Assembly (NCBI GenBank): GCA_041664925.1
Contig: JBAYJV010000004.1
Location: forward strand, 26,998 to 90,997
DNA from: Minisyncoccota bacterium
Lineage (GTDB): Bacteria > Patescibacteriota > Minisyncoccia > JBAYJV01
Direction: 5' to 3'
Length of the DNA: 64,000 bases
Shown here: piece by piece, positions 1 to 64,000 of the stretch
Layout of the letters: each line of letters starts with the position of its first letter
Position numbering within the stretch: position 1 is the first letter of the stretch
Notes under the pieces: model-generated
The model's input: the letters and a program-made list of their open reading frames with translations, nothing else
Database searches by the model: none
What the model was told of the DNA's origin: nothing
Translations under genes and position numbers: made by a program

Positions 1-803
1 ATTACGCTGACAATCTTAAGAAAATAGTCTCTATTTTAACTGGCAAAAGACAAGAAATAATAACTAAAATTAGAAGTGATCTGAAAAGAAAAATATTAGA
101 AGAAGATTTTGAAAAAGCAGAACAACTTAGTCTTGAAATAAAGTCATTGGAAAATATATTTAATCACAAGAATGCCTTGAGAAAAAATCCAAATGACAAG
201 TTTTTTATTCCCAATGTATCGCTACTTAAGAAAATTCTTTCTAGCAAGATTTTGCCCTTAAGAATAGAAGCTTTTGATGTGTCAAATATAGGAAGTAAAT
301 ATGCAACTGGTTCAATGATAGTTTTTAAAAAAAACGTCGAAAACGGAAAAATTTATTATTCTCCAAACAAAAAAGAATATAGAATTTTTCATATTAAAAA
401 TAAAATTATTAATAATGACCTTGATATGCTTAGGGAGATAATAATGAGAAGATTAGATCATTCTTCTCCCAGTAACAAAAACACAACTCACCAAAAAAAG
501 AATATTTTCTGGCCTCTCCCTCAATTAGTATTAATAGATGGTGGAAAAACTCAGCTCGCTGTAGCCACTGATTGTTTTAATAAAATAAATGGCAATAAAA
601 CTGTACAATGCTTGGCGCTTGCAAAAAGACAAGAAAAATTATATACTGTTCTCTGTGATAGAAAAGACGCTGTGCAGGTCTATTTTTTAAATAAATTGAG
701 CATTAATATTGCTAATTTATTCAAAAACCTGAGAAACGAGGCTCATCGTTTTGCTATAAAACACCATCGAAAATTAATAGAAAATAATCTTAAAAAAATA
801 TAG
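1..803 (+). CDS. uvrC: Excinuclease ABC subunit C (UvrC), 5'-truncated by the window edge; lacks a C-terminal HhH region
   Basis: The reading frame is open from base 3. Motifs 'RIEAFDVSNIG', 'LIDGGKTQL', 'LAKRQEKLY' and 'EAHRFAIKHHRK' match the UvrC endonuclease region. Confidence 0.7.
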   Translation, partial: YADNLKKIVSILTGKRQEIITKIRSDLKRKILEEDFEKAEQLSLEIKSLENIFNHKNALRKNPNDKFFIPNVSLLKKILSSKILPLRIEAFDVSNIGSKYATGSMIVFKKNVENGKIYYSPNKKEYRIFHIKNKIINNDLDMLREIIMRRLDHSSPSNKNTTHQKKNIFWPLPQLVLIDGGKTQLAVATDCFNKINGNKTVQCLALAKRQEKLYTVLCDRKDAVQVYFLNKLSINIANLFKNLRNEAHRFAIKHHRKLIENNLKKI

Positions 804-804
804 T

Positions 805-880
805 CAATTTATTAAAATATAATCAATTTATTAAAATATAATCAATTTATTAAAAATTAATCAATTTATTAAAAATTAAA
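805..880. repeat. Four tandem copies of a ~19-20 bp AT-rich unit (aatcaatttattaaaa[t/a]at)
   Basis: Direct tandem repeats are visible between the uvrC stop and secG. Confidence 0.85.
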
Positions 881-908
881 AAGGTTTAGTTTTAAGTTTT
901 TAAATATT

Positions 909-1124
909 ATGACTAATATATTAATTATCGGAGAGATTCTAGTTGCTACATTGCTTATTGTTGTGATTTTACTCCAAAGACAGGGCGGTGGCTTATCTTC
1001 TGTTCTGGGGGGAGGCGGAGAAACTTATAGGACAAAAAGAGGGTTCGAGAAAACGTTGGTTTGGGCAACTATTGTCTTATCTGTCCTTCTTCTGGTTTTA
1101 GCGATAGCTAGAATTATTGTCTAG
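909..1124 (+). CDS. secG: Preprotein translocase subunit SecG
   Basis: A 71-aa protein with two TM segments and the SecG-like 'LLQRQGGGLSSVLGGGG' glycine motif. Confidence 0.65.
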   Translation: MTNILIIGEILVATLLIVVILLQRQGGGLSSVLGGGGETYRTKRGFEKTLVWATIVLSVLLLVLAIARIIV

Positions 1125-1156
1125 CTAAAATACTAAATATAATATCTGTTCTTGTT

Positions 1157-2824
1157 ATGTCTCAAAAAATCAAACGAACCATCACTAAAATAATAGCTAT
1201 ACCAAGAATATTCAACCAGAAAGAAATGGCCTTGGCGAGAATATTCGTTTTTTTGATTATCTTAAGTTCTCTTGGTCTTTTAATAAACATTCATCTTTCT
1301 TCAACTCGAATTCTTCCAAATAATGGGGGTATTTATAGAGAAGCAATTATTGGGTACCCGCAATACTTGAATCCCATTCTCAGCTATTCAAGTGACACCG
1401 ATAGAGATATTGTTAAGTTGATATATTCCGGTCTTACAAAATTCGACCCAGATGGCAATATTGTTCCAGACTTGGCTGAGGATTTTATTATTGATGATAG
1501 CGGAAAAAATTATACTTTTTATCTCAGAAAAAATATTTATTGGCACAATAATATACCATTTAGTGTTGACGATATTGTTTTTACGATTAAAACAATTCAA
1601 AATCCTGAGTACAATAGTCCATTAAGATTTAATTGGGATGGGGTCGAAATAGAAAAAATAAATGATTTAACTGTAAGATTCAAGTTAAAAAATCCTTATG
1701 CCCCTTTTCTTACTAATACAACTGTCGGAATTCTACCAAAACATATTTGGGAAAATCTATCTCCAAGAGATTTCTATCTTTCAAAAGCTAATCTTGAACC
1801 AATAGGCACTGGACCATTTAAGTTTGATAATATTAAAAAAGGTACCGGAAAAATCATAGAAACACTGACCATTGAAAGAAATAATCAATATTATCTTAAA
1901 AAACCTTATCTAGAAAAACTTATCTTTGTTTTTCAAAACGGAGAGAAAAAACTCATTGAAGCGTTAAATCAAAATAAGGTTGATGCTATTGCTTTAGGGT
2001 CTGGATTTTACAAGAAAAATATTAAAAAACAAGAACGCTTTAATTTTTATTCCCCGTTATTACCACGCTACTTCGCAGCATTTATTAACCAAGAAAAAAA
2101 CTCTCTTTTGGCAAATCAAAATGTTAGAATAGCCCTGAGTTATGCAACAAATAAAGAGTTAATAATTAAAGAGGTTTTTAACGATGAGGCATTGCGAATC
2201 GAAGGTCCATTTCCGCAATATCTGCTTCCAGAAAAACACTCCAGTTCTTCTAGTATTTATGAGTATAATCTTGATAAGGCAAAAAAATATTTGGAAAAAA
2301 TAAATAAAGAAAGCTTAAATATCGTCTTAACGTTTCCCGATATACCGGAATTAGCAAAGACCGCAGAAATTTTACAATCAAGCTGGCAAGAAGCAGGATT
2401 CAGGGTTAAAATTTCACTAGTTCCTCCTACTGAGATTATTGATAGTATTATAAGGCAGCGAAATTATGAAATTCTTATTTTTGGACAAGTATTAAACCTT
2501 GATCCTGATCCTTTTTCTTTCTGGCACTCCTCTCAAAAAAATGACCCAGGATTAAATCTATCTTTATACCAAAATAAAGCCGTTGATGCTATTCTCAAAA
2601 ATGCTCGTGGAGAATTAGATGCAGAAAAAAGATTAAAATTATATGGAGATCTGTCAAGTCAAATAACCAAAGATATTCCTGCCGTCTTTCTGTATAGCCC
2701 AAAATACCTTTATGTTGTTAATGATAAAATAAAAGGAATAAAAACAACTAAAATAAATTTACCTGCTGATAGGTTTGCTTCTGTTGAAAACTGGTACATA
2801 GAGACAAGGAGGGTAAAAAAGTGA
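1157..2824 (+). CDS. ABC transporter substrate-binding protein, family 5 (oligopeptide/dipeptide/nickel type) with an N-terminal membrane anchor
   Basis: A 555-aa protein with an N-terminal TM and overall SBP_bac_5-like architecture (e.g. 'IYWHNN', 'VGTGPFKF', 'ILIFGQ'). Confidence 0.6.
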   Translation: MSQKIKRTITKIIAIPRIFNQKEMALARIFVFLIILSSLGLLINIHLSSTRILPNNGGIYREAIIGYPQYLNPILSYSSDTDRDIVKLIYSGLTKFDPDGNIVPDLAEDFIIDDSGKNYTFYLRKNIYWHNNIPFSVDDIVFTIKTIQNPEYNSPLRFNWDGVEIEKINDLTVRFKLKNPYAPFLTNTTVGILPKHIWENLSPRDFYLSKANLEPIGTGPFKFDNIKKGTGKIIETLTIERNNQYYLKKPYLEKLIFVFQNGEKKLIEALNQNKVDAIALGSGFYKKNIKKQERFNFYSPLLPRYFAAFINQEKNSLLANQNVRIALSYATNKELIIKEVFNDEALRIEGPFPQYLLPEKHSSSSSIYEYNLDKAKKYLEKINKESLNIVLTFPDIPELAKTAEILQSSWQEAGFRVKISLVPPTEIIDSIIRQRNYEILIFGQVLNLDPDPFSFWHSSQKNDPGLNLSLYQNKAVDAILKNARGELDAEKRLKLYGDLSSQITKDIPAVFLYSPKYLYVVNDKIKGIKTTKINLPADRFASVENWYIETRRVKK

Positions 2825-2825
2825 T

Positions 2826-2924
2826 TATTTTTTATTTTAATGAATAAAAAAAAGCACGTAAGTGATTATTTTTTATTTTAATGAATAAAAAAAGCACATA
2901 AGTGGTTATTTACTACTTGTTTTA
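2826..2924. repeat. Tandem duplication (about 45-bp unit, 2 copies) of the 5' end/RBS/start of the downstream gene, creating short uORFs (MNKKKHVSDYFLF*)
   Basis: 'aagtgattattttttattttaatgaataaaaaaaagcacgt' is repeated twice. A third diverged copy carries the real start (MSKKKHIIE). Confidence 0.75.
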
Positions 2925-3905
2925 ATGAGCAAAAAAAAACACATAATAGAAAAAAATATATTAGATTTTCCTCTCCAGATTAAATCTGGGCTTGAGAGAA
3001 ATTTTGATGGCATTGGTTTTGATAGAAAATTTAAGAACATTCTTGTTTGCGGCATGGGTGGATCTGCATTAGCCGCAGAGTTTCTTAAAAAGTTCTATCC
3101 CATTCGCATTCATAGAAATTATGAATTACCCGTAAGACTAATTGATAAAGATACGCTTATTATATGCGTGTCCTATTCTGGAAATACAGAAGAAATTGTT
3201 TCTGCCTATGATGTTGCGATAAGAAATGGATTACCTGCTGTTGTTTTGTCTAGCGGTGGAATATTGAAAACTAGATCGTTAAAAGAAAAGGTTCCTTTTA
3301 TTGAAATATTAACAAAGGACATTGAACCACGCATGTCTGTTATCGAACAGATCTGTATTCTAAAAAGATTATTTGATAGTCTTAAAATAAAACCTCACAA
3401 CGAAAAGAGTCTAGAGATTAAATCAGTTATTGTTCCAGAAAATTTTGTTCCACAAGCCAAAATCATCGCAAAAAATCTTATAGACAAGGTACCTTTAGTT
3501 TATGCTAGTATTGAGAATAAGGCTTCCGCGATTTTTTGGAAAGCTCTATTAAACGAAAATGCTAAAGTGCCTGCATTTTGGAATGTTTTTCCAGAAATTA
3601 ATCATAATGAATTTATGCACGGGCAAGGAATAACATGGTCAAAAAAATTTCATATTCTCAGTCTTATCGATGACGATGACCATATTAAGGTAAAAAATAG
3701 AATGAGATTATCGATTGATATGTTAAAAAGAAAAGGATTTGGTGCAAATATAATAAAAATAGAAGGCTTCACGCCTTTTGAAAAAATTATAAATTCTATT
3801 GTTATCGGTAATTGGATATCTTATTTTCTTGCAAAAGAACTAAAAATAGACCCATCTGATCCCGATGTTCGAGAAGAGTTTAAAAAATTAATCAGCCAAA
3901 CTTAA
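2925..3905 (+). CDS. Bifunctional phosphoglucose/phosphomannose isomerase-like SIS-domain protein
   Basis: SIS-type motif 'LVCGMGGSALAAEFL' and 'ICVSYSGNTEE'. Length is 326 aa. Confidence 0.5.
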   Translation: MSKKKHIIEKNILDFPLQIKSGLERNFDGIGFDRKFKNILVCGMGGSALAAEFLKKFYPIRIHRNYELPVRLIDKDTLIICVSYSGNTEEIVSAYDVAIRNGLPAVVLSSGGILKTRSLKEKVPFIEILTKDIEPRMSVIEQICILKRLFDSLKIKPHNEKSLEIKSVIVPENFVPQAKIIAKNLIDKVPLVYASIENKASAIFWKALLNENAKVPAFWNVFPEINHNEFMHGQGITWSKKFHILSLIDDDDHIKVKNRMRLSIDMLKRKGFGANIIKIEGFTPFEKIINSIVIGNWISYFLAKELKIDPSDPDVREEFKKLISQT

Positions 3906-3933
3906 CTAACTTTTTCTAATTGCAAAGTAGCAA

Positions 3934-5658
3934 TTAAGCCTCAATAATCACCGGCAACACCATTGGTCGTCTCCTCGTTTGTTCGAAAAGAAAGCTACCA
4001 ACCTTCTCCCTAAGTATTTCCCTTAAGTGGGTCGCATTTACGCTCCTTCCAGGAGCCAATTCATTGTTGAGTAACTCTTTGACTAGAACTCTTGTATCAT
4101 TCAAGAGTTTTTTTGATTCTTTCAGATACACAAATCCCCTAGATATAATATCTATATTATCTTTAGTTTTATGAGCATTAGTATCAATAATAGCCACAAT
4201 AACAAACATACCATCTTGAGCCATAGTCTTTCTATCCCGTAAAACAATTTGACCAACATCCCCTACTCCCAAACCATCAACCATAACATAATCAACCGCA
4301 ACTCGCTGTTCAGTTTTATATATTCTGTTTCTCTCTAAATTTATGACTTCTCCGTTTTGTCCAACTAGAATATTTTTTGGATCCATGCCCAATTCCTGAG
4401 CTATTTGTCCATGATTTACTAGCATCGAGAAATTTCCATGAACCGGCATAAAAAACTTTGGCTTCACCAAGCTAATCATCATTTTTAAATCTTCTATCTG
4501 CGCATGTCCACCAGCGTGAATATCCATCATTTGATTGTGATATACCTTGGCACCCTGGCGACAGATATCGTCTTTTAACCCCTGGACAGCTCTTTCATTG
4601 CCAGGAATTACTGAAGAAGACAACACTAGAGTATCATGATTTTGTATTTTAAAATAATGGTGTTCGCCAGATACAATTCTTATAAGCGCTGCCCCTGATT
4701 CTCCTTGAGCTCCAGTACAGATAATAGTTACCTTGCTTGATTCAAGTTTAATCGCTTGTTTCGCGCTAATCAAAGTTCCTTTTTTGAATTTGATATACCC
4801 TAGGTCTTGAGCAATCTGCGCATTGCTTTTCATGCTATAACCCTCAAGTACTACTTTTCGTCCGTGTTTCTCGGACAAATTAATAATTTCTTGAATTCTT
4901 GTTATGAGCGACGAAAATGTTGCAATTATTAAGCGTCCCGAAGAACTTTCAAAAATTGTTTCTAGATTATCCTGAATTCCCTTCTCGGTAATTGTGTGAC
5001 CCTCCTTCTCTGAGCCAGTAGAATCAGACATTAATAATAATACTCCCTTTTGTCCAAATCTAGCTATTGATGCTAGATCTGCTGGTTTATCTGCTATTGG
5101 CTCAAAATCAAATTTAAAATCACCGGTATGTATAATTCTTCCCACTGGAGTTTCTATTGATAAACCAACCGAATCAGGTATGTTGTGATTTTGGTGAAAG
5201 GCTTCTATCGTAAATTGTCCCAATCTTATCGGATCGTTGATTTTTATTGTTTTAATATTTAATGGAGCTAGGTTCGGAAATTCCTCATGTCTCTTCAAAA
5301 TTAATCCCCTAGTTAGTGGAGTAGCATAAAGTGGTGGATGCTCTAAGTCCTTTATCAAATAAGAAATAGCGCCGATATGATCAAGATGACCATGCGTAAA
5401 GAAAATTCCCTGAATTCTTTTCTTATTTTTTTGAAAATATTGAATATTAGGGATAATAAAATCTATTCCTGGCATATCTTCTACTTCAGGAAAACGCAAC
5501 CCTATGTCGACAATAATGCACTCGTTTTCGTACTCAAAAACCATCATATTTTTACCTATTTCCCCTAATCCACCAAGAGATATAATTTTTATGTGTTTTT
5601 CTTTTGCGACATTGCTTCTTATATTGTTTTGTGAATTATGTTTTATATTGTTAATCAT
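3934..5658 (-). CDS. rnj: Ribonuclease J (metallo-beta-lactamase / beta-CASP RNase)
   Basis: 'HGHLDHIGA' MBL motif, beta-CASP region and 574-aa length. The start is preceded by a duplicated start region (see findings). Confidence 0.85.
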   Translation of the reverse strand: MINNIKHNSQNNIRSNVAKEKHIKIISLGGLGEIGKNMMVFEYENECIIVDIGLRFPEVEDMPGIDFIIPNIQYFQKNKKRIQGIFFTHGHLDHIGAISYLIKDLEHPPLYATPLTRGLILKRHEEFPNLAPLNIKTIKINDPIRLGQFTIEAFHQNHNIPDSVGLSIETPVGRIIHTGDFKFDFEPIADKPADLASIARFGQKGVLLLMSDSTGSEKEGHTITEKGIQDNLETIFESSSGRLIIATFSSLITRIQEIINLSEKHGRKVVLEGYSMKSNAQIAQDLGYIKFKKGTLISAKQAIKLESSKVTIICTGAQGESGAALIRIVSGEHHYFKIQNHDTLVLSSSVIPGNERAVQGLKDDICRQGAKVYHNQMMDIHAGGHAQIEDLKMMISLVKPKFFMPVHGNFSMLVNHGQIAQELGMDPKNILVGQNGEVINLERNRIYKTEQRVAVDYVMVDGLGVGDVGQIVLRDRKTMAQDGMFVIVAIIDTNAHKTKDNIDIISRGFVYLKESKKLLNDTRVLVKELLNNELAPGRSVNATHLREILREKVGSFLFEQTRRRPMVLPVIIEA

Positions 5659-5725
5659 TTTGTTTAATTATATTAACATTGCTTTTTATATTGTTAATCA
5701 TTTTATTTAATATTAATGGAGCGTG

Positions 5726-5808
5726 TGCTCGGGACAGGACTTGAACCTGCACGTCCTTACGGACCAGGCTTCTGAGGCCTGTGTGTATACCAATTCCACC
5801 ACCCGAGC
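5726..5808 (-). tRNA. tRNA-Leu (anticodon CAG)
   Basis: Manual fold of the 83-nt sequence: acceptor GCTCGGG/CCCGAGC, anticodon stem CAGGC/GCCTG, loop CTCAGAA, long variable arm, T-loop GTTCAAGTC. Confidence 0.85.
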
Positions 5809-5964
5809 TTAGATCAATTACAAAAATATGTTGAATTAATTTTATTTATTGCTTGTTTGCCAAAATAAAATCAAGATGAAAACAAAGCAAAAAATCACTA
5901 ATCATTAATTAAGTCCGTTAATGACTAGATAAATTTAAATTTTGGTGAAATTTTATCACTATCA

Positions 5965-6048
5965 TGCCGCGGGTGGGACTCGAACCCACACGGACATAAG
6001 CCCAAAAGATTTTAAGTCTTTCGCGTATACCAGTTCCGCCACCGCGGC
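5965..6048 (-). tRNA. tRNA-Leu (anticodon TAA)
   Basis: 84 nt with acceptor GCCGCGG/CCGCGGC, anticodon loop CTTAAAA, long variable arm and GGTTCGAGTCC T-arm. Confidence 0.85.
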
Positions 6049-6060
6049 AAATGAAACGTA

Positions 6061-6108
6061 AGGCCTGGATGGGAATCGAACCCATATACACAGGGTTTTG
6101 TCCCAGAA
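6061..6108 (-). other. 3'-half tRNA-Cys-like fragment (positions 35 to 3' end; variable loop 2 nt longer than the intact copy) preceded by TTCTGGGA
   Basis: CAAAACCCTGTGTATATGGGTTCGATTCCCATCCAGGCCT matches the intact tRNA-Cys 3' half. Confidence 0.65.
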
Positions 6109-6196
6109 ACTTCTATTCCGCCTGCCTGACGGCAGTCAGGGTAGGCAGGGCATACTGGAATTAGAATTTCGGGATCCCGAATCACTATTTTCGGCA

Positions 6197-6267
6197 AGGC
6201 CTGGATGGGAATCGAACCCATATACAGGGTTTTGCAGACCCTTGCCTAACCACTCGGCCACCAGGCC
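6197..6267 (-). tRNA. tRNA-Cys (anticodon GCA), intact, 71 nt, discriminator U
   Basis: Acceptor GGCCTGG/CCAGGCC, anticodon stem AGGGT/ACCCT, loop CTGCAAA and GGTTCGATTCC T-arm. Confidence 0.85.
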
Positions 6268-6280
6268 GAAAATCAAGTGA

Positions 6281-6321
6281 TTCTGGGACAGACCCTTGCC
6301 TAACCACTCGGCCACCAGGCC
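6281..6321 (-). other. 5'-half tRNA-Cys fragment (nt 1-33, identical to the intact copy) followed by TCCCAGAA
   Basis: GGCCTGGTGGCCGAGTGGTTAGGCAAGGGTCTG is an exact duplicate of the tRNA-Cys 5' part and ends in the anticodon loop after G34. Confidence 0.7.
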
Positions 6322-6387
6322 AAAGCTTAAAAAATAGACCTTGATTTAAGTGACCAGCTATACGAGGTTGAATTCAATTTATTGTAA

Positions 6388-6717
6388 CTATAATTGCTTA
6401 AACAAACCATCTAAAACACCTAACTTTTCTCCTTGTATATCTAATAAAAACCTGATTTTAGGAACAGGCCTCATGTATAATCTCTTATCAAGCGTTTTTT
6501 GAATAGAATAAATGTTTTTGTTTAATCCTTCTATGACTATTTTTGTTTCACTTTCGGGTAAAACCGTAATAAAAACTTTTGAATATCTACAATCAACGGA
6601 CGTTTCCGTTTTGGTTATTGTTATTAATGGTTTATTGATAAAGTCCGCTTCTTTAAGAATGATCTGTCCTAATTCTTGTCGAATTAAATCGTTAACTTGA
6701 TTAATACGCTTTGACAT
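6388..6717 (-). CDS. rbfA: Ribosome-binding factor A
   Basis: 109 aa with an RbfA-like pattern (KRINQVNDLIRQELGQII ... KVFITVL ... RPVPKIRFLLD). It lies immediately downstream of infB. Confidence 0.8.
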   Translation of the reverse strand: MSKRINQVNDLIRQELGQIILKEADFINKPLITITKTETSVDCRYSKVFITVLPESETKIVIEGLNKNIYSIQKTLDKRLYMRPVPKIRFLLDIQGEKLGVLDGLFKQL

Positions 6718-6727
6718 TGTTGGTTTA

Positions 6728-8251
6728 TTAGAAAATAATCATCAAATCACCGACTTTTACTTCCCCGTTTCCTTCATATAAGACTCCACACTCTTCGTCT
6801 TTAATGACTTTTGCCGCTGATTGTCTTCCTTTTTCTATTTCCAAAACTTTCCCTTCTCCGATTGTTTGATTATTTCTCTGAATCTCCACAAAACTCCCAC
6901 GCATCAGTTCTCCTTCAATAATTTTTCCACCAAGAATAATCTTATTAGCTGTTTTTTTCTTTTCCCCCGCTGATTTTTTACGGAAAATTGCTAATATTTC
7001 TAATTTCCCCTTTGTTTTTCTATTCTGCTCTTCTGGGTTTTCCTTAATCAAGTCTTCTATTAACGACTTGATATTATATATTATATCACAAAGCAATAAC
7101 CTCACTTTCATTCTATCAGCAACGTTGATTAAATTTCCTGGTGTCTTGATTCGAAAACCTAAAATATTCGCTTTAGTAGATTGGCTCAATTTTAAATCAG
7201 ATTCTGAAATATTACCCAATGACTGTTTAATAACTACGAAACAAACTTCAAGTTCTTTTGATATAATTTCTAAGGTTTTTATTATCGCTGATTGAGAGCC
7301 ATAAACATCTGTTTTGACGATTAATCTAATTTCTCGTTTTAATCTCTCTTCTTCGGTCGCGGTATCAAAGTTACAAATCCTTAAGTCTTTACACTTAAAA
7401 TCATTCTGATTAGTTGAAAAAGCCTTGCTGTTTTCCGTAGAAAAGTCCTTGAAAATTTCTCCTATTTCGGGAACGTTCTTGAATCCAAGGATTTGGATTG
7501 GTTGTGATGCGACTGCTTTTTTTATAGCTTTATTTTGCCAATCTAATATTTTTTTTATTTTTATAGATTGGTTTTTCGACTCAATCACATCTCCTAGCAT
7601 TATTTCTCCTTCTCGAACTAAAAAGATTGCTCCTATACCTTTGTTTTCGCTAATATTTGTTTCTATTACAACCCCGATAAATTTATTATCTTTTGATTGT
7701 TCTATTTTCTTATCATTCGTTAATAGCTCTCCTAAAATCAGTATAGTGTCTAATAACTCATCAATTCCTTCGCCAGTTTTCGCCGAGGTTTTAACAAGAG
7801 GAACATCTCCTCCCCATGATTCTGTCTGAACATTTTCTTCTTGTAATTGTTTTTCTATTCTCTGAAGATTGCCATTTTGATCTAAAAGATCCGATTTGTT
7901 TATTACTATGATATACGGTAGTTTTATTTCTTGAATTTGTTTTAAAACTTCTTTGGTCTGTGGCTTTATTCCTTCATTTGCCGCTATTACCACTAAGGCC
8001 ATATCGGCTACCTGAGCACCACAAGATCTCATTTGAGAGAATGCTTCATGTCCCGGAGTGTCTATAAAAGTGATTTTTTTATCTCTAAACTCTACTTCAC
8101 ACGCACCAATATGTTGAGTAATTTTACCTGTTTCTTTTTCGGCAATATTTGTCTTTCTAATATAATCTAAAAGACTGGTCTTGCCATGATCAACATGACC
8201 CAGAACCACCACTACCGGAGGTTTTAAAAACAATTCTTTGTTATTAATCAT
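6728..8251 (-). CDS. infB: Translation initiation factor IF-2 (short form lacking the N-terminal extension)
   Basis: G-domain 'VVLGHVDHGKTSLLDYIRKT...GITQHIGA', 'DTPGHEAF' and 'NKSD'. It encodes 507 aa. Confidence 0.9.
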   Translation of the reverse strand: MINNKELFLKPPVVVVLGHVDHGKTSLLDYIRKTNIAEKETGKITQHIGACEVEFRDKKITFIDTPGHEAFSQMRSCGAQVADMALVVIAANEGIKPQTKEVLKQIQEIKLPYIIVINKSDLLDQNGNLQRIEKQLQEENVQTESWGGDVPLVKTSAKTGEGIDELLDTILILGELLTNDKKIEQSKDNKFIGVVIETNISENKGIGAIFLVREGEIMLGDVIESKNQSIKIKKILDWQNKAIKKAVASQPIQILGFKNVPEIGEIFKDFSTENSKAFSTNQNDFKCKDLRICNFDTATEEERLKREIRLIVKTDVYGSQSAIIKTLEIISKELEVCFVVIKQSLGNISESDLKLSQSTKANILGFRIKTPGNLINVADRMKVRLLLCDIIYNIKSLIEDLIKENPEEQNRKTKGKLEILAIFRKKSAGEKKKTANKIILGGKIIEGELMRGSFVEIQRNNQTIGEGKVLEIEKGRQSAAKVIKDEECGVLYEGNGEVKVGDLMIIF

Positions 8252-8323
8252 AATATCTTTTTCCCGTCAAAACGACCAAAAGATCCATTTTCTGTCCTTT
8301 GCTCATAAAGATAAAGTCAGAAA

Positions 8324-8410
8324 CGGCGGGGGTGGGATTCGAACCCACGACCCGCTTACGCGGGTACCGCTTTTCGAGAGCGGCCTGTTCAACCACTCCA
8401 GCACCCCGCC
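8324..8410 (-). tRNA. tRNA-Ser (anticodon CGA)
   Basis: 87 nt with acceptor GGCGGGG/CCCCGCC, anticodon stem CCGCT/AGCGG, loop CTCGAAA, long variable arm and GGTTCGAATCC. Confidence 0.85.
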
Positions 8411-8442
8411 CCCTCTTTTAAAGAAAGTCTAAAGAAAAAGCT

Positions 8443-8515
8443 TGCGCCCAGCAGGAATCGAACCTGCAACCACTAGCTTAAAAGGCTATTGCTCTACCAA
8501 TTGAGCTATGGGCGC
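8443..8515 (-). tRNA. tRNA-Lys (anticodon TTT)
   Basis: 73 nt with acceptor GCGCCCA/TGGGCGC, TAGCTCAATTGGTAGAGC D-arm, anticodon loop CTTTTAA and GGTTCGATTCC. Confidence 0.85.
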
Positions 8516-8579
8516 ACACGCTTCTACTAATCATAACTCGACAAAGCCACAAAGTCAACTCATCTTAATCAATAATTTA

Positions 8580-8930
8580 TTATAATGCGGGACAATTTTT
8601 TGTCGGTCGATATTGATATCCTGAATCTATGGCTTCCTGTTTATTCAGAAACCAAATTGTGTTTTCACTATTTATTTTATTGAGACTTTGACAATCAGCA
8701 CGATAGTATAGCTTTCCATTAATACTTGCGAAGAGTATTGTTTTATTTTGTTCGTGATTAGTTGAAATTTTACTTAAAAATTCATTGGGCTTATTTTTTT
8801 TATCTAAAATAACGATCTTTTTGTTTTTGCATGGTATTATTAAAAAATAAAACCCCACTAAAAAAGAAAATAAAAGAAAAATTAAAAACAGTTCATAGGT
8901 AAACTTGTAGCGATCTTTTGGCTTAATCAT
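8580..8930 (-). CDS. Membrane-anchored protein with an Ada-like Zn-binding domain (hypothetical)
   Basis: An N-terminal TM is followed by 'YYRADCQSLNKINSENTIWFLNKQEAIDSGYQYRPTKNC', which resembles the Ada N-terminal metal-binding fold. Confidence 0.4.
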   Translation of the reverse strand: MIKPKDRYKFTYELFLIFLLFSFLVGFYFLIIPCKNKKIVILDKKNKPNEFLSKISTNHEQNKTILFASINGKLYYRADCQSLNKINSENTIWFLNKQEAIDSGYQYRPTKNCPAL

Positions 8931-9006
8931 AAAGCAGTCTATCCTCTTGCTTTTTCTAAAAAATGATATACAATAGATGAATTAATATATCACTAATCTC
9001 AAAAAC

Positions 9007-9279
9007 ATGGCCCATCGTGGTGGTAAAAAAACAACTGGCATAAGCCGAAACACTAATCCGAAATACTTAGGAATTAAGTTATTCTCCGGTCAAAAAACCA
9101 AACCAGGTTCTATTTTAGTAAGACAGCGCGGAAGTAAAATCCTCCCAGGAAAGAACGTATTCAAGGGCAGAGATGATACACTTTATACTACTAAAGAAGG
9201 ATCTGTTGCTTTTCGCACCAAGAAATGCTTAGGATTCGACGGTCAGAAAAAAATAAAAAAGATTATCGACGTCATCTAG
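9007..9279 (+). CDS. rpmA: 50S ribosomal protein L27
   Basis: '[11 protein letters not shown]...LGIK.FSGQ...[11 protein letters not shown]...G.NV..GRDDTLY' is a typical L27. Confidence 0.85.
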
Positions 9280-9743
9280 TTTTTTCTTTTTTTATCTTCC
9301 TCTTGAGCTTTGACATTTATTCTCAGGGGGATTTTTTTGTTACCAAACAATAGGCTAATTTCATGATCCCCGACTGTTTTAATCGGGTCCTGAAAAATAA
9401 TTTTAGTCTTAGAATTAATGTCTATATTTATTTCTTTTATTGCTTTTTTGATATCAACATCATTAACAGCTGCAAATAGCTTTCCTTCTGGATTAGTTTT
9501 TTTAATAATTTCTATTTTTAAACTTTTTAATTTTAATGACAATTGATCGAAGTCCTTTGCCTGAATACGACCATTTTCTGTTTCTGTTTCCTTTAAAAGT
9601 TTTATATGTTTCAATGAATTTTGATTTACTGGTATTGCAATTTTGTTCGGGATTAAAAAATTTCTCGCGTAACCTATCTTGACTTCTTTTGTGTCGAACT
9701 TTTTACCTAATTTTTGATGATCTTTTAGTAAAATTATTTTCAT
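9276..9743 (-). CDS. rplI: 50S ribosomal protein L9
   Basis: '[32 protein letters not shown]' is an L9 N-domain. Length is 155 aa. Confidence 0.85.
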
Positions 9744-9773
9744 TTTAATAATATTAAAGAAATAAATTTAAAA

Positions 9774-10979
9774 TTAATACGATTTCAAAATATTAATCGC
9801 TTTTTCTAATTGGAGATCCTGTTTTTCTATTGTATCGCTCGAGCCGGTTTCCACTTCAATGTCCGGTTTTAAGCCTGCTTTACTAATCGAGATTCCTGTT
9901 GGAGTTAGCCAATTAGCAACGGTTATTTTAAGTGATGCACCCTTATCAAGATTAACCATCTCCTGGACCGATCCCTTGCCAAAACTATTTACTCCAATAA
10001 GTTTCGTTTTAAGATTATCTCTGAGAGCCCCAGCTAAGATTTCTGAGGCAGATGCAGATCCGCTGTCTATCAGAATAACCATCGGCCAATTTTTAAACAC
10101 GGAACGTCCATTTGCAAAATATTTTTTTTGTCCTAATTTTCCCTGATCTTCGATAACAACAACATCTCCAGTATCTAAAAACCAACCTGCAATATCTACA
10201 GCAGCATCTAAGTATCCGCCAGGATTACCTCTTAGATCTAGTAGTATTCTTTTTGCTGATGATTGCAGAACTTTTTGACTAATTTCTCCGAATTCTTGAG
10301 GAGAATTTTCAGTAAAATTAAAAAGTCTAATGTGTGCTATGTCATCATTTAAAATCGACACTGAAACTACAGGAACCTTAATGGTGTCCCTAGTAACATT
10401 AATTTCTTGCTCTTTGCTATTGTCGGCACGAAGGATGATTAGCTTCACCCTAGTCCCCTTTTCTCCTCGAATAAGACTAACTGCCTCCTCTAGTGTCATA
10501 TCTGTGGTTATTTTGTTATCTATTTGAATAATTTCATCACCGCTTTTCAATCCAGATCTTTGCGCAGGCGTTCCCTCTAGCGGAGCTATGATGGTAAGCT
10601 TATTGTTTTTATTTATACCTATTTCAGCTCCAATTCCTTCAAACGTTCCTTTTATATCCTCTAAGAATCTTTTACTTAAATCAGGGGTCATAAATTCACT
10701 ATACGGATCACCGAGAGAATCAACTAATCCACTCACAGATCCATAAATCATTTTCTGATCATCTAATTTATCTGCGTCTTTGTATTTTTGTCTTATTATA
10801 TCCCAAACTTGCCAAAAAATACTGAGGTCGACTTTTGTATGCAACGTTTCCTTTTCATTGATTTTCGAGCTAAAAAACAAAGGGAAAGATGATTTTCCTA
10901 AAAAAAAGCCACCTAAAAAAAGACATACGCACATTAAAACAATTTCGACAATCTTGAAAATCTTATTTTTGCTTTTCAT
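9774..10979 (-). CDS. ctpA: Carboxy-terminal processing protease (S41) with a PDZ domain
   Basis: 'FEGIGAEIG', PDZ 'GLKSGDEIIQID', 'LLDLRGNPGGYL' and an N-terminal TM. Confidence 0.85.
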   Translation of the reverse strand: MKSKNKIFKIVEIVLMCVCLFLGGFFLGKSSFPLFFSSKINEKETLHTKVDLSIFWQVWDIIRQKYKDADKLDDQKMIYGSVSGLVDSLGDPYSEFMTPDLSKRFLEDIKGTFEGIGAEIGINKNNKLTIIAPLEGTPAQRSGLKSGDEIIQIDNKITTDMTLEEAVSLIRGEKGTRVKLIILRADNSKEQEINVTRDTIKVPVVSVSILNDDIAHIRLFNFTENSPQEFGEISQKVLQSSAKRILLDLRGNPGGYLDAAVDIAGWFLDTGDVVVIEDQGKLGQKKYFANGRSVFKNWPMVILIDSGSASASEILAGALRDNLKTKLIGVNSFGKGSVQEMVNLDKGASLKITVANWLTPTGISISKAGLKPDIEVETGSSDTIEKQDLQLEKAINILKSY

Positions 10980-11008
10980 TTTAAAGGATATTGTTCAAAA
11001 AATTTATA

Positions 11009-12016
11009 TTATTCAACTAGCTCCAAACATTTTTCACGAATAGCCGTAAAATCACCTGTCCTAGGAACCAATATATAAATACCGTTAACATACTTTGCAT
11101 CAAGATAACCGTCGGGTCCATTGTCAAAAACATAATTAGTCATATCGTTAAAATCTATCTTTTCTCTCTGATAATAATCAATAAGCTTACTAATATCTGA
11201 TGTTTTAACATCTGTTCTTATATTATTTTCCAACAAATCAAGCATTTTAACAACATTTAATGGATTAGCCAAAAATCCTAGAGAAAATAGTTTTTCTTTA
11301 ACGGCCAAAAGTACCTGTTGTTGTCGACGAGCTCTATCAAAATCACTTGAAGAAAAGCGCGATCGTATATAAAACAACGTCTTTTCGCCATCTAAAATAT
11401 TTTTTCCCTTTGGAACAACAAAGGCCCGGCAATTCTTACCATTTTCATCGCACCACCATTGCTTGTCTTCTATAAAATCTTCTTTGAGCTCTATTGTAAT
11501 GCCTCCAATAGCATTTATGAATTTCTCAAACCCGTCAAAATTTATAACAATTGCGTTATCCACATACAAACCGGTAATGCGAGAAATCGTATCCTTAATA
11601 TAATTCATAGCTAAACCAACTCCATTCTTTTCATAGCCCCAAGCGTATACTGCATTAAGCTTGTCCTTTTTCGCAGAATTGGGGACTGGCACATATAAGT
11701 CTCTGGGTAGTGATAAAACAGCAATCTTTCCATTTTTTTTATTTAAATTAAGAACAATCAATGAATCTGTTAATAAACCACCAAATGGTTGTCCTTCGCC
11801 TCTTTGCCCTAATAATAAAAAGGTCAATTGATTATTGTCTTTGCTCGGCAAATCCTCAAGTTCTGGCAGAAAGTAAATTGGCGCTTCTTTACCTGAAGAA
11901 TCAGCGCTAATTTTGCTGAAAGTAAAACTAGTCCTAAGAAAAACAAACCCAATAAAAGCACATAATGCTAGGCAAAGACCTATGAAAGAATTTATAAATA
12001 TTTTTCTCGTTTTCAT
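11009..12016 (-). CDS. LytR-CpsA-Psr (LCP) family cell-envelope protein
   Basis: An N-terminal TM with 'LTDSLIVLNLN...AVLSLPRDLYVPVP' and 'NAVYAWGYE'. Confidence 0.8.
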   Translation of the reverse strand: MKTRKIFINSFIGLCLALCAFIGFVFLRTSFTFSKISADSSGKEAPIYFLPELEDLPSKDNNQLTFLLLGQRGEGQPFGGLLTDSLIVLNLNKKNGKIAVLSLPRDLYVPVPNSAKKDKLNAVYAWGYEKNGVGLAMNYIKDTISRITGLYVDNAIVINFDGFEKFINAIGGITIELKEDFIEDKQWWCDENGKNCRAFVVPKGKNILDGEKTLFYIRSRFSSSDFDRARRQQQVLLAVKEKLFSLGFLANPLNVVKMLDLLENNIRTDVKTSDISKLIDYYQREKIDFNDMTNYVFDNGPDGYLDAKYVNGIYILVPRTGDFTAIREKCLELVE

Positions 12017-12023
12017 TTGTTAA

Positions 12024-14678
12024 TTAATAAACTTTCTGAACTCTGGTAGACGGGTAATAATATTCAAGTATTTGATTGTAGTTTTTGTTTTGGAGAGCAA
12101 GTGTTTCTGCGCCAGCTAAACTTAATCCGACCCCAGAATTATCACTATCACAATCAACTAGATGTTTTGTGTTTATAGGATCATTAATGCCACCCCATAA
12201 ATAAGGAAATTGATTATAAAAACTCCCAAAAACAATTCTTGCGTCACGACTTATTCCACAATTGTCTTTGACATAAAGCGGTAGCGCTACATCATTGTTG
12301 TACAATAAGACCATGCCCCTTGTTTTATCTATCATCTCTAATTTTTCTACTTGTTCTTCCGCCTCATACCCCTTGTATAATATATTACCTTCTTTAAAAT
12401 TCAAATCAAATGGCATATCTTTATATCTTCCGCCCTCTTTCTCAGAATAATAAAGTGCATAACTCCTATGAATAATGTTAATTGCACTGATTAGATTTTC
12501 AGGTATTGTCCCAATATTTTCGATTTCAATACCACGCAAATAATCTTCGAGAAATAATTCATTGACTAACCAGTACTTACTCAAGTTGTTAATCGTATCT
12601 TGTCTGACCAATTCTAGGCTCCCTCTGTATTTTTTGCCAATACTGTCTTTTGGTTTTTTGTTATCTAAAATTTCAAAAATGACATTTCCATTTTTTGACA
12701 CAAACTTTATATTTTTTTTGACCTCTTTTGTTTTAATTTTATAAATCGTTTCCATTTTTTCTTGAGAACTAAGAATATTATCTTTATAAACAGTGTAGTC
12801 GCTATCTGCCTTGATCGATATATCCTGATTGGCACCGATTGCAAATAATCCGACTTTTATTTTCTTACTGGCAAACTCATCAAGCCAATGATTATTTTTT
12901 GCTATATCAAGAAAATTTTCATTTCTGAAATTAATAATTGTTCTTAATTTTTCAACATCATCCTTGTTTTTTACTTCTATCCCTAATGGATAGGCATAAA
13001 TATCCCTATCTGATAAGATGATTCTATCTTTATCATTGGTGTCTAAATATTTAGTTAAGTCAGCGGATATCTTATTCCTTCTCCCGCTCGCAAGAAAATA
13101 TAAATCATGATCATTAGACGATTCAAGAAGAAAACCATCAGGATATTTTAGTGGATCTGTTATTGTATAATAATTCATTTCTTCATCACTTACATATACT
13201 ATTTGTCTCCAATCAAGTTTATTCGATAGAAAAACAGATGGGTTGGGTATTGGTTTTATATAAGTTGATACAACTAAGTAAACCGTTTGCCCAGAACCCT
13301 TTATGATTGTACCGGTTGGAAATAATATTGGTTTATCTTCTACGAACATACTAATTTCTCGTTCAGGAATCTGAATAATATTTTTCCATTTAAATCCAAG
13401 TTTATTAAAAATTTGAGGTGAAGTAATATGAGAAATCGTATTGTTTTGATTCACCAAATAAACTCTTCCGTCAACATCTCCACCAATCAAAGATCCCGGC
13501 TTGTACGATAAATAAAAACCAAAATCACAATTACCAACATTGCGAATATCTGCATAAGATATGTTTTCTTCTTTAAATCCCCATTCTTTAAAAATTTTGC
13601 TTGAGAAAATTTCATAACAAAAACCATCTTTTAATAAATAGGGGTTATCTTTTTCTCTTAGTTTAAATAGTGTCCCTTTTGATATAATTGGTTTATTCGC
13701 TATTGGAAAATAATTTAATTGATTATTTTGAATAGCAATAATTCTGTGTCCAACTTTTGCTTCTTCTTTTCTTTCGCCACTTGTTATTGACCAAATCCCG
13801 GAATCTTCTTCTGATTTATAAAGATATTTATTAAATTTCTCAGCAAACAGCGATGATTGCGATTTAATACTTAAAATATCAATCTTCTTTCCTAACTCAC
13901 CATCTCCCAATAAATCTTTATAATAAGAAATTGTTGATTTTTCCACAATTTCCTTGAATTTTCCCTTATTTAAGTCGCATTTTTTTTCACCCAGTTCATC
14001 GTTTTTTAAGTATTGCCAAACATAACCAGTTTCTTTCGTACCATTTATGTCAAAATTATTTGTTGCCGCCAGCCAACCGATTAATTTAGACAGACTATTC
14101 TCCATCTCAGGAGAAAATCCTCCTTCTTTTATGTTCCCTAAAAGTAAAATGCCGATACTTCCGATATTCCAATTATTACAGTCTTGATCAATGTCAGAAT
14201 GAAAACCAACTACATCATTGCCACCATAACGTCCTTCGAAAATCCTTCCATCCCATCCTATTATGAAATTATATCCTATATCATCAAGTTTTTTATTGAT
14301 AGTATGATAGCGATAAATGCCCTGAATGATAGGTATTGGATCCTGGTTAATGGAATTGCAATTTTGATTTCTAGTTCCATCAGATAGATATAATTGACAA
14401 TCATTGTCATAAATAATAATCCTAGACAGAGGGTAATAACTAGGAGAATTTTGGCTCTTTGAAGAAAATTCTTGATAACCTTTTGGAATTAACAGATTTT
14501 TTAATTGAGGTGTATTTTCCCAAGAAGCGCGATCGTAAATAACTGGTATATCTGGGTCGTCATAAGTCAAACCAATGGCAAATACTTGATGAAAAATGTA
14601 TAATTGCAAAAAAAACGTTAATAAGGAAAAACAAACAACAGAAAGAAATTTTTTTTCTTTTTTTATTATAGAATCCAT
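12024..14678 (-). CDS. Large cell-wall hydrolase-like protein with an amidase_2/PGRP-like domain and a C-terminal SpoIID/LytB-like domain
   Basis: 'GYNFIIGWDGRIFEGRYGG...VGFHS...NIGSIGILLLGN' (amidase_2-like). The C-terminal 'LVNELFLEDYLRGIEIEN...RSYALYY' is SpoIID-like. An N-terminal TM is present. Confidence 0.5.
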   Translation of the reverse strand: MDSIIKKEKKFLSVVCFSLLTFFLQLYIFHQVFAIGLTYDDPDIPVIYDRASWENTPQLKNLLIPKGYQEFSSKSQNSPSYYPLSRIIIYDNDCQLYLSDGTRNQNCNSINQDPIPIIQGIYRYHTINKKLDDIGYNFIIGWDGRIFEGRYGGNDVVGFHSDIDQDCNNWNIGSIGILLLGNIKEGGFSPEMENSLSKLIGWLAATNNFDINGTKETGYVWQYLKNDELGEKKCDLNKGKFKEIVEKSTISYYKDLLGDGELGKKIDILSIKSQSSLFAEKFNKYLYKSEEDSGIWSITSGERKEEAKVGHRIIAIQNNQLNYFPIANKPIISKGTLFKLREKDNPYLLKDGFCYEIFSSKIFKEWGFKEENISYADIRNVGNCDFGFYLSYKPGSLIGGDVDGRVYLVNQNNTISHITSPQIFNKLGFKWKNIIQIPEREISMFVEDKPILFPTGTIIKGSGQTVYLVVSTYIKPIPNPSVFLSNKLDWRQIVYVSDEEMNYYTITDPLKYPDGFLLESSNDHDLYFLASGRRNKISADLTKYLDTNDKDRIILSDRDIYAYPLGIEVKNKDDVEKLRTIINFRNENFLDIAKNNHWLDEFASKKIKVGLFAIGANQDISIKADSDYTVYKDNILSSQEKMETIYKIKTKEVKKNIKFVSKNGNVIFEILDNKKPKDSIGKKYRGSLELVRQDTINNLSKYWLVNELFLEDYLRGIEIENIGTIPENLISAINIIHRSYALYYSEKEGGRYKDMPFDLNFKEGNILYKGYEAEEQVEKLEMIDKTRGMVLLYNNDVALPLYVKDNCGISRDARIVFGSFYNQFPYLWGGINDPINTKHLVDCDSDNSGVGLSLAGAETLALQNKNYNQILEYYYPSTRVQKVY

Positions 14679-14759
14679 TTTATTGTCTCAATTTTATCAT
14701 AAAAATTGACTAAGACAAACAAAAAAGGGAATGTTTTTAAGCAAAATTCCTCTTTTGAA

Positions 14760-16115
14760 TCAAAAATACTTATTAATTTCCCAGATATCACCGGCTCCCA
14801 TAATTATAAGAATTTCATTGTCTTTTGCGCTTTCCAAAACCAGTTGAGCAATTTCTGATAATTTTCCTTCCAAATACTTAGCCACATTTAATCCCAATCC
14901 TTTCTTATTCCATCTTTCATTTATAGCAACAACCAGTTCTTTACTACCAATTTCAATATTGTTTTTCTCTCGTCCTTCGACTTCATAGATATCAATTATC
15001 ATTAAATTGTCAGTTCCGTCAAAAGCACTTATAAAACTCTTGAATAAATAAAACATTCTTTGTCTTTGATGCGGTTGGAAAAGTACGTGAATTTTCTGTT
15101 TGTGATATTTTTCCTTTACTGCCTGAATGGTCGCTATAATTTCAGTAGGATGGTGGGCATAATCATTTATGATGGTAATTTTTTTGTCCTTAATAGATTT
15201 TTCTGATACTTCAAACCTTCTCCATGATCCTTGATAGCTGGCAATTGCTTCAAAGATCAGTTCTTTCTTAATGCCCAGAACGGTAGCAGCTGTAATAACA
15301 GCCAAGGCATTAGAGCGATTGTGTCTTCCGGGAATATTCAAAAACTTTACTATTTCCTTATTATCTTTTTCGTCCAGATGATAAAAAAACCTCTTTACTT
15401 CATCGTTTGCCGATAAACTCTCAACCATTTTTAAGACTCCTTTGCTATCTTTATTAAGAATTAGCATTCCTCCCTTTTTCACGTGAGAAGAAAAGACCTT
15501 GAATGCATTAACTACATTTTTAAATTTTTTATAATAATCTAAGTGCTCTTTCTCGATATTCGTTATTATCGCTATATCGGAAGCGTAATTTAAAAACGAC
15601 CCACTCCATTCATCTGCTTCTAAAATAAGAATTGGTTTTTTAAAATTAGCGCTTATTTTCCTTCTTCCATTACGAAAATTACTATTACCAAATTCTTTCA
15701 ATTTTGTTCCGATAATTACTGTCGGATCTAACCCTGCGCGAATCAGTACCAGAGATAGCATGGCCGTAGTAGTGCTTTTTCCGTGAGCACCCGCAACGCA
15801 AATAGAATAATATTTATTCGTCAATTCTCCAAGTACAGTAGAGTACCTTTTAACTACAATTCCAAGTTCTCTAGCTCTTTTTAGTTCCGGATTTTTATCA
15901 AGAATAGCCGCGCTATAAACTACTAAATCAATGTCTTTTGTAATGTTTTGACCATTGTGTTTTCCAATTTTAACTGCAAATCCCTCCTCAATTAAATCGT
16001 TGATTATTTCTGATCTTGATAAATCAGAACCACTAATAATGTGTTTTTGTGTCTTATAATAACGAGCTAGAGCACTCATTCCTATGCCCCCTATTCCTAT
16101 AAAGTAAATTTTCAT
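14760..16115 (-). CDS. murC: UDP-N-acetylmuramate--L-alanine ligase
   Basis: 'MKIYFIGIGGIGMSALARYY...ISGSD', a Mur-ligase 'GAHGKSTTTAM' P-loop, 451 aa. Confidence 0.75.
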   Translation of the reverse strand: MKIYFIGIGGIGMSALARYYKTQKHIISGSDLSRSEIINDLIEEGFAVKIGKHNGQNITKDIDLVVYSAAILDKNPELKRARELGIVVKRYSTVLGELTNKYYSICVAGAHGKSTTTAMLSLVLIRAGLDPTVIIGTKLKEFGNSNFRNGRRKISANFKKPILILEADEWSGSFLNYASDIAIITNIEKEHLDYYKKFKNVVNAFKVFSSHVKKGGMLILNKDSKGVLKMVESLSANDEVKRFFYHLDEKDNKEIVKFLNIPGRHNRSNALAVITAATVLGIKKELIFEAIASYQGSWRRFEVSEKSIKDKKITIINDYAHHPTEIIATIQAVKEKYHKQKIHVLFQPHQRQRMFYLFKSFISAFDGTDNLMIIDIYEVEGREKNNIEIGSKELVVAINERWNKKGLGLNVAKYLEGKLSEIAQLVLESAKDNEILIIMGAGDIWEINKYF

Positions 16116-16891
16116 ATTTGTGCTTTATTTGAGTTGAAATATTTCTCTTTTAATATGATACATGTAAAAGAAATTGTTGCACTAAAAACTCTTCGAATTC
16201 TCCATGGTTGTTTTAATAACCTCCACATCCACTCCAATCCGATTTTCCTTATAAATAAAGGTGCTCGCTTAACTTTTCCAGAAATATAATCAAATGCACC
16301 ACCAACTCCTATTGCTAATTTTACGCTTGGCATTTTGTGTAAATTTTCGTTAATCCATAATTCCTGTTTTGGGCTCCCAAGAGCAACAAGAAGAATATTT
16401 GGTTTAGTTTTTATTATTTTGTCTATTATATCTTTGTCTTTAAAGTTATATCCCTGCTCTGTTCCAGTAATCCTTATATGTGGAAAAAAATTTTGTAAAT
16501 TTATAGAAACTCTTTTTGCCACCCCATTAGTACCTCCAAATAAAAAAAACCTGCCATTTGTCTGTAAGTTTTTTGCCAATTCATAGATTAAATCAACTCC
16601 TGCTATTCTTTTTGAGATTAAGTGTTTATGAAAATTTTCTTTTTTATGTGCAGACAAAAAACGCATAGCTAAGACTATGCCAATACCGTCAGGAACTATC
16701 CATTTGGATTTTATTAGTACTTTTTTAAATAACTCATTTCGTCTTGCTTCAACTATCATTTCCGGATTAAGGGTTACCAATTGAACGGCTTTTTGTTTAA
16801 AAAACTCTTTCTTTTTCGCATTATTAATAATCTCCTGCAAATCAACCATTATAAATCTTAATCCCAAGAAGCTCGTGTTCATTCTTGACAT
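16112..16891 (-). CDS. WecB/TagA/CpsF-family (GT26) glycosyltransferase
   Basis: 'VPDGIGIVLAMRFL', 'FLFGG...ITG...G' and 'LVALGSPKQELWI' match a TagA/WecG-like protein. Confidence 0.75.
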   Translation of the reverse strand: MSRMNTSFLGLRFIMVDLQEIINNAKKKEFFKQKAVQLVTLNPEMIVEARRNELFKKVLIKSKWIVPDGIGIVLAMRFLSAHKKENFHKHLISKRIAGVDLIYELAKNLQTNGRFFLFGGTNGVAKRVSINLQNFFPHIRITGTEQGYNFKDKDIIDKIIKTKPNILLVALGSPKQELWINENLHKMPSVKLAIGVGGAFDYISGKVKRAPLFIRKIGLEWMWRLLKQPWRIRRVFSATISFTCIILKEKYFNSNKAQI

Positions 16892-17030
16892 ATTATTGAT
16901 ATTATTATTTGAATCTCAAACAATATCCTTTTGTTAAATACATGTCAATCCATTTAGTCTAAAGTGCTCGTTTTTATTGACTATATCGTAGAGAGAAAAT
17001 TTACTAATTATCGCTGTTGCTTCTCTTTTG

Positions 17031-17102
17031 TACCCCCAAGGGGAGTCGGACCCCTGTTATCAGGTTGAGAACCTGGTGTCCTAACCACTAGACGATGGGG
17101 GC
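17031..17102 (-). tRNA. tRNA-Glu (anticodon CTC)
   Basis: 72 nt with a Glu-type D-arm (TCGTCTAGTGGTTAGGACA), anticodon loop TTCTCAA and acceptor GCCCCCA/TGGGGGT. The T-loop is atypical (TCCGACT). Confidence 0.75.
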
Positions 17103-17136
17103 TTTCAGGTGTAGGTCAAAGATTATGGTTAGTATA

Positions 17137-18393
17137 TCACATCGATCTGGAAAGTTCCACTACTTTACTCATATCCATTCTATGAGATCCTTTTACTAGC
17201 ACAATGTCATCTTTGGACGCGATTTTTAATAAACGCTCGAAGGCATTCGTGCTATTTTTTTCTAAATAGATTTCTTGTTTAAGATTTTTTTTGGTTTTAT
17301 TTCTATTTTTTTTCGAAGCAAGATGCATAGAATCACCAATAAGTATTAGTTTATCGCCAATACCAATGGCTTTCTTTAGTATTTTTGAGTGGATATCGTT
17401 GGTTTCTTTGCCAAGCTCTGACATGTCACCTAAAACAAGAATTTTTTTAGATTTTCTGTTGTTGACGTTAATAACCTCGACCGCATTAAGTGCATTCACA
17501 TAAGAGAGCGGTGATGCATTGTATGTATCATCAATAATTGTAAATTTTTTTCGACTAGATATTACTGACATCCTTCCAGGAAGAGAATGAAATTTTTCCT
17601 GTAATATTCTAATGCTTTTATCTAGAGAATTACCAATTTTTAATCCAAAACAAACAGCTGCACATACAGCGTAGATATAACCATCTCCTAATAGATTATT
17701 AAAAGATGCTCGCTTCGTAAATTTTTCGTACTTAAACTCTACGTTTGTAATATAACTGCCTGTTTCTTGATTATAAAAAAAGTCGTCTATTTTAAATCGG
17801 ACCTGAGCATTATCATTTTTGCCATAAGTTGAAATTTCAACACCTTTTTTAATAAAACTCTTCATTTCTAAAACATCCTTATCGTCATAATTTAGAATCA
17901 CACCACCATCCTTGACGCCCCTTACTAGCCAACTTTTTTCATTAATCAAACTTTCTTTACTAGGAAAAAATTGAAGATGGACAGGATTTTCACCTATTGC
18001 AGTTACTATACCGATATTGATTGGTAAAAACCTAACGAAATATTCTATCTCTCCCGGCTTGTCTGCTGCAAGCTCTAATACCAAATATTTAGGAAAGCTC
18101 TTTTCCCCAAATGTAATTGTTTTTAAAATTAATATAAAATTTCTTGCCCATCCAAGAATATTTCTCTTCGCATCGCTGAGACCAAGAATGCTTAGAGGAA
18201 CACCTATGTCTGTATTGAAGTTTTCTCTTGTTTTTCCGACACTAAAAAATTTCTCCTTTAAAATTAAAAATACCGCTTCCTTTGTCGATGTTTTTCCTGT
18301 ATTACCAGTAATGGCTATTATGAAAGGTTTGTAGCGTAAAATCGCCAATTTACAAGATACTCTTAATATGTGTTTTAATGTTTTTCGTAGCAT
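17137..18393 (-). CDS. Mur ligase family protein (MurF-like UDP-MurNAc-peptide ligase)
   Basis: A Mur-ligase P-loop 'IAITGNTGKTSTKE' and a position between ftsI and murC in a dcw-like cluster. Confidence 0.55.
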   Translation of the reverse strand: MLRKTLKHILRVSCKLAILRYKPFIIAITGNTGKTSTKEAVFLILKEKFFSVGKTRENFNTDIGVPLSILGLSDAKRNILGWARNFILILKTITFGEKSFPKYLVLELAADKPGEIEYFVRFLPINIGIVTAIGENPVHLQFFPSKESLINEKSWLVRGVKDGGVILNYDDKDVLEMKSFIKKGVEISTYGKNDNAQVRFKIDDFFYNQETGSYITNVEFKYEKFTKRASFNNLLGDGYIYAVCAAVCFGLKIGNSLDKSIRILQEKFHSLPGRMSVISSRKKFTIIDDTYNASPLSYVNALNAVEVINVNNRKSKKILVLGDMSELGKETNDIHSKILKKAIGIGDKLILIGDSMHLASKKNRNKTKKNLKQEIYLEKNSTNAFERLLKIASKDDIVLVKGSHRMDMSKVVELSRSM

Positions 18394-18404
18394 GAAAATA
18401 AATT

Positions 18405-20111
18405 TTATCTTTCAGGCGATATTTCTAAGTAACCTAAGAGATATTCGGCAATATTTCTAAAAAGCGGTGTTACTGATCCTTCCGCAAACCTTACGCCTTG
18501 AGGACGATCAACTTTAGCCAAAATAATAAATCTTGGATTGTAGGCTGGCGCAAATCCAACAATTGTATGGATTGTCTCGTCACTGCTGTATCCTCCGTTC
18601 TCCTTAGAGGGAATTTGGGCTGTTCCAGTTTTAAGGGCAATCCAATATCCAGGAATTTTTGCCTTTCTTCCGGTACCATTTTCGGTAACACTTACCAACA
18701 TAGAGGTCAGATAATTTGATGTCTCTGGAAAAATGATTCTTTTTGAAGAACTAGCATAATCAATTACGTCTTCTTGAATATTATCATTTTTAAAGATTCT
18801 TTCAACAATATACGGTTTTACAATAATACCATTGTTTGCTATTGCCCCAATGGCTCTTAATAATTGCAATGGCGTAACCGAAATCCCCTGACCAAAAGCA
18901 GCTGTTGCGAAATTTATATCACGACCGCTATCTAGGTTATTCATATTACCACTGGCTTCTCCAGCCAAATCAATGCCTGTTTTTTCTCCAATGCCAAAAT
19001 TCTTATAATATTGTTTTATTAAAGATTGATCTAATAATTTTTCTACATAAATTACTCCTGTGTTTAGAGATTTTTCCAAGACTTGTGTCATGGTCTGAAC
19101 CCCGTATTGTTTTTTATCCGCATTATATACAGTATAACCGCCTATTTTCACTGATCCTGTATCGTTGTACGTGGTTAATGGATTAATTTTCCATTGATCC
19201 AATGCCATCGCCATAATTAAGGGCTTGAAGACCGACCCAGGCTCATATACGGTTGAAATTGCACTGTTGACCAAAACATCTAAATTATTAACTTTGGCAT
19301 ATTCATTGAGATCAAAATTCGGATAGTTTGCCATTGCCATAATTTTGCCTGTTTTTGGTTCCATAATAATAACAGTTCCTTCCGAGGCATTATATGTCTT
19401 AACAGTTTTTTCAAGTTCCTCTTCAACAAAGAGTTGAATATTAGAATCAATTGAAAGCACCAAATTCTCGCCGGTTAGATTGACGTTTGGATCATTACCT
19501 ATGTTTTCCGCCATCTTCTCTTGAGACAAAGACTTCTCGTAATATTCCTCAATTCCATATTGGCCAATTCTATTATCTCCGCTGTATCCAAGAAAACCCA
19601 CAACATGAGAGGCAAGTTTTCCTCCGGGATAATACCTAATTTCGTCATTCTTTGTTTTGATTCCGTTTATGTTTAGCTTTGCTATGGCGCTGATTTCCGT
19701 TTCTGATAATTTATTTTTTATTAATTCAAACGGATCTTTGGGATCAGAAATTTTCTTTAAAATTTCATCTTCGCTTATATTTAAAATTTTTGATAATTCT
19801 GTGGCAATATTTTTTCTTTGATCTGTCTTAATTCTTGATGGTTCAGCGTACACCATTGGCCATTGCTTATTGATTGCTGCCGAAAACAATTCTCCTTTAT
19901 TGTCAAAATAAATTTCTCCTCTTTTTGTTCTTTGTATTATTGATAAATTCTTCTGATTTTCTGCCTGGTTTTGGTAAATATCATGTTTTATTACAGTCAA
20001 AACAAAAAGGCGTCCCAGAATAAGGATGCCAAATACATAAATTATAACAACCAAAACATTGCTACGCCAAGCAAATTGCTTGTTAATTAAGCCACTAAGA
20101 GGTGTCATCAT
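18405..20111 (-). CDS. ftsI: Penicillin-binding protein 2 / FtsI-type transpeptidase
   Basis: An N-terminal TM with 'STVYEPGSVFKP' (SxxK), 'SLN' and 'KTGTAQ' motifs. Confidence 0.85.
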   Translation of the reverse strand: MMTPLSGLINKQFAWRSNVLVVIIYVFGILILGRLFVLTVIKHDIYQNQAENQKNLSIIQRTKRGEIYFDNKGELFSAAINKQWPMVYAEPSRIKTDQRKNIATELSKILNISEDEILKKISDPKDPFELIKNKLSETEISAIAKLNINGIKTKNDEIRYYPGGKLASHVVGFLGYSGDNRIGQYGIEEYYEKSLSQEKMAENIGNDPNVNLTGENLVLSIDSNIQLFVEEELEKTVKTYNASEGTVIIMEPKTGKIMAMANYPNFDLNEYAKVNNLDVLVNSAISTVYEPGSVFKPLIMAMALDQWKINPLTTYNDTGSVKIGGYTVYNADKKQYGVQTMTQVLEKSLNTGVIYVEKLLDQSLIKQYYKNFGIGEKTGIDLAGEASGNMNNLDSGRDINFATAAFGQGISVTPLQLLRAIGAIANNGIIVKPYIVERIFKNDNIQEDVIDYASSSKRIIFPETSNYLTSMLVSVTENGTGRKAKIPGYWIALKTGTAQIPSKENGGYSSDETIHTIVGFAPAYNPRFIILAKVDRPQGVRFAEGSVTPLFRNIAEYLLGYLEISPER

Positions 20112-20125
20112 AACAAAGAATCCGA

Positions 20126-20479
20126 TTAATTATTTTTTAATACAATCGCCACTTGCCGATCTACTTCTCTTAAGTAACTTGTTTTCTCTGTTCGAATCAT
20201 GTTGCCCTGAACTCTGGCCTGAATCTTCGCTGGAATCATCAGGTCATTGATAGATTTCGATGATTTTCTTATAACTTCTTTAAGTGTTTCTTTTTTGTTC
20301 ACTAAATTGTCATATTCAAAACTGCTCCCCGCATTACTGTTAATAGTAATTGCATAGCCAATCAATAGGACAACAGAAATTACTCCGATAACAAAATTAA
20401 GTACCACGAAATCAAAGCCTTTGTCGTGTTTTTTATCTCTTATTGTTTGTTTGTCTATGTTAGAAACAAGAGGAGACAT
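20126..20479 (-). CDS. FtsL-like cell division protein (small bitopic membrane protein)
   Basis: 117 aa with a single TM. It sits between rsmH and ftsI, which is the conserved dcw order. Confidence 0.45.
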   Translation of the reverse strand: MSPLVSNIDKQTIRDKKHDKGFDFVVLNFVIGVISVVLLIGYAITINSNAGSSFEYDNLVNKKETLKEVIRKSSKSINDLMIPAKIQARVQGNMIRTEKTSYLREVDRQVAIVLKNN

Positions 20480-20503
20480 AATTAAGCGCTAACCTACACG
20501 AAA

Positions 20504-21376
20504 CTAATTAACTGTTTTGTGAGCAAAACGCAACTTTGCGCTTCTAGAGCTTGGATTGAATCTCTTTTCTAAAATTCCTGGTCGTACTGGTTTAGAATTT
20601 ATCACTTTGAGCTTAACAGAATTATTGAAGAAATTTTTTACTATTCTATCCTCCAAAGAATGATAAGTTATTACTGCGATAACACCATGACTATCGAGAA
20701 CATCAACGGCTTGGTTGAGTCCTTCTTTAAGATTTTCAAGTTCTTGATTAACTTCGATTCTGATTGCCTGAAAAGCCTTACGCAAAACATCTTTTTTTCT
20801 CTTCCCAGATATAGACGAAGAATAAATTAGGTCAACAAAATCTTGAGAAGTTTTAATGGGAATTTTTTTTCTATTTATTTCGATATAGCGAGCAAGGCTT
20901 CCGGCCTCCCTTATTTCTCCATAATTTTGAAAGATTCTTTCTATTTCCTTGCGCGACCAATTATTTAAAATATCAACCCCATTTGTTTTCAGATTTTCGT
21001 TAAACCTCATATCAAAAATCTCGTTTTTCTTAAAAGAAAAACCTCTCATAGATTCCTGATAGTGCCAAAGACAAGTTCCTAAATCGAAATAAATCCCATC
21101 AAATTTTATACCAGAACCAAATCCGCGAACCACTTCTCTTAAGTTACGATAATTATCATTTACCGTTATCAATCTTTTTTTGTAAGATACCAGCCTTTTT
21201 CGTGTCTTGCGAAACAAATCTCCGTCCCATTCTATGCCCAAGACCAAGCTTTTCTCGCTTCTACTAAGAATAGCTTCTGCATGACCTCCTTCCCCAAGAG
21301 TACAGTCAATGAAATTATTATTTTCTTTAAGATTCAAACAATCTAGTAACTCTCTTTCTAGTACTGGAATATGCAT
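20504..21376 (-). CDS. rsmH: 16S rRNA (cytosine1402-N4)-methyltransferase RsmH/MraW
   Basis: 'MHIPVLERELLDCLNLKENNNFIDCTLGEGGHAEAIL' is the RsmH N-terminal signature. Confidence 0.9.
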   Translation of the reverse strand: MHIPVLERELLDCLNLKENNNFIDCTLGEGGHAEAILSRSEKSLVLGIEWDGDLFRKTRKRLVSYKKRLITVNDNYRNLREVVRGFGSGIKFDGIYFDLGTCLWHYQESMRGFSFKKNEIFDMRFNENLKTNGVDILNNWSRKEIERIFQNYGEIREAGSLARYIEINRKKIPIKTSQDFVDLIYSSSISGKRKKDVLRKAFQAIRIEVNQELENLKEGLNQAVDVLDSHGVIAVITYHSLEDRIVKNFFNNSVKLKVINSKPVRPGILEKRFNPSSRSAKLRFAHKTVN

Positions 21377-21480
21377 TATTATTTCGCACTTTCCTAATTG
21401 TCGTCACTCCACAGCCTACTCCCATTTTTGGGAGTGACTGTGGCCTGTAGGCTGTAGAGTGATGACAATCGGTAATAAAT

Positions 21481-21915
21481 TTATATAACTTCAATTTCTC
21501 CTAGTTTTTCTGCAATATCATTGCTGTTTTTTTCGGTATTGGTCTTGTATTTAATCCATTTTTCTTCGCTCCAAATTTCTATTTTGTCAAAAAGACCAAC
21601 TATAACAGTTTTTTTATTTATACTTGCGTACTTTTTCAGATAATCTGGTACAACAACCCGTCCTTGTTTATCAAGCACCGTATCCATGGCTCCGGATAAC
21701 ATAAAGCGGCTAAATGCGCGACTATTGGCCTTAACAATAGAAAGCGATGAAAGTTTTTTTGCTAATTCCAACCATTCTTTTTTAGGATAAATCGTTAAGG
21801 CACTATCAAGTCCTCTCGTAATTACCGCACCATCGCCAAGCTTGGATCTAAACTTAGCTGGAATTGCTATTCTATTCTTAGTATCAAGATTGTGATGAAA
21901 TTCGCCTATGAACAT
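21481..21915 (-). CDS. mraZ: Transcriptional regulator MraZ
   Basis: 'MFIGEFHHNLDTKNRIAIPAKFR' plus a second DXXXR repeat. Length is 144 aa. Confidence 0.9.
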   Translation of the reverse strand: MFIGEFHHNLDTKNRIAIPAKFRSKLGDGAVITRGLDSALTIYPKKEWLELAKKLSSLSIVKANSRAFSRFMLSGAMDTVLDKQGRVVVPDYLKKYASINKKTVIVGLFDKIEIWSEEKWIKYKTNTEKNSNDIAEKLGEIEVI

Positions 21916-22147
21916 ATAGTTATCAACAGTTTATTGGAGTTATCCCCACTTTTATCCACTTCTCCCCACTTGCTTACTATTATACTGATTTTATTTACCA
22001 CGTCAAACCACTTTGTAAATATAAGATAAAAATAAAAATAGGCTTTGTCCAAGCCTTGATGGTATTGAGATTTTTCTATTTTTTGTTTTCTTAATTTACT
22101 TTTTTTACATCACTCTGTTGATAAGTTGTCCACAGGCACAGTTTATC

Positions 22148-22240
22148 TTGGTGGATTACCTAAAAATTCATTGGAACCAAATCATTCAAGAATTGGCGGT
22201 TTGGAGTCAATTGCAAACAGAGGCAAGTTTTGTTCTTAAG
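22148..22240. other. Conserved ~90-nt non-coding element, copy A (paralogous to 28371-28462)
   Basis: About 85% identical to the element upstream of the 23S gene, and the differences are almost all transitions. Confidence 0.55.
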
Positions 22241-22287
22241 GTTTAATTTAATATATTTTACTCCCGCCATTCCATTTATTATTTCAT

Positions 22288-22917
22288 TTAGAAACTTTTT
22301 ATTATTTTGTATTTATTATCCTCAACCAGGATCGCTTCTTTATCGGTGAGAGTAATAATTTTATAGTCTTTATCTTCGTATTCTTCTATAATCTTTTCGT
22401 ATTTTGTCTTGTATTTTTCCTCTCCAAAATGAGGTAATATAACAAAATTTATAAGATTTAATCCTTCAAATGATTTAAGAGAAGGAGCTTTAGACGGATC
22501 ATCAAGGGTTTTTATGGGTTCGATAGTGGGGCAAACGAAAGTAGCTCCCGCACTGGAACCAACATAAATAATGCCTTTCTGAACTGATTCTTTTACTATC
22601 TCATCAAAACCGCTTTCTTTCGCTTTCTCTAGTAAATAAAAAGTGTTACCGCCTGCTACGAAGATAATATCAATACCTTTAAATTTATCTAATAATTCCT
22701 GTTTCCTATTTCCTTTTATATCTATCTCTTTTAGGTTGAACCCCCTTTCCTTAAGTTTATTGCGGTCATTATCCACGAACCATTTGTTCTCATACGGGTC
22801 AGCGGCAGTCGGAATAAAAGCAACTGTCAGTTCCTTTGGAGATTTAGAAAGAAATTCGATAAGTTTGTCTATTACATTAGATACTATCGAGGCAAGAAAT
22901 AATTTTCTTGTAGACAT
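22288..22917 (-). CDS. Peptidase S51 (dipeptidase E / cyanophycinase-like)
   Basis: 'IFVAGGNTFYLL', 'IYVGSSAGA' and 209-aa length fit a PepE-like serine peptidase. Confidence 0.7.
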   Translation of the reverse strand: MSTRKLFLASIVSNVIDKLIEFLSKSPKELTVAFIPTAADPYENKWFVDNDRNKLKERGFNLKEIDIKGNRKQELLDKFKGIDIIFVAGGNTFYLLEKAKESGFDEIVKESVQKGIIYVGSSAGATFVCPTIEPIKTLDDPSKAPSLKSFEGLNLINFVILPHFGEEKYKTKYEKIIEEYEDKDYKIITLTDKEAILVEDNKYKIIKSF

Positions 22918-22970
22918 AAATGGATTAAGATGGATTTATGGACGATGCAGGATTTGTCAGTCAATGTATT

Positions 22971-23047
22971 TGGTGCGCGTGGTCGGATTCGAACCAACGA
23001 CCTTTCGCATGTGAAGCGAACGCTCTAACCAACTGAGCTACACGCGC
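22971..23047 (-). tRNA. tRNA-Val (anticodon CAC), CCA encoded
   Basis: GCGCGTGTAGCTCAGTTGGTTAGAGC..., anticodon stem TTCGC/GCGAA, loop TTCACAT, GGTTCGAATCC, 3' ACCA. Confidence 0.85.
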
Positions 23048-23078
23048 ATTGTAAAAAAGAAACAGACACATAGCGCTC

Positions 23079-23098
23079 CCTGCCTGCCGGCAGGCAGG
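23079..23098. repeat. Perfect 20-bp GC-rich palindrome CCTGCCTGCCGGCAGGCAGG (copy 1 of 3 identical)
   Basis: Exact self-complementary 20-mer about 30 nt upstream of tRNA-Val. Identical copies lie at 52438-52457 and 60096-60115. Confidence 0.9.
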
Positions 23099-23163
23099 TA
23101 ACCCCGTCCCAAGGACGGTCGGTCTTGGACCGAAACTGAGCTAATCGTCCTCTTTTAATAAAC

Positions 23164-23868
23164 TTAAGCTCCGAATCTGCGCCCACGGCCAAGATAATCT
23201 TTTACTGCTTTTTTTAATTCTTTTTTTCCAAAACTCGGAAAAAATGTTGGTGTAAAATAATATTGAGAGTAGGCCGTATGCCACATCATAAAACCAGCGC
23301 TATTGTGCGGTTCTCCTCCTGTTCTGATTACTAAATCAACTGGAGGTAATTCGGAGGTCATTAATTTTTGCTGGATCGTGTTGTAATTAATTTCCGATTG
23401 GCCATTTTCCACTATTAACTTCACCCCTTCTATCATCTCTGATAAGCCGTCATAGTCAAAAAGAAAACTTAGGTGTTTACTTTTATGACTCTTGGTCGCC
23501 TCTATGAGATGTAATATACTGTTTTCTAATTTTTTTGGTACTGAATTTTTCCAAAAACCAATAATCCTAACCTTAACATCTTCTTCATAAATTTTTTTAT
23601 TTTTTAGTAACGATTCAAATGCTTTTTGAAAAAGTTCATACAAAAAACTTACTTCTTTCTTGCTTCTCTTTGCCAAATTATCCCTAGAAGCAATCCAGAA
23701 GGTCAAATAATCAATACCAAGATCGGCAGCTTCTCTTATGATTTCTTCAATTTTCTTTGAGCCTTCATCGTGTCCTTTCCATGATGGCAATCCTCTCTTT
23801 TTTGCCCAGCGACGATTGCCGTCAGGAATTATCGCAAGATGTCTTAATTTTAATTTACTGCTATTCAT
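23164..23868 (-). CDS. uppS: Undecaprenyl diphosphate synthase
   Basis: 'HLAIIPDGNRRWA', 'DYLTFWIAS.DN' and C-terminal 'RRFG' are typical UppS motifs. Confidence 0.9.
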   Translation of the reverse strand: MNSSKLKLRHLAIIPDGNRRWAKKRGLPSWKGHDEGSKKIEEIIREAADLGIDYLTFWIASRDNLAKRSKKEVSFLYELFQKAFESLLKNKKIYEEDVKVRIIGFWKNSVPKKLENSILHLIEATKSHKSKHLSFLFDYDGLSEMIEGVKLIVENGQSEINYNTIQQKLMTSELPPVDLVIRTGGEPHNSAGFMMWHTAYSQYYFTPTFFPSFGKKELKKAVKDYLGRGRRFGA

Positions 23869-24679
23869 TACTATATTTAATATTTACTTTCTGATAATTA
23901 AAATCTTTAATAAAGTTTTCATCTTCAAAAATATTGATCCTGGGATAAATATCCATTCTTGTAATCTCCTGACTTTTCAGGTTTGATTGCCATAAAATCT
24001 TAAAATCTCTTTTCTCTCTTGATTGGATATTTCCCAAATAGTTACTGCCAAGTTCTACTGGAGAATCATTTTTGTCGAAAAGAACTGCCATTATATCAAC
24101 GCTTCTTAGGTTATAGATAGAGTCATTGACTAGCCTACCGGAAAGCTCAAGATTAAAACGACCAACATTTATGTTTTGAACTGTTTTACTGAGAACTGAA
24201 AGAGTTGGATCCTTATAAATTGAAAACTTCTGCCATGATTCATTAGAAATCTTAAGTTCTATCTTATTTATTCCATCATTTCTATCCATATTTAGTTCAT
24301 ATAGGTATTTCGTTTGAGATGGAAGAATAAAGTCTTTGTTTTTACGAGAGACTATTTGTTCTCCATTCTCATTAAAACCAATAAATTCGTAATCAAAACT
24401 TGATATGCCATAAAGATTATTAGGATTGTGAATTAGTGCCAAAAAATTATCTTTGCCATTCCCCGATTGAACTTTCTTTATCCATAATATTTCTATTTTA
24501 TCGAGACTTTCACAAGTAACAGAACAAACACCACCACAATCAATGCCTTCTTCTTGTTCATCTTTTATTTGATTATAACAATTGTCATTATTTAATCCTC
24601 TGTAAATAAAAAATATAACGATTAATATTAAAATCGTAAAAACTAAAATTATCCAAAATATTTTTTTATTTTTAATCAT
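23861..24679 (-). CDS. Hypothetical membrane-anchored protein
   Basis: A 272-aa ORF with an N-terminal TM and a CxxC-containing segment. No family could be recognised. Confidence 0.4.
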   Translation of the reverse strand: MIKNKKIFWIILVFTILILIVIFFIYRGLNNDNCYNQIKDEQEEGIDCGGVCSVTCESLDKIEILWIKKVQSGNGKDNFLALIHNPNNLYGISSFDYEFIGFNENGEQIVSRKNKDFILPSQTKYLYELNMDRNDGINKIELKISNESWQKFSIYKDPTLSVLSKTVQNINVGRFNLELSGRLVNDSIYNLRSVDIMAVLFDKNDSPVELGSNYLGNIQSREKRDFKILWQSNLKSQEITRMDIYPRINIFEDENFIKDFNYQKVNIKYSNE

Positions 24680-24763
24680 TTCAGTGAAAACAAAGAAACT
24701 GAAAACTGATTAAATTTTAAGCTTAGAAGATATAAAAGTCAATTAAAAAAAGCCCTAAAATTG

Positions 24764-24878
24764 CTTGGCAACAACCTACTCTCCCACCCTTAATAGGACA
24801 GTACCATAGGCGCTGGCAGGCTTGACTTCCGTGTTCGGAATGGTAACGGGTATTTCCCTGTCGCTATAGCCACCAAGC
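24764..24878 (-). rRNA. rrf: 5S ribosomal RNA
   Basis: The reverse complement reads GCTTGGTGGCTATAGCG...CCGAACACGGAAGTCAAGCC...GGGAGAGTAGGTTGTTGCCAAG. Confidence 0.85.
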
Positions 24879-24902
24879 AATTTTAAGACTCTTTTTTTTG
24901 TT

Positions 24903-27900
24903 AAAGTTAGGGGCGTCATCACCTTCGGTTAATTAGTACTTCTTGGCTAAAATCTTCGCAGATCTTACACCTGAAGCCTATTATTCCACCAGAGGTGGAT
25001 ACCTGGTAATCTTCCAGGAACCTTAATGATACTTAATCTTGAGTTAGGTTTCGCACTTAGATGCTTTCAGTGCTTATCCTTTCCCGACGATAGCTACCCA
25101 GCCATGTCCTTGGCAGGACAACTGGTACACCAGAGGTCGGTTCCTTACGGTCCTCTCGTACTAGTAAGGAGTTCTCTCAAGTATCGACGCCTACGGCAGA
25201 TAGGAGACCAACCTGTCTTGCGACGGTCTGAACCCAGCTCGCGTATCTTTTTAATTGGCGAACAGCCAAACCCTTGGGACCTTCTCCAGCCCCAGGATAA
25301 GATGAGCCGACATCGAGGTGCCGAACAGGGTCGTCGATTTGGACTCTCGGACCCTACTAGCCTGTTATCCCCAGAGTAACTTTTATCTGTTAATCTTCCG
25401 CCTTTCTATTAAGGGCGGTCGGTTCACTAAGTTCTGCTTTCGCAATAGCTCGACTAATAAGTCTCGCTATAAAGCTGGCTTATAGCTTTACCCTATCCTC
25501 GCCGTTTCCATCGGCAAGTAGCCAACCTTAATAAGCTCCACCGTTACTTTTTTGGTGGAAAGTGCCCCACTTAAACTACCCGCCTAATACTGTTCCCCAC
25601 TATGTGAGGTTAGAACTATTATTTTGAAAGAGTGGTATTTCACTGGCGACTCCATCCCAACCGAAATCAGGACTTCAAAGTCTCCCACATATTCTACGCA
25701 TCCAAAACAAAAGCTCAATATCAAGTTGCAGTAAAGCTTCTGGGGTCTTTTCGTCTAGCCGTAGGTAATCGGCATCTTCACCGATATTGCAATTTCACCG
25801 AGCTCCTCGTTGAGACAGTTCTCCAGTCGTGACGCCATTCATGCGAGACAGAAGTTACCTGCCAAGGTATTTCGCTACCTTAGGACGATTATAGTTATCG
25901 CCGTCGTTCACTGGCGCTTACATCACGAGCCTTGCCCATAAGGACAAAACAAGCGATGCTTGACGTTCCAGCACTGGACAGGCGTCAGCCCCTATACTTC
26001 CTATTACTAGTTCGCAGAGACCTGTGTTTTTGATAAACAGTCGCCGGAGATCATTTGCTGTGGCCCCGATAAATCGGGGCAGGTCTTATCCCTAAGTTAC
26101 GACCACTTTTTTGCCTAGTTCCTTAACGAGGAATCACTCGTTCGCCTTCCCACTTTTATGGGAACCCACCTGTTTCGGATTTAAGTACGAATCCTATTTG
26201 TCTAATCTGAGAAGTTTTTCTTGGAAGCCTGCTCGCTCTACTTCCCCTGGCCGAGGCCAGAGTTCGATTCACTCCTTTGATTTGTCATTAAAGACAGTTT
26301 CCCGGATTTGCCTAAGAAACAATCCTTAGAGAAAAAACGCGAATCCAATAACGCGCTAGAGTTACTAAACTTCGTCACTCCATCGAAACAAATAGGAGGG
26401 CCGGAATATTAACCGGCTGTCCATCCCCTATACCCTCTCGGGTTAAGAGTTAGGATCGCCTAACCCTTGGCTGAAGTTCATTGCCAAGGAAACCTTGGGT
26501 TTTCGGCGGTCCGATTTCTCATCGGACTTGTGGTTACTCATGCCAACATTCTCACTTCCGTCCTCTCCATCGAACTTTACAGTTCAACTTCACTGTGAAC
26601 GGAACGCTTCCCTACCGCCCAGCAAAAATGCTGGGCCCACATCTTCGGTATTAAGCTTAGCCCCGTGAATCTTCGACGCATTCTGCCACCTCCGGCAAGC
26701 CGGAGTTCGAATGGTGAGTTGTTACACACTCCTTAGATGATTGCTACTTCTGAGCAAACATCCCATCTGTCTATGGCAAAATACTTCCTTCCTCACTTAG
26801 CTTAAATTTTGGGACCTTAGATGGTGGTCTAGGCTGTTTCCTTCTTGAGCACGGAGCTTAGCCCCCATGCTCTTACTGCCCCATAATTATTTCTGGCATT
26901 CGGAGTTTGTTTGGATGCAGTAGGAAAAATCCATCCACACCCATTCAGTGCTCTACCTCCAGAAACGTAAATGAGACGCTAGCCCTAAAGCTATTTCGGG
27001 AAGAACCAGCTATTACCAAGCTCGATAAGCTTTTCACTGCTAACCACAGATCATCCCACTTTATTGCACAGAAGACGGGTTCGGACCTCCTCCGCCTTTT
27101 ACAGCGAATTCATCCTGTCCATGGTTAGATCGCCTGGCTTCGGGTCTGTTGCTAACAACCGTGAACGCCATTTTAAGACTCGCTTTCGCTATGACTACCC
27201 CCACACTTTGCGCTCCATTTTTTTAGTATGAAATGCAAGGCGCGGGGTTAATCAAGCTGTTAACAACAACTCGTTGGCTCGTTCTACAAAAAGCACGCCG
27301 TCAGGGCGTAGAATAAATCTGCACCCCTCCGACTCATTGTAGGTATATAGTTTCATGTTCTATTTCACCGCCCTCACCGGGCTACTTTTCACCTTTCCCT
27401 CGCGGTACTAGTTCACTATAGATCATCAAGAGTATTTAGCCTTACCTGATAGTACAGGTAGATTCCTCCAGTTTCAGGCCGGAGTACTCAAGAATGACAA
27501 CCAGAAGTATATAGCCGTTTTCGTCTACGGGACTTTCACCCTCTTTGGTGGCTCTTTCCAGAGACCTTTGACTAACGAAGCTATATAAGCTCCTCGTGAA
27601 AAAATCACATTGTTATCATCTTACGACCCCCCAACGAAAACGTTGAGGTTTGGGCTGTTCCCTTTTCGCTCGCCGCTACTTGGGGAATACTTCGCTTCGC
27701 ACATTTTATCAAAACTTACTGAAATCTACGCTGAGAAACGCTGAAAAAATATATTATCTGCATTAATCGGCGTAGTCATCAGTATGAATTTGAAATGCGA
27801 AGTTATTTTTGGTTTCTTTTCCTCTGGCTACTAAGATGTTTCACTTCGCCAGGTTACCTTCCCAACATAAATGTCGGGATAATGGCCTTTAAGGCCATTG

Positions 27901-28030
27901 GGTTGCCCCATTCGGAAATCCTCGGATCACAGATTGCTCAGCATCTCACCGAGGCTTTTCGCAGCTATGCCACGTCCTTCATAGGCTCTTGATGTCAGGG
28001 AATCCACTATACACCCTTAGTTGGTGATGA
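24903..28030 (-). rRNA. rrl: 23S ribosomal RNA (about 3.1 kb; ends approximate)
   Basis: Sarcin-ricin loop (rc AGTACGAGAGGACCG at 25151-25167). The 5' end resembles GGTG.ATAGTGGATTCCCTGACATC and the 3' end GTACTAATTAACCGAAGG. Confidence 0.85.
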
Positions 28031-28287
28031 CACCTCTAACTTTAACATTTGATTTTGATTACCTAATATAGATTTTTAAAGTACATTTCCAAGAAAAATC
28101 TTTTATTTCAAATAAAGGACTTTTCTTGGGAAATCAGGGTAACTTAAAAGCCGCTCATTTTTCACAAACACGGGCGGCTTGAACAAACACACTAACGATC
28201 AACTAACTAGCCGCTCGATTAAGGTTTATTTAATTGCCTGATTTTTAACACTATTTTCCAAACAAGCTAAAAATACTTGTACAACAC

Positions 28288-28315
28288 ATTATATATCCAC
28301 AATTTTTCTTGTCAA
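28288..28315 (-). promoter_or_regulatory. Near-consensus sigma70-type promoter for the 23S-5S unit (TTGACA-N16-TATAAT on the minus strand)
   Basis: rc of 28280-28320 reads ggggcTTGACAagaaaaattgtggataTATAATgtg. It sits about 260 nt upstream of the 23S 5' end. Confidence 0.5.
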
Positions 28316-28370
28316 GCCCCGCCAATACTATCAGTGGATATTATGTGTATATTATTTTAAATAAATCGTT

Positions 28371-28462
28371 TTGAGTGGACCACTTGAAAATTCATTGGAA
28401 TCAAATCGTCCAAGAGTTGGCGGTTTGGGGTCAGTTACGAACAGAAACTGCTTTTGTTAATT
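28371..28462. other. Conserved ~90-nt non-coding element, copy B (paralogous to 22148-22240)
   Basis: It lies between the 551-aa gene stop and the 23S promoter. Shared core is AAAATTCATTGGAA.CAAATC.T.CAAGA.TTGGCGGTTTGG.GTCA.TT.C.AACAGA. Confidence 0.55.
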
Positions 28463-28538
28463 AATTTATCAAAATGGTTTACTAAATTCTACACCAAAAC
28501 TTGCTTCGGCGAACAATTATAAAGCTTCACTTGTTTCT

Positions 28539-30194
28539 CTATAAATAATGCCTAGACAAAAACCAAACTGGAATAATTCCCAATATAAATAAGCTTGCAA
28601 TACTCCAAAATGATAATGCCGCAAATAAACATAAAAAGACTAAAGAAAACGAAAAAGTAACGCTCGTTTTTGGTTTTCCTTTTGCGTCCCAACGTAAAAA
28701 TAGATAAAAACCAAGTAGTGTAAAAATATTACTAAGCCCAATCAACGCATATTTTATAAAATTTCGGTAATAGATTAATCCTATAATTCCACCCGCTAAG
28801 AAAGACAAGATGAAAGTAAGAAATATATAAAGAAAAATATTAAAGACAAGGGAAGTCTTAGAATTGTCTAGCCAATTAGAAATATGTAACATTAAAGAAA
28901 TTTTTAAGGGCGAGCCTTCTTTCATCCATAAATCTTTTTTAAGCGATTGAGCTGGAGCATTAATAGTTATTTTTGTGTAGTTAACATTTTTATTTTCATA
29001 AAACTCATTTAATTCTTTAGAGGGTGTAAATATTGTATCGTTAACATTTTTTTCTTGATCATTTTCAAGCCGATCAAACACCCAAGCCCTTCCCGCTCCC
29101 GACATTATTGCTATTTCATAATTGTCTTTATCGCCATGGAATAAAAAGGGTGATAAGCAGTATTTTTCCATATCTTTAATGAAATTTTTAGCGTCAGATC
29201 CATTATTTGGATCATTGCTTAAATCTTCTAATGAAGAAGGGAAGGAATTATAATTTCCATGATACAGCTCAAGTGACGACTTAAGACGATATATAGAAGA
29301 TCGGCACCAACGATCAAGATAGTCGGTTTGCATGTCTAAAAAATACTCTACTTTTGTGTATGGCTTTATTTCTGAAAAAATCTCTGGCTTAACATGTCCA
29401 AAAATTCTAATTGTCATCGGTACTTGTTTTTCACCATATATACTAGTAGGGATTAAAGGATAATAAATTTTTTGTGTAGGGAAAGCGATAAAAATACCTC
29501 TTTGTTTATCATCATTATTTAGGTTCTTAGATGAAAGCCAGGAAACCACAAAAACATAGTCTTGATTCATATACGAGCTTAGTGTTGTCATGTCCCCCTG
29601 TTTCACTTTTAGGCCTTTATTAGAAAGGTAATTATATAAGGATTCAGTTTTTTGGGCTGTGATTGTTTCCATTATCATACCATTTTTCTCTATGTGTTGA
29701 TTTACGGAAATAAAATCTCCTGACGTTGATCCAGTGCCTGATCCACCACGAGCACTTGTAAGCGATGTCCCGACCACAACAACTGGAAAAAAAGACCAAA
29801 ATTGACTAGTTGCACTTATAAAAAATAAGTTTTTGAGTGATCTTGAAAGTGCAAGTTTTATCTTAGACATAACTTCATAACCTCCGAAAACTGGTATCTC
29901 AGACATAATATTCATTTTTATCTCTTTTGCTTTTCCAGGGATAGGCATTATCCACACAGTATCAGAATTTTGTTCATCAATATCTACCACTACGACCAGT
30001 TTTTCTTGTCCATTTTGGTAATTAATAAAGGCTTCCTGATTATTTTCATCGGCTAGCACTAAATCACCATTAGGTAAGCGTCTATGTGCATAGCCATCGC
30101 CATTGGCACAAAAAGGAGAGCTTAATAAAGTTATTATGAATAAAGAAATGATAAGTTTTTTAATCATTATGATTTTATTTACTTTTATGCTCAT
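28539..30194 (-). CDS. Hypothetical secreted/membrane protein (N-terminal signal, C-terminal multi-TM region)
   Basis: A 551-aa ORF with coherent codon usage, a signal peptide and about 4 C-terminal TM helices. No family assigned. Confidence 0.45.
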   Translation of the reverse strand: MSIKVNKIIMIKKLIISLFIITLLSSPFCANGDGYAHRRLPNGDLVLADENNQEAFINYQNGQEKLVVVVDIDEQNSDTVWIMPIPGKAKEIKMNIMSEIPVFGGYEVMSKIKLALSRSLKNLFFISATSQFWSFFPVVVVGTSLTSARGGSGTGSTSGDFISVNQHIEKNGMIMETITAQKTESLYNYLSNKGLKVKQGDMTTLSSYMNQDYVFVVSWLSSKNLNNDDKQRGIFIAFPTQKIYYPLIPTSIYGEKQVPMTIRIFGHVKPEIFSEIKPYTKVEYFLDMQTDYLDRWCRSSIYRLKSSLELYHGNYNSFPSSLEDLSNDPNNGSDAKNFIKDMEKYCLSPFLFHGDKDNYEIAIMSGAGRAWVFDRLENDQEKNVNDTIFTPSKELNEFYENKNVNYTKITINAPAQSLKKDLWMKEGSPLKISLMLHISNWLDNSKTSLVFNIFLYIFLTFILSFLAGGIIGLIYYRNFIKYALIGLSNIFTLLGFYLFLRWDAKGKPKTSVTFSFSLVFLCLFAALSFWSIASLFILGIIPVWFLSRHYL

Positions 30195-30396
30195 ATTTTA
30201 CCACAGAACTTTAATTTACAGATGTGCATAATACTAAAGTCACGGATGGGCAAAGCAAAAAGCCACGACCAGTGTGGCTTACAAGAATTTTGTAGACTCG
30301 ACCGGATTCCCTCCTTCTCCCTGCAAGCCGGGATTCGGACGGGCAAAGCGAACTAGTGACCTCCCCGGCATGCCGGGGCGTTCTATTTTAAACACA

Positions 30397-30469
30397 TGGA
30401 CCGATGGGGACTCGAACCCCAGACCTCCGCATTGCAAATGCGATGCTCTACCAACTGAGCTATCGGCCC
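30397..30469 (-). tRNA. tRNA-Ala (anticodon TGC) with the G3:U70 identity pair
   Basis: GGGCCGATAGCTCAGTTGGTAGAGC..., anticodon loop TTTGCAA, GGTTCGAGTCC. The acceptor has G3-T70. Confidence 0.9.
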
Positions 30470-30589
30470 GTTAGATTTTGTTATTGAACGCAGTGAAATC
30501 TAAAAAATCTTACGCCCTACCGTAGCTTTTTAGCGAAGGCGGGCAACAACATTGACTGTTAACAAATATACTTCATTTGCACCAAAAAA

Positions 30590-31771
30590 TCAATCACCGC
30601 TTAGTGTTTTCATATAAATTTCATGGGTTTTTTTTGCCATTTCTTGCCAGTCATATTTTTCTAAAATATTCTGAGCTTCCATTAGAAGTTTAATTTGAAG
30701 CCTTTTGTCCTGCAAAAGAACATTTAATTTATTCGCCATATCTTCCGGATTGTGAGGATCAAAATAAATAGATGAGTTTTTTAACACTTCTTTTAGAGGG
30801 TCAATATTGGAGCAAGCAACGGCCGTACCTTGGTTGAGCGCTTCAATTGTCACAAGACCAAAACCCTCGTAAAGAGAAGGTAAAACAAAAACATCTGCTG
30901 CTTGATATAAAAGATTTAATTTTTCGCCATAAAGAAATCCTGGTCTTATGATCTTGTTTTCCAATCCTCTTTTTTTCCACTCTTCTCTTGTTTCCGGATA
31001 ATAAGAATCTTCTGTCCCTCCCAAGACTAAATTGCCTTGAAAATTATATTTTTTTACTAAAATATCAAAAGCGTGGATAAGGTTTGGTAGATTTTTGTGC
31101 TCTCGCCACACGCCAACATAGAAAATGTATGGTTTTCTTAGATTTTTTAAGTTAAATTTTGACTGGAGATTTTTAAGCGCTATTTCTTTATTCTGAGTAT
31201 AGTTTTCAAGAAATTCTTTTCTTTGATCTGCTGTATTTTTATACTTAATGCCCTCATAAATGATTCCTATCTTATCTTTTTCAACTTTATAAAAATTAAT
31301 TAAATCTTTTTTTGTTTTTTCTGATGGAGTAATAATGTGTTTTGCTTTTTTTGTGCCGACTTTCAAAATTAAATCATAAGCTTTTCTCTTGTACCAACTT
31401 TGTCCCATTTTGTGCCCTGGAAAAAATTTAGGCGTAATATCGTGAATCGTTGTTATATATTTGCCCCGATAAAAAATAGGTAAATTGAAATGAGGAAAAT
31501 GAACTAAATCAAGTTTATATTTCAATAAATCGTGCAAAAAGAATATTTGTTCTTTGGCACTATACCAATGAGAAGTGACTTTTATTTTTTTAAAGTTTTC
31601 TCCAGGTAAAATTATAGATTCCATTGCATCTGGCAATAAAAAAATAAAATAATAATTAATTTTATCTATTTTGGCTAGATAATCTATGAGATACTGAATG
31701 TAGGTACCAATGCCGGTTTGTTGCGGTCCATACATTCTTGCATCAATGCCAATTTTGAATTTTTTATCCAT
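30590..31771 (-). CDS. Glycosyltransferase family 4
   Basis: A C-terminal 'EGFGLVTIEAL' GT4 motif and a GT-B-like N-domain. Length is 393 aa. Confidence 0.8.
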   Translation of the reverse strand: MDKKFKIGIDARMYGPQQTGIGTYIQYLIDYLAKIDKINYYFIFLLPDAMESIILPGENFKKIKVTSHWYSAKEQIFFLHDLLKYKLDLVHFPHFNLPIFYRGKYITTIHDITPKFFPGHKMGQSWYKRKAYDLILKVGTKKAKHIITPSEKTKKDLINFYKVEKDKIGIIYEGIKYKNTADQRKEFLENYTQNKEIALKNLQSKFNLKNLRKPYIFYVGVWREHKNLPNLIHAFDILVKKYNFQGNLVLGGTEDSYYPETREEWKKRGLENKIIRPGFLYGEKLNLLYQAADVFVLPSLYEGFGLVTIEALNQGTAVACSNIDPLKEVLKNSSIYFDPHNPEDMANKLNVLLQDKRLQIKLLMEAQNILEKYDWQEMAKKTHEIYMKTLSGD

Positions 31772-32921
31772 TATTTTTAAATAATTTTATTGTTTCCTGG
31801 GCACAGTTTTTCCAATTAAATTTCTGAGAAATTTTTATAGCTTTTTTTTCAAGCTTATTTCTTAAGGCTGGATCATTTAAAAGCAATTCCATTGCCCATG
31901 TAATTTCACTATATCGATATGGGTCGATCATAATCCCCCCTTCTCCAACGACAGAAGAAAGTGACGATCTATTGGATGCAATAATCGGCAAGCCACAACT
32001 CATCGCCTCAAGAATTGGCAATCCAAATCCTTCAAAGAAACTGGGATACACAAAAATCTTTGCTAGATTATACAGATAAATTCTCTCGTTTCGATCTATT
32101 GGTCCTAAGAAAAATATATCTTTTTTATAATTAGATTTTTGGATTTCGTGAAAAATTTTTCTAAAAAGCCATCCTTTTGGTCCCGCCAAAACTAACTTAT
32201 ATTTACCAAACTCAGAATTGCAATTTCTTAAAAGATTATAAGCCTTAACAATAGACACTATGTTTTTCCTAGGCTCCAGTGTTCCGAGATATAGAATGAA
32301 ATCATTGGGTAAGTTGTGTTTTTGTATAATCTTCTTTAAAGTTTTACTAGATTTTTCAATTGGTTTTAGGTCTTCCCCTTTCCCCAAGGAAATAACTGTG
32401 ATTTTGCCTTTTTTGATATTGTAGAAATATTCTATGTCTTGTTTTGTTGATTCAGAAACAGAAAAAATTTTCTTCGATCTCTCAGCTAAAAATTTTGGCC
32501 TAATAAACCAGTGCCAAAGCCTGCTTTTATAAGAAAAAAATTCAGGAAATCTTTTAAAAGAAAGGTCGTGAAATGTAATGATTGTTTTTTTTAGAATATG
32601 CTCTGGAATAATATTAATATTTGGAGCAAAAAATACATCGGGTCTTTCAAGAAATTTATCTAAATTTGGCCAATTAAGAAAACGCCAACAAACAGCAAGT
32701 AGTTTATTTGGATAATTTAAATGTTTGTTTCCTACATTAGAATATTTTTTGCATAATTCCTTTATATCGTCGTGAATTAGTTTATTTTTCCCGCTAGAAA
32801 ATAATAAATATTTATTTTCTTGATCAATTTTAAAAATTTCTTCAAGCAAACACAAAAGATATTCCTGAACTCCAGAATGTATTCTGTCCTGCAATGCCCT
32901 GATATCAATTGCGATTTTCAT
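31764..32921 (-). CDS. Glycosyltransferase family 4
   Basis: 'EGFGLPILEAMSCGLPIIAS' motif. It overlaps the downstream GT4 gene by 8 nt, which suggests an operon. Confidence 0.8.
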   Translation of the reverse strand: MKIAIDIRALQDRIHSGVQEYLLCLLEEIFKIDQENKYLLFSSGKNKLIHDDIKELCKKYSNVGNKHLNYPNKLLAVCWRFLNWPNLDKFLERPDVFFAPNINIIPEHILKKTIITFHDLSFKRFPEFFSYKSRLWHWFIRPKFLAERSKKIFSVSESTKQDIEYFYNIKKGKITVISLGKGEDLKPIEKSSKTLKKIIQKHNLPNDFILYLGTLEPRKNIVSIVKAYNLLRNCNSEFGKYKLVLAGPKGWLFRKIFHEIQKSNYKKDIFFLGPIDRNERIYLYNLAKIFVYPSFFEGFGLPILEAMSCGLPIIASNRSSLSSVVGEGGIMIDPYRYSEITWAMELLLNDPALRNKLEKKAIKISQKFNWKNCAQETIKLFKNNG

Positions 32922-32998
32922 AAATTACAAACTAATAATATTTGCGTTTTTTGTTCTATTCATTTAGCATACCACCCAAAAACTTTTTTGAAAAGAAA

Positions 32999-33023
32999 AG
33001 CGAGACAAAAATCTTGTCTCGCT
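32999..33023 (-). terminator. Stem-loop terminator-like hairpin (GCGAGACAA-loop-TTGTCTCGC)
   Basis: A perfect 9-bp stem immediately downstream of the 117-aa gene. Confidence 0.45.
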
Positions 33024-33030
33024 TGCTTTC

Positions 33031-33384
33031 TTAAAAACTACTACGAGTGGTAAATCGAATACCGTCTTCCATGTCTCTTTTTGTTCTTTCAAATTCTTCT
33101 TTTTCTTTTTTCAGAACGTCACTTACTAAATCTTCGGGTATTACAAGAAGAAGATCGGGCCAGAATGGAAGCTTTAGCAGATAACTTTTGGTTTTTTCAT
33201 CCCAATAGTAATAAATCCGAAAATCTAGTCTTTCGCCTTCAGAATGCAAAACACATAACATTCCTACTTCTGCTTTATCCTTTATCTCAAGTATTGCGTC
33301 ATTTCCTATATCTCTAAGACTATATCTGGGACCCATAATACTTTCTACTAGTTTTCTTATGTGTTTTGCTGTGATTTGACTCAT
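33031..33384 (-). CDS. Hypothetical protein
   Basis: A 117-aa ORF. No family could be recognised. Confidence 0.4.
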   Translation of the reverse strand: MSQITAKHIRKLVESIMGPRYSLRDIGNDAILEIKDKAEVGMLCVLHSEGERLDFRIYYYWDEKTKSYLLKLPFWPDLLLVIPEDLVSDVLKKEKEEFERTKRDMEDGIRFTTRSSF

Positions 33385-33622
33385 CTGTTTTTCTCCTCTT
33401 CCTTTGAAAACTTCTAAATACCAACTCTTGTTTTGGGCTTACTTGTTTACACTTATCACCTCCTCATTTTTTAAAGAACAAAAAATAGCCCTTTGATAGG
33501 CTATTTTATTATCAAGAACTTTATTAGATTTTTAGAAAAAGAAAAAACAACCTATCTAGGACTAGTTATTAAAAACCACCAAAACAAATTGTTATAAAAC
33601 TTTTTATTCATATTTTTCTATG

Positions 33623-33696
33623 TGGGCGTACTTGGACTTGAACCAAGGACCTCGTCATTATCAGTGACGCGCTCTAGCCAACTGAGCTATACGCCC
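33623..33696 (-). tRNA. tRNA-Ile (anticodon GAT)
   Basis: GGGCGTATAGCTCAGTTGGCTAGAGC, anticodon stem CGTCA/TGACG, loop CTGATAA, GGTTCAAGTCC. A hairpin at about 33492-33520 looks like its terminator. Confidence 0.9.
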
Positions 33697-33797
33697 GTAA
33701 TTTAGAATATAAGCTATTTTACAAAAATATCAGATAAAATCAAGTCTGTACGCAAAATATCTGACAAAACATCATTACTTCTTAATCCTGACCATTG

Positions 33798-34541
33798 CTA
33801 ACATTTATCCCAAATAAATTGAAACCATTGCCTATAACTTTCTGCTAATAATTTGTTTTTGGTAATAATAACCGTTATTCTTTCGTCAAATCTTCCAACG
33901 CTTTTAATTACGACTGTGGCTATTCGATCTCCGTATATATCTATAGTTGCCTGACTATCATATTGTTTGGGTAAAATTTTGTATTGCCAAAATTTCTCAC
34001 GACCTTTAATTAGCTTTTTAAATTCTTCTTTTGCCTTGTCATCCACAAGAGTGTTTAATTTTATTTTTTTCTTTTTTGCTTCAATCCAAAATTCATCCAT
34101 AAAAGAAGATATTTGTTCATCCGCCCAAGCACTTTTTATTCCGACAGCATAAATGTTTTCTCCGACTTCGAGAATGTCTCTAAATAAATTTTTATATCCC
34201 TCAATCCCCTTATATATAGACACATCTTCTTCTAGATATTTATCTTTATAAAGTTTTTTTAGCTTAGGCAAAACTTTTTCTACTGCTATTTTTTTCTCTC
34301 CAACAATTTCTAATAGTTTTACAGGATTTACGGCGGCATACTTATGTTCTTGGCTGGTTACAATACACGAAAGAAGTCCTTTTTCAACAAGACGATTAAC
34401 AGTATCATAGACATTTCTTCGATGGATATTAGCGCGAAGTGCTATGTCTGAAACTGAAGATCGTCCCAGCTCAAGGAGAGTTTCATAGACTTTTGCCTCA
34501 TTTAAAGACAGCCCAATAGATTGAAATAATTCTGTGTACAT
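33798..34541 (-). CDS. TrmB-family (HTH) transcriptional regulator
   Basis: An N-terminal wHTH 'LSLNEAKVYETLLELGRSSVSDIALRANIHRRNVYDTVNRLVEKGLL' is typical of TrmB-like regulators. Length is 247 aa. Confidence 0.6.
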   Translation of the reverse strand: MYTELFQSIGLSLNEAKVYETLLELGRSSVSDIALRANIHRRNVYDTVNRLVEKGLLSCIVTSQEHKYAAVNPVKLLEIVGEKKIAVEKVLPKLKKLYKDKYLEEDVSIYKGIEGYKNLFRDILEVGENIYAVGIKSAWADEQISSFMDEFWIEAKKKKIKLNTLVDDKAKEEFKKLIKGREKFWQYKILPKQYDSQATIDIYGDRIATVVIKSVGRFDERITVIITKNKLLAESYRQWFQFIWDKC

Positions 34542-34615
34542 GGTTATTTTATTAGTTTATTGAATTAAATTTGGAATTGAATTAATCAAAAATGGTCAAA
34601 AATACTGTGGTGGTG

Positions 34616-34644
34616 TTGGCCACTCATATATGATATGATAAAAT
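34616..34644 (+). promoter_or_regulatory. Putative sigma70-type promoter (TTGGCC-N17-TAAAAT) for the paralog pair
   Basis: The hexamers are visible in the divergent intergenic region between the TrmB-like gene and ORF A. Confidence 0.4.
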
Positions 34645-34654
34645 GGTATTAGGG

Positions 34655-34671
34655 TCAAGAATCGTTCTTGA
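34655..34671. promoter_or_regulatory. Perfect inverted-repeat operator candidate TCAAGAA-tcg-TTCTTGA
   Basis: A 7-bp IR with a 3-bp spacer between the putative -10 and the RBS of ORF A. It lies next to a divergently transcribed HTH regulator. Confidence 0.45.
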
Positions 34672-34700
34672 TTGTTCCTAAAAAAACAAAGGAGGAAATC

Positions 34701-35078
34701 GTGAGGAAATTCAAAGTAGAAAAAACTAGAATCCACAATGTTTTTTCTCCAGGAAATCGGTATCCATTCAATCTATTTCTAGAAACCACCTCTGGCGGTT
34801 CTGTAGTTGCGTTTATTGATAATGATAGTTCCTATACTTGTTCGTCGGATGACATTCGTTCATCAATTGAAGAAGCTTGGAAAAAATTGACTATAGTACT
34901 TTGTCAAAACAAAAATATTCTAGGCATCGCGATAGTTGCCCATCCATTCGAAATTCGTTGTAGCTTCAAGAGAGAAAACTATGAAGGAGATAAGTGTGAA
35001 AGCTTTATTGCTATCTTTCTGGCCGACCTTCGGAAGAATGGTTGGATAATACCCGACTACTATATCATCCAGAATTGA
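34701..35078 (+). CDS. Hypothetical protein, paralog A of a tandem pair (GTG start)
   Basis: RBS AAGGAGGAAATC then GTG. It is a paralog of the downstream ORF (shared 'EK..I..F.P.NR.P.F.L.L', 'W K.L.I', 'C...R......D.SF.IA.L..LRK..W'). GC content is higher than the surroundings. Confidence 0.5.
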   Translation: MRKFKVEKTRIHNVFSPGNRYPFNLFLETTSGGSVVAFIDNDSSYTCSSDDIRSSIEEAWKKLTIVLCQNKNILGIAIVAHPFEIRCSFKRENYEGDKCESFIAIFLADLRKNGWIIPDYYIIQN

Positions 35079-35102
35079 TCACTGCAAACAAAGGAGGAAA
35101 TC

Positions 35103-35549
35103 GTGAAAGTCGTAGCAGAAAAAGTAACGATATCGGGTATGTATGCGCCGAATCATCGACTTCCATCATTCACATTGGTTCTAAAGAAAAAGGTTCGCAG
35201 TCGCAAAATCAATGTGAATGTTGACGATATTCACGATTCGACACTTCTTGAAAGTTTTTCTTTTGACGAAACCTGGAAAGAGCTTGTGATTGCGTTTATG
35301 CAAATTGAACTCACAGAAAGTGTTACTGCTAATAAGTACTATCATAGAGGCCTTCAATGTTCTGTTAGAAAACCGGTCACTTCGGTCACTCTATCCGACT
35401 TCACTATTGCCCTATTAGATAGTTTTCGAGAGAAGAAGTGGAACTTCGAAGACTGTTATGTAAATCACGAATACATTGCCAGAGATGAAAAAGGATTATC
35501 ACCAACAGATAAAATTCAAATGGCAATTAAAAAGACCACCAGTTCTTAA
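35103..35549 (+). CDS. Hypothetical protein, paralog B of a tandem pair (GTG start)
   Basis: The upstream motif is identical (caaaggaggaaatcGTG), and it encodes 148 aa. Confidence 0.55.
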   Translation: MKVVAEKVTISGMYAPNHRLPSFTLVLKKKVRSRKINVNVDDIHDSTLLESFSFDETWKELVIAFMQIELTESVTANKYYHRGLQCSVRKPVTSVTLSDFTIALLDSFREKKWNFEDCYVNHEYIARDEKGLSPTDKIQMAIKKTTSS

Positions 35550-35557
35550 GAAAAAAA

Positions 35558-35589
35558 AGAGCTCCAGAAATGGGGCTCTTCTTTTTTTA
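35558..35589. terminator. Bidirectional rho-independent terminator (AGAGCTCC-loop-GGGGCTCT, flanked by A/T runs)
   Basis: aaaaaaaagagctccagaaatggggctcttcttttttt lies between the end of ORF B (+) and the 3' end of 16S (-). Confidence 0.6.
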
Positions 35590-35752
35590 CATAAAAAAAC
35601 ACCCAAAAAATATTAAGTGTTCTTTTTTAAACCAATTCTTTAGGGTTACCCCGAGACTGATTTTTTGAGATGTTCAGTCGCATCTCTGTCTTGTCCAATG
35701 GACAAGAGGTCGACTCCCACCCCGAACAATAAAGTTCAGAGTGAAGATTCTC

Positions 35753-37340
<1,588 letters not shown>

Positions 37341-37462
37341 AAATGTCTCTAAAAGACAAAAAGAAAAGATCGGGATAACTCTGAAAAATTGGTTCACTGT
37401 CTACTTCTTCTTTTTAAGGAGCAAAAACCATTAGGCAAGTATCGCCTATAGTTGTTATATCT

Positions 37463-37490
37463 ATTTTATGCAAGAAAAACTAATTGTCAA
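37463..37490 (-). promoter_or_regulatory. Sigma70-type promoter for 16S (TTGACA-N16-TAAAAT on the minus strand)
   Basis: rc reads ggtaTTGACAattagtttttcttgcaTAAAATag, about 130 nt upstream of the 16S 5' end. Confidence 0.45.
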
Positions 37491-37499
37491 TACCCTAAT

Positions 37500-38963
37500 T
37501 TAATAATTAGTAGATTTATTTTCTTTTATTATTTCTTGTTCTAAATAATCAGCAAGTAAGAATAAATCTTCTTCTCTGAATGGTTTTCCTATTAATTGCA
37601 CACCTATCGGCATTTTTCCAACTTTTCCGCAGGGTAAACTAATTGCCGGTAACCCTGCTAAATTAGCCGGAACCGTAAATATATCTGAAAGATACATCTC
37701 TAACGGGCTAATTTTTTCGCCAACTTTAAATGCAGGAGTCGGAGTTGTCGGAGTAAGTAAGATATCGTATTTTTTAAATATCTCTGAAAACTCGTCTCGA
37801 ATAATCTGTCTCATTGCCTGAGCTCTAATATAATAATCATCATAATAACCTGAGCTTAGAGCATAAGTACCTAGTATAATACGCCTTCTTGTCTCGTTAC
37901 CAAAACCACTAGTACGATTTTGAATATAAATATCGATAAGATTTTTTTCTTGTTTCTTAGAGGATTTTTGCCCGTAGCGGAGATTATCATAACGAGCTAA
38001 GTTAGCTGAAGCTTCTGACGGCATAATTATATAGTATGTCGCCAAAGCATAGTCCGTATGAGAAAGACTGGTTTTTTCTACACTAAATCCTTTTTTCGTA
38101 AGTTGTTCAATTAGGTAATCTATATTTCCTTTAATGTTCTTGTCTAGGCTTTGAGGAAAATATTCCACAGGAATACCGATTTTTAATTTCTTAGGATCTT
38201 TAATAAAAATCTCATTCACGCTAGATACATCATGGTCTTCTCTAGAAGTTGCGTCAAAAGGATCTTTTCCACGTATCAAGTCAAATACATAAGCTGATTC
38301 TTTGACTGTCTTAGTTAGTGGTCCTATAACATCAAGAGATGAAGCTAAAGATATGAGTCCATAGCGACTCACGCTACCGTATGTCGGCTTTAAACCAACA
38401 ACCCCACAGAATGCTGCCGGTTGCCTAACAGAACCACCTGTTTCCGATCCTAGAGCAAATAGACATTCTCCCCCTGCTACTGCCGCAGCTGATCCACCAG
38501 ACGATCCGCCAGGAACTTTTTCTGTGTCATGAGGATTTTTTGTTACAAAAAATGCTGAATTTTCTGTTGAAGAACCCATGGCAAATTCATCAAGATTTGT
38601 TTTTCCCAAAAAAATCGTTTTTTCCTTTCTAAGTTTTTTTATTACAGTTGCGTCGTAACTTGCCACATAATTTTCTAATACTCTTGATCCAGCAGTAGCT
38701 CTTTGTTCTTTAATTAGAATGTTGTCTTTGATAGCTGCCGGTATGCCACAAAACAACCCCATTTTCTCTTTTTGGCCTATGGTCTTGTCTATTTCTCGAG
38801 CATCTTCTATTGCCCTATTATTTACGCGCAAAAAAGCGCTAAATTTTTTATCTTTTTCTTCTATTCTTTTTAGGAAATATTCTGTCAATTCTTCAACAGA
38901 TATTTTTCTCTCATTTAGAAGATTATTAATTTCAAAAATTGTTTTTTTCTCAAAATTAATCAT
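37500..38963 (-). CDS. gatA: Glutamyl-tRNA(Gln)/aspartyl-tRNA(Asn) amidotransferase subunit A
   Basis: Amidase signature 'GGSSGGSAAAVA...GSETGGSVRQPA'. Length is 487 aa. Confidence 0.9.
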   Translation of the reverse strand: MINFEKKTIFEINNLLNERKISVEELTEYFLKRIEEKDKKFSAFLRVNNRAIEDAREIDKTIGQKEKMGLFCGIPAAIKDNILIKEQRATAGSRVLENYVASYDATVIKKLRKEKTIFLGKTNLDEFAMGSSTENSAFFVTKNPHDTEKVPGGSSGGSAAAVAGGECLFALGSETGGSVRQPAAFCGVVGLKPTYGSVSRYGLISLASSLDVIGPLTKTVKESAYVFDLIRGKDPFDATSREDHDVSSVNEIFIKDPKKLKIGIPVEYFPQSLDKNIKGNIDYLIEQLTKKGFSVEKTSLSHTDYALATYYIIMPSEASANLARYDNLRYGQKSSKKQEKNLIDIYIQNRTSGFGNETRRRIILGTYALSSGYYDDYYIRAQAMRQIIRDEFSEIFKKYDILLTPTTPTPAFKVGEKISPLEMYLSDIFTVPANLAGLPAISLPCGKVGKMPIGVQLIGKPFREEDLFLLADYLEQEIIKENKSTNY

Positions 38964-39240
38964 TCTCGTTAAATATTAATGAAGTCTTGAGATAACCTTT
39001 TGACAAATGTTTTTCTTCGAATAATTTTTCGTTATTATCTACAAATTGATCATTTCGAAAAACATTTTTATTATCTATTTTGCTAATATCTTTTGTTTCA
39101 TTTATTTTCGCACCCTTGATCCTGTCGATATAATCTAAAATATCTGACAAATCTTTTTGAAAACGAATTACTTCGTCCTTAGTTAATCTAAGACGCGCTA
39201 AGTGAGCAATATTTACAACTTCTTTTGAAGTAATTTTCAT
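38956..39240 (-). CDS. gatC: Asp/Glu-tRNA amidotransferase subunit C
   Basis: 94 aa, 'VNIAHLARLRLTKDEV...DLSDILDYID'. It overlaps the gatA start by 8 nt. Confidence 0.75.
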   Translation of the reverse strand: MKITSKEVVNIAHLARLRLTKDEVIRFQKDLSDILDYIDRIKGAKINETKDISKIDNKNVFRNDQFVDNNEKLFEEKHLSKGYLKTSLIFNEND

Positions 39241-39241
39241 A

Positions 39242-41299
39242 TTAAGAAATTAGTTTTAAGAAATCTTCTTCGTTAATAATTTTAACCCCTAGTTGCTGTG
39301 CTTTTTTTAATTTCAAACCAGCATCACGACCCGCAATCAAGAAATTGATTTTTCGGTTAATTGTCTCAGAAACGATTCCGCCAAGTAGCATGACCTTTTT
39401 CTTCGCCTCTTCACGACTCATGGATTCAAGTATTCCTGTAAAGACAAAAGACTGACCCAATAATTTATCACTTATTTGACGATCTTCTTCAGGAATAATA
39501 TTAACACCCAAAATGATAAGTTCTTTTATTAAAGATTGATTTTGTTTGTCTTCGAAAAACGACACTAAGCTTTCCGCAATTTTTGGTCCCATTCCTTTTA
39601 CATTTTCTATATTTTCTTTTTTGAGACTAAAAAATACTCTAGCAAATTTTTCCAAAGAATCAATGGCGTCGCCAGCTTCGTTAATCTTTTTAATAACTAG
39701 AGCCGCTATCTCTTTCCCAATATGATTAATGCCCAAACTAGTTAAAAGTCGTACCGAGGTTATTTTTTTTGCATTATCAATTGCGTGGACTAAATTTGAA
39801 GCGGATTTTTCGGCAAACCTCTCAAGAGAAACAAGATCGTTCTCTTTTATCTTAAAAATATCGGCCATTCCAGAAACCAAGCCACTGTCAATCAGTTGAT
39901 CAATGATTTTTGGTCCCAATCCATCTATATTGAAACCACTTTTAGAAACAAAATGATATATTTTTCTCCTTTGAAGCACTCCGCAACGAGAATTCGGACA
40001 ATAAGAATTAACTTCCCCCTCTGGTTTCACAAGCACAGAATCACAAACCGGACAAGTAGATGGCAGGGCGAATTTCCTACTATTACTCGGTCTTAAATTG
40101 GCAAGTACTTGTTTTACTTGAGGAATAATGTCTCCTGCTTTATAAATAATAACCGTGTCACCAACGCGCACATCTAATCTTTCAATTTCATCCATATTAT
40201 GAAGACTTGCCCGAGACACGATGCTTCCTGCAATTTTAGTCGGATTAACAACGGCGACTGGGGTTATTCTTCCCGTTCTTCCAATGCTAATTTTTATATC
40301 TTGGACTATGGTCGTTGCTTCTTCTCCTGGATATTTCAAGGCTAATGCCCAACGAGGCGCTTTTCCTGTAAAGCCTAGTGTTTTTTGGTAATATCTTTTA
40401 TCAATTTTTGCAACTAACCCATCTAGCCAGTAATCTTTTGTGTCCTTTTTTGCGCGCCAAGACTTCCATAATTTCACAACTTCATGAATATTTTTCGCTA
40501 AAAAAATATTATTATTTACTTTCAATCCCAATGTTTTAAGATATTCGAGCTCTTCGAATTGAGTTTTGGGAATTATTGCTTCAGGCCAAGATAAGTCATA
40601 AGCAAAAAAATCGAGATGCCTTTTTTTTGTTATATTTGGATCCAGTTGGCGAACTGCGCCAGCAGCGGCATTTCTTGGATTAGCTAATAAATCTTCTCCT
40701 ATTTTTTCGCGACCCTGATTAAGTTTTTCAAAAACGCTTCTTCTCATAAAAACTTCACCTTCTATGACTACATCTATTTCTCGTGTTAATTTTAGCGGTA
40801 CTGCTTCAATCGTTTTAATGTTATTGGTCACATCCTCGCCTATTTGACCATCACCCCTGGTCGCTGCTGTTTTCAATAGACCTTTTTCATAAGTTAAAAC
40901 AAGATGCAAGCCATCTATTTTTAGCTCGCAAACATAAGAAAGTTCGGTTAAATTTTCACCGGTTTTATCAAGAAAGTACCTTTTCGCCCGTTTGTCCCAC
41001 TCTAGAATCTCTTCTTCGCTAAAAGCATCCACTAACGACCATTGTCTAATTTTGTGTCTTATTTTTTTAAATTCATCAAGCGGTTTTCCTCCAATTCTCT
41101 GTGTAGGCGAATCTTCGGATACAAATTCAGGAAACTCTCTTTCTAGGTCTAAAAGTTCGTGTTTTAAAGAATCAAGCGCTTCATCAGAAATCTCTTGACG
41201 ATCTAGAACATGATAAAGATAGCGATGATGCTCAATTTCTTTTTTAAGTTTTTCTATTCTTTGTTTTGCTTCTTCTTTTTGCATACTAATTATCATCAT
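39242..41299 (-). CDS. ligA: NAD-dependent DNA ligase
   Basis: KxDG motif 'ELKIDGLHLVL', a Zn-finger 'CPVCDSVL...CPNSRC', HhH and BRCT regions. Length is 685 aa. Confidence 0.9.
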   Translation of the reverse strand: MMIISMQKEEAKQRIEKLKKEIEHHRYLYHVLDRQEISDEALDSLKHELLDLEREFPEFVSEDSPTQRIGGKPLDEFKKIRHKIRQWSLVDAFSEEEILEWDKRAKRYFLDKTGENLTELSYVCELKIDGLHLVLTYEKGLLKTAATRGDGQIGEDVTNNIKTIEAVPLKLTREIDVVIEGEVFMRRSVFEKLNQGREKIGEDLLANPRNAAAGAVRQLDPNITKKRHLDFFAYDLSWPEAIIPKTQFEELEYLKTLGLKVNNNIFLAKNIHEVVKLWKSWRAKKDTKDYWLDGLVAKIDKRYYQKTLGFTGKAPRWALALKYPGEEATTIVQDIKISIGRTGRITPVAVVNPTKIAGSIVSRASLHNMDEIERLDVRVGDTVIIYKAGDIIPQVKQVLANLRPSNSRKFALPSTCPVCDSVLVKPEGEVNSYCPNSRCGVLQRRKIYHFVSKSGFNIDGLGPKIIDQLIDSGLVSGMADIFKIKENDLVSLERFAEKSASNLVHAIDNAKKITSVRLLTSLGINHIGKEIAALVIKKINEAGDAIDSLEKFARVFFSLKKENIENVKGMGPKIAESLVSFFEDKQNQSLIKELIILGVNIIPEEDRQISDKLLGQSFVFTGILESMSREEAKKKVMLLGGIVSETINRKINFLIAGRDAGLKLKKAQQLGVKIINEEDFLKLIS

Positions 41300-41760
41300 G
41301 GACCAGGCCTCATTATGAATAGATTCAATTCCAAACTTCTTTCAGTGTTATGAAACCTTCCTATGGACCGTAAAACTATGTATTTTATTGTTGTTGTCGG
41401 ACCAACGATGGTAATTGGCGAACTGCTTCCATTTGGTACAATAACATGAAATGAAGCGCCGTTATTAAGCTGTAAATAAGGCGGCGTTATGCCTGGACCC
41501 GGAATAAAACACCCTGTTGTTGTACAGGTATCAGGAATAATGCCCGTTTCCTGGTAAATATTATAAAGAGCTCTTTCAAGACCAGCATCCGCCGCAAAAA
41601 TAGCCATATTGGATGATTCTTCTAGTGAGCCAAATTGAATTTCTTTGAGCTGAACCTTAACTATTAAAACAGTAATGGTAAAAAGAAAACCCAAAAAAAT
41701 AATTGTTAAGAAAAGCGCAGCACCTTTGTTGTTTTTTCTTTGATTAATCTTTAATCTCAT
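41296..41760 (-). CDS. Hypothetical N-terminally anchored protein (possible minor pilin/PilX-like)
   Basis: 154 aa with a single N-terminal TM, at the distal end of the pilin gene run. No canonical G|FTL cleavage motif. Confidence 0.35.
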   Translation of the reverse strand: MRLKINQRKNNKGAALFLTIIFLGFLFTITVLIVKVQLKEIQFGSLEESSNMAIFAADAGLERALYNIYQETGIIPDTCTTTGCFIPGPGITPPYLQLNNGASFHVIVPNGSSSPITIVGPTTTIKYIVLRSIGRFHNTERSLELNLFIMRPGP

Positions 41761-42314
41761 GGACTAGCTTGACAGGCAGAGCTTAGATCAAGACATCTTT
41801 GGGAAATAGTTGTTTGAAAAACTAAACTTGTAAGTTCTCTATCTTTTGCTTTTGGTGGTTTAATTTTCAAAGACAAAGTAACTTGAGGTTGACGACCATC
41901 GGTTCCATTGTCTGATCCTTTAATGTTGAATGAAAAACCTTCTATAGTTACCGTTGAAGAGTCAAGAAAAGAATCGGTGTTTGAATTGTTGTCGATTCTT
42001 TCTACGATATGATTTTCCGAGGAAAGAAAATAGCTAACAATGCCACGGGTAGGATGTTCAAGCTCAATAATTGACGATGTTGTGGTTGCTAATGTTTTAA
42101 CAATACTTATACGCAAAGCCTTAGCGATGCGTTGAAAAATAAAACGCGCATTATCTAAAGCAACTTGATTGCTCGTCGACACTGCTTCAGCCCTGATGGC
42201 ATCCAAGGTAAGGTTGGCAACAATCAAAATCACAGTCGAAAAAATCATTAAAGCTACTAAAATTTCTATAAGAGTGAGCCCGTGATTATATTTAAGGTTT
42301 TTGAACATACTCAT
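41757..42314 (-). CDS. Prepilin-type N-terminal cleavage/methylation domain protein (pseudopilin/minor pilin); start adjusted to an internal Met
   Basis: 'MSMFKNLKYNHG|LTLIEILVALMIF' is a class-III signal peptide. The upstream in-frame extension in the ORF track is unlikely. Confidence 0.6.
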   Translation of the reverse strand: MSMFKNLKYNHGLTLIEILVALMIFSTVILIVANLTLDAIRAEAVSTSNQVALDNARFIFQRIAKALRISIVKTLATTTSSIIELEHPTRGIVSYFLSSENHIVERIDNNSNTDSFLDSSTVTIEGFSFNIKGSDNGTDGRQPQVTLSLKIKPPKAKDRELTSLVFQTTISQRCLDLSSACQASP

Positions 42315-42318
42315 TTTG

Positions 42319-42828
42319 TTAATAAAGATTGTAGATATAATTCTCTGCTCCAAAATTAAAGTCCTGTCCTCTTTCTTGCCAAGAAACCTCAACGTCAATC
42401 TTTACGCAATCGCTTGGATTCGGTATTTCGCTACACACACCCTGTCCTTGATCTATATTTATTTTTCTTTTAAATATTGTTCCTTCTCCTGACGCATACT
42501 GGTACCGATTATTAACCGGGTCAATTTTTAAATACTGATCAGAAACCGATAAAGATGTGCTATCTATATCCGCCTCACAACCAGAACAAGATCCACTATT
42601 AAGACTGTTTAAAACTTCTGCCCAACTGTACCCAGAGGCATATTGACTATCCCGAATATTTCTAACTATTTCTATGCCTTCTTGCGCTAAATTGGTAGCA
42701 ATTAATTGATTAACATTCGTTGTTGTCGTGGAAATGCTTTTTCTTAGTAAAGAAAACGTGCTAAAAAAACCAGTAGTTAATATTAAAATTGCAAAAAGTG
42801 TTTCAAGTAAAGTAAATCCTTTTTTCAT
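42319..42828 (-). CDS. Prepilin-type minor pilin/pseudopilin
   Basis: 'MKKG|FTLLETLFAILIL'. Confidence 0.65.
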   Translation of the reverse strand: MKKGFTLLETLFAILILTTGFFSTFSLLRKSISTTTTNVNQLIATNLAQEGIEIVRNIRDSQYASGYSWAEVLNSLNSGSCSGCEADIDSTSLSVSDQYLKIDPVNNRYQYASGEGTIFKRKINIDQGQGVCSEIPNPSDCVKIDVEVSWQERGQDFNFGAENYIYNLY

Positions 42829-42833
42829 GTAAA

Positions 42834-43463
42834 TTAATCAATGATTTCAATGTTTCCCCCCAAATAAACTCTCACTGTTTTGCGAAAATTAGCACAATTT
42901 TCCCTAAGACACAATACTATATCACTACTGGAGGCGATTTGATTATCGTGAACGCCGTTAAAATAAGTAAGTCCATCTGGTGGCTCAAAATAAATATCAG
43001 AAAAATTACTATCTATTTTTACCAAATGACTCTCTGTAAGACTAATGGTTTCGATAATTGTATCAGAACCATAACCACCAGAACCCCCATAAAGACGATC
43101 TATAGTTTGTCCCGTTGTAGTAGCAATACAATTTTGTCCCTGAGGAAGGGTTTCTTCTTTAAAGAAAATAAAACTCTCTTCGTTTCCGTTTTCGTGATGT
43201 ATTCCAAAGCCACAAGGCGCTGACGATCCTTCATCAACCCCGATAACAAATGAGTGATTTTGGGCATCGCGCAATACCAATAAAACTTCTCTGGCGGCCC
43301 TATTAAGCGCAGTTGCTCTTTGTGGCTTTTTTGAGCCTACCAATAATCCAGTCGTCAAAAGACCAATGATACTTATGACAACTAAAAGCTCTACAAGAGT
43401 GAAGCCTCTTTGAAGTCTGAAGTTTGAAGTCTGAAGTTTGAAGAATTTTTTAAAACTAGCCAT
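42834..43463 (-). CDS. Prepilin-type minor pilin/pseudopilin with an unusual repetitive leader
   Basis: 'MASFKKFFKLQTSNFRLQRG|FTLVELLVVISIIGLL'. The leader is encoded by a tandem ~14-bp repeat (43408-43446). Confidence 0.65.
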   Translation of the reverse strand: MASFKKFFKLQTSNFRLQRGFTLVELLVVISIIGLLTTGLLVGSKKPQRATALNRAAREVLLVLRDAQNHSFVIGVDEGSSAPCGFGIHHENGNEESFIFFKEETLPQGQNCIATTTGQTIDRLYGGSGGYGSDTIIETISLTESHLVKIDSNFSDIYFEPPDGLTYFNGVHDNQIASSSDIVLCLRENCANFRKTVRVYLGGNIEIID

Positions 43464-43487
43464 ATTTTTGATCCGAGACTCTTATAA

Positions 43488-44360
43488 TTAAACCAACATT
43501 AGTAGTATTGTGGCTACAACCAAGAACGGTCCAAATGGAACCATGGAATTCAATTTTTTCTTCTTAAATAATATTAAAATTATGCCAACCAAGGCGCCAA
43601 CAACGAAAGCAAAATAAAGAGCAATTAATAATTTTTCTCCCAAAACCAATCCCATGAAAAAGGCTAATTTCATATCCCCTATACCCATACCCTTTCCTCT
43701 GGTTAATAAAATAATAATACCAAAGAAAGCCAATCCAATTATAGCAAAGAGCAAATGATTTATAAAGTGAGAATTGCTAAGTGATAAATTAGAAATAGGA
43801 ACAAGTTTATTAAAAAATAAACTGATTCGCGAATCATTAGTAAATTGAAAATTGAAAATTGAAAATTGATTGATTAAAAGATAAAGTAAGCTTGCTATGC
43901 TTCCGATGATGATTAGGCTATCAGGAATAATATAGTGTTCAAGGTCTATAAAGAAAATCGCAATTAAGATTCCTATAATAATCCACGAATAAATCAAAAA
44001 AACAATTTCGTTAATCGTGAATCGTAAATCGTAAATCGTATTAAATTTAAAAAACACCGAGAGAAATAATAATCCCGTAAGTAGTTCTACGACAGGATAT
44101 CGCCATGAAATATTTTTCTTGCACTTAAAACATTTCCCACGCAAAAATAAAAAAGAAAAAAGTGGAATCAGTTCCCACCAAGAAAGTTTCTTTTTACATT
44201 TCGGACAAAAAGATCTCGTTTTTTTCGTAATACTAATATCTCTAGGAAGCCGATAAATTAAAACATTAAGAAAACTTCCGATGCAAATCCCAAAAGAGAA
44301 AATAAATGCATAAAGCAATATTTCCATATACTTTATTTTATCAAAAAAAACGAAAACCAT
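43488..44360 (-). CDS. pilD: Prepilin peptidase (A24 family)
   Basis: N-terminal Zn-finger 'CPKCKKKL...CFKCKK' and a polytopic membrane domain with 'GMGIGDMKL'. Length is 290 aa. Confidence 0.8.
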   Translation of the reverse strand: MVFVFFDKIKYMEILLYAFIFSFGICIGSFLNVLIYRLPRDISITKKTRSFCPKCKKKLSWWELIPLFSFLFLRGKCFKCKKNISWRYPVVELLTGLLFLSVFFKFNTIYDLRFTINEIVFLIYSWIIIGILIAIFFIDLEHYIIPDSLIIIGSIASLLYLLINQFSIFNFQFTNDSRISLFFNKLVPISNLSLSNSHFINHLLFAIIGLAFFGIIILLTRGKGMGIGDMKLAFFMGLVLGEKLLIALYFAFVVGALVGIILILFKKKKLNSMVPFGPFLVVATILLMLV

Positions 44361-44446
44361 AAAGGCTTATCGGAACCTTAAAGGCGCAATCCTTTTTAGC
44401 TCCTTAAGCCTTTATGGCAAAAAAATGTATCATTATAGTAACAATT

Positions 44447-44992
44447 TTATCTAGGAAAAACTCCTCTGTCGTAAATCGGAGCATCAGCTGAATCCGTTCC
44501 ATCAAAGTTTGTTGCTGCAGCAGATGAACCACAGTCGGGGCTTTGATCCCATAACCAGGTTACTGAGCTAGTTGCTTGAGTATTATCATCTACATCTTGA
44601 GTTAACATATCACTATCAGAATTTTCAAGTTTAGCACCAATATGGTAATACTGTCTTTGTTTTCCGGCTACAAGATCCGAATCAGACCCAACGGCATAGC
44701 AATAAGGATTGCCAGATGTTGGATCAGTTGGAAAGGCGCTCATATTAAGGAATCCTTCTGTGGCAAGGGCTGCAAGGCTTGAGGTCGGAGCATCTGGATA
44801 TTGCAAATGAGCAGCGTAATAAAGTTCAAGCGCTAACTCAATTTGGCGAACATCAGAAACGCGTCTTGCGTCTCTAGCTCTAGCACGAGCGCTTGTCAAA
44901 GAAACAGCAACGATTGTTGCCAAAAGACCGAGAATGGCAACTACGACCAAAAGTTCGATAAGAGTGAAACCTCTTTTGTTTTGTTTAATCAT
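44447..44992 (-). CDS. pilA: Type IV pilin (major pilin candidate)
   Basis: 'MIKQNKRG|FTLIELLVVVAILGLLATIVAV', a C-terminal Cys pair, a 181-aa protein and a monocistronic-looking gene with a long upstream region. Confidence 0.75.
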   Translation of the reverse strand: MIKQNKRGFTLIELLVVVAILGLLATIVAVSLTSARARARDARRVSDVRQIELALELYYAAHLQYPDAPTSSLAALATEGFLNMSAFPTDPTSGNPYCYAVGSDSDLVAGKQRQYYHIGAKLENSDSDMLTQDVDDNTQATSSVTWLWDQSPDCGSSAAATNFDGTDSADAPIYDRGVFPR

Positions 44993-45214
44993 TTTTTTAA
45001 AATTTTCAATAATCTCCGCATTTGCGCGGAAAGGTCGACCTTTTGTTATTCAAATTAAAACAACAACTAGTTGTTACCTAATTTTAACACTATTTAGCGT
45101 TAATTTAAAGTTGTAAATAACTAACTTATCCACAATACAATCTGCGTAAATTTGCTTTTCTTAAAAATGAATCTGTGTAAATCTGTTTGTGTATCTGTGC
45201 AAATCCGCATTGTC

Positions 45215-46426
45215 CTAAAACATTTCACTCATTTTGTATATGGGAATGATAATCGATGAAACCAAAAATGCCACACCAAGCGCCATAATAATAATCAAAA
45301 ATGGTTCTATAAGCTTACTAATATTGTCAATAACCGCGTCAACTTCTTTCTTATAAAAACTCGCCAATTTATCCAACATATTATCTATGTTTCCTGATTT
45401 TTCGCCAACTTTCACCATTTCCGTGAACATTGGAGGAAATTCTTTGTAAATCATAAAAACTGAGCTCATGTTTTTTCCTCCTCTTACTTCTTCTTTTGTT
45501 TCCAAAATAATATCTCTATAAACGCTATTGCCAATAACACTGGCTGTCACCTCTAGAGATCTTAATATTGATATGCCTCCACGAAGCAAGGTTTTTAGAT
45601 TATCTGCAATTCTATTCAAATAAAAATGCTTCAATATTGTTCCAAAAACGGGAATTTTTAAAACGATTCTACCAATGATATTAATCCCCTGAGGAGTATG
45701 GATCCAATACCAAAAACCATAACCAGCGCCTCCAATTAAAATAATTGCTATATACCAAAATTTTTGTAAAAAATCACTTAACCCTATTAAAAGTTTCGTC
45801 GTCATTGGTAACTCAACCTTTGCTTCAACAAGCATTGCCGTAATTTGAGGAACAATCTTCACCATGGCAAAAATACCAATTATAACCATAAATACCATCA
45901 ACAAAGCAGGATACATCATCGCTCCCTTCACTTTACTGGTTGTTTCATGTCTCTTTTCTTCATAATCGGCCAGATAAATTAATGTTTTTTCCAGAGTACC
46001 TGAGACCTCAGAAGAACGAATAAGATTCATGTAGAAATCAGAAAATATTTTAGGATATTTGCTCATCGCTTTCGAAAGAGATGATCCGCCTTCAACATCC
46101 TGAGCCACCACCGCGAGAATATCTCTAAAACTTGGGTTTGTTGTTTGGCGTGCCAATGATTTAAGAGCTTCAACCAAAGAAACTTTTCCTTCCACCAAAG
46201 TTGCCAGTTCTCGCGAAAAAACAACCAAGTCTTTTTGCTTAATTCTATTGAGAAAAGCAATATTAACTCTTTTTTTATAGATAGGTATATCGTCTTCAGC
46301 AACCAAAGAAAAAACTATTAGGCTGTAGTTTTGCAATGTCTTAATCGCCTCTTCTTTTGTTTCTGCTTCAACAATTCCTTCTTGGACGATTTTTTCAGAA
46401 TTTTGCGCTTTATATCTAAATTTCAT
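45215..46426 (-). CDS. pilC: Type IV pilus assembly platform protein PilC (GspF family)
   Basis: A 403-aa polytopic protein with duplicated GspF-like halves. Confidence 0.8.
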   Translation of the reverse strand: MKFRYKAQNSEKIVQEGIVEAETKEEAIKTLQNYSLIVFSLVAEDDIPIYKKRVNIAFLNRIKQKDLVVFSRELATLVEGKVSLVEALKSLARQTTNPSFRDILAVVAQDVEGGSSLSKAMSKYPKIFSDFYMNLIRSSEVSGTLEKTLIYLADYEEKRHETTSKVKGAMMYPALLMVFMVIIGIFAMVKIVPQITAMLVEAKVELPMTTKLLIGLSDFLQKFWYIAIILIGGAGYGFWYWIHTPQGINIIGRIVLKIPVFGTILKHFYLNRIADNLKTLLRGGISILRSLEVTASVIGNSVYRDIILETKEEVRGGKNMSSVFMIYKEFPPMFTEMVKVGEKSGNIDNMLDKLASFYKKEVDAVIDNISKLIEPFLIIIMALGVAFLVSSIIIPIYKMSEMF

Positions 46427-47497
46427 TTAAATCATGAGTCTAAGCTCATTAGGATTAGAACTAAAAGTCATCGCGCTATCCATAGAGATAATCTCTCTTT
46501 TAACTAAATCTGCCAGCGAATAATTAAGGGAATTCATTCCCTCCTCAGAACTTGTTTCAATAATTGATGGCAATTGATAGATTTTATTTTCTCTAATAAT
46601 ATTACGAACAGCACTATTGGCTATTAAAAGTTCGATTGCATTAATTACTCCTCCGCCAATTCTTGGCACTAAGCGTCGTGACAAAATCCCCAATAAAGTA
46701 CTGGATAGTTGGTAACGTACTTGATTTTGTTGATGTGGCGGAAAAGAATCTACTATTCTATCAATTGTTTGAGCAGCATCGTTGGTGTGAAGTGTTGCGA
46801 AAACTAAATGACCAGTTTCAGCTGCCGTTAAGGCCGCAGAGATTGTTTCTGGATCTCTCATTTCTCCAACCATAATAACATCAGGATCCTGACGCAGAGC
46901 CGATCTGAGTGCTCTACTCATTGAATTTGTATCACGATAAAGCTCTCTTTGGTCAATAATACATTTTTGTTGATCAAAAATATATTCAATAGGATCCTCT
47001 ATAGTAATAACATGGTCGCTTCTTTTTTCGTTAATTTCATCGATCATAGCTGCCATTGCTGTGGTTTTTCCGTTACCAGACGGACCAACCACTAAAAAAA
47101 ATCCTTGATTAATAAGGCAGAACTTTTTTAAAATTGCTGGCAATTCCAGTTCTTCAATGCTACGGATTTTGTTGGGAATTAAGCGCATAGCAGCAGAAAC
47201 ATAGCCTTTCTGAAAATAAACATTAGTACGAAATCTAGTATTTTTTTTAAATGTATAAGAAAAATCTATTTCTTTCTCCTTTTCGAAACGAGCTTCGTCT
47301 TCTGGACTTAAAAAACTATAAACCAGTAATTTTGCCTTTTCCGCAGTGAGAATCTCTTGTCCTTCTATAGGAACCAAGCGCCCATCCACCCTCATGCTTG
47401 GCGGACGACCTTCAGAAATATGAAGATCTGTTGCTTCATTTTTTATAACAATTTCCAAAAGTTCTTCTATTTGTTTTTCCGCATTTAAATCAAGCAT
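46427..47497 (-). CDS. pilT: Twitching motility / pilus retraction ATPase PilT
   Basis: Walker A 'GPSGNGKTT', 'DPIEY', 'MVGEMRDPETI' and His box 'GHLVFATLHT'. Length is 356 aa. Confidence 0.85.
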   Translation of the reverse strand: MLDLNAEKQIEELLEIVIKNEATDLHISEGRPPSMRVDGRLVPIEGQEILTAEKAKLLVYSFLSPEDEARFEKEKEIDFSYTFKKNTRFRTNVYFQKGYVSAAMRLIPNKIRSIEELELPAILKKFCLINQGFFLVVGPSGNGKTTAMAAMIDEINEKRSDHVITIEDPIEYIFDQQKCIIDQRELYRDTNSMSRALRSALRQDPDVIMVGEMRDPETISAALTAAETGHLVFATLHTNDAAQTIDRIVDSFPPHQQNQVRYQLSSTLLGILSRRLVPRIGGGVINAIELLIANSAVRNIIRENKIYQLPSIIETSSEEGMNSLNYSLADLVKREIISMDSAMTFSSNPNELRLMI

Positions 47498-47567
47498 TTT
47501 TAAGACCAGGCACTAAAACCAGATACTAGATAACAAATCTAGAAACTGGAAATCAGTGACCAGAAAA

Positions 47568-47930
47568 TTAATTTATTATTTTTTTTACTCTATCTACTAC
47601 TTCCTGGGGAGTAAATTGTGCCTTAACAAGATAATCTACCGCTCCCAATTTTAACCCTTTTTCAATATCTTCTTTTTGCCCAAGATTAGTAAGTAAAACT
47701 ACGGGTATATCGCTTAATTTTTTATCTTTTTTAATTTCCTCAAGTACCTCAAGACCATTTCTTATCGGCATTTTTATGTCAAGAAGGATTATATCTGGCC
47801 TGATTTTTTTTATTTTCCGTAAACCCTCTTCTCCGTTATAGGCCGCGTCAATGTCATAACCAAGCCTAGAAAATTTCGTCACATACATATCAGATAAGAA
47901 AATATCATCTTCGACCAAAAGAATTTTCAT
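47568..47930 (-). CDS. Single-domain response regulator receiver (CheY/PilH-like)
   Basis: 'MKILLVEDD...DIILLDIKMP' with the conserved Asp and Lys. Length is 120 aa. Confidence 0.8.
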   Translation of the reverse strand: MKILLVEDDIFLSDMYVTKFSRLGYDIDAAYNGEEGLRKIKKIRPDIILLDIKMPIRNGLEVLEEIKKDKKLSDIPVVLLTNLGQKEDIEKGLKLGAVDYLVKAQFTPQEVVDRVKKIIN

Positions 47931-47934
47931 GGTT

Positions 47935-49668
47935 TTACTCTTTGGTTATACGCAAAACTTCTTCAAAAGAAATCTGCCCTCTGAGCGTTTTAAGAATTGC
48001 GTCTTGGAACATTGTTGTCATTCCTTGTCTTTTTGCCTCATCTCTAAACTTACTATCAGCTGCATCAGTGACAATAATATCTTCAAGTTGTGGCGTCATT
48101 TCTATAATTTCAAAGATGCCTATTCTCCCTTTTGATCCTTTATTTTGGCAGTATTTACACCCAGGAGCACGAAATAATTTATATGGTCCTTTCTCGTTTA
48201 TACCTTCTTTTTCTGACTTGGGAATTTCCAATAGAGTTCGTTTTATAATTTCTTGGATTTCCTCTGATGGTTCGTATTCCTCTCTACAATCCTGACAGAG
48301 TCTCCTTCCCAATCTCTGAGCAACTCCCAATGAAAGAGTTGATGGCAATAGGTATTTCTGAACACCCATGTCGGTCAAGCGTGGTACAATACCAACAGCA
48401 TCTTTAGTGTGAACAGTCGACAATAAGAGATGACCAGTAAGGGCAGCATGTGTCGCTAATTCAGCAGTCTCTGGGTCACGAATTTCACCAACCATGATAA
48501 TGTTGGGATCTTGTCTCAAAATATGTCTTAATCCTGAAGAAAAAGTATATCCGATATCAGGTTTTACCTGGGATTGATTTACGCCCTCTATGAAATACTC
48601 TATAGGATCTTCTAGGCTTATAATATTCACCCCTTCCTGATTTAAAATATTAAGAATTGTGTAAAGCGTGGTTGTTTTGCCAGAACCAGTTGGTCCTGAA
48701 GATAAGATCATTCCATACGGACTATTCATAGCCTTTTCCACCACCCTGAGATTTCTTCCGACCAGTCCCAATCCATCAAGACTATAAATGCCAACCGTCG
48801 GATCTAAAATTCTTAGAACAACTTTTTCTCCATTAGCTGTTGGAAGAGTTGATACGCGAAAATCAATTTTCTTATCATCTAATTTTACGTGAAAACGACC
48901 ATCTTGCGGAATTCTTGTTTCGTCAATTTTGAGGCGACATAAAATTTTTATACGCGTGATTATTGATTGATGGACTTCTTTTTCAAGATATAAACTTGTA
49001 TGCAAAACGCCATCCACGCGAAAACGAATTTTAACAGAATTTTCTAAAGCCTCGATGTGAATATCAGAAGCTTTTGTTTCCACTCCATACCTAATAATAA
49101 CTCCAACAATTTTACTAATCGGTGCCTCAGCCGCCAAAGGCTCTGCTGTTACAACTCTCCGTCTCGTTGGAATTTTTTCGGCAGCAGTTTGAATTTCGAG
49201 CTCTTTTAGTGCCTCTTCTACTCGTCCTTTTATGTTTTGGTACTGTCTTAGAACAGTGTCAAAACTTGCCTTACTTATAAGATAGTTTTCAATTTTAATA
49301 TTGCGCCTTGTGCCAATAAACCTTAAAACCTCCAAAGCTTCGTGATCTTCTGGATTGATTAACCCTACTTTCAAAATATTTCCTTCTCTTGCAAAAGGAA
49401 CAAATCTGTACTGCCTAACGGTTTCTTCGGAAAATTCCTTAAGGATTTTTTCATCGATATTAATCCTCTCTAAATTCATATACGACAAATCTAAAACCTC
49501 AGCTTCTGCAATCAACCACTCTTCTTCACTAATCAGATTTTTCTTGATTAGATATTCAGAAAGCGGCTTGTTGAGCTTTTTTGCTTTATCTAAGTGATCT
49601 AGAGTATCCTCTTTTTTAAAAATGCCCTTTTTGGTGAGTATTTGGGCAATTTCCTGATCGTGATTCAT
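47935..49668 (-). CDS. pilB: Type IV pilus assembly ATPase PilB (GspE family)
   Basis: Walker A 'GPTGSGKTTT', 'MVGEIRDPETA', tetracysteine 'CQDC...CKYC' and an N-terminal GSPII domain. Confidence 0.85.
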   Translation of the reverse strand: MNHDQEIAQILTKKGIFKKEDTLDHLDKAKKLNKPLSEYLIKKNLISEEEWLIAEAEVLDLSYMNLERINIDEKILKEFSEETVRQYRFVPFAREGNILKVGLINPEDHEALEVLRFIGTRRNIKIENYLISKASFDTVLRQYQNIKGRVEEALKELEIQTAAEKIPTRRRVVTAEPLAAEAPISKIVGVIIRYGVETKASDIHIEALENSVKIRFRVDGVLHTSLYLEKEVHQSIITRIKILCRLKIDETRIPQDGRFHVKLDDKKIDFRVSTLPTANGEKVVLRILDPTVGIYSLDGLGLVGRNLRVVEKAMNSPYGMILSSGPTGSGKTTTLYTILNILNQEGVNIISLEDPIEYFIEGVNQSQVKPDIGYTFSSGLRHILRQDPNIIMVGEIRDPETAELATHAALTGHLLLSTVHTKDAVGIVPRLTDMGVQKYLLPSTLSLGVAQRLGRRLCQDCREEYEPSEEIQEIIKRTLLEIPKSEKEGINEKGPYKLFRAPGCKYCQNKGSKGRIGIFEIIEMTPQLEDIIVTDAADSKFRDEAKRQGMTTMFQDAILKTLRGQISFEEVLRITKE

Positions 49669-49676
49669 ATTTAAAT

Positions 49677-49949
49677 CTATTCGTATGGTTCAAATGGATT
49701 TTCTCGCCCCGGAAATCTCGGCTCTATAGGGTATTTACCATATCTGGCTAACCCCTGGAAAAAGTCTGACTTTAAAACACCTAGTTCCAGTTTATACTCT
49801 GTTGGAATATTGTTTTTAGAAAGATTTTCGTCTAAATTTTTATCTTTAAAAACTTTCAAATAAATAAAAATTGATATTACTAAAACTAGAACTAGTATCA
49901 TTACAACTGCTATGTATAGATTTTTTTTATTTTCAAAAAATTGAGACAT
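49677..49949 (-). CDS. Small membrane protein (hypothetical, in the pil operon)
   Basis: 90 aa with a single TM. Confidence 0.35.
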   Translation of the reverse strand: MSQFFENKKNLYIAVVMILVLVLVISIFIYLKVFKDKNLDENLSKNNIPTEYKLELGVLKSDFFQGLARYGKYPIEPRFPGRENPFEPYE

Positions 49950-49963
49950 CTTTCTTGTGTTAG

Positions 49964-50052
49964 TAATAAGATTACTTTTACTAGCGTAATAAGATTACTT
50001 TTACTAGCGTAATAAGATTACTTTTACTAGCGTAATAAGATTACTTTTACTA
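49964..50052. repeat. About 4 tandem copies of a 23-bp unit (taataagattacttttactagcg)
   Basis: Exact tandem repeats in the pilO/small-ORF intergenic region. Confidence 0.85.
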
Positions 50053-50601
50053 GTAATAATATGTGACAATGTTTATATTAAAATCGTAAATTGTCTGACC
50101 ATTAATTTTTTCGGCGTTTTGACTGGGAGAAGAAAAGGAGATGTTGGTTATGTCCATTAATCTGAGATCGTTTTGACTTAGCAACATTAAATTTTTAAGA
50201 GTTTCGTATGTTCCTTTGGTTCTAAGGTTTATAGAAACCTTACTGACTCCAGCTTGATCGCCAACTCCACCTACGTTATTGTTGCTAGGAGTTATATTAA
50301 CCCCTTTCAAAATCATGCCGCTTTTTGTCACAAGCGCTTCAGTTTCCACCATAAGCTCTTCGGTCATTGGCTCAACCGGCAATATTGTCTTCATTTTTTC
50401 TTTTTCTTCCGTTAATGTTTTGAGTTGTATTTCGTATGAATTAATTCTGTCAATTTCTTTTTCTTTAGATGCTAGTAATTCTTTTTGTCTAGTTATTTCT
50501 GCTTTTGATATTTTTATATCGCTAAATATCGGCGCAATAAAAAAGTACCAAACAGTTACAAAAACAACAAATAAGAAAAATATTAAAAGTTTAGGTTTCA
50601 T
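50050..50601 (-). CDS. PilO-like pilus assembly protein (start adjusted)
   Basis: A single N-terminal TM, a coiled-coil region and a C-terminal domain. It lies downstream of pilN/pilM. Confidence 0.5.
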   Translation of the reverse strand: MKPKLLIFFLFVVFVTVWYFFIAPIFSDIKISKAEITRQKELLASKEKEIDRINSYEIQLKTLTEEKEKMKTILPVEPMTEELMVETEALVTKSGMILKGVNITPSNNNVGGVGDQAGVSKVSINLRTKGTYETLKNLMLLSQNDLRLMDITNISFSSPSQNAEKINGQTIYDFNINIVTYYY

Positions 50602-51193
50602 TTTTTTGTTGGTCAGGGATCTTTTGCCAAACTTCAGGTGCAAGTACAATTTCAAAAGAAAAACCAATGCCTTCATCTTTCATGCTAAACGAAGAAAGTT
50701 TAAAGCTTTTGATGAGCGGTTGTTTTTTAAAGATAATTATCTGTTCAGCCAAATTTGTAAAGCTTGGTGTTGTTCCTGAGACTCTGATTGTTTTGGTGCT
50801 TATTTCACAGCCGAAAGACTGATACTGAACCTTTGGCATAGTTCTTTTTTCCAGAAAATCCAAAACACCCACCCACTCAAGATGACCCTTTATAAGTTGC
50901 TCAATCACAGATAATCGATTTTGAAAATTAGAAACCTCGCTATTCTTCATCAAATTTCTCTTTTCTTCTTCTTTTTTCTTGTTCTCGTCTTCAAGTCTTG
51001 TAATTTCTCTAACTAACGATCTTTGATGGTTTTTTACAATAAAATAGAACCCAAAAATTAACAAAACTCCTAACAAGAAAGAGATTATGTAAATAAGTTT
51101 TTTGGGTTCTCTGGCTTTTCTCAACACCAAAGAACCAATTCTTCCTTTTTTTGCTTTTATTGGATTTGTCGGCGGAATAAGATTCAGCGGCAT
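50591..51193 (-). CDS. PilN-like pilus assembly protein
   Basis: A 200-aa bitopic protein with a coiled coil, immediately downstream of pilM. Confidence 0.5.
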   Translation of the reverse strand: MPLNLIPPTNPIKAKKGRIGSLVLRKAREPKKLIYIISFLLGVLLIFGFYFIVKNHQRSLVREITRLEDENKKKEEEKRNLMKNSEVSNFQNRLSVIEQLIKGHLEWVGVLDFLEKRTMPKVQYQSFGCEISTKTIRVSGTTPSFTNLAEQIIIFKKQPLIKSFKLSSFSMKDEGIGFSFEIVLAPEVWQKIPDQQKNET

Positions 51194-51249
51194 ATATTTC
51201 CTCTTAAATTACTTTATGTTTTAATTATACCTCAGTTTAAAAATAACAA

Positions 51250-52329
51250 CTACTTTTCTAATCCCCTTTTGGCCAAACCAACAGCGACTGCAAAATATGG
51301 ACCTTGCGCTTCTAGCGTATTTTTGATCGTTGGCGGAATAATAATATTTTTCCAAGGATTAATAACTTCTACTTCCGTCCCCAGTTTTTCTCTAAAATAT
51401 TCAACTAATCCTTTTAATAAAACCGCTCCTCCTGATAATATAATTTTATTAACCTTAAGCGAATCCGTTTGGCGACGCTTAATCCGATCAACTATGTCTT
51501 CAAAGTGAGGTAAAAGAGCGCTTTTTACAATCGGATCATCTAGTCCTTTTTCCCTTTTAAGTTTTTCTGCGTCGTTGAAACTCAAGCTTCTTTTTTCATG
51601 AAGAATAGAACGAGTGAAATCATCACCAGAAATATTGATATTGAAAGTATCTTTTATAAATGATTCGAAGAATACTGTAACATTTGTGTTTTGTCCTCCT
51701 ATGTCAATGAATATATAGTGTCCCGAATCAGGAAGACCGGCAGACCTAAATAAGGAAAAGATTTCTACTTCCAATACCTCTGGTTCAACTTTTAAAAATT
51801 TTGTTAAAGTTTGATATCTAGTAACAATATCTTTTGGCACTGCCATTAAAAACACCTCTTGAATCATAATCCCTTGCTTATCGCCACTCAAAATATCCGC
51901 CGATTGCGTCAATCCTGCTTGGGTTTCCCTAATAACTCTCCATTCCAAGATTGTTTCTTCAATTGGTATAGGAACATGTTTTTTTGCCTCAAATTTAATT
52001 GCATTATTCAGTTCTTCTCCTTCAAGATCAGCCGGCAGTCTCAAAATAGTTGTAAAGGTTGAATGGATAGGTATTGATACTGCTGCTTTTTCACTTTGAA
52101 AAGTCGTTGCTTTAAAAACTTCTTTCATAATCCTCCCGAGTTCTATTGGTGAAAGTTTCAAAAAATTCTCTCGACTCTCCATCAATGGATCGCTTTTTAT
52201 ATTAGAATATGTTGAGGCATAATTTTTTAAATAAATACTGCCTCTTTTTTTTTCAAGCTCAACCAATTTCAGAGTTGAACCTCCTATATCGATGCCTAAA
52301 TATGTATTATCGTTTGAAAAAAGTCCCAT
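51250..52329 (-). CDS. pilM: Type IV pilus assembly protein PilM (actin-like ATPase fold)
   Basis: 'LGIDIGGSTLKLVEL' and a second 'FIDIGGQNTNV' phosphate motif. Length is 359 aa. Confidence 0.8.
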   Translation of the reverse strand: MGLFSNDNTYLGIDIGGSTLKLVELEKKRGSIYLKNYASTYSNIKSDPLMESRENFLKLSPIELGRIMKEVFKATTFQSEKAAVSIPIHSTFTTILRLPADLEGEELNNAIKFEAKKHVPIPIEETILEWRVIRETQAGLTQSADILSGDKQGIMIQEVFLMAVPKDIVTRYQTLTKFLKVEPEVLEVEIFSLFRSAGLPDSGHYIFIDIGGQNTNVTVFFESFIKDTFNINISGDDFTRSILHEKRSLSFNDAEKLKREKGLDDPIVKSALLPHFEDIVDRIKRRQTDSLKVNKIILSGGAVLLKGLVEYFREKLGTEVEVINPWKNIIIPPTIKNTLEAQGPYFAVAVGLAKRGLEK

Positions 52330-52500
52330 AAATCTTTCAAATCCGAAAATCGAATATCGAAATTCGAAATAATATCTAATTTTTAATTTTCAAAGTATTA
52401 AAACGGTTTCGAATTTAAAATTTTAAATATTTGAATTCCTGCCTGCCGGCAGGCAGGTGTTTCGAGTTTCGTGCTTTAAAATTTCGGATTTAATTTAAAT
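52330..52500. repeat. MITE-like AT-rich repeat (family copy 1) with 'aaatccgaaaatcgaatatcgaaattcgaaat' terminal inverted repeats, carrying the 20-bp palindrome at 52438-52457
   Basis: Shares 'atatctaatttt', 'aaaacggtttcgaatttaaaat' and 'tttcgtgct' blocks with 63492-63660 and 61090-61222. Confidence 0.6.
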
Positions 52501-53775
52501 TTAGCGCGGTATTACTTCAATATATTCTGGTTGTCCAGGCCTGACATTGAATGTCGTTGATGTCGAACAACTCTTCGTTCCAGAGTCAAAATGAATTGTG
52601 TGCGTTACTGTTCTGGGAGATACTTCACTATAAGTATGTGTCGCATTTTGAGTGCTGGCAGCTGTGCTATCGCCAAAATCCCAGAAATAACTTTCTACTG
52701 AATAGGATCCCGGGTCAGATGTTGACGTATCTTGAAAATTAATTTCATCGCCAATCTTCGGTTTTGTAGGACTCATTGTAAATCCGCACTCAGGATAATT
52801 TATTGGTACTGTAAATCCTGGCCCAGAAGTCCATGATGACCAGAGCCCGTCATTGTCTTGTACTCTCACTTCCCAAGAATACGTTTGACCATACCGAACC
52901 CTTAGGGGTGTCAAAGATAAACTTTCACTTGTCCCGATTAAGACTCCTTGTGATTGATCATCGCCATCCTCAAACTGATTAGGAAGATAAGGTCCGGGAG
53001 AAGAAGTTCCCGAAGATCCAGTTCCAGTATTAGTGAGTCTTAATTCATAAGTGTTTTCGTAGGCACCAATATCGATATCACGAAATGTCCAGTTTAGAAA
53101 ATAGTTTGCGGTATTATTACAAAGATCGTTATTGTTTGGTCCGGTAATATTTGTGTTTTCTACATACGGAGAATTATTGAAAACTAATGGATTAGTCCAA
53201 ATATAATAACCTGTACCACTAGAACTTATCCATCCTATAACTGCTGTGCTAGTAGTTGTTCCCCCACCCCAAGCATAATCAGAAAAACGACCAGTATTTA
53301 AATCAACACTAAGACCATAAAGAGTATCTCTTAATTTGATCCAACCGTAATCATCTCCAATTAAGTTAACGGCTTTTGCCCAACCGGACACTTGTCCATT
53401 CGCCGGATTAATTGTTGGTGTACAATTTGCGTGATCAGGACATTCGCCAGCTGTAACATCAAAACTAATCCAGCCGATATTATCTGACCAAGCATTGCCA
53501 GAAAAAACATGGGTTGAAGTGGAAATCGTCACGCCATAAGTACTTGTTCCGCAAATATTCGATTGACTTGGCCCTCCTTCAGTACAATTAAAACTGATCC
53601 AACCAATGTTATCTGACCACGCCCAGCCATGAACATTATCACTCGCAGACGCATAACATAGTCCTGTGAAAATCAAAAAACCTCCCAAAAGGAAAACAGC
53701 GCCCACGGATAATTTTAGTAGGATTTTTTTCAAATCTAATCTTAACATCTTTATAAAGATTATATCACAAAACAC
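52501..53775 (-). CDS. Secreted protein with a duplicated 'AWSDNIGWISF' motif and a C-terminal PKD domain
   Basis: A signal peptide and a PKD signature 'YFWDFGDST...HTY'. Length is 424 aa. Confidence 0.6.
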   Translation of the reverse strand: MFCDIIFIKMLRLDLKKILLKLSVGAVFLLGGFLIFTGLCYASASDNVHGWAWSDNIGWISFNCTEGGPSQSNICGTSTYGVTISTSTHVFSGNAWSDNIGWISFDVTAGECPDHANCTPTINPANGQVSGWAKAVNLIGDDYGWIKLRDTLYGLSVDLNTGRFSDYAWGGGTTTSTAVIGWISSSGTGYYIWTNPLVFNNSPYVENTNITGPNNNDLCNNTANYFLNWTFRDIDIGAYENTYELRLTNTGTGSSGTSSPGPYLPNQFEDGDDQSQGVLIGTSESLSLTPLRVRYGQTYSWEVRVQDNDGLWSSWTSGPGFTVPINYPECGFTMSPTKPKIGDEINFQDTSTSDPGSYSVESYFWDFGDSTAASTQNATHTYSEVSPRTVTHTIHFDSGTKSCSTSTTFNVRPGQPEYIEVIPR

Positions 53776-53884
53776 ATTTCTCCGCTCAAAGAATGTTATC
53801 CACAGAAAAATATTATTCTCAAAACAAAATATCCGCTACGAATGTAATGGATATTTCCTTCTTTCTTGATCTCAGCCTAAAAAA

Positions 53885-54496
53885 TTATTTCCCCAATAAT
53901 TTTCCCACTTCATTCATTATACTTACTGATTTCGCAACATACGACCCTTGAGTAACAAGTAAATTCTGATCGCTTACAACCCTTACCTGATCACTAATTT
54001 TTAAATTCTCTAATTTAATATCCTCGTAAGTGAACGGCTCTGGGGCAATCATGCCTTCGATAGGTTCGCCAGCCTTGTCTTTTTCCTCTAATTCTTGCTG
54101 ATATGCCTCGTATTCTTTAATAAACTCTTCCTGATTTTTCTCATGAGCTAAAGAAAAAACTGTCTCTCTCGTAATGTTAAATTTCATCTCCTTCGGAAAA
54201 GTTGATCCCAGGGGATTGAGAATTTGGTCTTCTTTTGGTTGAATTACTATAAGGTTTTTGTCTATTTTTGACACATTTCCTGTTACGCTTTTTAGTTCTT
54301 GCGGCAACGACCTTAAAATTCCTACTTGGCGCAAACTCGTTGCAAATTCTTTCTGAATTTGTTCACTACTGATTTTATCACTTAATACTGGTGTTTTTCC
54401 AATGGCATATCCCAAAAAGAAAAAAACTAAAACACCAAAAATAATACTGATAAAAATCCCGATTTTAAAATTTCCTATCTTCATAATATTAAACAA
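53885..54496 (-). CDS. Hypothetical membrane-anchored protein
   Basis: 203 aa with an N-terminal TM. Confidence 0.4.
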   Translation of the reverse strand: MFNIMKIGNFKIGIFISIIFGVLVFFFLGYAIGKTPVLSDKISSEQIQKEFATSLRQVGILRSLPQELKSVTGNVSKIDKNLIVIQPKEDQILNPLGSTFPKEMKFNITRETVFSLAHEKNQEEFIKEYEAYQQELEEKDKAGEPIEGMIAPEPFTYEDIKLENLKISDQVRVVSDQNLLVTQGSYVAKSVSIMNEVGKLLGK

Positions 54497-54513
54497 GAAA
54501 AGTTAATTAAATA

Positions 54514-55017
54514 CTATTGTCTTACGCAAAAATCACAGCTTGTTGCAAAATATGTACCATCACTTCTTAGTACCGCATAACAATAACTGTATGAACCAAC
54601 AGTATTAAGCGCGCACACATAGTTATAGCTATTGCAATAACAAGCATCTCCAACCGGTTGGCCCATATCCATATAGCCATTACAATTATCATAATCGGTC
54701 AAAGAACATTTGTAGTCAGACCAATTGCACTTTCTGTTTTTGACAAAAATGTCACCAACTTGCCCAACATTAGTAAAAGGACAATTTGGCAATAACCGAA
54801 CAACAGGAGGATAAACTGCCCAAGCAGGCGTGATAATTTCTGGCGCTTTCATCCTGTTCTGACTTAACAAGAAAGTGTTTCTGGCGCTTAAGTAAAAATT
54901 CTGAGTTTTCGCGTAAAACAAATTCCTTTCTTTTCGCAAAAGAAACGGCGATATAGCTAAAAGCAAAATTAGCAAGGTTAAAATTACTACATGGTGTGTC
55001 TTTAAAAATGTTTTCAT
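54514..55017 (-). CDS. Small Cys-rich secreted/anchored protein (start adjusted)
   Basis: A signal-anchor and a C-terminal region with many Cys (CDNCNGY...CYCNSYNYVC). Confidence 0.4.
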   Translation of the reverse strand: MKTFLKTHHVVILTLLILLLAISPFLLRKERNLFYAKTQNFYLSARNTFLLSQNRMKAPEIITPAWAVYPPVVRLLPNCPFTNVGQVGDIFVKNRKCNWSDYKCSLTDYDNCNGYMDMGQPVGDACYCNSYNYVCALNTVGSYSYCYAVLRSDGTYFATSCDFCVRQ

Positions 55018-55022
55018 AAATA

Positions 55023-57251
55023 TTATTGTTTTACAATACAATACATGCATTCAGTGTTAAGGTATGAATTACTAGCATTACATGTATCGTCTACGCCGCC
55101 ACAGGTGGAAGCAACCCCCATAACATTACTCCTACACATAGCGCTTCCTTCTGATGATGTCCATACTTCAATGTATTCATAAGGATCGGGTGCTTCATCA
55201 ACATAACAGATTGTGCCAACTCGACACCAATAGTTTCGGTAACTGAAACCATCTTCGTTTTGAACCAAAAGATCCCCCTTGCTTGCGGTTAATCCAGGAC
55301 CGAAAGAAGGATTTCCTGTTGTTATTCCAAAACTAGCACAGTCTTGAATAACATCTGCTGGATTACAAACCCCACAGTCATCTGGACAAGTTGAGCATGT
55401 TTCTCCACAAGTGGAACTACATGTTCCATCGTTGCAAGCACAATCACAACTTGCATCATAATTACAAGATGCATAAGTGGAATTATCAGTAGTACATTTT
55501 TCGGTGGAAGCACAACCACTGCCAATATTTGTCCATGACGACCAATTTCCGTTAGTTATGGCCCCGTTACAGCTTGCACTACCCGAACATTTTTGAGTAA
55601 CCGTTCTGTTTTGACTTTGAGCATCATTGTCACAGGCCGCTCCTGTACATCGATAATCATATTCTGTCCAAGTATTGCAGATATATGAAGAAGGTCTGAA
55701 AGCATCACTTGGACAAGTAGCGCCTGATCCCGAACAGGTTTCTGCTAAATCACAATCCCCCGCAGAGGCACGACAAACAGTGCCTAAAGAATCATAGTTA
55801 CATCCATTGGTACAACAAGCACCAGAGGAACAAAAACAACCAGAGCTCACAGTAATCGTCGTTGTATTTTCTGCCGTAACGCCTGATCTTGTAACTCGCG
55901 CTTTGGCAGTATATGTGCCTACTGAAGAATAATTACACAAATCCGTAGCTGTATAAGAAGTATTAGAAATTGTAGTAGACGCTTCCCATGATCCGTTATT
56001 AGTACAATCAAATTGATATCCGATATTACCCGTAGCTGTGCCAGAGACAGTCGCTGTCAAATCCACTCCATTTAATGGAGCCGTACCAGAGGAAGGAGTT
56101 GCAGAAAGCACAACAGAAACTGTCGGACCTGTTAAATTTCCTTTTCTAATAATCGCTGTGCGGTAAGCTTTTGAAATTACTCCATCTACAAAAATACTTT
56201 TGCCAGCATTAAAAAGCCACAGAGAGCTGGGGTTCATTTGAATATTAATTCCCGAGCCAACCGTCAAGTTTCCGCCTTCTGCGCCAACAATAGTTCCAGT
56301 TTTTATAACGCAAGTGTTTGTACCCCCCAACGCAGTATTATTAACAGTGTAATTTCCTGTTGTATAGTCAGGAATGCAATTTGCCACAGCCCCATCTCCT
56401 GTAAGAGCAATGCTAATATTGCTCGCATTGCTATTAAATATAGCTGTACCACTAAAAGCGCCTACGCTACCTGGGGTAAACCTTAGGGTTGTCGATTGTT
56501 GTTGTCCGGCTGTAAGGCCATAAGAACATCCACTAAAACAGGAAAAAGGAGTGCTCAATCCGCTGACCGATCCAGTCAATGTTCCTGTGCCAGTATTTTT
56601 GACCGTAAAAGCGTAATCGCCGTTTGAGCCAACATTAATACTGCCAAAATAAAAAGAAGGAGATGGTGTAACGGAAATTTGCGGAGGAGCCACAATTTCA
56701 AAAACAATATCTGGCATGCCAGAAATACCACTTGTAAACTCATAGTGATCACTATCAAAACCCAAACTAGTTCTAGCGTTGACTCCTCTTAATATTTGAA
56801 CATTATTGCAAGTTTTAGGAATTCCCGGATTTTCCCTATAACATCCAAAGCTCCCCGTATTCATATTATCAACTAGCACAAAATACACTTCTGCCGCACT
56901 CACATTAAGAGGAGTGCTTAAAGAAACACATGTCCATTTGTATGAACTACTTGTTATTGTTACGCCATACTGATCGCCTAAATAGTAACTCGAAGAATCA
57001 TATAAGCCAACATGTACTGTTCCTTTTATATAGGCACATAGTTTTGTTATTCTTCCATTCACGATAGGGCTAAATTTATACCCTGGATCACGATTAGAAA
57101 AATTATCACAATAAAGTGTTCCGCTCTCACAAGAACCCCAAACTTGTCCAGTTTCTGCTGCCCTCGCTTTGTGTGATGATATTAAAAATAATGCGCTGAC
57201 AACTAAAACCACGCTTAACAAAATAAATTTTTTAAAATTAAGTCCTCTCAT
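55023..57251 (-). CDS. Large Cys-rich secreted protein with a disintegrin-like (ADAM-type) domain
   Basis: A signal peptide and 'GACCTNGCNYDSLGTVCRASAGDCDLAETCSGSGATCPSD', which matches disintegrin spacing GxCCxxCx(6-8)GTxCRx(5)CDLxExCxGxSxxCPxD. The Cys-rich tail continues. Confidence 0.6.
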   Translation of the reverse strand: MRGLNFKKFILLSVVLVVSALFLISSHKARAAETGQVWGSCESGTLYCDNFSNRDPGYKFSPIVNGRITKLCAYIKGTVHVGLYDSSSYYLGDQYGVTITSSSYKWTCVSLSTPLNVSAAEVYFVLVDNMNTGSFGCYRENPGIPKTCNNVQILRGVNARTSLGFDSDHYEFTSGISGMPDIVFEIVAPPQISVTPSPSFYFGSINVGSNGDYAFTVKNTGTGTLTGSVSGLSTPFSCFSGCSYGLTAGQQQSTTLRFTPGSVGAFSGTAIFNSNASNISIALTGDGAVANCIPDYTTGNYTVNNTALGGTNTCVIKTGTIVGAEGGNLTVGSGINIQMNPSSLWLFNAGKSIFVDGVISKAYRTAIIRKGNLTGPTVSVVLSATPSSGTAPLNGVDLTATVSGTATGNIGYQFDCTNNGSWEASTTISNTSYTATDLCNYSSVGTYTAKARVTRSGVTAENTTTITVSSGCFCSSGACCTNGCNYDSLGTVCRASAGDCDLAETCSGSGATCPSDAFRPSSYICNTWTEYDYRCTGAACDNDAQSQNRTVTQKCSGSASCNGAITNGNWSSWTNIGSGCASTEKCTTDNSTYASCNYDASCDCACNDGTCSSTCGETCSTCPDDCGVCNPADVIQDCASFGITTGNPSFGPGLTASKGDLLVQNEDGFSYRNYWCRVGTICYVDEAPDPYEYIEVWTSSEGSAMCRSNVMGVASTCGGVDDTCNASNSYLNTECMYCIVKQ

Positions 57252-57272
57252 TTTTCAATTTTAGATTTATGC

Positions 57273-57818
57273 TTAAAAACTAATCGCATCCCAAAAAAGA
57301 GTCATTTTGTGCTCTTCGCCAGATTTAAGTCGGTACTTGAATTCAACTGGATACGATGCCCCCAAAACAAGATATTTTGGTTGCCAAGTTAATTGATAAA
57401 AGACAGTGTTGTTGTTTTTATCAGCACGCAAAAGCGCAAAATCTTTTTCCTGAGCGCCACTGCCATCTTTCAAAACCGCTTTAACTGTTTTTATTTCCGA
57501 TGAATTTTTAAGCGCCAATATTATGTTTTGTCTTTCTCCTTCTTTGAGTTGAAATGGGTCAATGGTGATTGCAGAAAAATTGCCTGCTTCATCACCAGAA
57601 ACGCCAAAAGTTTCCGATCTATTAACAGTTTGATTTATCGATTTTTCTGAAAATTCGCTTATCCCAAAAATCCATTTTCCGCTAATGACCAAATAAGACA
57701 TAATACTCAAAAAAATCACTACCAAAAAAAGCAAAACTACTGCCACGACATTAATCTGATTAGATTTTTGAAGTGACTTTTTTTCCATTTTCATTTTAAG
57801 GTTTGAGGTAAGTTTCAT
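57273..57818 (-). CDS. Hypothetical membrane-anchored protein
   Basis: 181 aa with an N-terminal TM. It is co-directional with the adhesin cluster. Confidence 0.4.
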   Translation of the reverse strand: MKLTSNLKMKMEKKSLQKSNQINVVAVVLLFLVVIFLSIMSYLVISGKWIFGISEFSEKSINQTVNRSETFGVSGDEAGNFSAITIDPFQLKEGERQNIILALKNSSEIKTVKAVLKDGSGAQEKDFALLRADKNNNTVFYQLTWQPKYLVLGASYPVEFKYRLKSGEEHKMTLFWDAISF

Positions 57819-59083
57819 TTGTTCAAGACATCAAGGTCAATATAATTCTTTGTATTTTGATCACTATAGAGATTATTTAGCTCACCACTATGATCAATTC
57901 TTGTGCCAATTAAGCGATATGAGAACTTTGCATTTGACGCGCCATCTCTTGATTTAACAATTAATTTTGAATCATTCATATAAGCATAGAGAGAAGCATT
58001 GCTCTGTGAAGAAACAAAGGGCACTACTGATTTTAGATCAACGGCATGCCAGAAGAGCCACAGGTCAGATCCCTCGGTTTGTTTTGCCAAGTCAATAGTT
58101 AATTCTCTTTTTTTAAGCTGGCTTTGACCAATAACTTCTATTTTTTGACCAATAGAGTCTGGTAAATAAGTTACATATTTTTTGCCTTGAATATTAAACA
58201 CAGGATCAATTTCCCTTACATTACCAAGTTTGTAGTTCGCAAAATCGATGCTTCCCCCACCGCTTGTATTAATAGTAAATGGAGAATTACCCACGGTACT
58301 TGTTCCTGTCCACTGAGTAATATAATTGTTTGTGCCAGAACCTGTAACCCCTCCCGCATCCGCCGCACAAACCCATTGGTCCGATGAATTATATTTCATT
58401 ATTTGATCAGTAGCACAATTTTGAATTCCAAAATTATTGCTCGCATCCCTCTGAAGTCCTTTGTTTGTAATAATATTCTGGGTTGACGTAACGCCCGTAT
58501 TGGTTATGGTAATATTGCCATTTGCCCCACCATCGGTAATTGAAATACCAGTTCCTGCAGTAAGTACTCTTTCGCCAGTAAGAGTGCCGTTAAGCCCTAA
58601 AACAACATAGCTTGCATCCGTAGGAGCACCGCCACCAACAGCATTTTGCCATTGAGCCCCGCTAGCAGTTTGAGTTAATACCTGACCATTGGTTCCGATT
58701 GATCCATTAATATATATATCGCTATTTAAAAGATAAATGTTTTTCCCGGATCCCATATAAAGACCCGTTTCATAAATAAACACATCTCCCAGTCCAGTAC
58801 TATCTCCGTTTATACTAAGACCACTTGCAACACTTGTAATTGCGGTATTGGCCATTCCGGAATTATTGATATTCAGTCCTCCTTGTATTATTAATTGCCC
58901 ACTTTTGGTTTGCGCTGTAGAGCCAACATTAACAGGTGCGGCAACATTATCTCCAGGAGGTACCGCTGTTGGTCCTGTCCAAGCAGCGATTGCTATTTGA
59001 AACCCAATCGCTCCAACAGTCACTAAAAAAAGAAAAGCCAGTATCCGCGCTACTGAACTGACAGAAAAGTTTGCTTTTTTCAT
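57815..59083 (-). CDS. Secreted Gly/Thr/Asn-rich protein (putative pilus-associated adhesin; first gene of the cluster)
   Basis: An N-terminal signal/TM and low-complexity G/T/N-rich beta-like repeats. Length is 422 aa. Confidence 0.45.
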   Translation of the reverse strand: MKKANFSVSSVARILAFLFLVTVGAIGFQIAIAAWTGPTAVPPGDNVAAPVNVGSTAQTKSGQLIIQGGLNINNSGMANTAITSVASGLSINGDSTGLGDVFIYETGLYMGSGKNIYLLNSDIYINGSIGTNGQVLTQTASGAQWQNAVGGGAPTDASYVVLGLNGTLTGERVLTAGTGISITDGGANGNITITNTGVTSTQNIITNKGLQRDASNNFGIQNCATDQIMKYNSSDQWVCAADAGGVTGSGTNNYITQWTGTSTVGNSPFTINTSGGGSIDFANYKLGNVREIDPVFNIQGKKYVTYLPDSIGQKIEVIGQSQLKKRELTIDLAKQTEGSDLWLFWHAVDLKSVVPFVSSQSNASLYAYMNDSKLIVKSRDGASNAKFSYRLIGTRIDHSGELNNLYSDQNTKNYIDLDVLNK

Positions 59084-59297
59084 AGAAATATAAAAAGAAA
59101 AATAATTAAATTACTACTAAAATGATAGCACAAATCACCCCAGACTATAAATAAGTTATCCACACTTATCTTAATTTTTAATTTTAAATTTTTAATTTAC
59201 AATAAATTCTTAATGATTCGGTTTTATTAAATTGTTTGAAAATTAAAAAATTGAACATTGATTGGAAATTGAAAATTGATAATTTAATATATCTACC

Positions 59298-60005
59298 ATG
59301 AATATTTTCGATATTTTATTCCCTCCCCATTGTATTTCTTGTCAAAAAATCACCGATAATAAGTCTGTTTTTTATAAATACCTTTGTTCTGATTGTCTTC
59401 GAAAAATAAAGATAAATGAAGATGATATGTGTATTTCTTGTCATAATTTAACTCGATTTGGCAAAACCTGCTCCAGTTGTTCAAAAAATACACCTCTTAA
59501 TGGTTTGCTGGTTGCATCTGATTATAAAAATCCTATCTTAAAAGAAACTATTCATTATTTTAAATATAACAATGTTAAAGATCTTTCACTTCCCCTTTCT
59601 TGGGTTCTCTTAAAAAAATTAGAAGAATTTGAATGGAAAAATAAAGAAGAATGGATTTTTGTCCCAGTACCATTGGCAAAAAAACGCCTTAAATTTCGCG
59701 GATTTAATCAGACAGAACTTTTGGCGCGAAATTTAGCTAAATGGCTTAACATTTTCGTATCTTCTGCTATAATAGAGAGAGTCAAATTTCATACTCCTCA
59801 GATGCAGATCGAAAATAATCAAGAAAGGCTTGAAAATATTAAAAATAGTTTTAGGATAGTAAAGAACCTTGATCTGCTAAAAATAAGAAATAAAAGAATA
59901 ATGCTCGTTGATGATGTTTCAACAACAGGAGCAACTTTGTCTGAGTGCGCGAAAGTTCTTAAACCTCACGTTAAAGAGATTTGGGGATGCGTCGTAGCAA
60001 AGTGA
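59298..60005 (+). CDS. comF: ComF family competence protein (phosphoribosyltransferase-like)
   Basis: N-terminal Zn-finger 'CISCQ...CSDC...CISC...CSSC' and a C-terminal PRTase 'IMLVDDVSTTGATL'. Confidence 0.75.
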   Translation: MNIFDILFPPHCISCQKITDNKSVFYKYLCSDCLRKIKINEDDMCISCHNLTRFGKTCSSCSKNTPLNGLLVASDYKNPILKETIHYFKYNNVKDLSLPLSWVLLKKLEEFEWKNKEEWIFVPVPLAKKRLKFRGFNQTELLARNLAKWLNIFVSSAIIERVKFHTPQMQIENNQERLENIKNSFRIVKNLDLLKIRNKRIMLVDDVSTTGATLSECAKVLKPHVKEIWGCVVAK

Positions 60006-60079
60006 AAAGTTTAAAATTAAAAGTGCAAAGTAAGAAGTCTCTGTTGTTTTGCGTTTTTCACTTTGCGTTTTACGCTTTT

Positions 60080-60128
60080 GGAAGGGTGGCTGAGACCTGC
60101 CTGCCGGCAGGCAGGGGCTGAAAGCAAC
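60080..60128 (+). other. Duplicated 5' portion (nt 1-29) of tRNA-Ser(GCT), precisely interrupted in the D-loop by the 20-bp palindrome (60096-60115)
   Basis: GGAAGGGTGGCTGAGA[CCTGCCTGCCGGCAGGCAGG]GGCTGAAAGCAAC. The parts flanking the palindrome equal the first 29 nt of the intact tRNA-Ser. Confidence 0.8.
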
Positions 60129-60139
60129 AAATATAAGAT

Positions 60140-60364
60140 ATGTTTTATGTTTATTTTCTAAAAAGTAAAAAAGATAATAATTTATATATAGGTCGGACAA
60201 ATAATATCAAAAGAAGATTCTGTGAACATAATGCAGGTAGTGTGCCTTCTACAAAATCGAGAAAACCATTCATACTTTTAGGATATGAAACATGCGAAAC
60301 TGAAAAAGAATCAGTAGAAAAAGAGAAATTGAGTTCAAAAAAGGATATAAGAGAGAAGAACTAA
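60140..60364 (+). CDS. Small GIY-YIG nuclease-domain protein
   Basis: 'FYVYFLKS.KDNNLYIGRTNNIKRRFCEHNAG...SRKPFILLGYE' matches the GIY-YIG catalytic core (GIY...YIG...R...E...N). Confidence 0.7.
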   Translation: MFYVYFLKSKKDNNLYIGRTNNIKRRFCEHNAGSVPSTKSRKPFILLGYETCETEKESVEKEKLSSKKDIREKN

Positions 60365-60388
60365 GAAGAAAATACAATCCATAAAAAT

Positions 60389-60479
60389 GGAAGGGTGGCT
60401 GAGAGGCTGAAAGCAACGGTTTGCTAAACCGTTAACTGCCTTTATAAGCGGTTCGAGGGTTCGAATCCCTCCCCTTCCG
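60389..60479 (+). tRNA. tRNA-Ser (anticodon GCT)
   Basis: Acceptor GGAAGGG/CCCTTCC, anticodon stem ACGGT/ACCGT, loop TTGCTAA, long variable arm and GGTTCGAATCC. GC-rich hairpins follow at 60482-60560. Confidence 0.85.
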
Positions 60480-60624
60480 CCTTCGCCCGCCATAGCGGGC
60501 TTCGGCGGACGATGTCCGCAGAAGAACGCGACGGCGGGATTCGCCTATTTGAGAAATATTTAAAATCTGGTTCAGGTCGAGATTTTGCAAATAAACACCT
60601 AATTTAAATTCACCTTATTTAACC

Positions 60625-61089
60625 ATGCCCAAATCTCTTTTTTCTTGGAAGGCTCATGAATTTGAACAGCAAAAAAAAGGACCAATGTGGTTTGTCGTCT
60701 TCGCCTTAATTGCTTTGGGTCTGATTTTTCTTGCTTTTTGGTGGAAAGCTTTTACGATGATGGTTTTTCTTATCTTGGCCGTTTTTTTGATTATTATTTA
60801 TGCTTTAAAAGAACCGCGTACTGTTAATTTTTCCATAACACCATTAGGAGTGGATATAGACAATGTATTGTATAAATATTCAGATATGAGCTCTTTCTGG
60901 ATTTTTTATGAACCTCCTGAAATAAAAGAATTAAATATTAAACTGACTAGAGGGTTTTTCCCTCATCTATCTATTCCTCTTGGAAAAACTGATCCCAATG
61001 ATATAAGGAGAATTTTACTTGAATATATTCCAGAGAAAAAAGAAAAATTATCGGTAGCCGATGGTATTGCAAGAAAACTTAGGTTCTAA
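60625..61089 (+). CDS. Hypothetical membrane protein (2 TM)
   Basis: A 154-aa ORF. No family could be recognised. Confidence 0.4.
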   Translation: MPKSLFSWKAHEFEQQKKGPMWFVVFALIALGLIFLAFWWKAFTMMVFLILAVFLIIIYALKEPRTVNFSITPLGVDIDNVLYKYSDMSSFWIFYEPPEIKELNIKLTRGFFPHLSIPLGKTDPNDIRRILLEYIPEKKEKLSVADGIARKLRF

Positions 61090-61222
61090 GCACGAAATCC
61101 TAATATCGAAATCCGAAACAATATTAAAATTAAAAAAATATGAAATTAAAAACAGTTTCGACCTACGCTTATTAGCAAATAGGTGTTTCGAATTTCGTGC
61201 TTCGAGTTTCGAATTTAATCGG
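61090..61222. repeat. MITE-like AT-rich repeat (family copy) with terminal inverted repeats gcacgaaat...atttcgtgc
   Basis: Left end 'gcacgaaatcctaatatcgaaatccgaaacaatatt' and right end 'ggtgtttcgaatttcgtgcttcgagtttcgaattt'. It abuts tRNA-Arg. Confidence 0.55.
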
Positions 61223-61223
61223 T

Positions 61224-61297
61224 GTCCCCATAGCTCAATTGGATAGAGCGTCAGCTTGCGGAGCTGAAGGTTGGAAGTTCAAGCCTTCCTGGGGACG
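61224..61297 (+). tRNA. tRNA-Arg (anticodon GCG)
   Basis: GTCCCCATAGCTCAATTGGATAGAGC, anticodon stem TCAGC/GCTGA, loop TTGCGGA (G37), GGAAGTTCAAGCCTTCC, discriminator G. Confidence 0.7.
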
Positions 61298-61313
61298 CAT
61301 ATAAAAAGGCATT

Positions 61314-63491
61314 ATGAAGCCGAACACTCCAATATCTGAACTTTCTTTCGTTGGTCCCAAAAACGAAAAACGCCTCAAAAACATAGGCATTCAAAATTTG
61401 CGGGACCTTCTTTTTTATTTTCCAAGAACATACGAAGATTTTTCAAATCCAACGCCTATTTTGAAAGCCCAAGAAAACGAAAGAAATGTTTTTAAAGCTC
61501 GGGTTCTTTCTATTAAAGTCAGGCGTACCCCAAGAAAAAAAATGTTTATTACTGAGGCAATTATTGATGACAGCACAGGTGCCCTGTCTGTTGTTTGGTT
61601 TAATCAATTATTCATTGCAAATCAGCTGAAAGAAGGTTTTGTTGCCAATTTTATTGGCACCGTAAAGCGCGGCCCCAAGGGATTGGTTTTATCAAGTCCA
61701 ACATTTGAAATTGTTTCGCGAAATGACGATGAGAACATATCGAAAAAAGATAAGATTCACAGTGAAAGAATTGTGCCTATTTATCGAGAAAGTTACAGTA
61801 TGACTTCCAGGAATTTACGTTTTCTTATTTGGTCAAATTTAAAAAATATTAAAGAAATTAAAGATTTTTTACCGGAAGAAATAAGAAAAAAACATAGATT
61901 TGTTTCTTTGAAGCAAGCGCTGTTTGAAATTCATTTTCCTAAAAATTTCCGAAATCTTGAAAAATCAAAAAAAAGACTTGCTTTTGATGAATTGTTTATA
62001 ATCAGAATGTATCTTGAAAGAAGGCGCCTATTAAGAGAAAAAAAAGATAAATCTTACAAAATATCTTTTAATGAAAACCTTGTAAAGTCATTCGTTAAAA
62101 ACTTACCTTTCAAGCTGACAGAAGATCAAAAAAAGACTGCTTGGCAGATTATTAAGGATATTGAAAAGCCCTATCCGATGGAGAGATTGCTTGAAGGAGA
62201 TGTTGGTTCTGGAAAAACAATTGTCGCTGCCATTGCCAGCCTGAGTGTTATTTATGCGGGTTTTCAAGTAGCTATTATGGCGCCCACCGAAGTTCTTGCT
62301 CGTCAGCATTTTAATCAATTAAGTAAAGACCTGATAAATATTGATGTTGATTTGGCACTACTCGTAGGTTCAGATGCCATGATCTCTCAGAAGAAAAAAA
62401 ATTCTCCCAAGAAAATTAAAAAAAGCCTACTTCTGGAAAAAATAAAAGAGGGAAAAATTGGCTTAGTGATCGGCACTCATGCTTTAATTCAAAAAAATGT
62501 TTTCTTCAAAAATTTGGCTTTTGTTGTTATTGACGAACAGCACCGTTTCGGCGTTGAGCAACGAGCCACTCTATTGAATATGGGATCTGGATTTAAGAAT
62601 CAAGAAAAAGATTTTAATCCTATTCAAAATTCAAAATTCAAAATTCAAAATTCCACAAACTTGTCATATCCGCATCTATTGACTATGTCTGCTACGCCCA
62701 TCCCAAGAACTTTATCTCTTGTTTTTTATGGTGATTTAAAAATTTCTCAGATTCAGAAAATGCCAATTGGAAGAAAAAAGATTATGACCCAAGTTATCTT
62801 GCCAAAAGAAAGGCCTCTGATTTACGAATTCATAAGAAAAGAAGTCGCCAAAGGAAGACAGGTTTTTATCATCTGCCCGTTAATTGAAGAATCGGAAAAA
62901 CTGCAAGTCAGAGCCGTTGAAAAAGAGTTTGAGCGCCTTTCTCAAGAAACTTTTTCTGATCTTAAATTATCTCTTTTGCATGGTCGGATGAAATCTTCTG
63001 AAAAAAAACAGGTTATGGAAGATTTTCAATCAAAAAAAACTGACATTTTGGTATCAACGCCTGTTATCGAAGTTGGTATTGATATTCCAAATGCCTCAAT
63101 TATGATGATTGAGGGTGCTGAACGATTCGGTTTGGCTCAGCTTCACCAATTGCGCGGCCGTGTTGGAAGAGGACCTCATCAATCATACTGTTTTTTACTT
63201 ACCGATGTGCCAAATAAAAACAACCTCTCTCGTCTTAATCTAATCACCCATATTGAAAATGGTTTTAAGTTGGCGGAAAAAGATCTCCAAATGAGAGGAC
63301 CAGGAGATTTTATTGGTTATCGCCAATCAGGACTACCCGACCTTGTTATGGCTTCTCTTTCTGATATTGAATTAATAAAAATAGCCAAGGAAGAAGCCGA
63401 AAAAATCTTAGAAAAAGATCCTAATTTAGAAAAATATCCCCTTTTACAAAAGAAGATAAAATTGCTTGAAGAAAAAATTCACCTTGAATAA
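61314..63491 (+). CDS. recG: ATP-dependent DNA helicase RecG (with a low-complexity insertion between helicase motifs II and III)
   Basis: Wedge/OB N-domain, 'DVGSGKT', 'DEQHRFGV', 'MSATPIPRT', 'QLHQLRGRVGR'. An insert 'SGFKNQEKDFNPIQNSKFKIQNST' is encoded partly by 4x 'caaaatt'. Confidence 0.85.
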   Translation: MKPNTPISELSFVGPKNEKRLKNIGIQNLRDLLFYFPRTYEDFSNPTPILKAQENERNVFKARVLSIKVRRTPRKKMFITEAIIDDSTGALSVVWFNQLFIANQLKEGFVANFIGTVKRGPKGLVLSSPTFEIVSRNDDENISKKDKIHSERIVPIYRESYSMTSRNLRFLIWSNLKNIKEIKDFLPEEIRKKHRFVSLKQALFEIHFPKNFRNLEKSKKRLAFDELFIIRMYLERRRLLREKKDKSYKISFNENLVKSFVKNLPFKLTEDQKKTAWQIIKDIEKPYPMERLLEGDVGSGKTIVAAIASLSVIYAGFQVAIMAPTEVLARQHFNQLSKDLINIDVDLALLVGSDAMISQKKKNSPKKIKKSLLLEKIKEGKIGLVIGTHALIQKNVFFKNLAFVVIDEQHRFGVEQRATLLNMGSGFKNQEKDFNPIQNSKFKIQNSTNLSYPHLLTMSATPIPRTLSLVFYGDLKISQIQKMPIGRKKIMTQVILPKERPLIYEFIRKEVAKGRQVFIICPLIEESEKLQVRAVEKEFERLSQETFSDLKLSLLHGRMKSSEKKQVMEDFQSKKTDILVSTPVIEVGIDIPNASIMMIEGAERFGLAQLHQLRGRVGRGPHQSYCFLLTDVPNKNNLSRLNLITHIENGFKLAEKDLQMRGPGDFIGYRQSGLPDLVMASLSDIELIKIAKEEAEKILEKDPNLEKYPLLQKKIKLLEEKIHLE

Positions 63492-63660
63492 TTAAATCCG
63501 AAATCCTAATTTCCCTGACTGCCGTCAGGCAGGGAAATTCGAAACAATATCTAATTTTCAAAATCCTAAATTTAAAACCGTTTTGAATTTAAAATGTTTT
63601 CTTAATTTAAATATTGTTTCGGATTTCAGATTTCGATATTCGAATTTAATAACATGTTTT
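63492..63660. repeat. MITE-like AT-rich repeat (family copy) with TIRs and an internal imperfect GC-rich palindrome (63513-63534)
   Basis: 'aaatccgaaatcctaatttCCCTGACTGCCGTCAGGCAGGGaaattcgaaacaatatctaatttt...tgtttcggatttcagatttcgatattcgaattt'. The ends are inverted copies of each other. Confidence 0.6.
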
Positions 63661-64000
63661 CCTTATTTAAATCACCAATTTGGCTTATTAATTTGATCGT
63701 TTTTTTGTTGCCAATATATCTTTTAAAGATAAAAGTTGGTATTTTTTCGACAAATTTTCTTGAATTACTCATTCTTATTCTTTTAATTATGCAATTACCA
63801 AAAATAAATTTTCGTAAATTAGGCCAATACGTAAAATCAAATAAACTATTATCAATAGGAGTTGGGCTATTATTGACAGGCACTTTTGTTTCCACATTGG
63901 TTTCAGATAATTTAATAGCTAGCTTAGGGATTTTAAAAAGTTGGTTTATTATTCCCCTTATTTTTGCTTTAATTATCATCAATCAAGATTCTGAGATTCT
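63655..64000 (+). CDS. Polytopic membrane protein, 3'-truncated by the window end (hypothetical; O-antigen-ligase/polymerase-like hydrophobic profile)
   Basis: An ATG at 63655 opens a frame with no stop to the window end. The product is strongly hydrophobic with multi-TM character. It is preferred over the overlapping minus-strand ORF 63626-63982. Confidence 0.35.

Follow-up and report, generated by a model that had tools for sequence, protein, structure and literature searches.

Upstream of the type IV pilus operon of a Minisyncoccota bacterium lies a block of six genes for exported proteins, one of which carries a disintegrin domain. The question raised by this locus is whether these proteins work with the pilus, and whether the disintegrin protein is a conserved part of the pilus apparatus or variable cargo.

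Six exported proteins beside the pilus operon

In the window (the whole 64-kb stretch of DNA that was analysed) the ORF listing contains six co-directional minus-strand ORFs, located where the preliminary description had placed them: gene 1 (57815..59083, 422 aa), gene 2 (57273..57818, 181 aa), gene 3 (55023..57251, 742 aa), gene 4 (54514..55050, 178 aa), gene 5 (53885..54496, 203 aa) and gene 6 (52501..53775, 424 aa). Public gene calls use later starts for genes 4, 5 and 6 (54514..55017, 53885..54484 and 52501..53748, i.e. 167, 199 and 415 aa), with which the 28-nt overlap of genes 3 and 4 disappears, while genes 1 and 2 overlap by 4 nt. A hydrophobic N-terminal signal or anchor was found in all six proteins, in agreement with the earlier claim, and the composition reported at that time was also recovered: gene 1 is rich in G/T/N/S, and genes 3 and 4 encode 46 and 10 Cys, respectively. 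A prepilin signal was found in none of the six, none of which is a pilin.

The type IV pilus operon (41296..52329, minus strand) follows downstream of gene 6, in the order pilM, pilN, pilO, a small ORF, pilB, a response regulator, pilT, pilC, the major pilin, pilD and four minor pilin-like genes, as read from the ORF listing and from precomputed Pfam matches (PilM_2, PilO, two T2SSE, Response_reg, T2SSF and N_methyl); its pilins carry prepilin GFTL(I/V/L)E signals. The gap between gene 6 and pilM (52330..52500, minus strand, 171 nt) holds a repeat element of ~130 nt, which is found again at ~63.5 kb of the window, and includes the palindrome CCTGCCTGCCGGCAGGCAGG (52438-52457), present in five copies in the window versus zero expected. 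The gap is predicted to fold at -43.5 kcal/mol (z=-5.1), and because such a strongly structured repeat precedes pilM, the block may represent its own transcription unit. Judging from the equivalent gap in four other species (-47 to 39 nt in L008, L009, L032 and L087), co-transcription of the block with pilM is nevertheless plausible.

The conserved frame: genes 1, 5 and 6

Genes 1, 5 and 6 belong to Paceibacteria families and form the conserved frame of the block, into which genes 2-4 are placed as a variable insert. Gene 6 encodes a conserved pilus-linked protein (pI 4.3) consisting of a signal peptide, a WSxNIGWISF-repeat domain, an Ig-like domain, a PKD domain and a C-terminal LPxWxEVxP motif. 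It is the only gene of its type in the window and has at least 1,687 homologues with full-length conservation; its AF2 model reached a mean pLDDT of 80. The family-defining N-terminal domain (53179..53643, minus strand) is β-rich and comprises four GWAWSxNIGWISF-type repeats, with invariant G/W/S/F columns in the family alignment (A1). This domain had no PDB match, either by sequence or by Foldseek, and Ig/FN3 and PKD were the only parts of the protein recognised by fold and sequence searches. The PKD domain (52546..52755, minus strand) matches PF18911 (PKD_4, E=1.1e-10, 41.9 bits versus 27), the A1 profile matches the ColH PKD domain (E=3e-20), and Foldseek aligned it to the ColG PKD domain (4jrw) with a TM of 0.87. 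Both the PKD domain and the duplicated AWSDNIGWISF motif had been noted before; the motif copies are encoded at nt 53619 and 53490, and the duplication is also visible in the DNA as a 48-nt direct repeat (53453-53500 / 53582-53629) with copies 129 nt apart.

Pilus genes were present at 33 of the 80 species-representative gene-6 loci and at 29 of the 54 loci whose flank measured 8 kb or more, always co-directional with gene 6, at a median distance of 2.3 kb and within 250 nt at 11 loci. Three placements of gene 6 recur: it precedes pilM, lies between pilD and the minor pilins, or stands upstream of RR-pilB-pilC. By our own rough estimate, pilus genes would turn up in ~5-15% of 20-kb samples drawn at random from a sub-Mb genome; the observed linkage is several-fold above this, and is strong though not obligate. 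Homologues of genes 1 and 5 share this behaviour: the comparison of related genomes, which the preliminary description had suggested as a check, found homologues of genes 6, 1 and 5 co-directional in or beside pilus clusters of many Paceibacteria species.

Gene 5, the small membrane-anchored member of this module, has at least twenty homologues in an iterative profile search, every one adjoining gene-1-like or gene-6 genes. The homology still holds when the TM helix is left out (E down to 1e-41), and the family shares the C-terminal motif GL..L..G..V.V.S.ENIRGK.EF.

Gene 1 encodes a Sec-exported, fibre-like mosaic protein in which three modules were distinguished: an N-module (aa 1-110), a shaft element (aa 153-200) and a C-terminal domain (aa 277-422). 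It had no Pfam, NCBIfam or PHROG match. The signal peptide and the conserved motif AWTGPTAVPPGDNVAAPVNVGSTAQTKSGQL (58886..59083, minus strand), with the family signature WTEPSxxPPxxNVxxPxNVGxxxQxKxGxL, mark the conserved mature N-terminus; the motif occurs in a single gene of the window and in 26 ORFs of 77 to 1023 aa at the 80 species loci, in all of which it is preceded by a hydrophobic segment with a small last residue, followed by W. A 488-aa protein of L005 carries the motif as well. At 23 of 52 loci, the 4 kb upstream of gene 6 include a gene-1-like ORF, frequently as two to three tandem copies. The shaft element (58484..58627, minus strand, 48 aa) is shared with phage tail-fibre proteins: it occurs at ~80% identity in many cellular proteins and is encoded on at least 72 viral contigs (46-89% identity), and five of the nine carrier ORFs tested match tail or tail-fibre PHROGs (best E=2e-50). 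The C-terminal domain is common to ~30 proteins of 233-674 aa. Gene 1 would be a fibre whose mature N-terminus (WTxPxxxPPxxN...) is constant, whose shaft is built from a phage-tail-fibre module and whose C-terminal domain can be exchanged. Since neither this C-terminal domain nor the N-terminal domain of gene 6 has recognisable structural relatives, the roles we propose for these two domains are drawn from genomic context.

The variable insert: genes 2 to 4

The insert varies among species. The small signal-anchored protein of gene 2 is lineage-restricted, with relatives only in L006 (81% identity), L060 and L024. Gene 4, a signal-anchored Cys-rich orphan, matched no family in Pfam, NCBIfam or PHROG; even an iterative search of the 80 species loci yielded no homologue of it, and it is missing from L006, the closest related genome, in which the block is a four-gene version that lacks the disintegrin. 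The same slot contains, in other species, CBM96 plus discoidin, NHL propeller, Ig, Bsp-like, PT-HINT or lectin modules, or proteins with 63-94 Cys.

Gene 3 supplies the main product of the insert, a secreted mosaic (pI 4.4) that is rich in disulfides and composed of binding-type modules. Its N-terminal domain (aa 37-184; 56700..57143, minus strand) has a counterpart in the C-terminal module of P0040, a true type IV pilin (residues 482-637, 35% identity, E=5e-19), whose prepilin nature is indicated by GFTLLELLIVIG and by an N_methyl match of 29.1 bits (cutoff 21.2), and whose gene directly follows pilM in another CPR genome (L125). An Ig-like/choice-of-anchor D domain comes next (aa 187-284; 56400..56693, minus strand; NF012200, 48.1 bits with a cutoff of 45; PF22544, 28.4 bits with a cutoff of 25.5), followed by a PKD-like Ig module (aa 385-468; 55848..56099, minus strand) that recurs in many Patescibacteria surface proteins, including P0040; as a block of ~95 aa it gave more than 60 matches at 50-70% identity, many of them annotated PF00801.

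The disintegrin-type module (aa 463-516; 55704..55865, minus strand) is present in a single copy. The disintegrin domain announced in the preliminary description proved to be genuine, as PF00200 was matched above its curated gathering cutoff (E=1.4e-9, 39.0 bits versus 35.1) and solved ADAM and snake-venom structures were retrieved, namely chains of catrocollastatin, ADAM22 and echistatin (2dw0, 3g5c/8hpy and 1ro3; E=8e-6 and weaker); the match spans profile positions 22-75 of 75, i.e. the C-terminal two thirds only. When aligned with ADAM, SVMP, echistatin and bacterial copies, the module is in register at seven Cys columns, its AGD aligns to RGD and its DCD fits the ADAM xCD type. In bacteria the disintegrin hairpin was found in 3,193 representative clusters, mostly as long tandem arrays in high-GC organisms, and outside this locus these hairpins showed no pilus association. 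The module is most likely a rigid disulfide-stapled spacer or binding loop within an adhesin, and is unlikely to be an integrin ligand.

A Cys-rich region following the disintegrin had also been described; a Cys-rich extension is indeed present (aa 517-629; 55365..55703, minus strand), although no ADAM_CR profile match was obtained in Pfam. The extension is common only to P0007: a 146-aa query matched, over its full length, the gene 3 protein itself (P0001) and P0007 alone among 1.84 billion representatives. The AF2 model of this Cys-rich half has a pLDDT of 37. The syntenic protein of L006 (953 aa) has only aa 180-468 in common with gene 3 and differs in its N- and C-terminal parts. All of genes 2-4 are cargo specific to this lineage. 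This holds for the disintegrin protein too: it is a mosaic missing from the closest syntenic genome and not a conserved part of the pilus apparatus.

Pilus association, host adhesion and alternatives

On balance, we regard the block as probably being a type-IV-pilus-associated, diversifying host-adhesion cassette of a Paceibacteria (CPR) bacterium. The recurrent synteny, together with the occurrence of gene-3 modules on a genuine prepilin, supports a pilus link that exceeds simple adjacency.

It is possible, though clearly less probable, that the six proteins are general cell-envelope or S-layer surface proteins that lie beside the pilus genes, are perhaps co-regulated with them, and serve as pilus-independent short-range adhesins or envelope components. 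Such a role would fit their ordinary Sec signals and anchors, the structured repeat element that separates gene 6 from pilM here, the 25 of 54 well-flanked gene-6 loci with no pilus gene within 10 kb, and the fact that S-layer and surface proteins often contain PKD and Ig domains; the best Foldseek match of gene 6 was to an S-layer protein of archaeal origin that carries a PKD domain. However, in several species gene 6 lies inside the pilus cluster (pilD/minor pilins) or directly next to pilM, overlapping it or at most 40 nt away, which, like the pilin fusion in L125 and a linkage frequency above the rough random expectation, favours the pilus.

A role in DNA uptake, with gene 6 and/or gene 3 as extracellular DNA receptors acting with the pilus, ComF and ComEC and making up for the ComEA that CPR often lack, appears very unlikely. 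CPR pili have been linked to competence, about two thirds of CPR genomes have no ComEA (10.1101/335083), and a comF-type gene (DZR_2 plus phosphoribosyltransferase; 59298..60005, plus strand) lies upstream of the block in divergent orientation, an arrangement also present in L006, while in L086 comF adjoins pilM; most gene-6 loci, however, have no comF linkage. Genes 3 and 6 have strongly acidic ectodomains (pI 4.41 and 4.29, net charge ~ -23), opposite in charge to known DNA-binding pilus proteins, and DNA binding is therefore unlikely; no DNA-binding domains were found in Pfam or NCBIfam, and the lectin, discoidin and propeller modules in the slot elsewhere are typical of glycan or protein binding. 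Of the host-attachment or DNA-uptake apparatus initially suggested, the link with the pilus was upheld by synteny, but the DNA-receptor role was not.

The pretoxin-HINT domain is a hallmark of polymorphic toxin systems. As cargo with this domain occupies the same slot in two species (L051 and L024), the block could be a contact-dependent effector or toxin delivery cassette whose variable proteins are surface polymorphic toxins rather than adhesins. We consider this highly improbable, given that Pfam and NCBIfam gave no HINT, toxin or immunity-like domain for genes 2-4, that gene 3 is made up of Ig, PKD, disintegrin and Cys-rich modules of the binding type, and that most cargo proteins tested elsewhere carry binding and not toxin modules.

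Least credible of all is a degraded prophage or tailocin remnant inserted by chance beside the pilus operon, with gene 1 as tail fibre and the others as phage receptor-binding or accessory proteins: the viral distribution of the shaft element and the Peptidase_S74 that ends the 488-aa L005 counterpart of gene 1 would suit it, but neither whole gene 1 nor the gene-6 family has relatives among 2.9 million viral contigs, five of the six proteins had no PHROG match and gene 6 a marginal one (E=2e-4, family of unknown function), virion proteins do not need the Sec signals found on all six, no capsid, terminase, integrase or baseplate genes occur near the block in the ORF and Pfam listing of the window, the position of the module is kept across many species, and its GC content and skew show no break from the flanks.

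In the pilus-associated adhesion cassette that we favour, all six proteins would be exported by Sec and undergo oxidative folding outside the cell, a possibility in line with the enrichment of extracellular disulfide-forming enzymes in CPR genomes (10.1101/335083). Genes 5 and 6 would supply the constant platform, located at the pilus machinery or filament, on which the fibre and the cargo proteins are held, with gene 1 docking by its constant N-terminus. The variable distal domains would then bind structures on the host-cell surface, and PilB/PilT-driven extension and retraction would bring the symbiont to its host. Two precedents are available: in Saccharibacteria the pilus-locus protein PilX2, which has a non-pilin signal, is required for efficient host binding (PMC11623550), and in Paceibacterales that parasitise methanogens an Ig+PKD protein, likened to gene 6 by its domains only, is among the most highly expressed genes (PMC10936435). 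The exported proteins of this cassette are good candidates for host recognition by these ultrasmall symbionts.

Organisation of the block and its linkage to type IV pilus genes

ORF calling recovered six co-directional ORFs on the minus strand at exactly the coordinates given for the block in the preliminary description (52501-59083), numbered here in transcription order as genes 1 to 6 (422, 181, 742, 178, 203 and 424 aa). Public gene calls place the starts of genes 4, 5 and 6 later (167, 199 and 415 aa), and with the later start of gene 4 the apparent overlap between genes 3 and 4 disappears. The packing is tight, genes 1 and 2 overlapping by 4 nt and gaps of 6-29 nt being found within genes 2 to 5; gaps of 109-136 nt and 171 nt are present upstream of gene 6 and between gene 6 and pilM, respectively. 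Downstream on the same strand lies a complete monoderm-type type IV pilus operon (pilM, pilN, pilO, pilB, a response regulator, pilT, pilC, the major pilin, pilD and four minor pilins), and comF is located upstream of the block in divergent orientation. The GC content of the window is about 34%.

All six products begin with an ordinary N-terminal signal or anchor, as had been proposed, and none of the six N-termini shows a class III prepilin signal (short basic leader, G, F/M-T-L-x-E, hydrophobic helix) or a match to PF07963. The GFTLxE prepilin signal is carried by all five downstream pilins; the minor pilins (41296-43463) are encoded about 9 kb downstream of the block, which itself lies upstream of pilM.

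At least 1,687 proteins make up the gene 6 family, which is conserved over its full length. Its members combine a signal peptide and four GWAWSxNIGWISF-type repeats with an Ig-like domain, a PKD domain and, at the C-terminus, the motif LPxWxEVxP. The PKD domain attributed to gene 6 was supported by profile (PF18911, 41.9 bits against 27; family profile to the PKD domain of ColH, E=3e-20), and its predicted model resembles the ColG PKD domain in Foldseek (TM 0.87, rmsd 1.6). The duplicated AWSDNIGWISF motif was also found and represents the sole direct repeat in the block; a repeat search revealed no template/variable repeat pairs of a diversity-generating retroelement there. In the family alignment (A1) the proteins end in LPxWxEVxP (window ~52501-52545), to which some members add a hydrophobic/amphipathic tail of ~22 aa, and gene 6 of the window stops directly after the motif. 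This end could act as a sorting, anchoring or partner-binding signal.

Linkage was investigated in 80 species-representative gene-6 loci, 54 of which have at least 8 kb of flanking sequence. Pilus genes were present in 33 of the 80 and in 29 of the 54 well-flanked loci, were co-directional with gene 6 in every such locus, and lay at a median distance of 2.3 kb (at most 250 nt in 11 loci). By our estimate, which is not a computed control, pilus genes would turn up in about 5-15% of random 20-kb samples from a sub-Mb genome that has one or two pilus clusters. Recurrent gene orders are gene 6 ahead of pilMNO-B-T-C; pilB..pilD, a gene-1-like gene, gene 6 and minor pilins (arrangement (b), examples including L030, L031, L072 and L086); and gene-1-like genes, gene 6, ~3.5 kb and then RR-pilB-pilC, where RR is a response regulator (arrangement (c)). 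In the window, gene 6 is found near co-directional pilus genes with both a gene-1-like and a gene-5-like gene adjacent. Across species, gene-1-like ORFs occur within 4 kb upstream of gene 6 in 23/52 loci, often as two or three tandem paralogues, and gene-5-like adjacency was found in 12/52. The proposed link to the pilus was supported for genes 6, 1 and 5 by pilus synteny across Paceibacteria, and not for the disintegrin protein, which is absent from the closest syntenic genome (L006). A search of the literature on pilus-linked PKD proteins of Parcubacteria found nothing specific.

We consider it fairly likely that the block is a pilus-associated, diversifying host-adhesion cassette. The six genes might instead encode independent envelope proteins that are merely neighbours of the pilus genes, as suggested by the fact that about half of the well-flanked gene-6 loci have no pilus genes within 10 kb; this explanation is considered less likely.

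A stand-alone response-regulator receiver gene is located between pilB and pilT (47568-47930). The pairing of a response regulator with pilB is kept in many Paceibacteria loci (arrangement (c)), a sign that pilus activity may be under phospho-relay control.

In four of the compared loci (L008, L009, L032 and L087), gene 6 either overlaps pilM or ends no more than 39 nt from it, a spacing that implies operonic coupling. The 171-nt gap of the window is filled by an AT-rich repeat of ~130 nt, which holds a perfect 20-nt GC-rich palindrome (CCTGCCTGCCGGCAGGCAGG). Five copies of the palindrome are present in the window (6121-6140, 23079-23098, 52438-52457, 60096-60115 and 63514-63533), compared to zero expected from 100 shuffles; three are exact and two carry paired changes that preserve the palindrome. 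All lie between genes, following tRNAs, recG or comF or preceding pilM, and the surrounding ~130-nt repeat recurs at 63.5 kb, after recG. The RNA of the gap is unusually stable (z=-5.1) and the palindrome has no clean U-tract; it may serve as a protein-binding site or bidirectional terminator, or be a REP/MITE-like element. Scans of the block for consensus promoters and terminators gave counts equal to the shuffle expectation. A 28-nt inverted repeat around the whole block was rejected as the boundary of an invertible or mobile cassette, being equalled in 18 of 500 shuffles and in 3 of 29 low-GC control windows.

Some further features of the window were recorded. A 74-aa ORF with a GIY-YIG nuclease domain (precomputed Pfam match on the source contig) lies on the plus strand at ~60140-60364, between comF and a tRNA, and adjoins one of the palindrome copies. 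The recG gene is a single 725-aa ORF in the window (61314-63491) and in the JGI contig, and is split into ORFs of 268 and 453 aa in the ENA assembly of the same organism (L001:2979-5149), which represents a frameshift or assembly difference. The rRNA genes are unlinked (23S at 24914-28030, 16S at 35758-37340, 5S at 24763-24877), with ~7.7 kb between 16S and 23S that contain glycosyltransferase and other protein genes and tRNAs; the 23S match spans 3117 nt against a model of 2925 nt and may include an insertion of ~190 nt.

A variable cargo slot and its disintegrin-type module

In L006 the gene order is comF, gene 1 (42% identity), gene 2 (81%), a 953-aa counterpart of gene 3, gene 6 (78%) and pilM, genes 4 and 5 being absent. 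Identity between gene 3 and its counterpart (82%) is confined to aa 180-468 (central Ig, beta-rich and PKD-like parts); the counterpart differs at both ends and has no disintegrin module. Iterative profile searches identified three relatives of gene 2 and, in the 80 loci, none of gene 4, and placed gene 5 in a family of small anchored proteins, all encoded next to a gene-1-like or gene-6 gene, with a signal that survives removal of the TM helix. Gene 4 was considered as a paralogue of the gene 3 C-terminus, but the pairwise match was marginal (E=8e-4), was obtained without composition correction and the iterative search found no family.

Directly upstream of gene 6, 28 Cys-rich secreted ORFs were found across species. 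The contents of this position include CBM96 with F5/8 type C discoidin (L056), an NHL/beta-propeller (L080), Ig domains (L057) and Bsp-like repeats (L073), with further proteins having 63-94 Cys and no known domain. In two other Paceibacteria species the Cys-rich protein encoded just upstream of the gene-6 homologue has a pretoxin-HINT domain (L051:4263-6992 and L024:2-1747), a finding that suggests room in this slot for effectors of the polymorphic-toxin type besides adhesins. Between the gene-1-like gene and gene 6 there is thus a slot for variable cargo, filled in the window by genes 2 to 4.

One protein links the cargo modules directly to the pilus. P0040 (L125:10001-11920) is a modular type IV pilin of 639 aa with an N_methyl match above cutoff, and its gene comes directly after pilM in a pilus operon of a CPR genome, with genes for a histidine kinase and a response regulator ahead of the operon. 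The C-terminal domain of P0040 is homologous to the N-terminal domain of gene 3 (E=5e-19), and the protein also carries the PKD-like Patescibacteria module of gene 3 and Ig-like domains. Gene 3 resembles such modular pilins (P0040, and PilB/PilC of Streptococcus sanguinis) in that adhesive modules are grafted onto a pilus system, although its N-terminus is an ordinary Sec signal, not that of a prepilin, and it therefore cannot polymerise into the filament as a pilin.

The disintegrin domain claimed for gene 3 was borne out: aa 463-516 match PF00200 with 39.0 bits, above the gathering cutoff of 35.1 (E=1.4e-9), the precomputed annotation names the same family, and PDB matches obtained independently of Pfam are P-III snake-venom metalloproteinases (SVMPs), ADAM22 and short disintegrins. 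The claimed cysteine spacing was confirmed by explicit alignment, in which seven Cys columns line up with those of catrocollastatin, ADAM22, echistatin and bacterial copies; C474, C479, C480, C484, C493, C500, C506, C513 and C525 align with Cys of catrocollastatin (2dw0). Gene 3 further shares with ADAMs, P-III SVMPs and venom disintegrins the signature CR-x5-CD-x-x-E-x-C-x-G-x-S-x-x-CP-x-D, with a loop of the ADAM xCD type (DCD). It differs from them in covering only profile positions 22-75 of 75, the N-terminal third, with the CGNG..E.GEECD sub-domain, being missing in an alignment with the full-length bacterial copies P0052 and P0119. At the loop tip there is no integrin tripeptide (RGD, KGD and similar), AGD standing opposite the RGD of echistatin, and neither a reprolysin nor an ADAM_CR domain was matched in Pfam at E<=1. 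The PDB alignments end at aa 542, and the further Cys-rich region proposed to follow the disintegrin found no support from an ADAM_CR match. Gene 3 is a secreted bacterial mosaic that resembles these proteins in sequence. Since the profile is partial and no metalloprotease domain or ADAM_CR match was found, it is best described as carrying a disintegrin-type module and not as an ADAM.

Elsewhere, gene 3 contains a choice-of-anchor D domain (NF012200, aa 187-278, 48.1 bits against 45), in agreement with its NCBI protein name, and a PKD-like Ig module of a kind that recurs in numerous Patescibacteria proteins. An AF2 model of aa 455-742, based on an alignment of six rows, had a mean pLDDT of 36.9 and was unusable for fold. 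In ADAM structures the xCD loop is not exposed but packs onto the domain that follows it; by analogy, the module of gene 3 would more likely be a rigid, disulfide-stapled element than an integrin-type ligand.

An exhaustive HMMER search with aa 465-610 of gene 3 against 1.84 billion representatives returned 3,193 clusters at E<=1e-3 and 386 at E<=1e-30, nearly all of them giant proteins with 10-33 tandem hairpin units. These uncharacterised bacterial arrays (P0052, P0067, P0119 and P0361-P0508; loci L088-L124) have up to 35 copies and reach 281 bits against PF00200 (231 bits in 10 stretches for P0052), and some of their copies are full-length, including the CGNG..E.CD start. The 37 metagenomic loci encoding arrays have 49-75% GC, mostly >60%, and none has pilus genes or the gene-1/5/6 module nearby; one named source is Candidatus Binatia. 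The hairpin unit is common to gene 3 and the arrays (e.g., P0052, P0119 and P0366), whereas in the window protein and in P0007 (Patescibacteria), the only two such cases among the 1.84 billion representatives, it occurs as a single copy fused to a CPR-specific Cys-rich extension. The disintegrin module is thus neither rare in bacteria nor pilus-specific; at this locus it is a real, but secondary and non-conserved, passenger. A hairpin usually treated as an animal or venom motif here appears as a widespread bacterial repeat found in thousands of protein clusters, on which a literature search (bacterial or CPR disintegrin domains or repeats) found nothing specific.

With regard to function, the preliminary description suggested a host-attachment or DNA-uptake apparatus. 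The adhesion part of this idea was partly supported, while a DNA-receptor role is very improbable, as the ectodomains of genes 3 and 6 are strongly acidic (pI 4.3-4.4, net charge ~-23) and the cargo found elsewhere is glycan- and protein-binding in nature. Toxin delivery, which the pretoxin-HINT proteins of two other loci might bring to mind, finds little support at this locus and is hardly probable.

Gene 1, a fibre-like protein

Gene 1 has a mosaic build: an N-module, a shaft element of 48 aa (aa 153-200) and a C-terminal domain shared with proteins of 233-674 aa. Gene-1-like proteins were recognised by a signal peptide that closes with a small residue and precedes a mature WTEPSxxPPxxNVxxPxNVGxxxQxKxGxL; they range from 77 to 1023 aa and have unrelated C-termini. 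The shaft was found in no fewer than 72 viral contigs, which differ widely in GC, in proteins that match tail-fibre PHROGs. One family member, in L005, ends in Peptidase_S74, a self-cleaving chaperone typical of trimeric fibres; gene 1 itself has no Pfam match, and the domain was found in the L005 member only. No PDB relative of the C-terminal domain of gene 1 was found, and a weak resemblance to the Nup98 autoproteolytic domain (E=0.08) was rejected, as a search with the family profile gave no support (the best match, at E=0.33, being an unrelated regulator).

Fibre-type adhesins are also known from bacterial predators, such as the mosaic fibre proteins of Bdellovibrio. Gene 1 is similar to phage tail fibres and predator fibre adhesins in its constant N-terminus, mosaic shaft and exchangeable C-terminal tips, and to phage fibres also in the shaft itself and in the S74 domain of its L005 relative. 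It is unlike phage tail fibres in having a Sec signal, a chromosomal and pilus-linked location and no PHROG match for the whole protein. As no viral relatives were found at full length, gene 1 is best read as a cellular, Sec-exported fibre that borrows a phage module, and not as a prophage remnant. A prophage origin of the block is scarcely credible, given that no viral relatives were found for the whole of gene 1 or for the gene-6 family and that five of the six proteins have no PHROG match, the exception being a marginal one for gene 6 (E=2e-4) to a family of unknown function.

Proposed function and comparison with known pilus adhesins

As components of a host-adhesion cassette, the six proteins would be exported by Sec and then undergo oxidative folding, which is plausible in view of the enrichment of CPR genomes in MdbA/VKOR-type enzymes (10.1101/335083). 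The constant platform would be formed by genes 5 and 6 and the variable binding surfaces by gene 1 and the cargo proteins, while PilB and PilT would supply the force. A more specific proposal, which we regard as quite doubtful, is that Paceibacteria type IV pili are fitted with exchangeable phage-tail-fibre-like adhesins and that the mature N-terminus of gene 1 is a docking peptide. Here, WTEPSxxPPxxNVxxPxNVG...Q.K.G.L would plug fibres and cargo adhesins onto a platform of gene 6, with its WSxNIGWISF repeats, and gene 5, situated at the pilus tip or exit site. If true, swapped tips and cargo (disintegrin mosaic, lectins, propellers, HINT toxins) could re-programme host range, and the system would be a pilus-borne analogue of the modularity of phage receptor-binding proteins, undescribed for any pilus system.

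Close parallels are found among non-pilin proteins of pilus loci. PilY1/PilC of Pseudomonas, Myxococcus and Neisseria, for which an adhesin or priming role has been proposed, are likewise large, Sec-exported non-pilin proteins encoded with pilus genes, and in arrangement (b) gene 6 stands with minor pilins as pilY1 does. PilY1 is cited in PMC11623550 as binding integrin in an RGD-dependent manner. In contrast to PilY1/PilC, the organism here is a monoderm-type CPR bacterium without secretin, the block of the window and the minor pilins occupy opposite ends of the operon, and no similarity in sequence or fold was found: Pfam detects no PilY1/Neisseria_PilC beta-propeller in the six proteins, and the model and profile of gene 6 match Ig/FN3 and PKD only.

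In the saccharibacterium TM7x, PilX2, a pilus-locus protein without a PilD-type signal that has been likened to PilY1, is required for efficient host binding (PMC11623550). PilX1 and PilX2 share with the block a CPR origin, a place in pilus loci, a large size, the lack of PilD-type signals and accessory binding domains. Compared by domain description, they combine a beta-jelly-roll lectin and an RCC1 propeller, whereas WSxNIGWISF repeats with Ig and PKD, a fibre and a disintegrin mosaic are found here; they also belong to Saccharimonadia and not to Paceibacteria. The gene for an Ig and PKD protein (PMX.108_01191), similar to gene 6 by domain description only, ranks among the most strongly expressed in Paceibacterales that parasitise methanogens (PMC10936435). 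Relative to PilY1/PilC, PilX1/2 and modular pilins, the block is a variant on the known theme of pilus adhesins; the gene-1/5/6 frame with a swappable cargo slot, pilus-linked across Paceibacteria, is undescribed.

Outside Saccharibacteria, little is known of the means by which uncultivated CPR bacteria find and hold their hosts; type IV pili have been implicated, and the determinants of specificity have not been identified. The conserved three-family frame of genes 1, 5 and 6, tied to pilus clusters across Paceibacteria, provides concrete candidates, and these families are open to direct testing in existing Paceibacteria-methanogen co-cultures. The hypervariable cargo position is a further candidate: its content (disintegrin mosaic, lectin, discoidin, propeller or HINT proteins) differs between close relatives, as is expected of host-range determinants.

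Follow-up and report, generated by a model that had tools for sequence, protein, structure and literature searches.

The stretch of DNA analysed here (the window) comprises 64,000 nucleotides of contig JBAYJV010000004.1 from a Minisyncoccota bacterium (GenBank assembly GCA_041664925.1), and all positions are counted from its first letter. An intact tRNA-Ser(GCT) gene lies on the forward strand at positions 60389–60481; it is contiguous according to ARAGORN, and matches Rfam RF00005 with a score of 59.7 bits. The first 29 nucleotides of this gene occur a second time upstream on the same strand, split into two pieces, nt 1–16 (part A, 60080–60095, identical to 60389–60404) and nt 17–29 (part B', 60116–60128, identical to 60405–60417). 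The two pieces are separated, just 5' of the D-loop GG, by a 20-bp perfect palindrome, CCTGCCTGCCGGCAGGCAGG (60096–60115), which is its own reverse complement and will be called PAL. Excision of exactly 60096–60115 restores the 29-nt identical tRNA prefix, while no other excision register does, and a repeat search independently detected the two halves of the fragment as direct repeats, one 17 nt long (spacing 309 nt) and one 16 nt long (spacing 289 nt). An initial annotation of the locus, made from the letters alone, had described this upstream duplication and its interruption by a palindrome, and both sequence identity and the excision test bear it out. The whole insert, which also contains an ORF with similarity to GIY-YIG nucleases (60140–60364, forward strand), amounts to ~310 bp; the tRNA gene downstream of it is the host gene of what we describe below as the GIY-1 cassette.

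In an Rfam E-value scan of positions 59900–60700 the tRNA was the sole match, with no intron, riboswitch or leader family. A group I or group II intron in the tRNA gene was also considered and rejected, as the tRNA is uninterrupted and Rfam returns the tRNA alone. By a simple scan, neither an intrinsic terminator at PAL nor a nearby sigma-70 promoter was found.

A decayed GIY-YIG gene

As now read, the ORF encodes 74 amino acids and matches Pfam PF01541 with 55.1 bits (E = 1e-14; cut-off 22.6 bits). It is shorter than its homologs, which have about 80 residues and end in EKEIEFKKGYKREELKKKYNL, a terminus that is found here in the −1 frame. The frameshift and truncation are due to a 2-nt insertion, located by DNA alignment at approximately 60324–60325 (GTAGAAAAAGAGAAATTG here versus GTAGAAAAAGAAATTG in the homologous locus L001). 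The ancestral C-terminal frame (EIEFKKGYKREELRRKYNP, followed by a stop codon) can be recognized at 60325–60384 on the forward strand by three-frame translation and by its match to the C-terminus of the family. The frame-corrected protein scores 58.2 bits against Pfam with full-length coverage of the domain, versus 55.1 bits for the 74-aa ORF. The window copy retains the catalytic residues through E62, and has lost to the frameshift the conserved last helix (E64, K66, K67, G68, R71, E72). An assembly error is ruled out as the cause, since the frameshifted locus is reproduced by three independent assemblies; the 74-aa ORF is also identical to a protein (P0001) annotated in a Candidatus Paceibacterota MAG. 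A split gene continuing past the tRNA into the frame FEKYLKSGSGRDF was considered as well, and this chimera obtained the best Pfam score (61 bits); it was rejected because the alignment of homologs puts the C-terminus in the −1 frame, the FEKYLKSGSGRDF frame being the remnant of another gene. The window's ORF is a frameshifted pseudogene, and the GIY-1 element is dead at this site. What the initial annotation had taken for a 74-aa GIY-YIG gene is correctly assigned as to its domain, and is not a full gene.

In the family, the protein has a length of 79–86 aa and consists of the nuclease domain only, with neither a DNA-binding domain nor a C-terminal RING/zinc-finger; residues Y5, Y16, G18, R26, H30 and E62 are invariant across the family alignments. 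The AlphaFold model of an intact relative (P0002, 94% identical) has a pLDDT of 95 and an alpha/beta GIY-YIG fold, whose top matches in Foldseek are 1zg2, SLX1, I-TevI and UvrC-N. The order is the same in an hmmsearch against the PDB (1zg2, E = 9e-11; 1ywl, 5e-9; SLX1, 8.5e-4; I-TevI, 0.16), the best model matches being UPF0213 BH0048 and SLX1; against TIGR01453 the score is 20.8 bits versus a cut-off of 56. On these profile and fold comparisons, which agree with the family expected in the initial annotation, the predicted nuclease is a minimal domain of the UPF0213/YhbQ-SLX1 (URI) branch. It is not a classical homing endonuclease of the I-TevI/Seg/Mob type, as had been supposed, since the linker and DNA-binding domain of such enzymes (about 200–260 aa) are missing from a bare YhbQ/SLX1-type domain of 80 aa; nor is it SLX1 proper, as the protein stops after the nuclease domain. 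Unaided recognition of a long specific site would not be expected of a bare catalytic domain of 80 aa. Values of dN/dS for the ORF range from 0.02 to 0.12, with dS up to about 1.1, and point to strong purifying selection.

A second cassette downstream of the tRNA

Immediately after the tRNA, positions 60482–60547 (forward strand) fold into one long imperfect GC-rich hairpin (−37.9 kcal/mol, z = −3.6), not into the triple hairpin of the initial annotation, and this hairpin is unique within the window. It is followed at 60548–60607, on the same strand, by the last 19 codons and stop of a different GIY-YIG gene, GIY-2 (FEKYLKSGSGRDFANKHLI), from which ~245 bp have been deleted by comparison with L003/L004. 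In these two loci the hairpin is present as a tandem of two copies, followed by an intact GIY-2 gene (Pfam GIY-YIG, E = 1.5e-14); folding and this comparison together identify it as the probable leader of a separate cassette. The idea that the hairpin might be the other end of GIY-1 was abandoned, because other GIY-1 modules lack it, and because it is doubled before GIY-2 in L003/L004 and replaced by a different hairpin array in L061, a locus empty of GIY-1: it varies independently of GIY-1 and belongs with the other GIY-YIG gene. Here, a second, unrelated GIY-YIG cassette has been reduced to one hairpin and 60 nt.

The GIY-1 family in Patescibacteria

PAL was found upstream of the ORF in 40 of 40 homologous loci, 34 of them from distinct Patescibacteria species genomes. 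The architecture was evaluated in the 38 of these loci that have the tRNA on the contig, and in all 38 the order is the same: nt 1–16 of the cognate tRNA, PAL, nt 17 to ~27, the 80-aa ORF and the intact tRNA. The initial annotation had suggested looking in other genomes for the same ORF beside partial tRNA duplications, and this is what the 38 loci display. The downstream tRNA is cognate to the fragment in every case, and is tRNA-Ser-GCT in 20, Ser-GGA in 13, Ser-TGA in three, Ser-CGA in one and tRNA-Cys in one. Part A is present in all 38 modules, with PAL following tRNA nt 16/17 in 35 of them and nt 5–9 in the other three; the end of part B' varies between nt 25 and nt 38. All three components, fragment, ORF and tRNA, invariably have the same orientation, and the stop codon of the ORF lies 0–20 nt from the tRNA, sometimes overlapping it. 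In the tRNA-Ser modules, parts A and B' and the 5' part of the tRNA are nearly identical. A sister subfamily of the ORF sits between short inverted repeats that resemble a split palindrome. Literature searches on the palindrome and on the arrangement of fragment, PAL, ORF and tRNA found nothing, and GIY-1 is apparently an undescribed family of small mobile cassettes that target almost always tRNA-Ser.

The mobility of the cassette can be seen at the site of the window itself, which is occupied by GIY-1 in the window and in L001, L003 and L004, and empty in L061, where ComF (91% identical to that of the window) directly precedes an intact tRNA-Ser. The metagenome scan with ComF gave two loci, of which one is an empty-site allele (n = 1); this empty locus, L061, and the occupied L004 come from the same sample, so that the presence/absence polymorphism for which the initial annotation proposed a check does occur. 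In the protein tree, the targets Ser-GCT, Ser-GGA, Ser-CGA, Ser-TGA and Cys are intermixed within clades. Modules are also found stacked or re-invaded: L035 has three identical junctions between part A and PAL, L043 carries a second, ORF-less module between ORF and tRNA, and in L007/L040 the left flank repeats the 3' end of a GIY ORF. The empty site in a close relative, the stacked modules and the ORF-less relics described below argue that the cassette is mobile. Close relatives may hold GIY-1 or lack it at one and the same site of the chromosome; the cassette also switches targets, stacks, and decays by frameshift or loss of its ORF. The earlier proposal of a small endonuclease-bearing mobile element that duplicates part of a tRNA gene is therefore upheld by the empty L061, by the five tRNA species among 38 loci, and by the stacking.

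At two loci the fragment and the functional tRNA appear to have different origins, as they do not match. A tRNA-Arg fragment in L001 corresponds to the native type of the window, L003 and L061, and the intact tRNA-Arg beside it diverges across the D-, anticodon- and T-arms; in the tRNA-Cys module L006 the acceptor sequence of the fragment is GGCCTGG, versus GGCCACG...CGTGGCC in the intact gene. In the window, fragment and tRNA are identical over the 29 nt.

Copies and conservation of PAL

The window contains three exact copies of PAL and two with two mismatches, versus none expected (100 shuffles). Besides the copy in the cassette, there are two relics on the reverse strand, both with no ORF. 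In one (6060–6140), a compound PAL (6121–6140) occupies the place of the D-loop in a second, degenerate copy of tRNA-Cys; remnants of its outer arm lie just outside this range. The other (23069–23152) lies 31 nt upstream of tRNA-Val, and consists of a tRNA-like 5' fragment (GGACGATTAGCTCAGTTT..GGTTA) interrupted by PAL (23079–23098) before GAGCGC; it also holds a second GC-rich insert of 29 nt. The remaining two copies are solitary: one (52438–52457) is intergenic, with flanks that are not tRNA-like, and one (63514–63533), with two mismatches, is located 23 nt past the stop codon of RecG, where the flanks AATTTC/GAAATT lengthen the palindrome. Two of the five copies lie within 150 nt of an annotated tRNA (P = 0.03), a weak statistic because the PAL of the module itself is 293 nt away from its tRNA.

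Among simple 20-nt copies, 22 of 33 match the consensus exactly, and the mean pairwise identity is 97%. As an example, L001 and L003 have no differences in the 69 nt of PAL and fragment. The common variant C13T (10 loci) keeps a G-U pair on the sense strand only. By these measures PAL is more conserved than the nuclease protein. The initial annotation had described the palindrome as cleanly inserted in the D-loop of the upstream copy; it is neither incidental nor a one-off, being a constant and highly conserved part of every member of the family and present in five copies in the window. PAL is also found nested in PAL, at or next to the centre of the palindrome and with the inner copy in inverse orientation (L001, L003, L046, L053); additional copies are present in L001, L018, L028, L036 and L043, and tRNA-Val, tRNA-Cys and tRNA-Arg are preceded by tRNA fragments that bear PAL but have no ORF. 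At tRNA-Arg and tRNA-Val, PAL follows nt ~21. Since there are nested forms and solo copies away from tRNA genes (52438 and 63514), PAL may be able to move without the ORF. None of the PAL copies shows a target-site duplication, and the GIY-YIG ORF is the sole linked gene, with no Y1/RAYT or DDE transposase. A phage origin was considered in view of exact PAL matches in IMG/VR, and was set aside as these matches are uninformative, being in GC-rich contigs with neither tRNA nor GIY genes.

Proposed mechanism and alternatives

We consider it likely that the locus is a decayed copy of a mobile GIY-1 cassette, that the cassette spreads by a form of homing that preserves the tRNA, and that PAL is recognised by a protein. 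According to this hypothesis, the nuclease would break a tRNA gene that lacks the cassette, within or close to the coding region of the D-loop; the recurrent breakpoint, as inferred from the junctions, would be between nt 16 and nt 17, 5' of the invariant GG. Repair of the break would copy from the cassette-bearing allele, and the old 5' piece would stay behind as the fragment, while the essential tRNA would survive because the tRNA, or the 5' part, that the cassette brings is intact. PAL would then interrupt the leftover copy of the target. The invariance of its sequence makes recognition of PAL by a protein probable; the most plausible candidate would be the domain-only nuclease acting as a dimer, for which PAL could be an operator, an immunity determinant or a cleavage site. 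Against the hypothesis, the tRNA of the occupied allele is whole and so still offers the putative target, and the scheme does not account for self-immunity. Simple homing would also be insufficient to account for a switch from Ser to Cys in which both halves of the fragment match the new target: a fresh duplication or a later gene conversion must be invoked in this case. As a tentative extension, which we regard as doubtful, PAL and the 80-aa SLX1/YhbQ-like nuclease might represent a new, palindrome-guided class of mobile element, in which a dimer recognises a hairpin or cruciform of PAL or the D-arm and cuts the loop. Repair would in that event spread both autonomous units (PAL, ORF and replacement tRNA) and non-autonomous solo PALs, in a GIY-YIG analogue of the REP/RAYT system with tRNA genes as safe harbours.

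The roles could also be reversed, with PAL as the primary mobile unit, similar to a REP or MITE, that enters hairpin loops (the tRNA D-loop, the centre of PAL itself), and the GIY-YIG protein as the structure-specific nuclease that mobilises it; duplication of the tRNA would be the sole survivable outcome when PAL strikes an essential tRNA gene. We think this unlikely, although several observations are in its favor: the dispersal of PAL (five copies in the window, two of them not associated with tRNA), the nested insertions at or near the palindrome centre, the ORF-less PAL-bearing fragments near tRNA-Val, tRNA-Cys and tRNA-Arg, the fact that YhbQ and SLX1, the latter structure-specific, come closest to the nuclease, the short inverted repeats on either side of the sister subfamily ORF, and the conservation of PAL, which exceeds that of the protein. 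Against it, PAL has the same place relative to every ORF, yet the surroundings of most solo PALs contain no ORF, and deletion of the ORF explains the ORF-less relics equally well, L043 being that intermediate; moreover, we know of no way in which a palindrome would be copied by a nuclease of the GIY-YIG type.

Very unlikely, in our opinion, is a fixed arrangement of benefit to the host, in which the tRNA-like hairpin leader would be a cis-regulatory or processing element, and a domesticated nuclease would be co-transcribed with tRNA-Ser and vertically inherited. Co-orientation and tight spacing of fragment, ORF and tRNA would be in accord with such an arrangement, as would purifying selection on the ORF, conservation of PAL and fragment beyond neutral expectation, and the G-U pair that C13T, a variant of 10 loci, retains on the sense strand alone; it is countered by the empty-site allele in a close relative, by five tRNA targets interleaved in the protein tree, by stacked and pseudogenised copies (that of the window included), and by a leader that belongs to no Rfam family. 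The presence/absence polymorphism likewise contradicts the tRNA-processing or repair arrangement offered as an alternative in the initial annotation. Since tRNA genes are classical integration sites, and islands integrated there are flanked by partial tRNA duplications, we also considered the eroded scar of an integrase-mediated island or prophage. This origin is extremely improbable, as the 5' end is duplicated instead of the 3' end, the insert is merely about 310 bp, and no integrase is present in any of about 40 loci, which contain each time the same 80-aa ORF and palindrome. Chance similarity or an assembly artefact has a negligible probability as well, given that shuffled sequences yield no PAL matches, three assemblies agree, and the architecture recurs in 34 species genomes.

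Significance and comparison with known systems

As a rule, homing endonucleases depend on a large DNA-binding domain, and their genes spare the host by residing in an intron or in a protein gene that can be recoded. GIY-1 appears to spare its host otherwise, with a bare domain, an essential tRNA as landing site, a duplication, and PAL, which may supply recognition, immunity or regulation. If the interpretation presented here is correct, the family shows how minimal selfish nuclease elements can get, explains why Patescibacteria, with their reduced and AT-rich genomes, have tRNA gene fragments and palindromes rich in GC, documents horizontal replacement of tRNA genes in this group, and offers for biochemical work a nuclease that is very small, may be guided by structure, and has a defined partner sequence of 20 bp. 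In annotation, many genes listed as 'GIY-YIG nuclease family protein' beside tRNA-Ser would have to be flagged as mobile cassettes.

The UPF0213/YhbQ and SLX1 domains (PDB 1zg2, 1ywl, 6seh, 7cq3) resemble the GIY-1 nuclease in size and catalytic residues. SLX1 is structure-specific for branched and hairpin DNA, has a RING domain, and needs SLX4; to our knowledge, genes of the YhbQ type are neither mobile nor tRNA-linked. The hairpin specificity of SLX1 would, by analogy, fit a palindrome- or hairpin-associated role of the GIY-1 nuclease.

Among known elements, the fungal mitochondrial mORFs (Allomyces atp6; Glomus atp6, atp9, cox2, nad3) bring a replacement gene end (PMC3630166). Like GIY-1, they combine an endonuclease ORF (LAGLIDADG or GIY-YIG) with a duplicate part of a gene, such that the gene is functional and the native piece is displaced; they are present or absent among relatives, and the displaced and functional pieces can have different origins (as appears to be the case here in L001 tRNA-Arg and L006 tRNA-Cys). 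By analogy, the layout of GIY-1 can be seen as the mirror image of that of mORF elements: it resides in a bacterial chromosome, targets a tRNA and duplicates the 5' end, whereas mORFs are found in mitochondrial protein-coding genes and duplicate the 3' end. GIY-1 also differs in its bare 80-aa domain and in the invariant 20-bp palindrome that splits the displaced fragment; moreover, with a tRNA gene as the target, synonymous recoding cannot confer immunity. In phage T4 the gene for the GIY-YIG enzyme SegB likewise lies amid tRNA genes, the recognition site of the enzyme includes a motif of tRNA genes, and neighbouring tRNA genes are transferred along with it in homing; unlike GIY-1, SegB is a free-standing multi-domain enzyme with a 27-bp site that includes the T-psi-C motif, is phage-borne, and is accompanied by neither a tRNA fragment duplication nor a palindrome (PMC2330249).

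PAL itself shares with the GC clusters of yeast mitochondria (PMC4478555) and with bacterial REP sequences the character of a short, GC-rich, dispersed hairpin repeat in an AT-rich genome, as well as the merger and nesting of units and the hairpin constraint; it differs from them in being near-invariant across distant lineages, in its fixed position in a nuclease cassette, and in that no RAYT is linked to it. Comparable as well are the non-intron, GIY-YIG-encoding insertions in CPR rRNA genes, which are often at the tops of stem-loops, are not group I/II introns, and for which no association with a palindrome or a tRNA was reported (PMC11270868). These insertions and GIY-1 occur in the same phylum and place GIY-YIG ORFs in structural RNA genes; the former interrupt the rRNA and need RNA removal, whereas GIY-1 keeps the tRNA contiguous by duplication.

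The tRNA-Ser(GCT) locus and its cassette

The window is AT-rich (GC content 35%). An intact tRNA-Ser(GCT) gene is identified at 60389-60481 by both ARAGORN and Rfam. Upstream, sequence identity reveals a displaced copy of nucleotides 1-29 of the same gene in two halves (60080-60095 and 60116-60128), both recovered independently by a repeat search. The halves are separated by a self-reverse-complementary 20-bp palindrome, PAL (CCTGCCTGCCGGCAGGCAGG, 60096-60115), and only exact excision of 60096-60115 restores the 29-nt identity to tRNA-Ser. A 74-aa ORF at 60140-60364 matches the GIY-YIG domain (PF01541, E 1e-14), and a Candidatus Paceibacterota MAG carries an annotated protein identical to its product. 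Given the tRNA call, the 29-nt repeat, the self-complementary insert and the PF01541 match, the description of these four elements in the initial annotation was accurate. The insert is clean as claimed, but it also recurs as a dispersed repeat: the window has 5 copies, versus 0 expected. As for the flanks, ~60 nt of the interval from ComF stop to tRNA fragment (within 60006-60079) are missing in two of the compared loci, L003 and L061; this region contains a 12-bp perfect inverted repeat (59997-60008/60055-60066) and a 14-nt tandem repeat (60048-60075). A 17-nt inverted repeat (59973-59989/60624-60640, 94% complementary) brackets the whole tRNA-Ser hotspot; its left arm is formed by the ComF-like gene at its 3' end, its right arm by the beginning of the membrane-protein gene downstream, and it may be due to chance.

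Genomic contexts of homologs, together with 34 family loci from species-representative genomes, were parsed by script. PAL is upstream of the ORF in 40/40 members of the family, which we call GIY-1. At the 38 loci with the tRNA on the contig the order is nucleotides 1-16 of the cognate tRNA, PAL, nucleotides 17 to ~25-38, ORF and intact tRNA, with 3-30 nt from fragment to ATG and 0-24 nt, occasionally ~100, from ORF to tRNA. The targets are Ser-GCT (20), Ser-GGA (13), Ser-TGA (3), Ser-CGA (1) and Cys-GCA (1); PAL follows nucleotide 16/17, immediately 5' of the invariant GG of the D-loop, in 35 of the 38. In several cases the ORF has no stop codon of its own and runs into the tRNA ('...GGVA*' endings), which puts the right-hand limit of the foreign DNA essentially at the end of the ORF. 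These modules answer the earlier suggestion to search other genomes for the same ORF beside partial tRNA duplications, and they show that the arrangement did not arise as a local accident but is a conserved module. Neither PAL nor a tRNA was present in the contexts examined for distant GIY-YIG relatives outside Patescibacteria or for a sister subfamily. In the latter (P0012, P0017; L070 1480-1800, L071 1440-1745), which has no tRNA linkage, the ORF is flanked by short inverted repeats (CCCCCACACCAATT ... TTGGTGTGGGGG), as though it had been inserted into the middle of a palindrome.

The 74-aa ORF does encode a GIY-YIG domain but is truncated relative to its homologs, which are 79-86 aa long and end in ...EKEIEFKKGYKREELKKKYNL; it is a FRAMESHIFTED member of this 80-aa family. 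A match to the homologs' ending is found at 60325-60384 in the -1 frame, and DNA alignment with relatives places a 2-nt insertion near 60324-60325, through which the last conserved helix of the nuclease is lost. The lesion is real, because the identical 74-aa product occurs in three independent assemblies (ENA, JGI/NCBI, Logan). Across the family, dN/dS values of 0.02-0.12, with dS up to ~1.1, show strong purifying selection on the ORF; the window's copy is dead, and its worth is as an entry point to the family.

Evidence of mobility

An empty site is found in L061, where ComF is followed directly by intact tRNA-Ser(GCT), with no fragment, PAL or ORF between them, and the same left flank is kept (...gcgataaaattt, then GGAAGGG). 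L061, whose ComF is 91% identical to the window's, shares a metagenome with the occupied allele L004, which provides the presence/absence variation that the initial annotation had proposed to look for. The five tRNA targets are interleaved in the protein tree, which indicates that the cassette switches targets. Stacked arrangements comprise three identical junctions of nucleotides 1-16 with PAL (L035), a second, ORF-less module between ORF and tRNA (L043), and a fragment whose left flank is a further copy of a GIY ORF 3' end (L007/L040); all these junctions are at nucleotide 16/17, and they record re-invasion. Decay can be followed from intact modules through the frameshifted window module and a 35-aa stump (L053) to ORF-less relics. 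Empty site, target switching, re-invasion and decay support the original proposal of a mobile element that targets a tRNA gene and duplicates part of it.

One such relic (6060-6140, minus strand) is a degenerate second tRNA-Cys copy between tRNA-Cys and tRNA-Leu(TAA), well kept from the anticodon arm to the 3' end, with a compound PAL (a second PAL at or beside the centre of the first, in opposite orientation) at the D-loop position; in L006 a LAGLIDADG-like ORF occupies the equivalent Cys-Leu interval. Another (23069-23152, minus strand) is a tRNA-like 5' fragment upstream of tRNA-Val whose D-loop carries two GC-rich inserts, PAL before GAGC and a 29-nt double hairpin (cggtccaagaccgaccgtccttgggacgg) before GG, which suggests that other hairpin elements also use the niche of PAL. 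The third, upstream of tRNA-Arg within L001 4213-4355, is a fragment split by PAL after nucleotide ~21. The tRNA-Arg gene is identical in the window (61224-61298), L003 and L061, and the L001 fragment is of this native type (31/32 nt); the intact tRNA-Arg(GCG) 8 nt downstream has compensated differences through the D-, anticodon- and T-arms, and looks like a horizontal replacement that left no ORF. Similarly, in L006 the acceptor reads GGCCTGG in the tRNA-Cys fragment but GGCCACG, paired with CGTGGCC, in the functional gene. In both loci fragment and functional gene thus seem to differ in origin, so that replacement tRNA sequence can arrive with the incoming DNA.

The 3' flank

The GC-rich hairpin after the tRNA (60482-60547), described initially as triple, is in fact one long hairpin; in L003 (2385-2735) and L004 (2361-2724) there are two units in tandem, of which the first is identical to it. 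There the units precede an intact second, different GIY-YIG gene, GIY-2 (78 aa, PF01541), of which a ~245-bp deletion leaves the last 19 codons in the window (60548-60607). In L061, empty of GIY-1, an unrelated hairpin, present three times, precedes a third GIY-YIG type (3313-3777); L001 has other hairpins again and no gene (3490-3560). Since hairpin units and genes differ among these loci, the 3' flank is a second, independent hotspot. The proposal that the hairpin is the other end of the GIY-1 element is ruled out: it is the leader of GIY-2 in L003/L004, and is replaced in L061 and L001.

PAL and the nuclease

Among simple PAL copies 22/33 match the consensus, with a mean pairwise identity of 97%; identity among the accompanying proteins is just 50-70%. 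In the L001-L003 comparison dS of the ORF is ~1.1, yet there are 0 differences in the 69 nt formed by the compound PAL (41 nt) and the two halves of the fragment. The sole frequent variant, C13T (10 loci), keeps a G-T/U pair on the ORF strand only, and its orientation is constant in simple modules. PAL therefore has the marks of a functional sequence. As structure alone would not require such invariance, the most economical reading is that PAL is recognised by a protein, the obvious candidate being the co-evolving nuclease, as a dimer on a symmetric site. PAL may serve to disrupt the residual target, as a recognition or cleavage site, as a 5' mRNA hairpin, or as an autoregulatory operator of the kind known for I-TevI. 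The scan called no terminator at PAL, and no T-run follows it.

PAL also occurs elsewhere. Extra copies lie 90-300 nt downstream of the module tRNA in L018 (1328 and 1938), L028 (1929) and L036 (2043), the last two at homologous sites (gattcgaaYgacg^PAL^gagcatgt). The 20-mer is not exclusive to Patescibacteria modules, since exact copies are found in GC-rich IMG/VR viral contigs (L062-L066), in some cases more than one to a contig and with flanks that repeat; near PAL these contigs have neither tRNA nor GIY-YIG genes. AT-rich intergenic stretches of CGAAAT/TTCGAA-type repeats (window 6150-6190, 52340-52500, 61100-61200, 63495-63680) are seen around solo PAL copies and beside tRNA genes.

By sequence profile and fold the GIY-1 nuclease is nearest to stand-alone UPF0213/YhbQ proteins and the SLX1 nuclease domain, and more distant from I-TevI and UvrC-N; of the relatives expected initially, YhbQ is a near and UvrC-N a more distant one. 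The protein has no DNA-binding domain, and with the model for group I intron endonucleases it scores far under threshold. It thus belongs to the GIY-YIG superfamily, as proposed, but lacks the architecture of the classical homing endonuclease that had been invoked. SLX1 is structure-selective, with which an activity of the GIY-1 nuclease directed at hairpins or loops would fit.

Mechanism and relation to known systems

The best-supported interpretation is nuclease-driven homing that preserves its target. A tRNA-Ser gene without the cassette would be broken in the D-loop coding region, or close to it, and repaired from a cassette-bearing copy. This copy would supply PAL and the ORF together with a complete tRNA or an intact 5' part of it, and the old 5' piece would be left behind; out-of-register repair would produce the stacked modules. 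It is also conceivable, if rather improbable, that PAL is the primary mobile unit, seeking hairpin loops, and the nuclease its mobiliser. Full-text literature searches returned no description of the palindrome, or of GIY-YIG, tRNA and Patescibacteria combined, and recent surveys of tRNA introns and rRNA insertions in Patescibacteria do not mention the cassette. Target-preserving homing resembles, in mirror image, the mORFs of fungal mitochondria, which carry a replacement gene end (PMC3630166), and is also akin to T4 SegB, an enzyme that recognises a motif of tRNA genes and takes such genes along in its transfer (PMC2330249). Selfish endonuclease cassettes that duplicate part of their own target are already known; GIY-1 is new in that its target is a bacterial tRNA gene, the 5' end is what it duplicates, its enzyme is of a minimal YhbQ/SLX1 type, and a conserved palindrome is obligatory.
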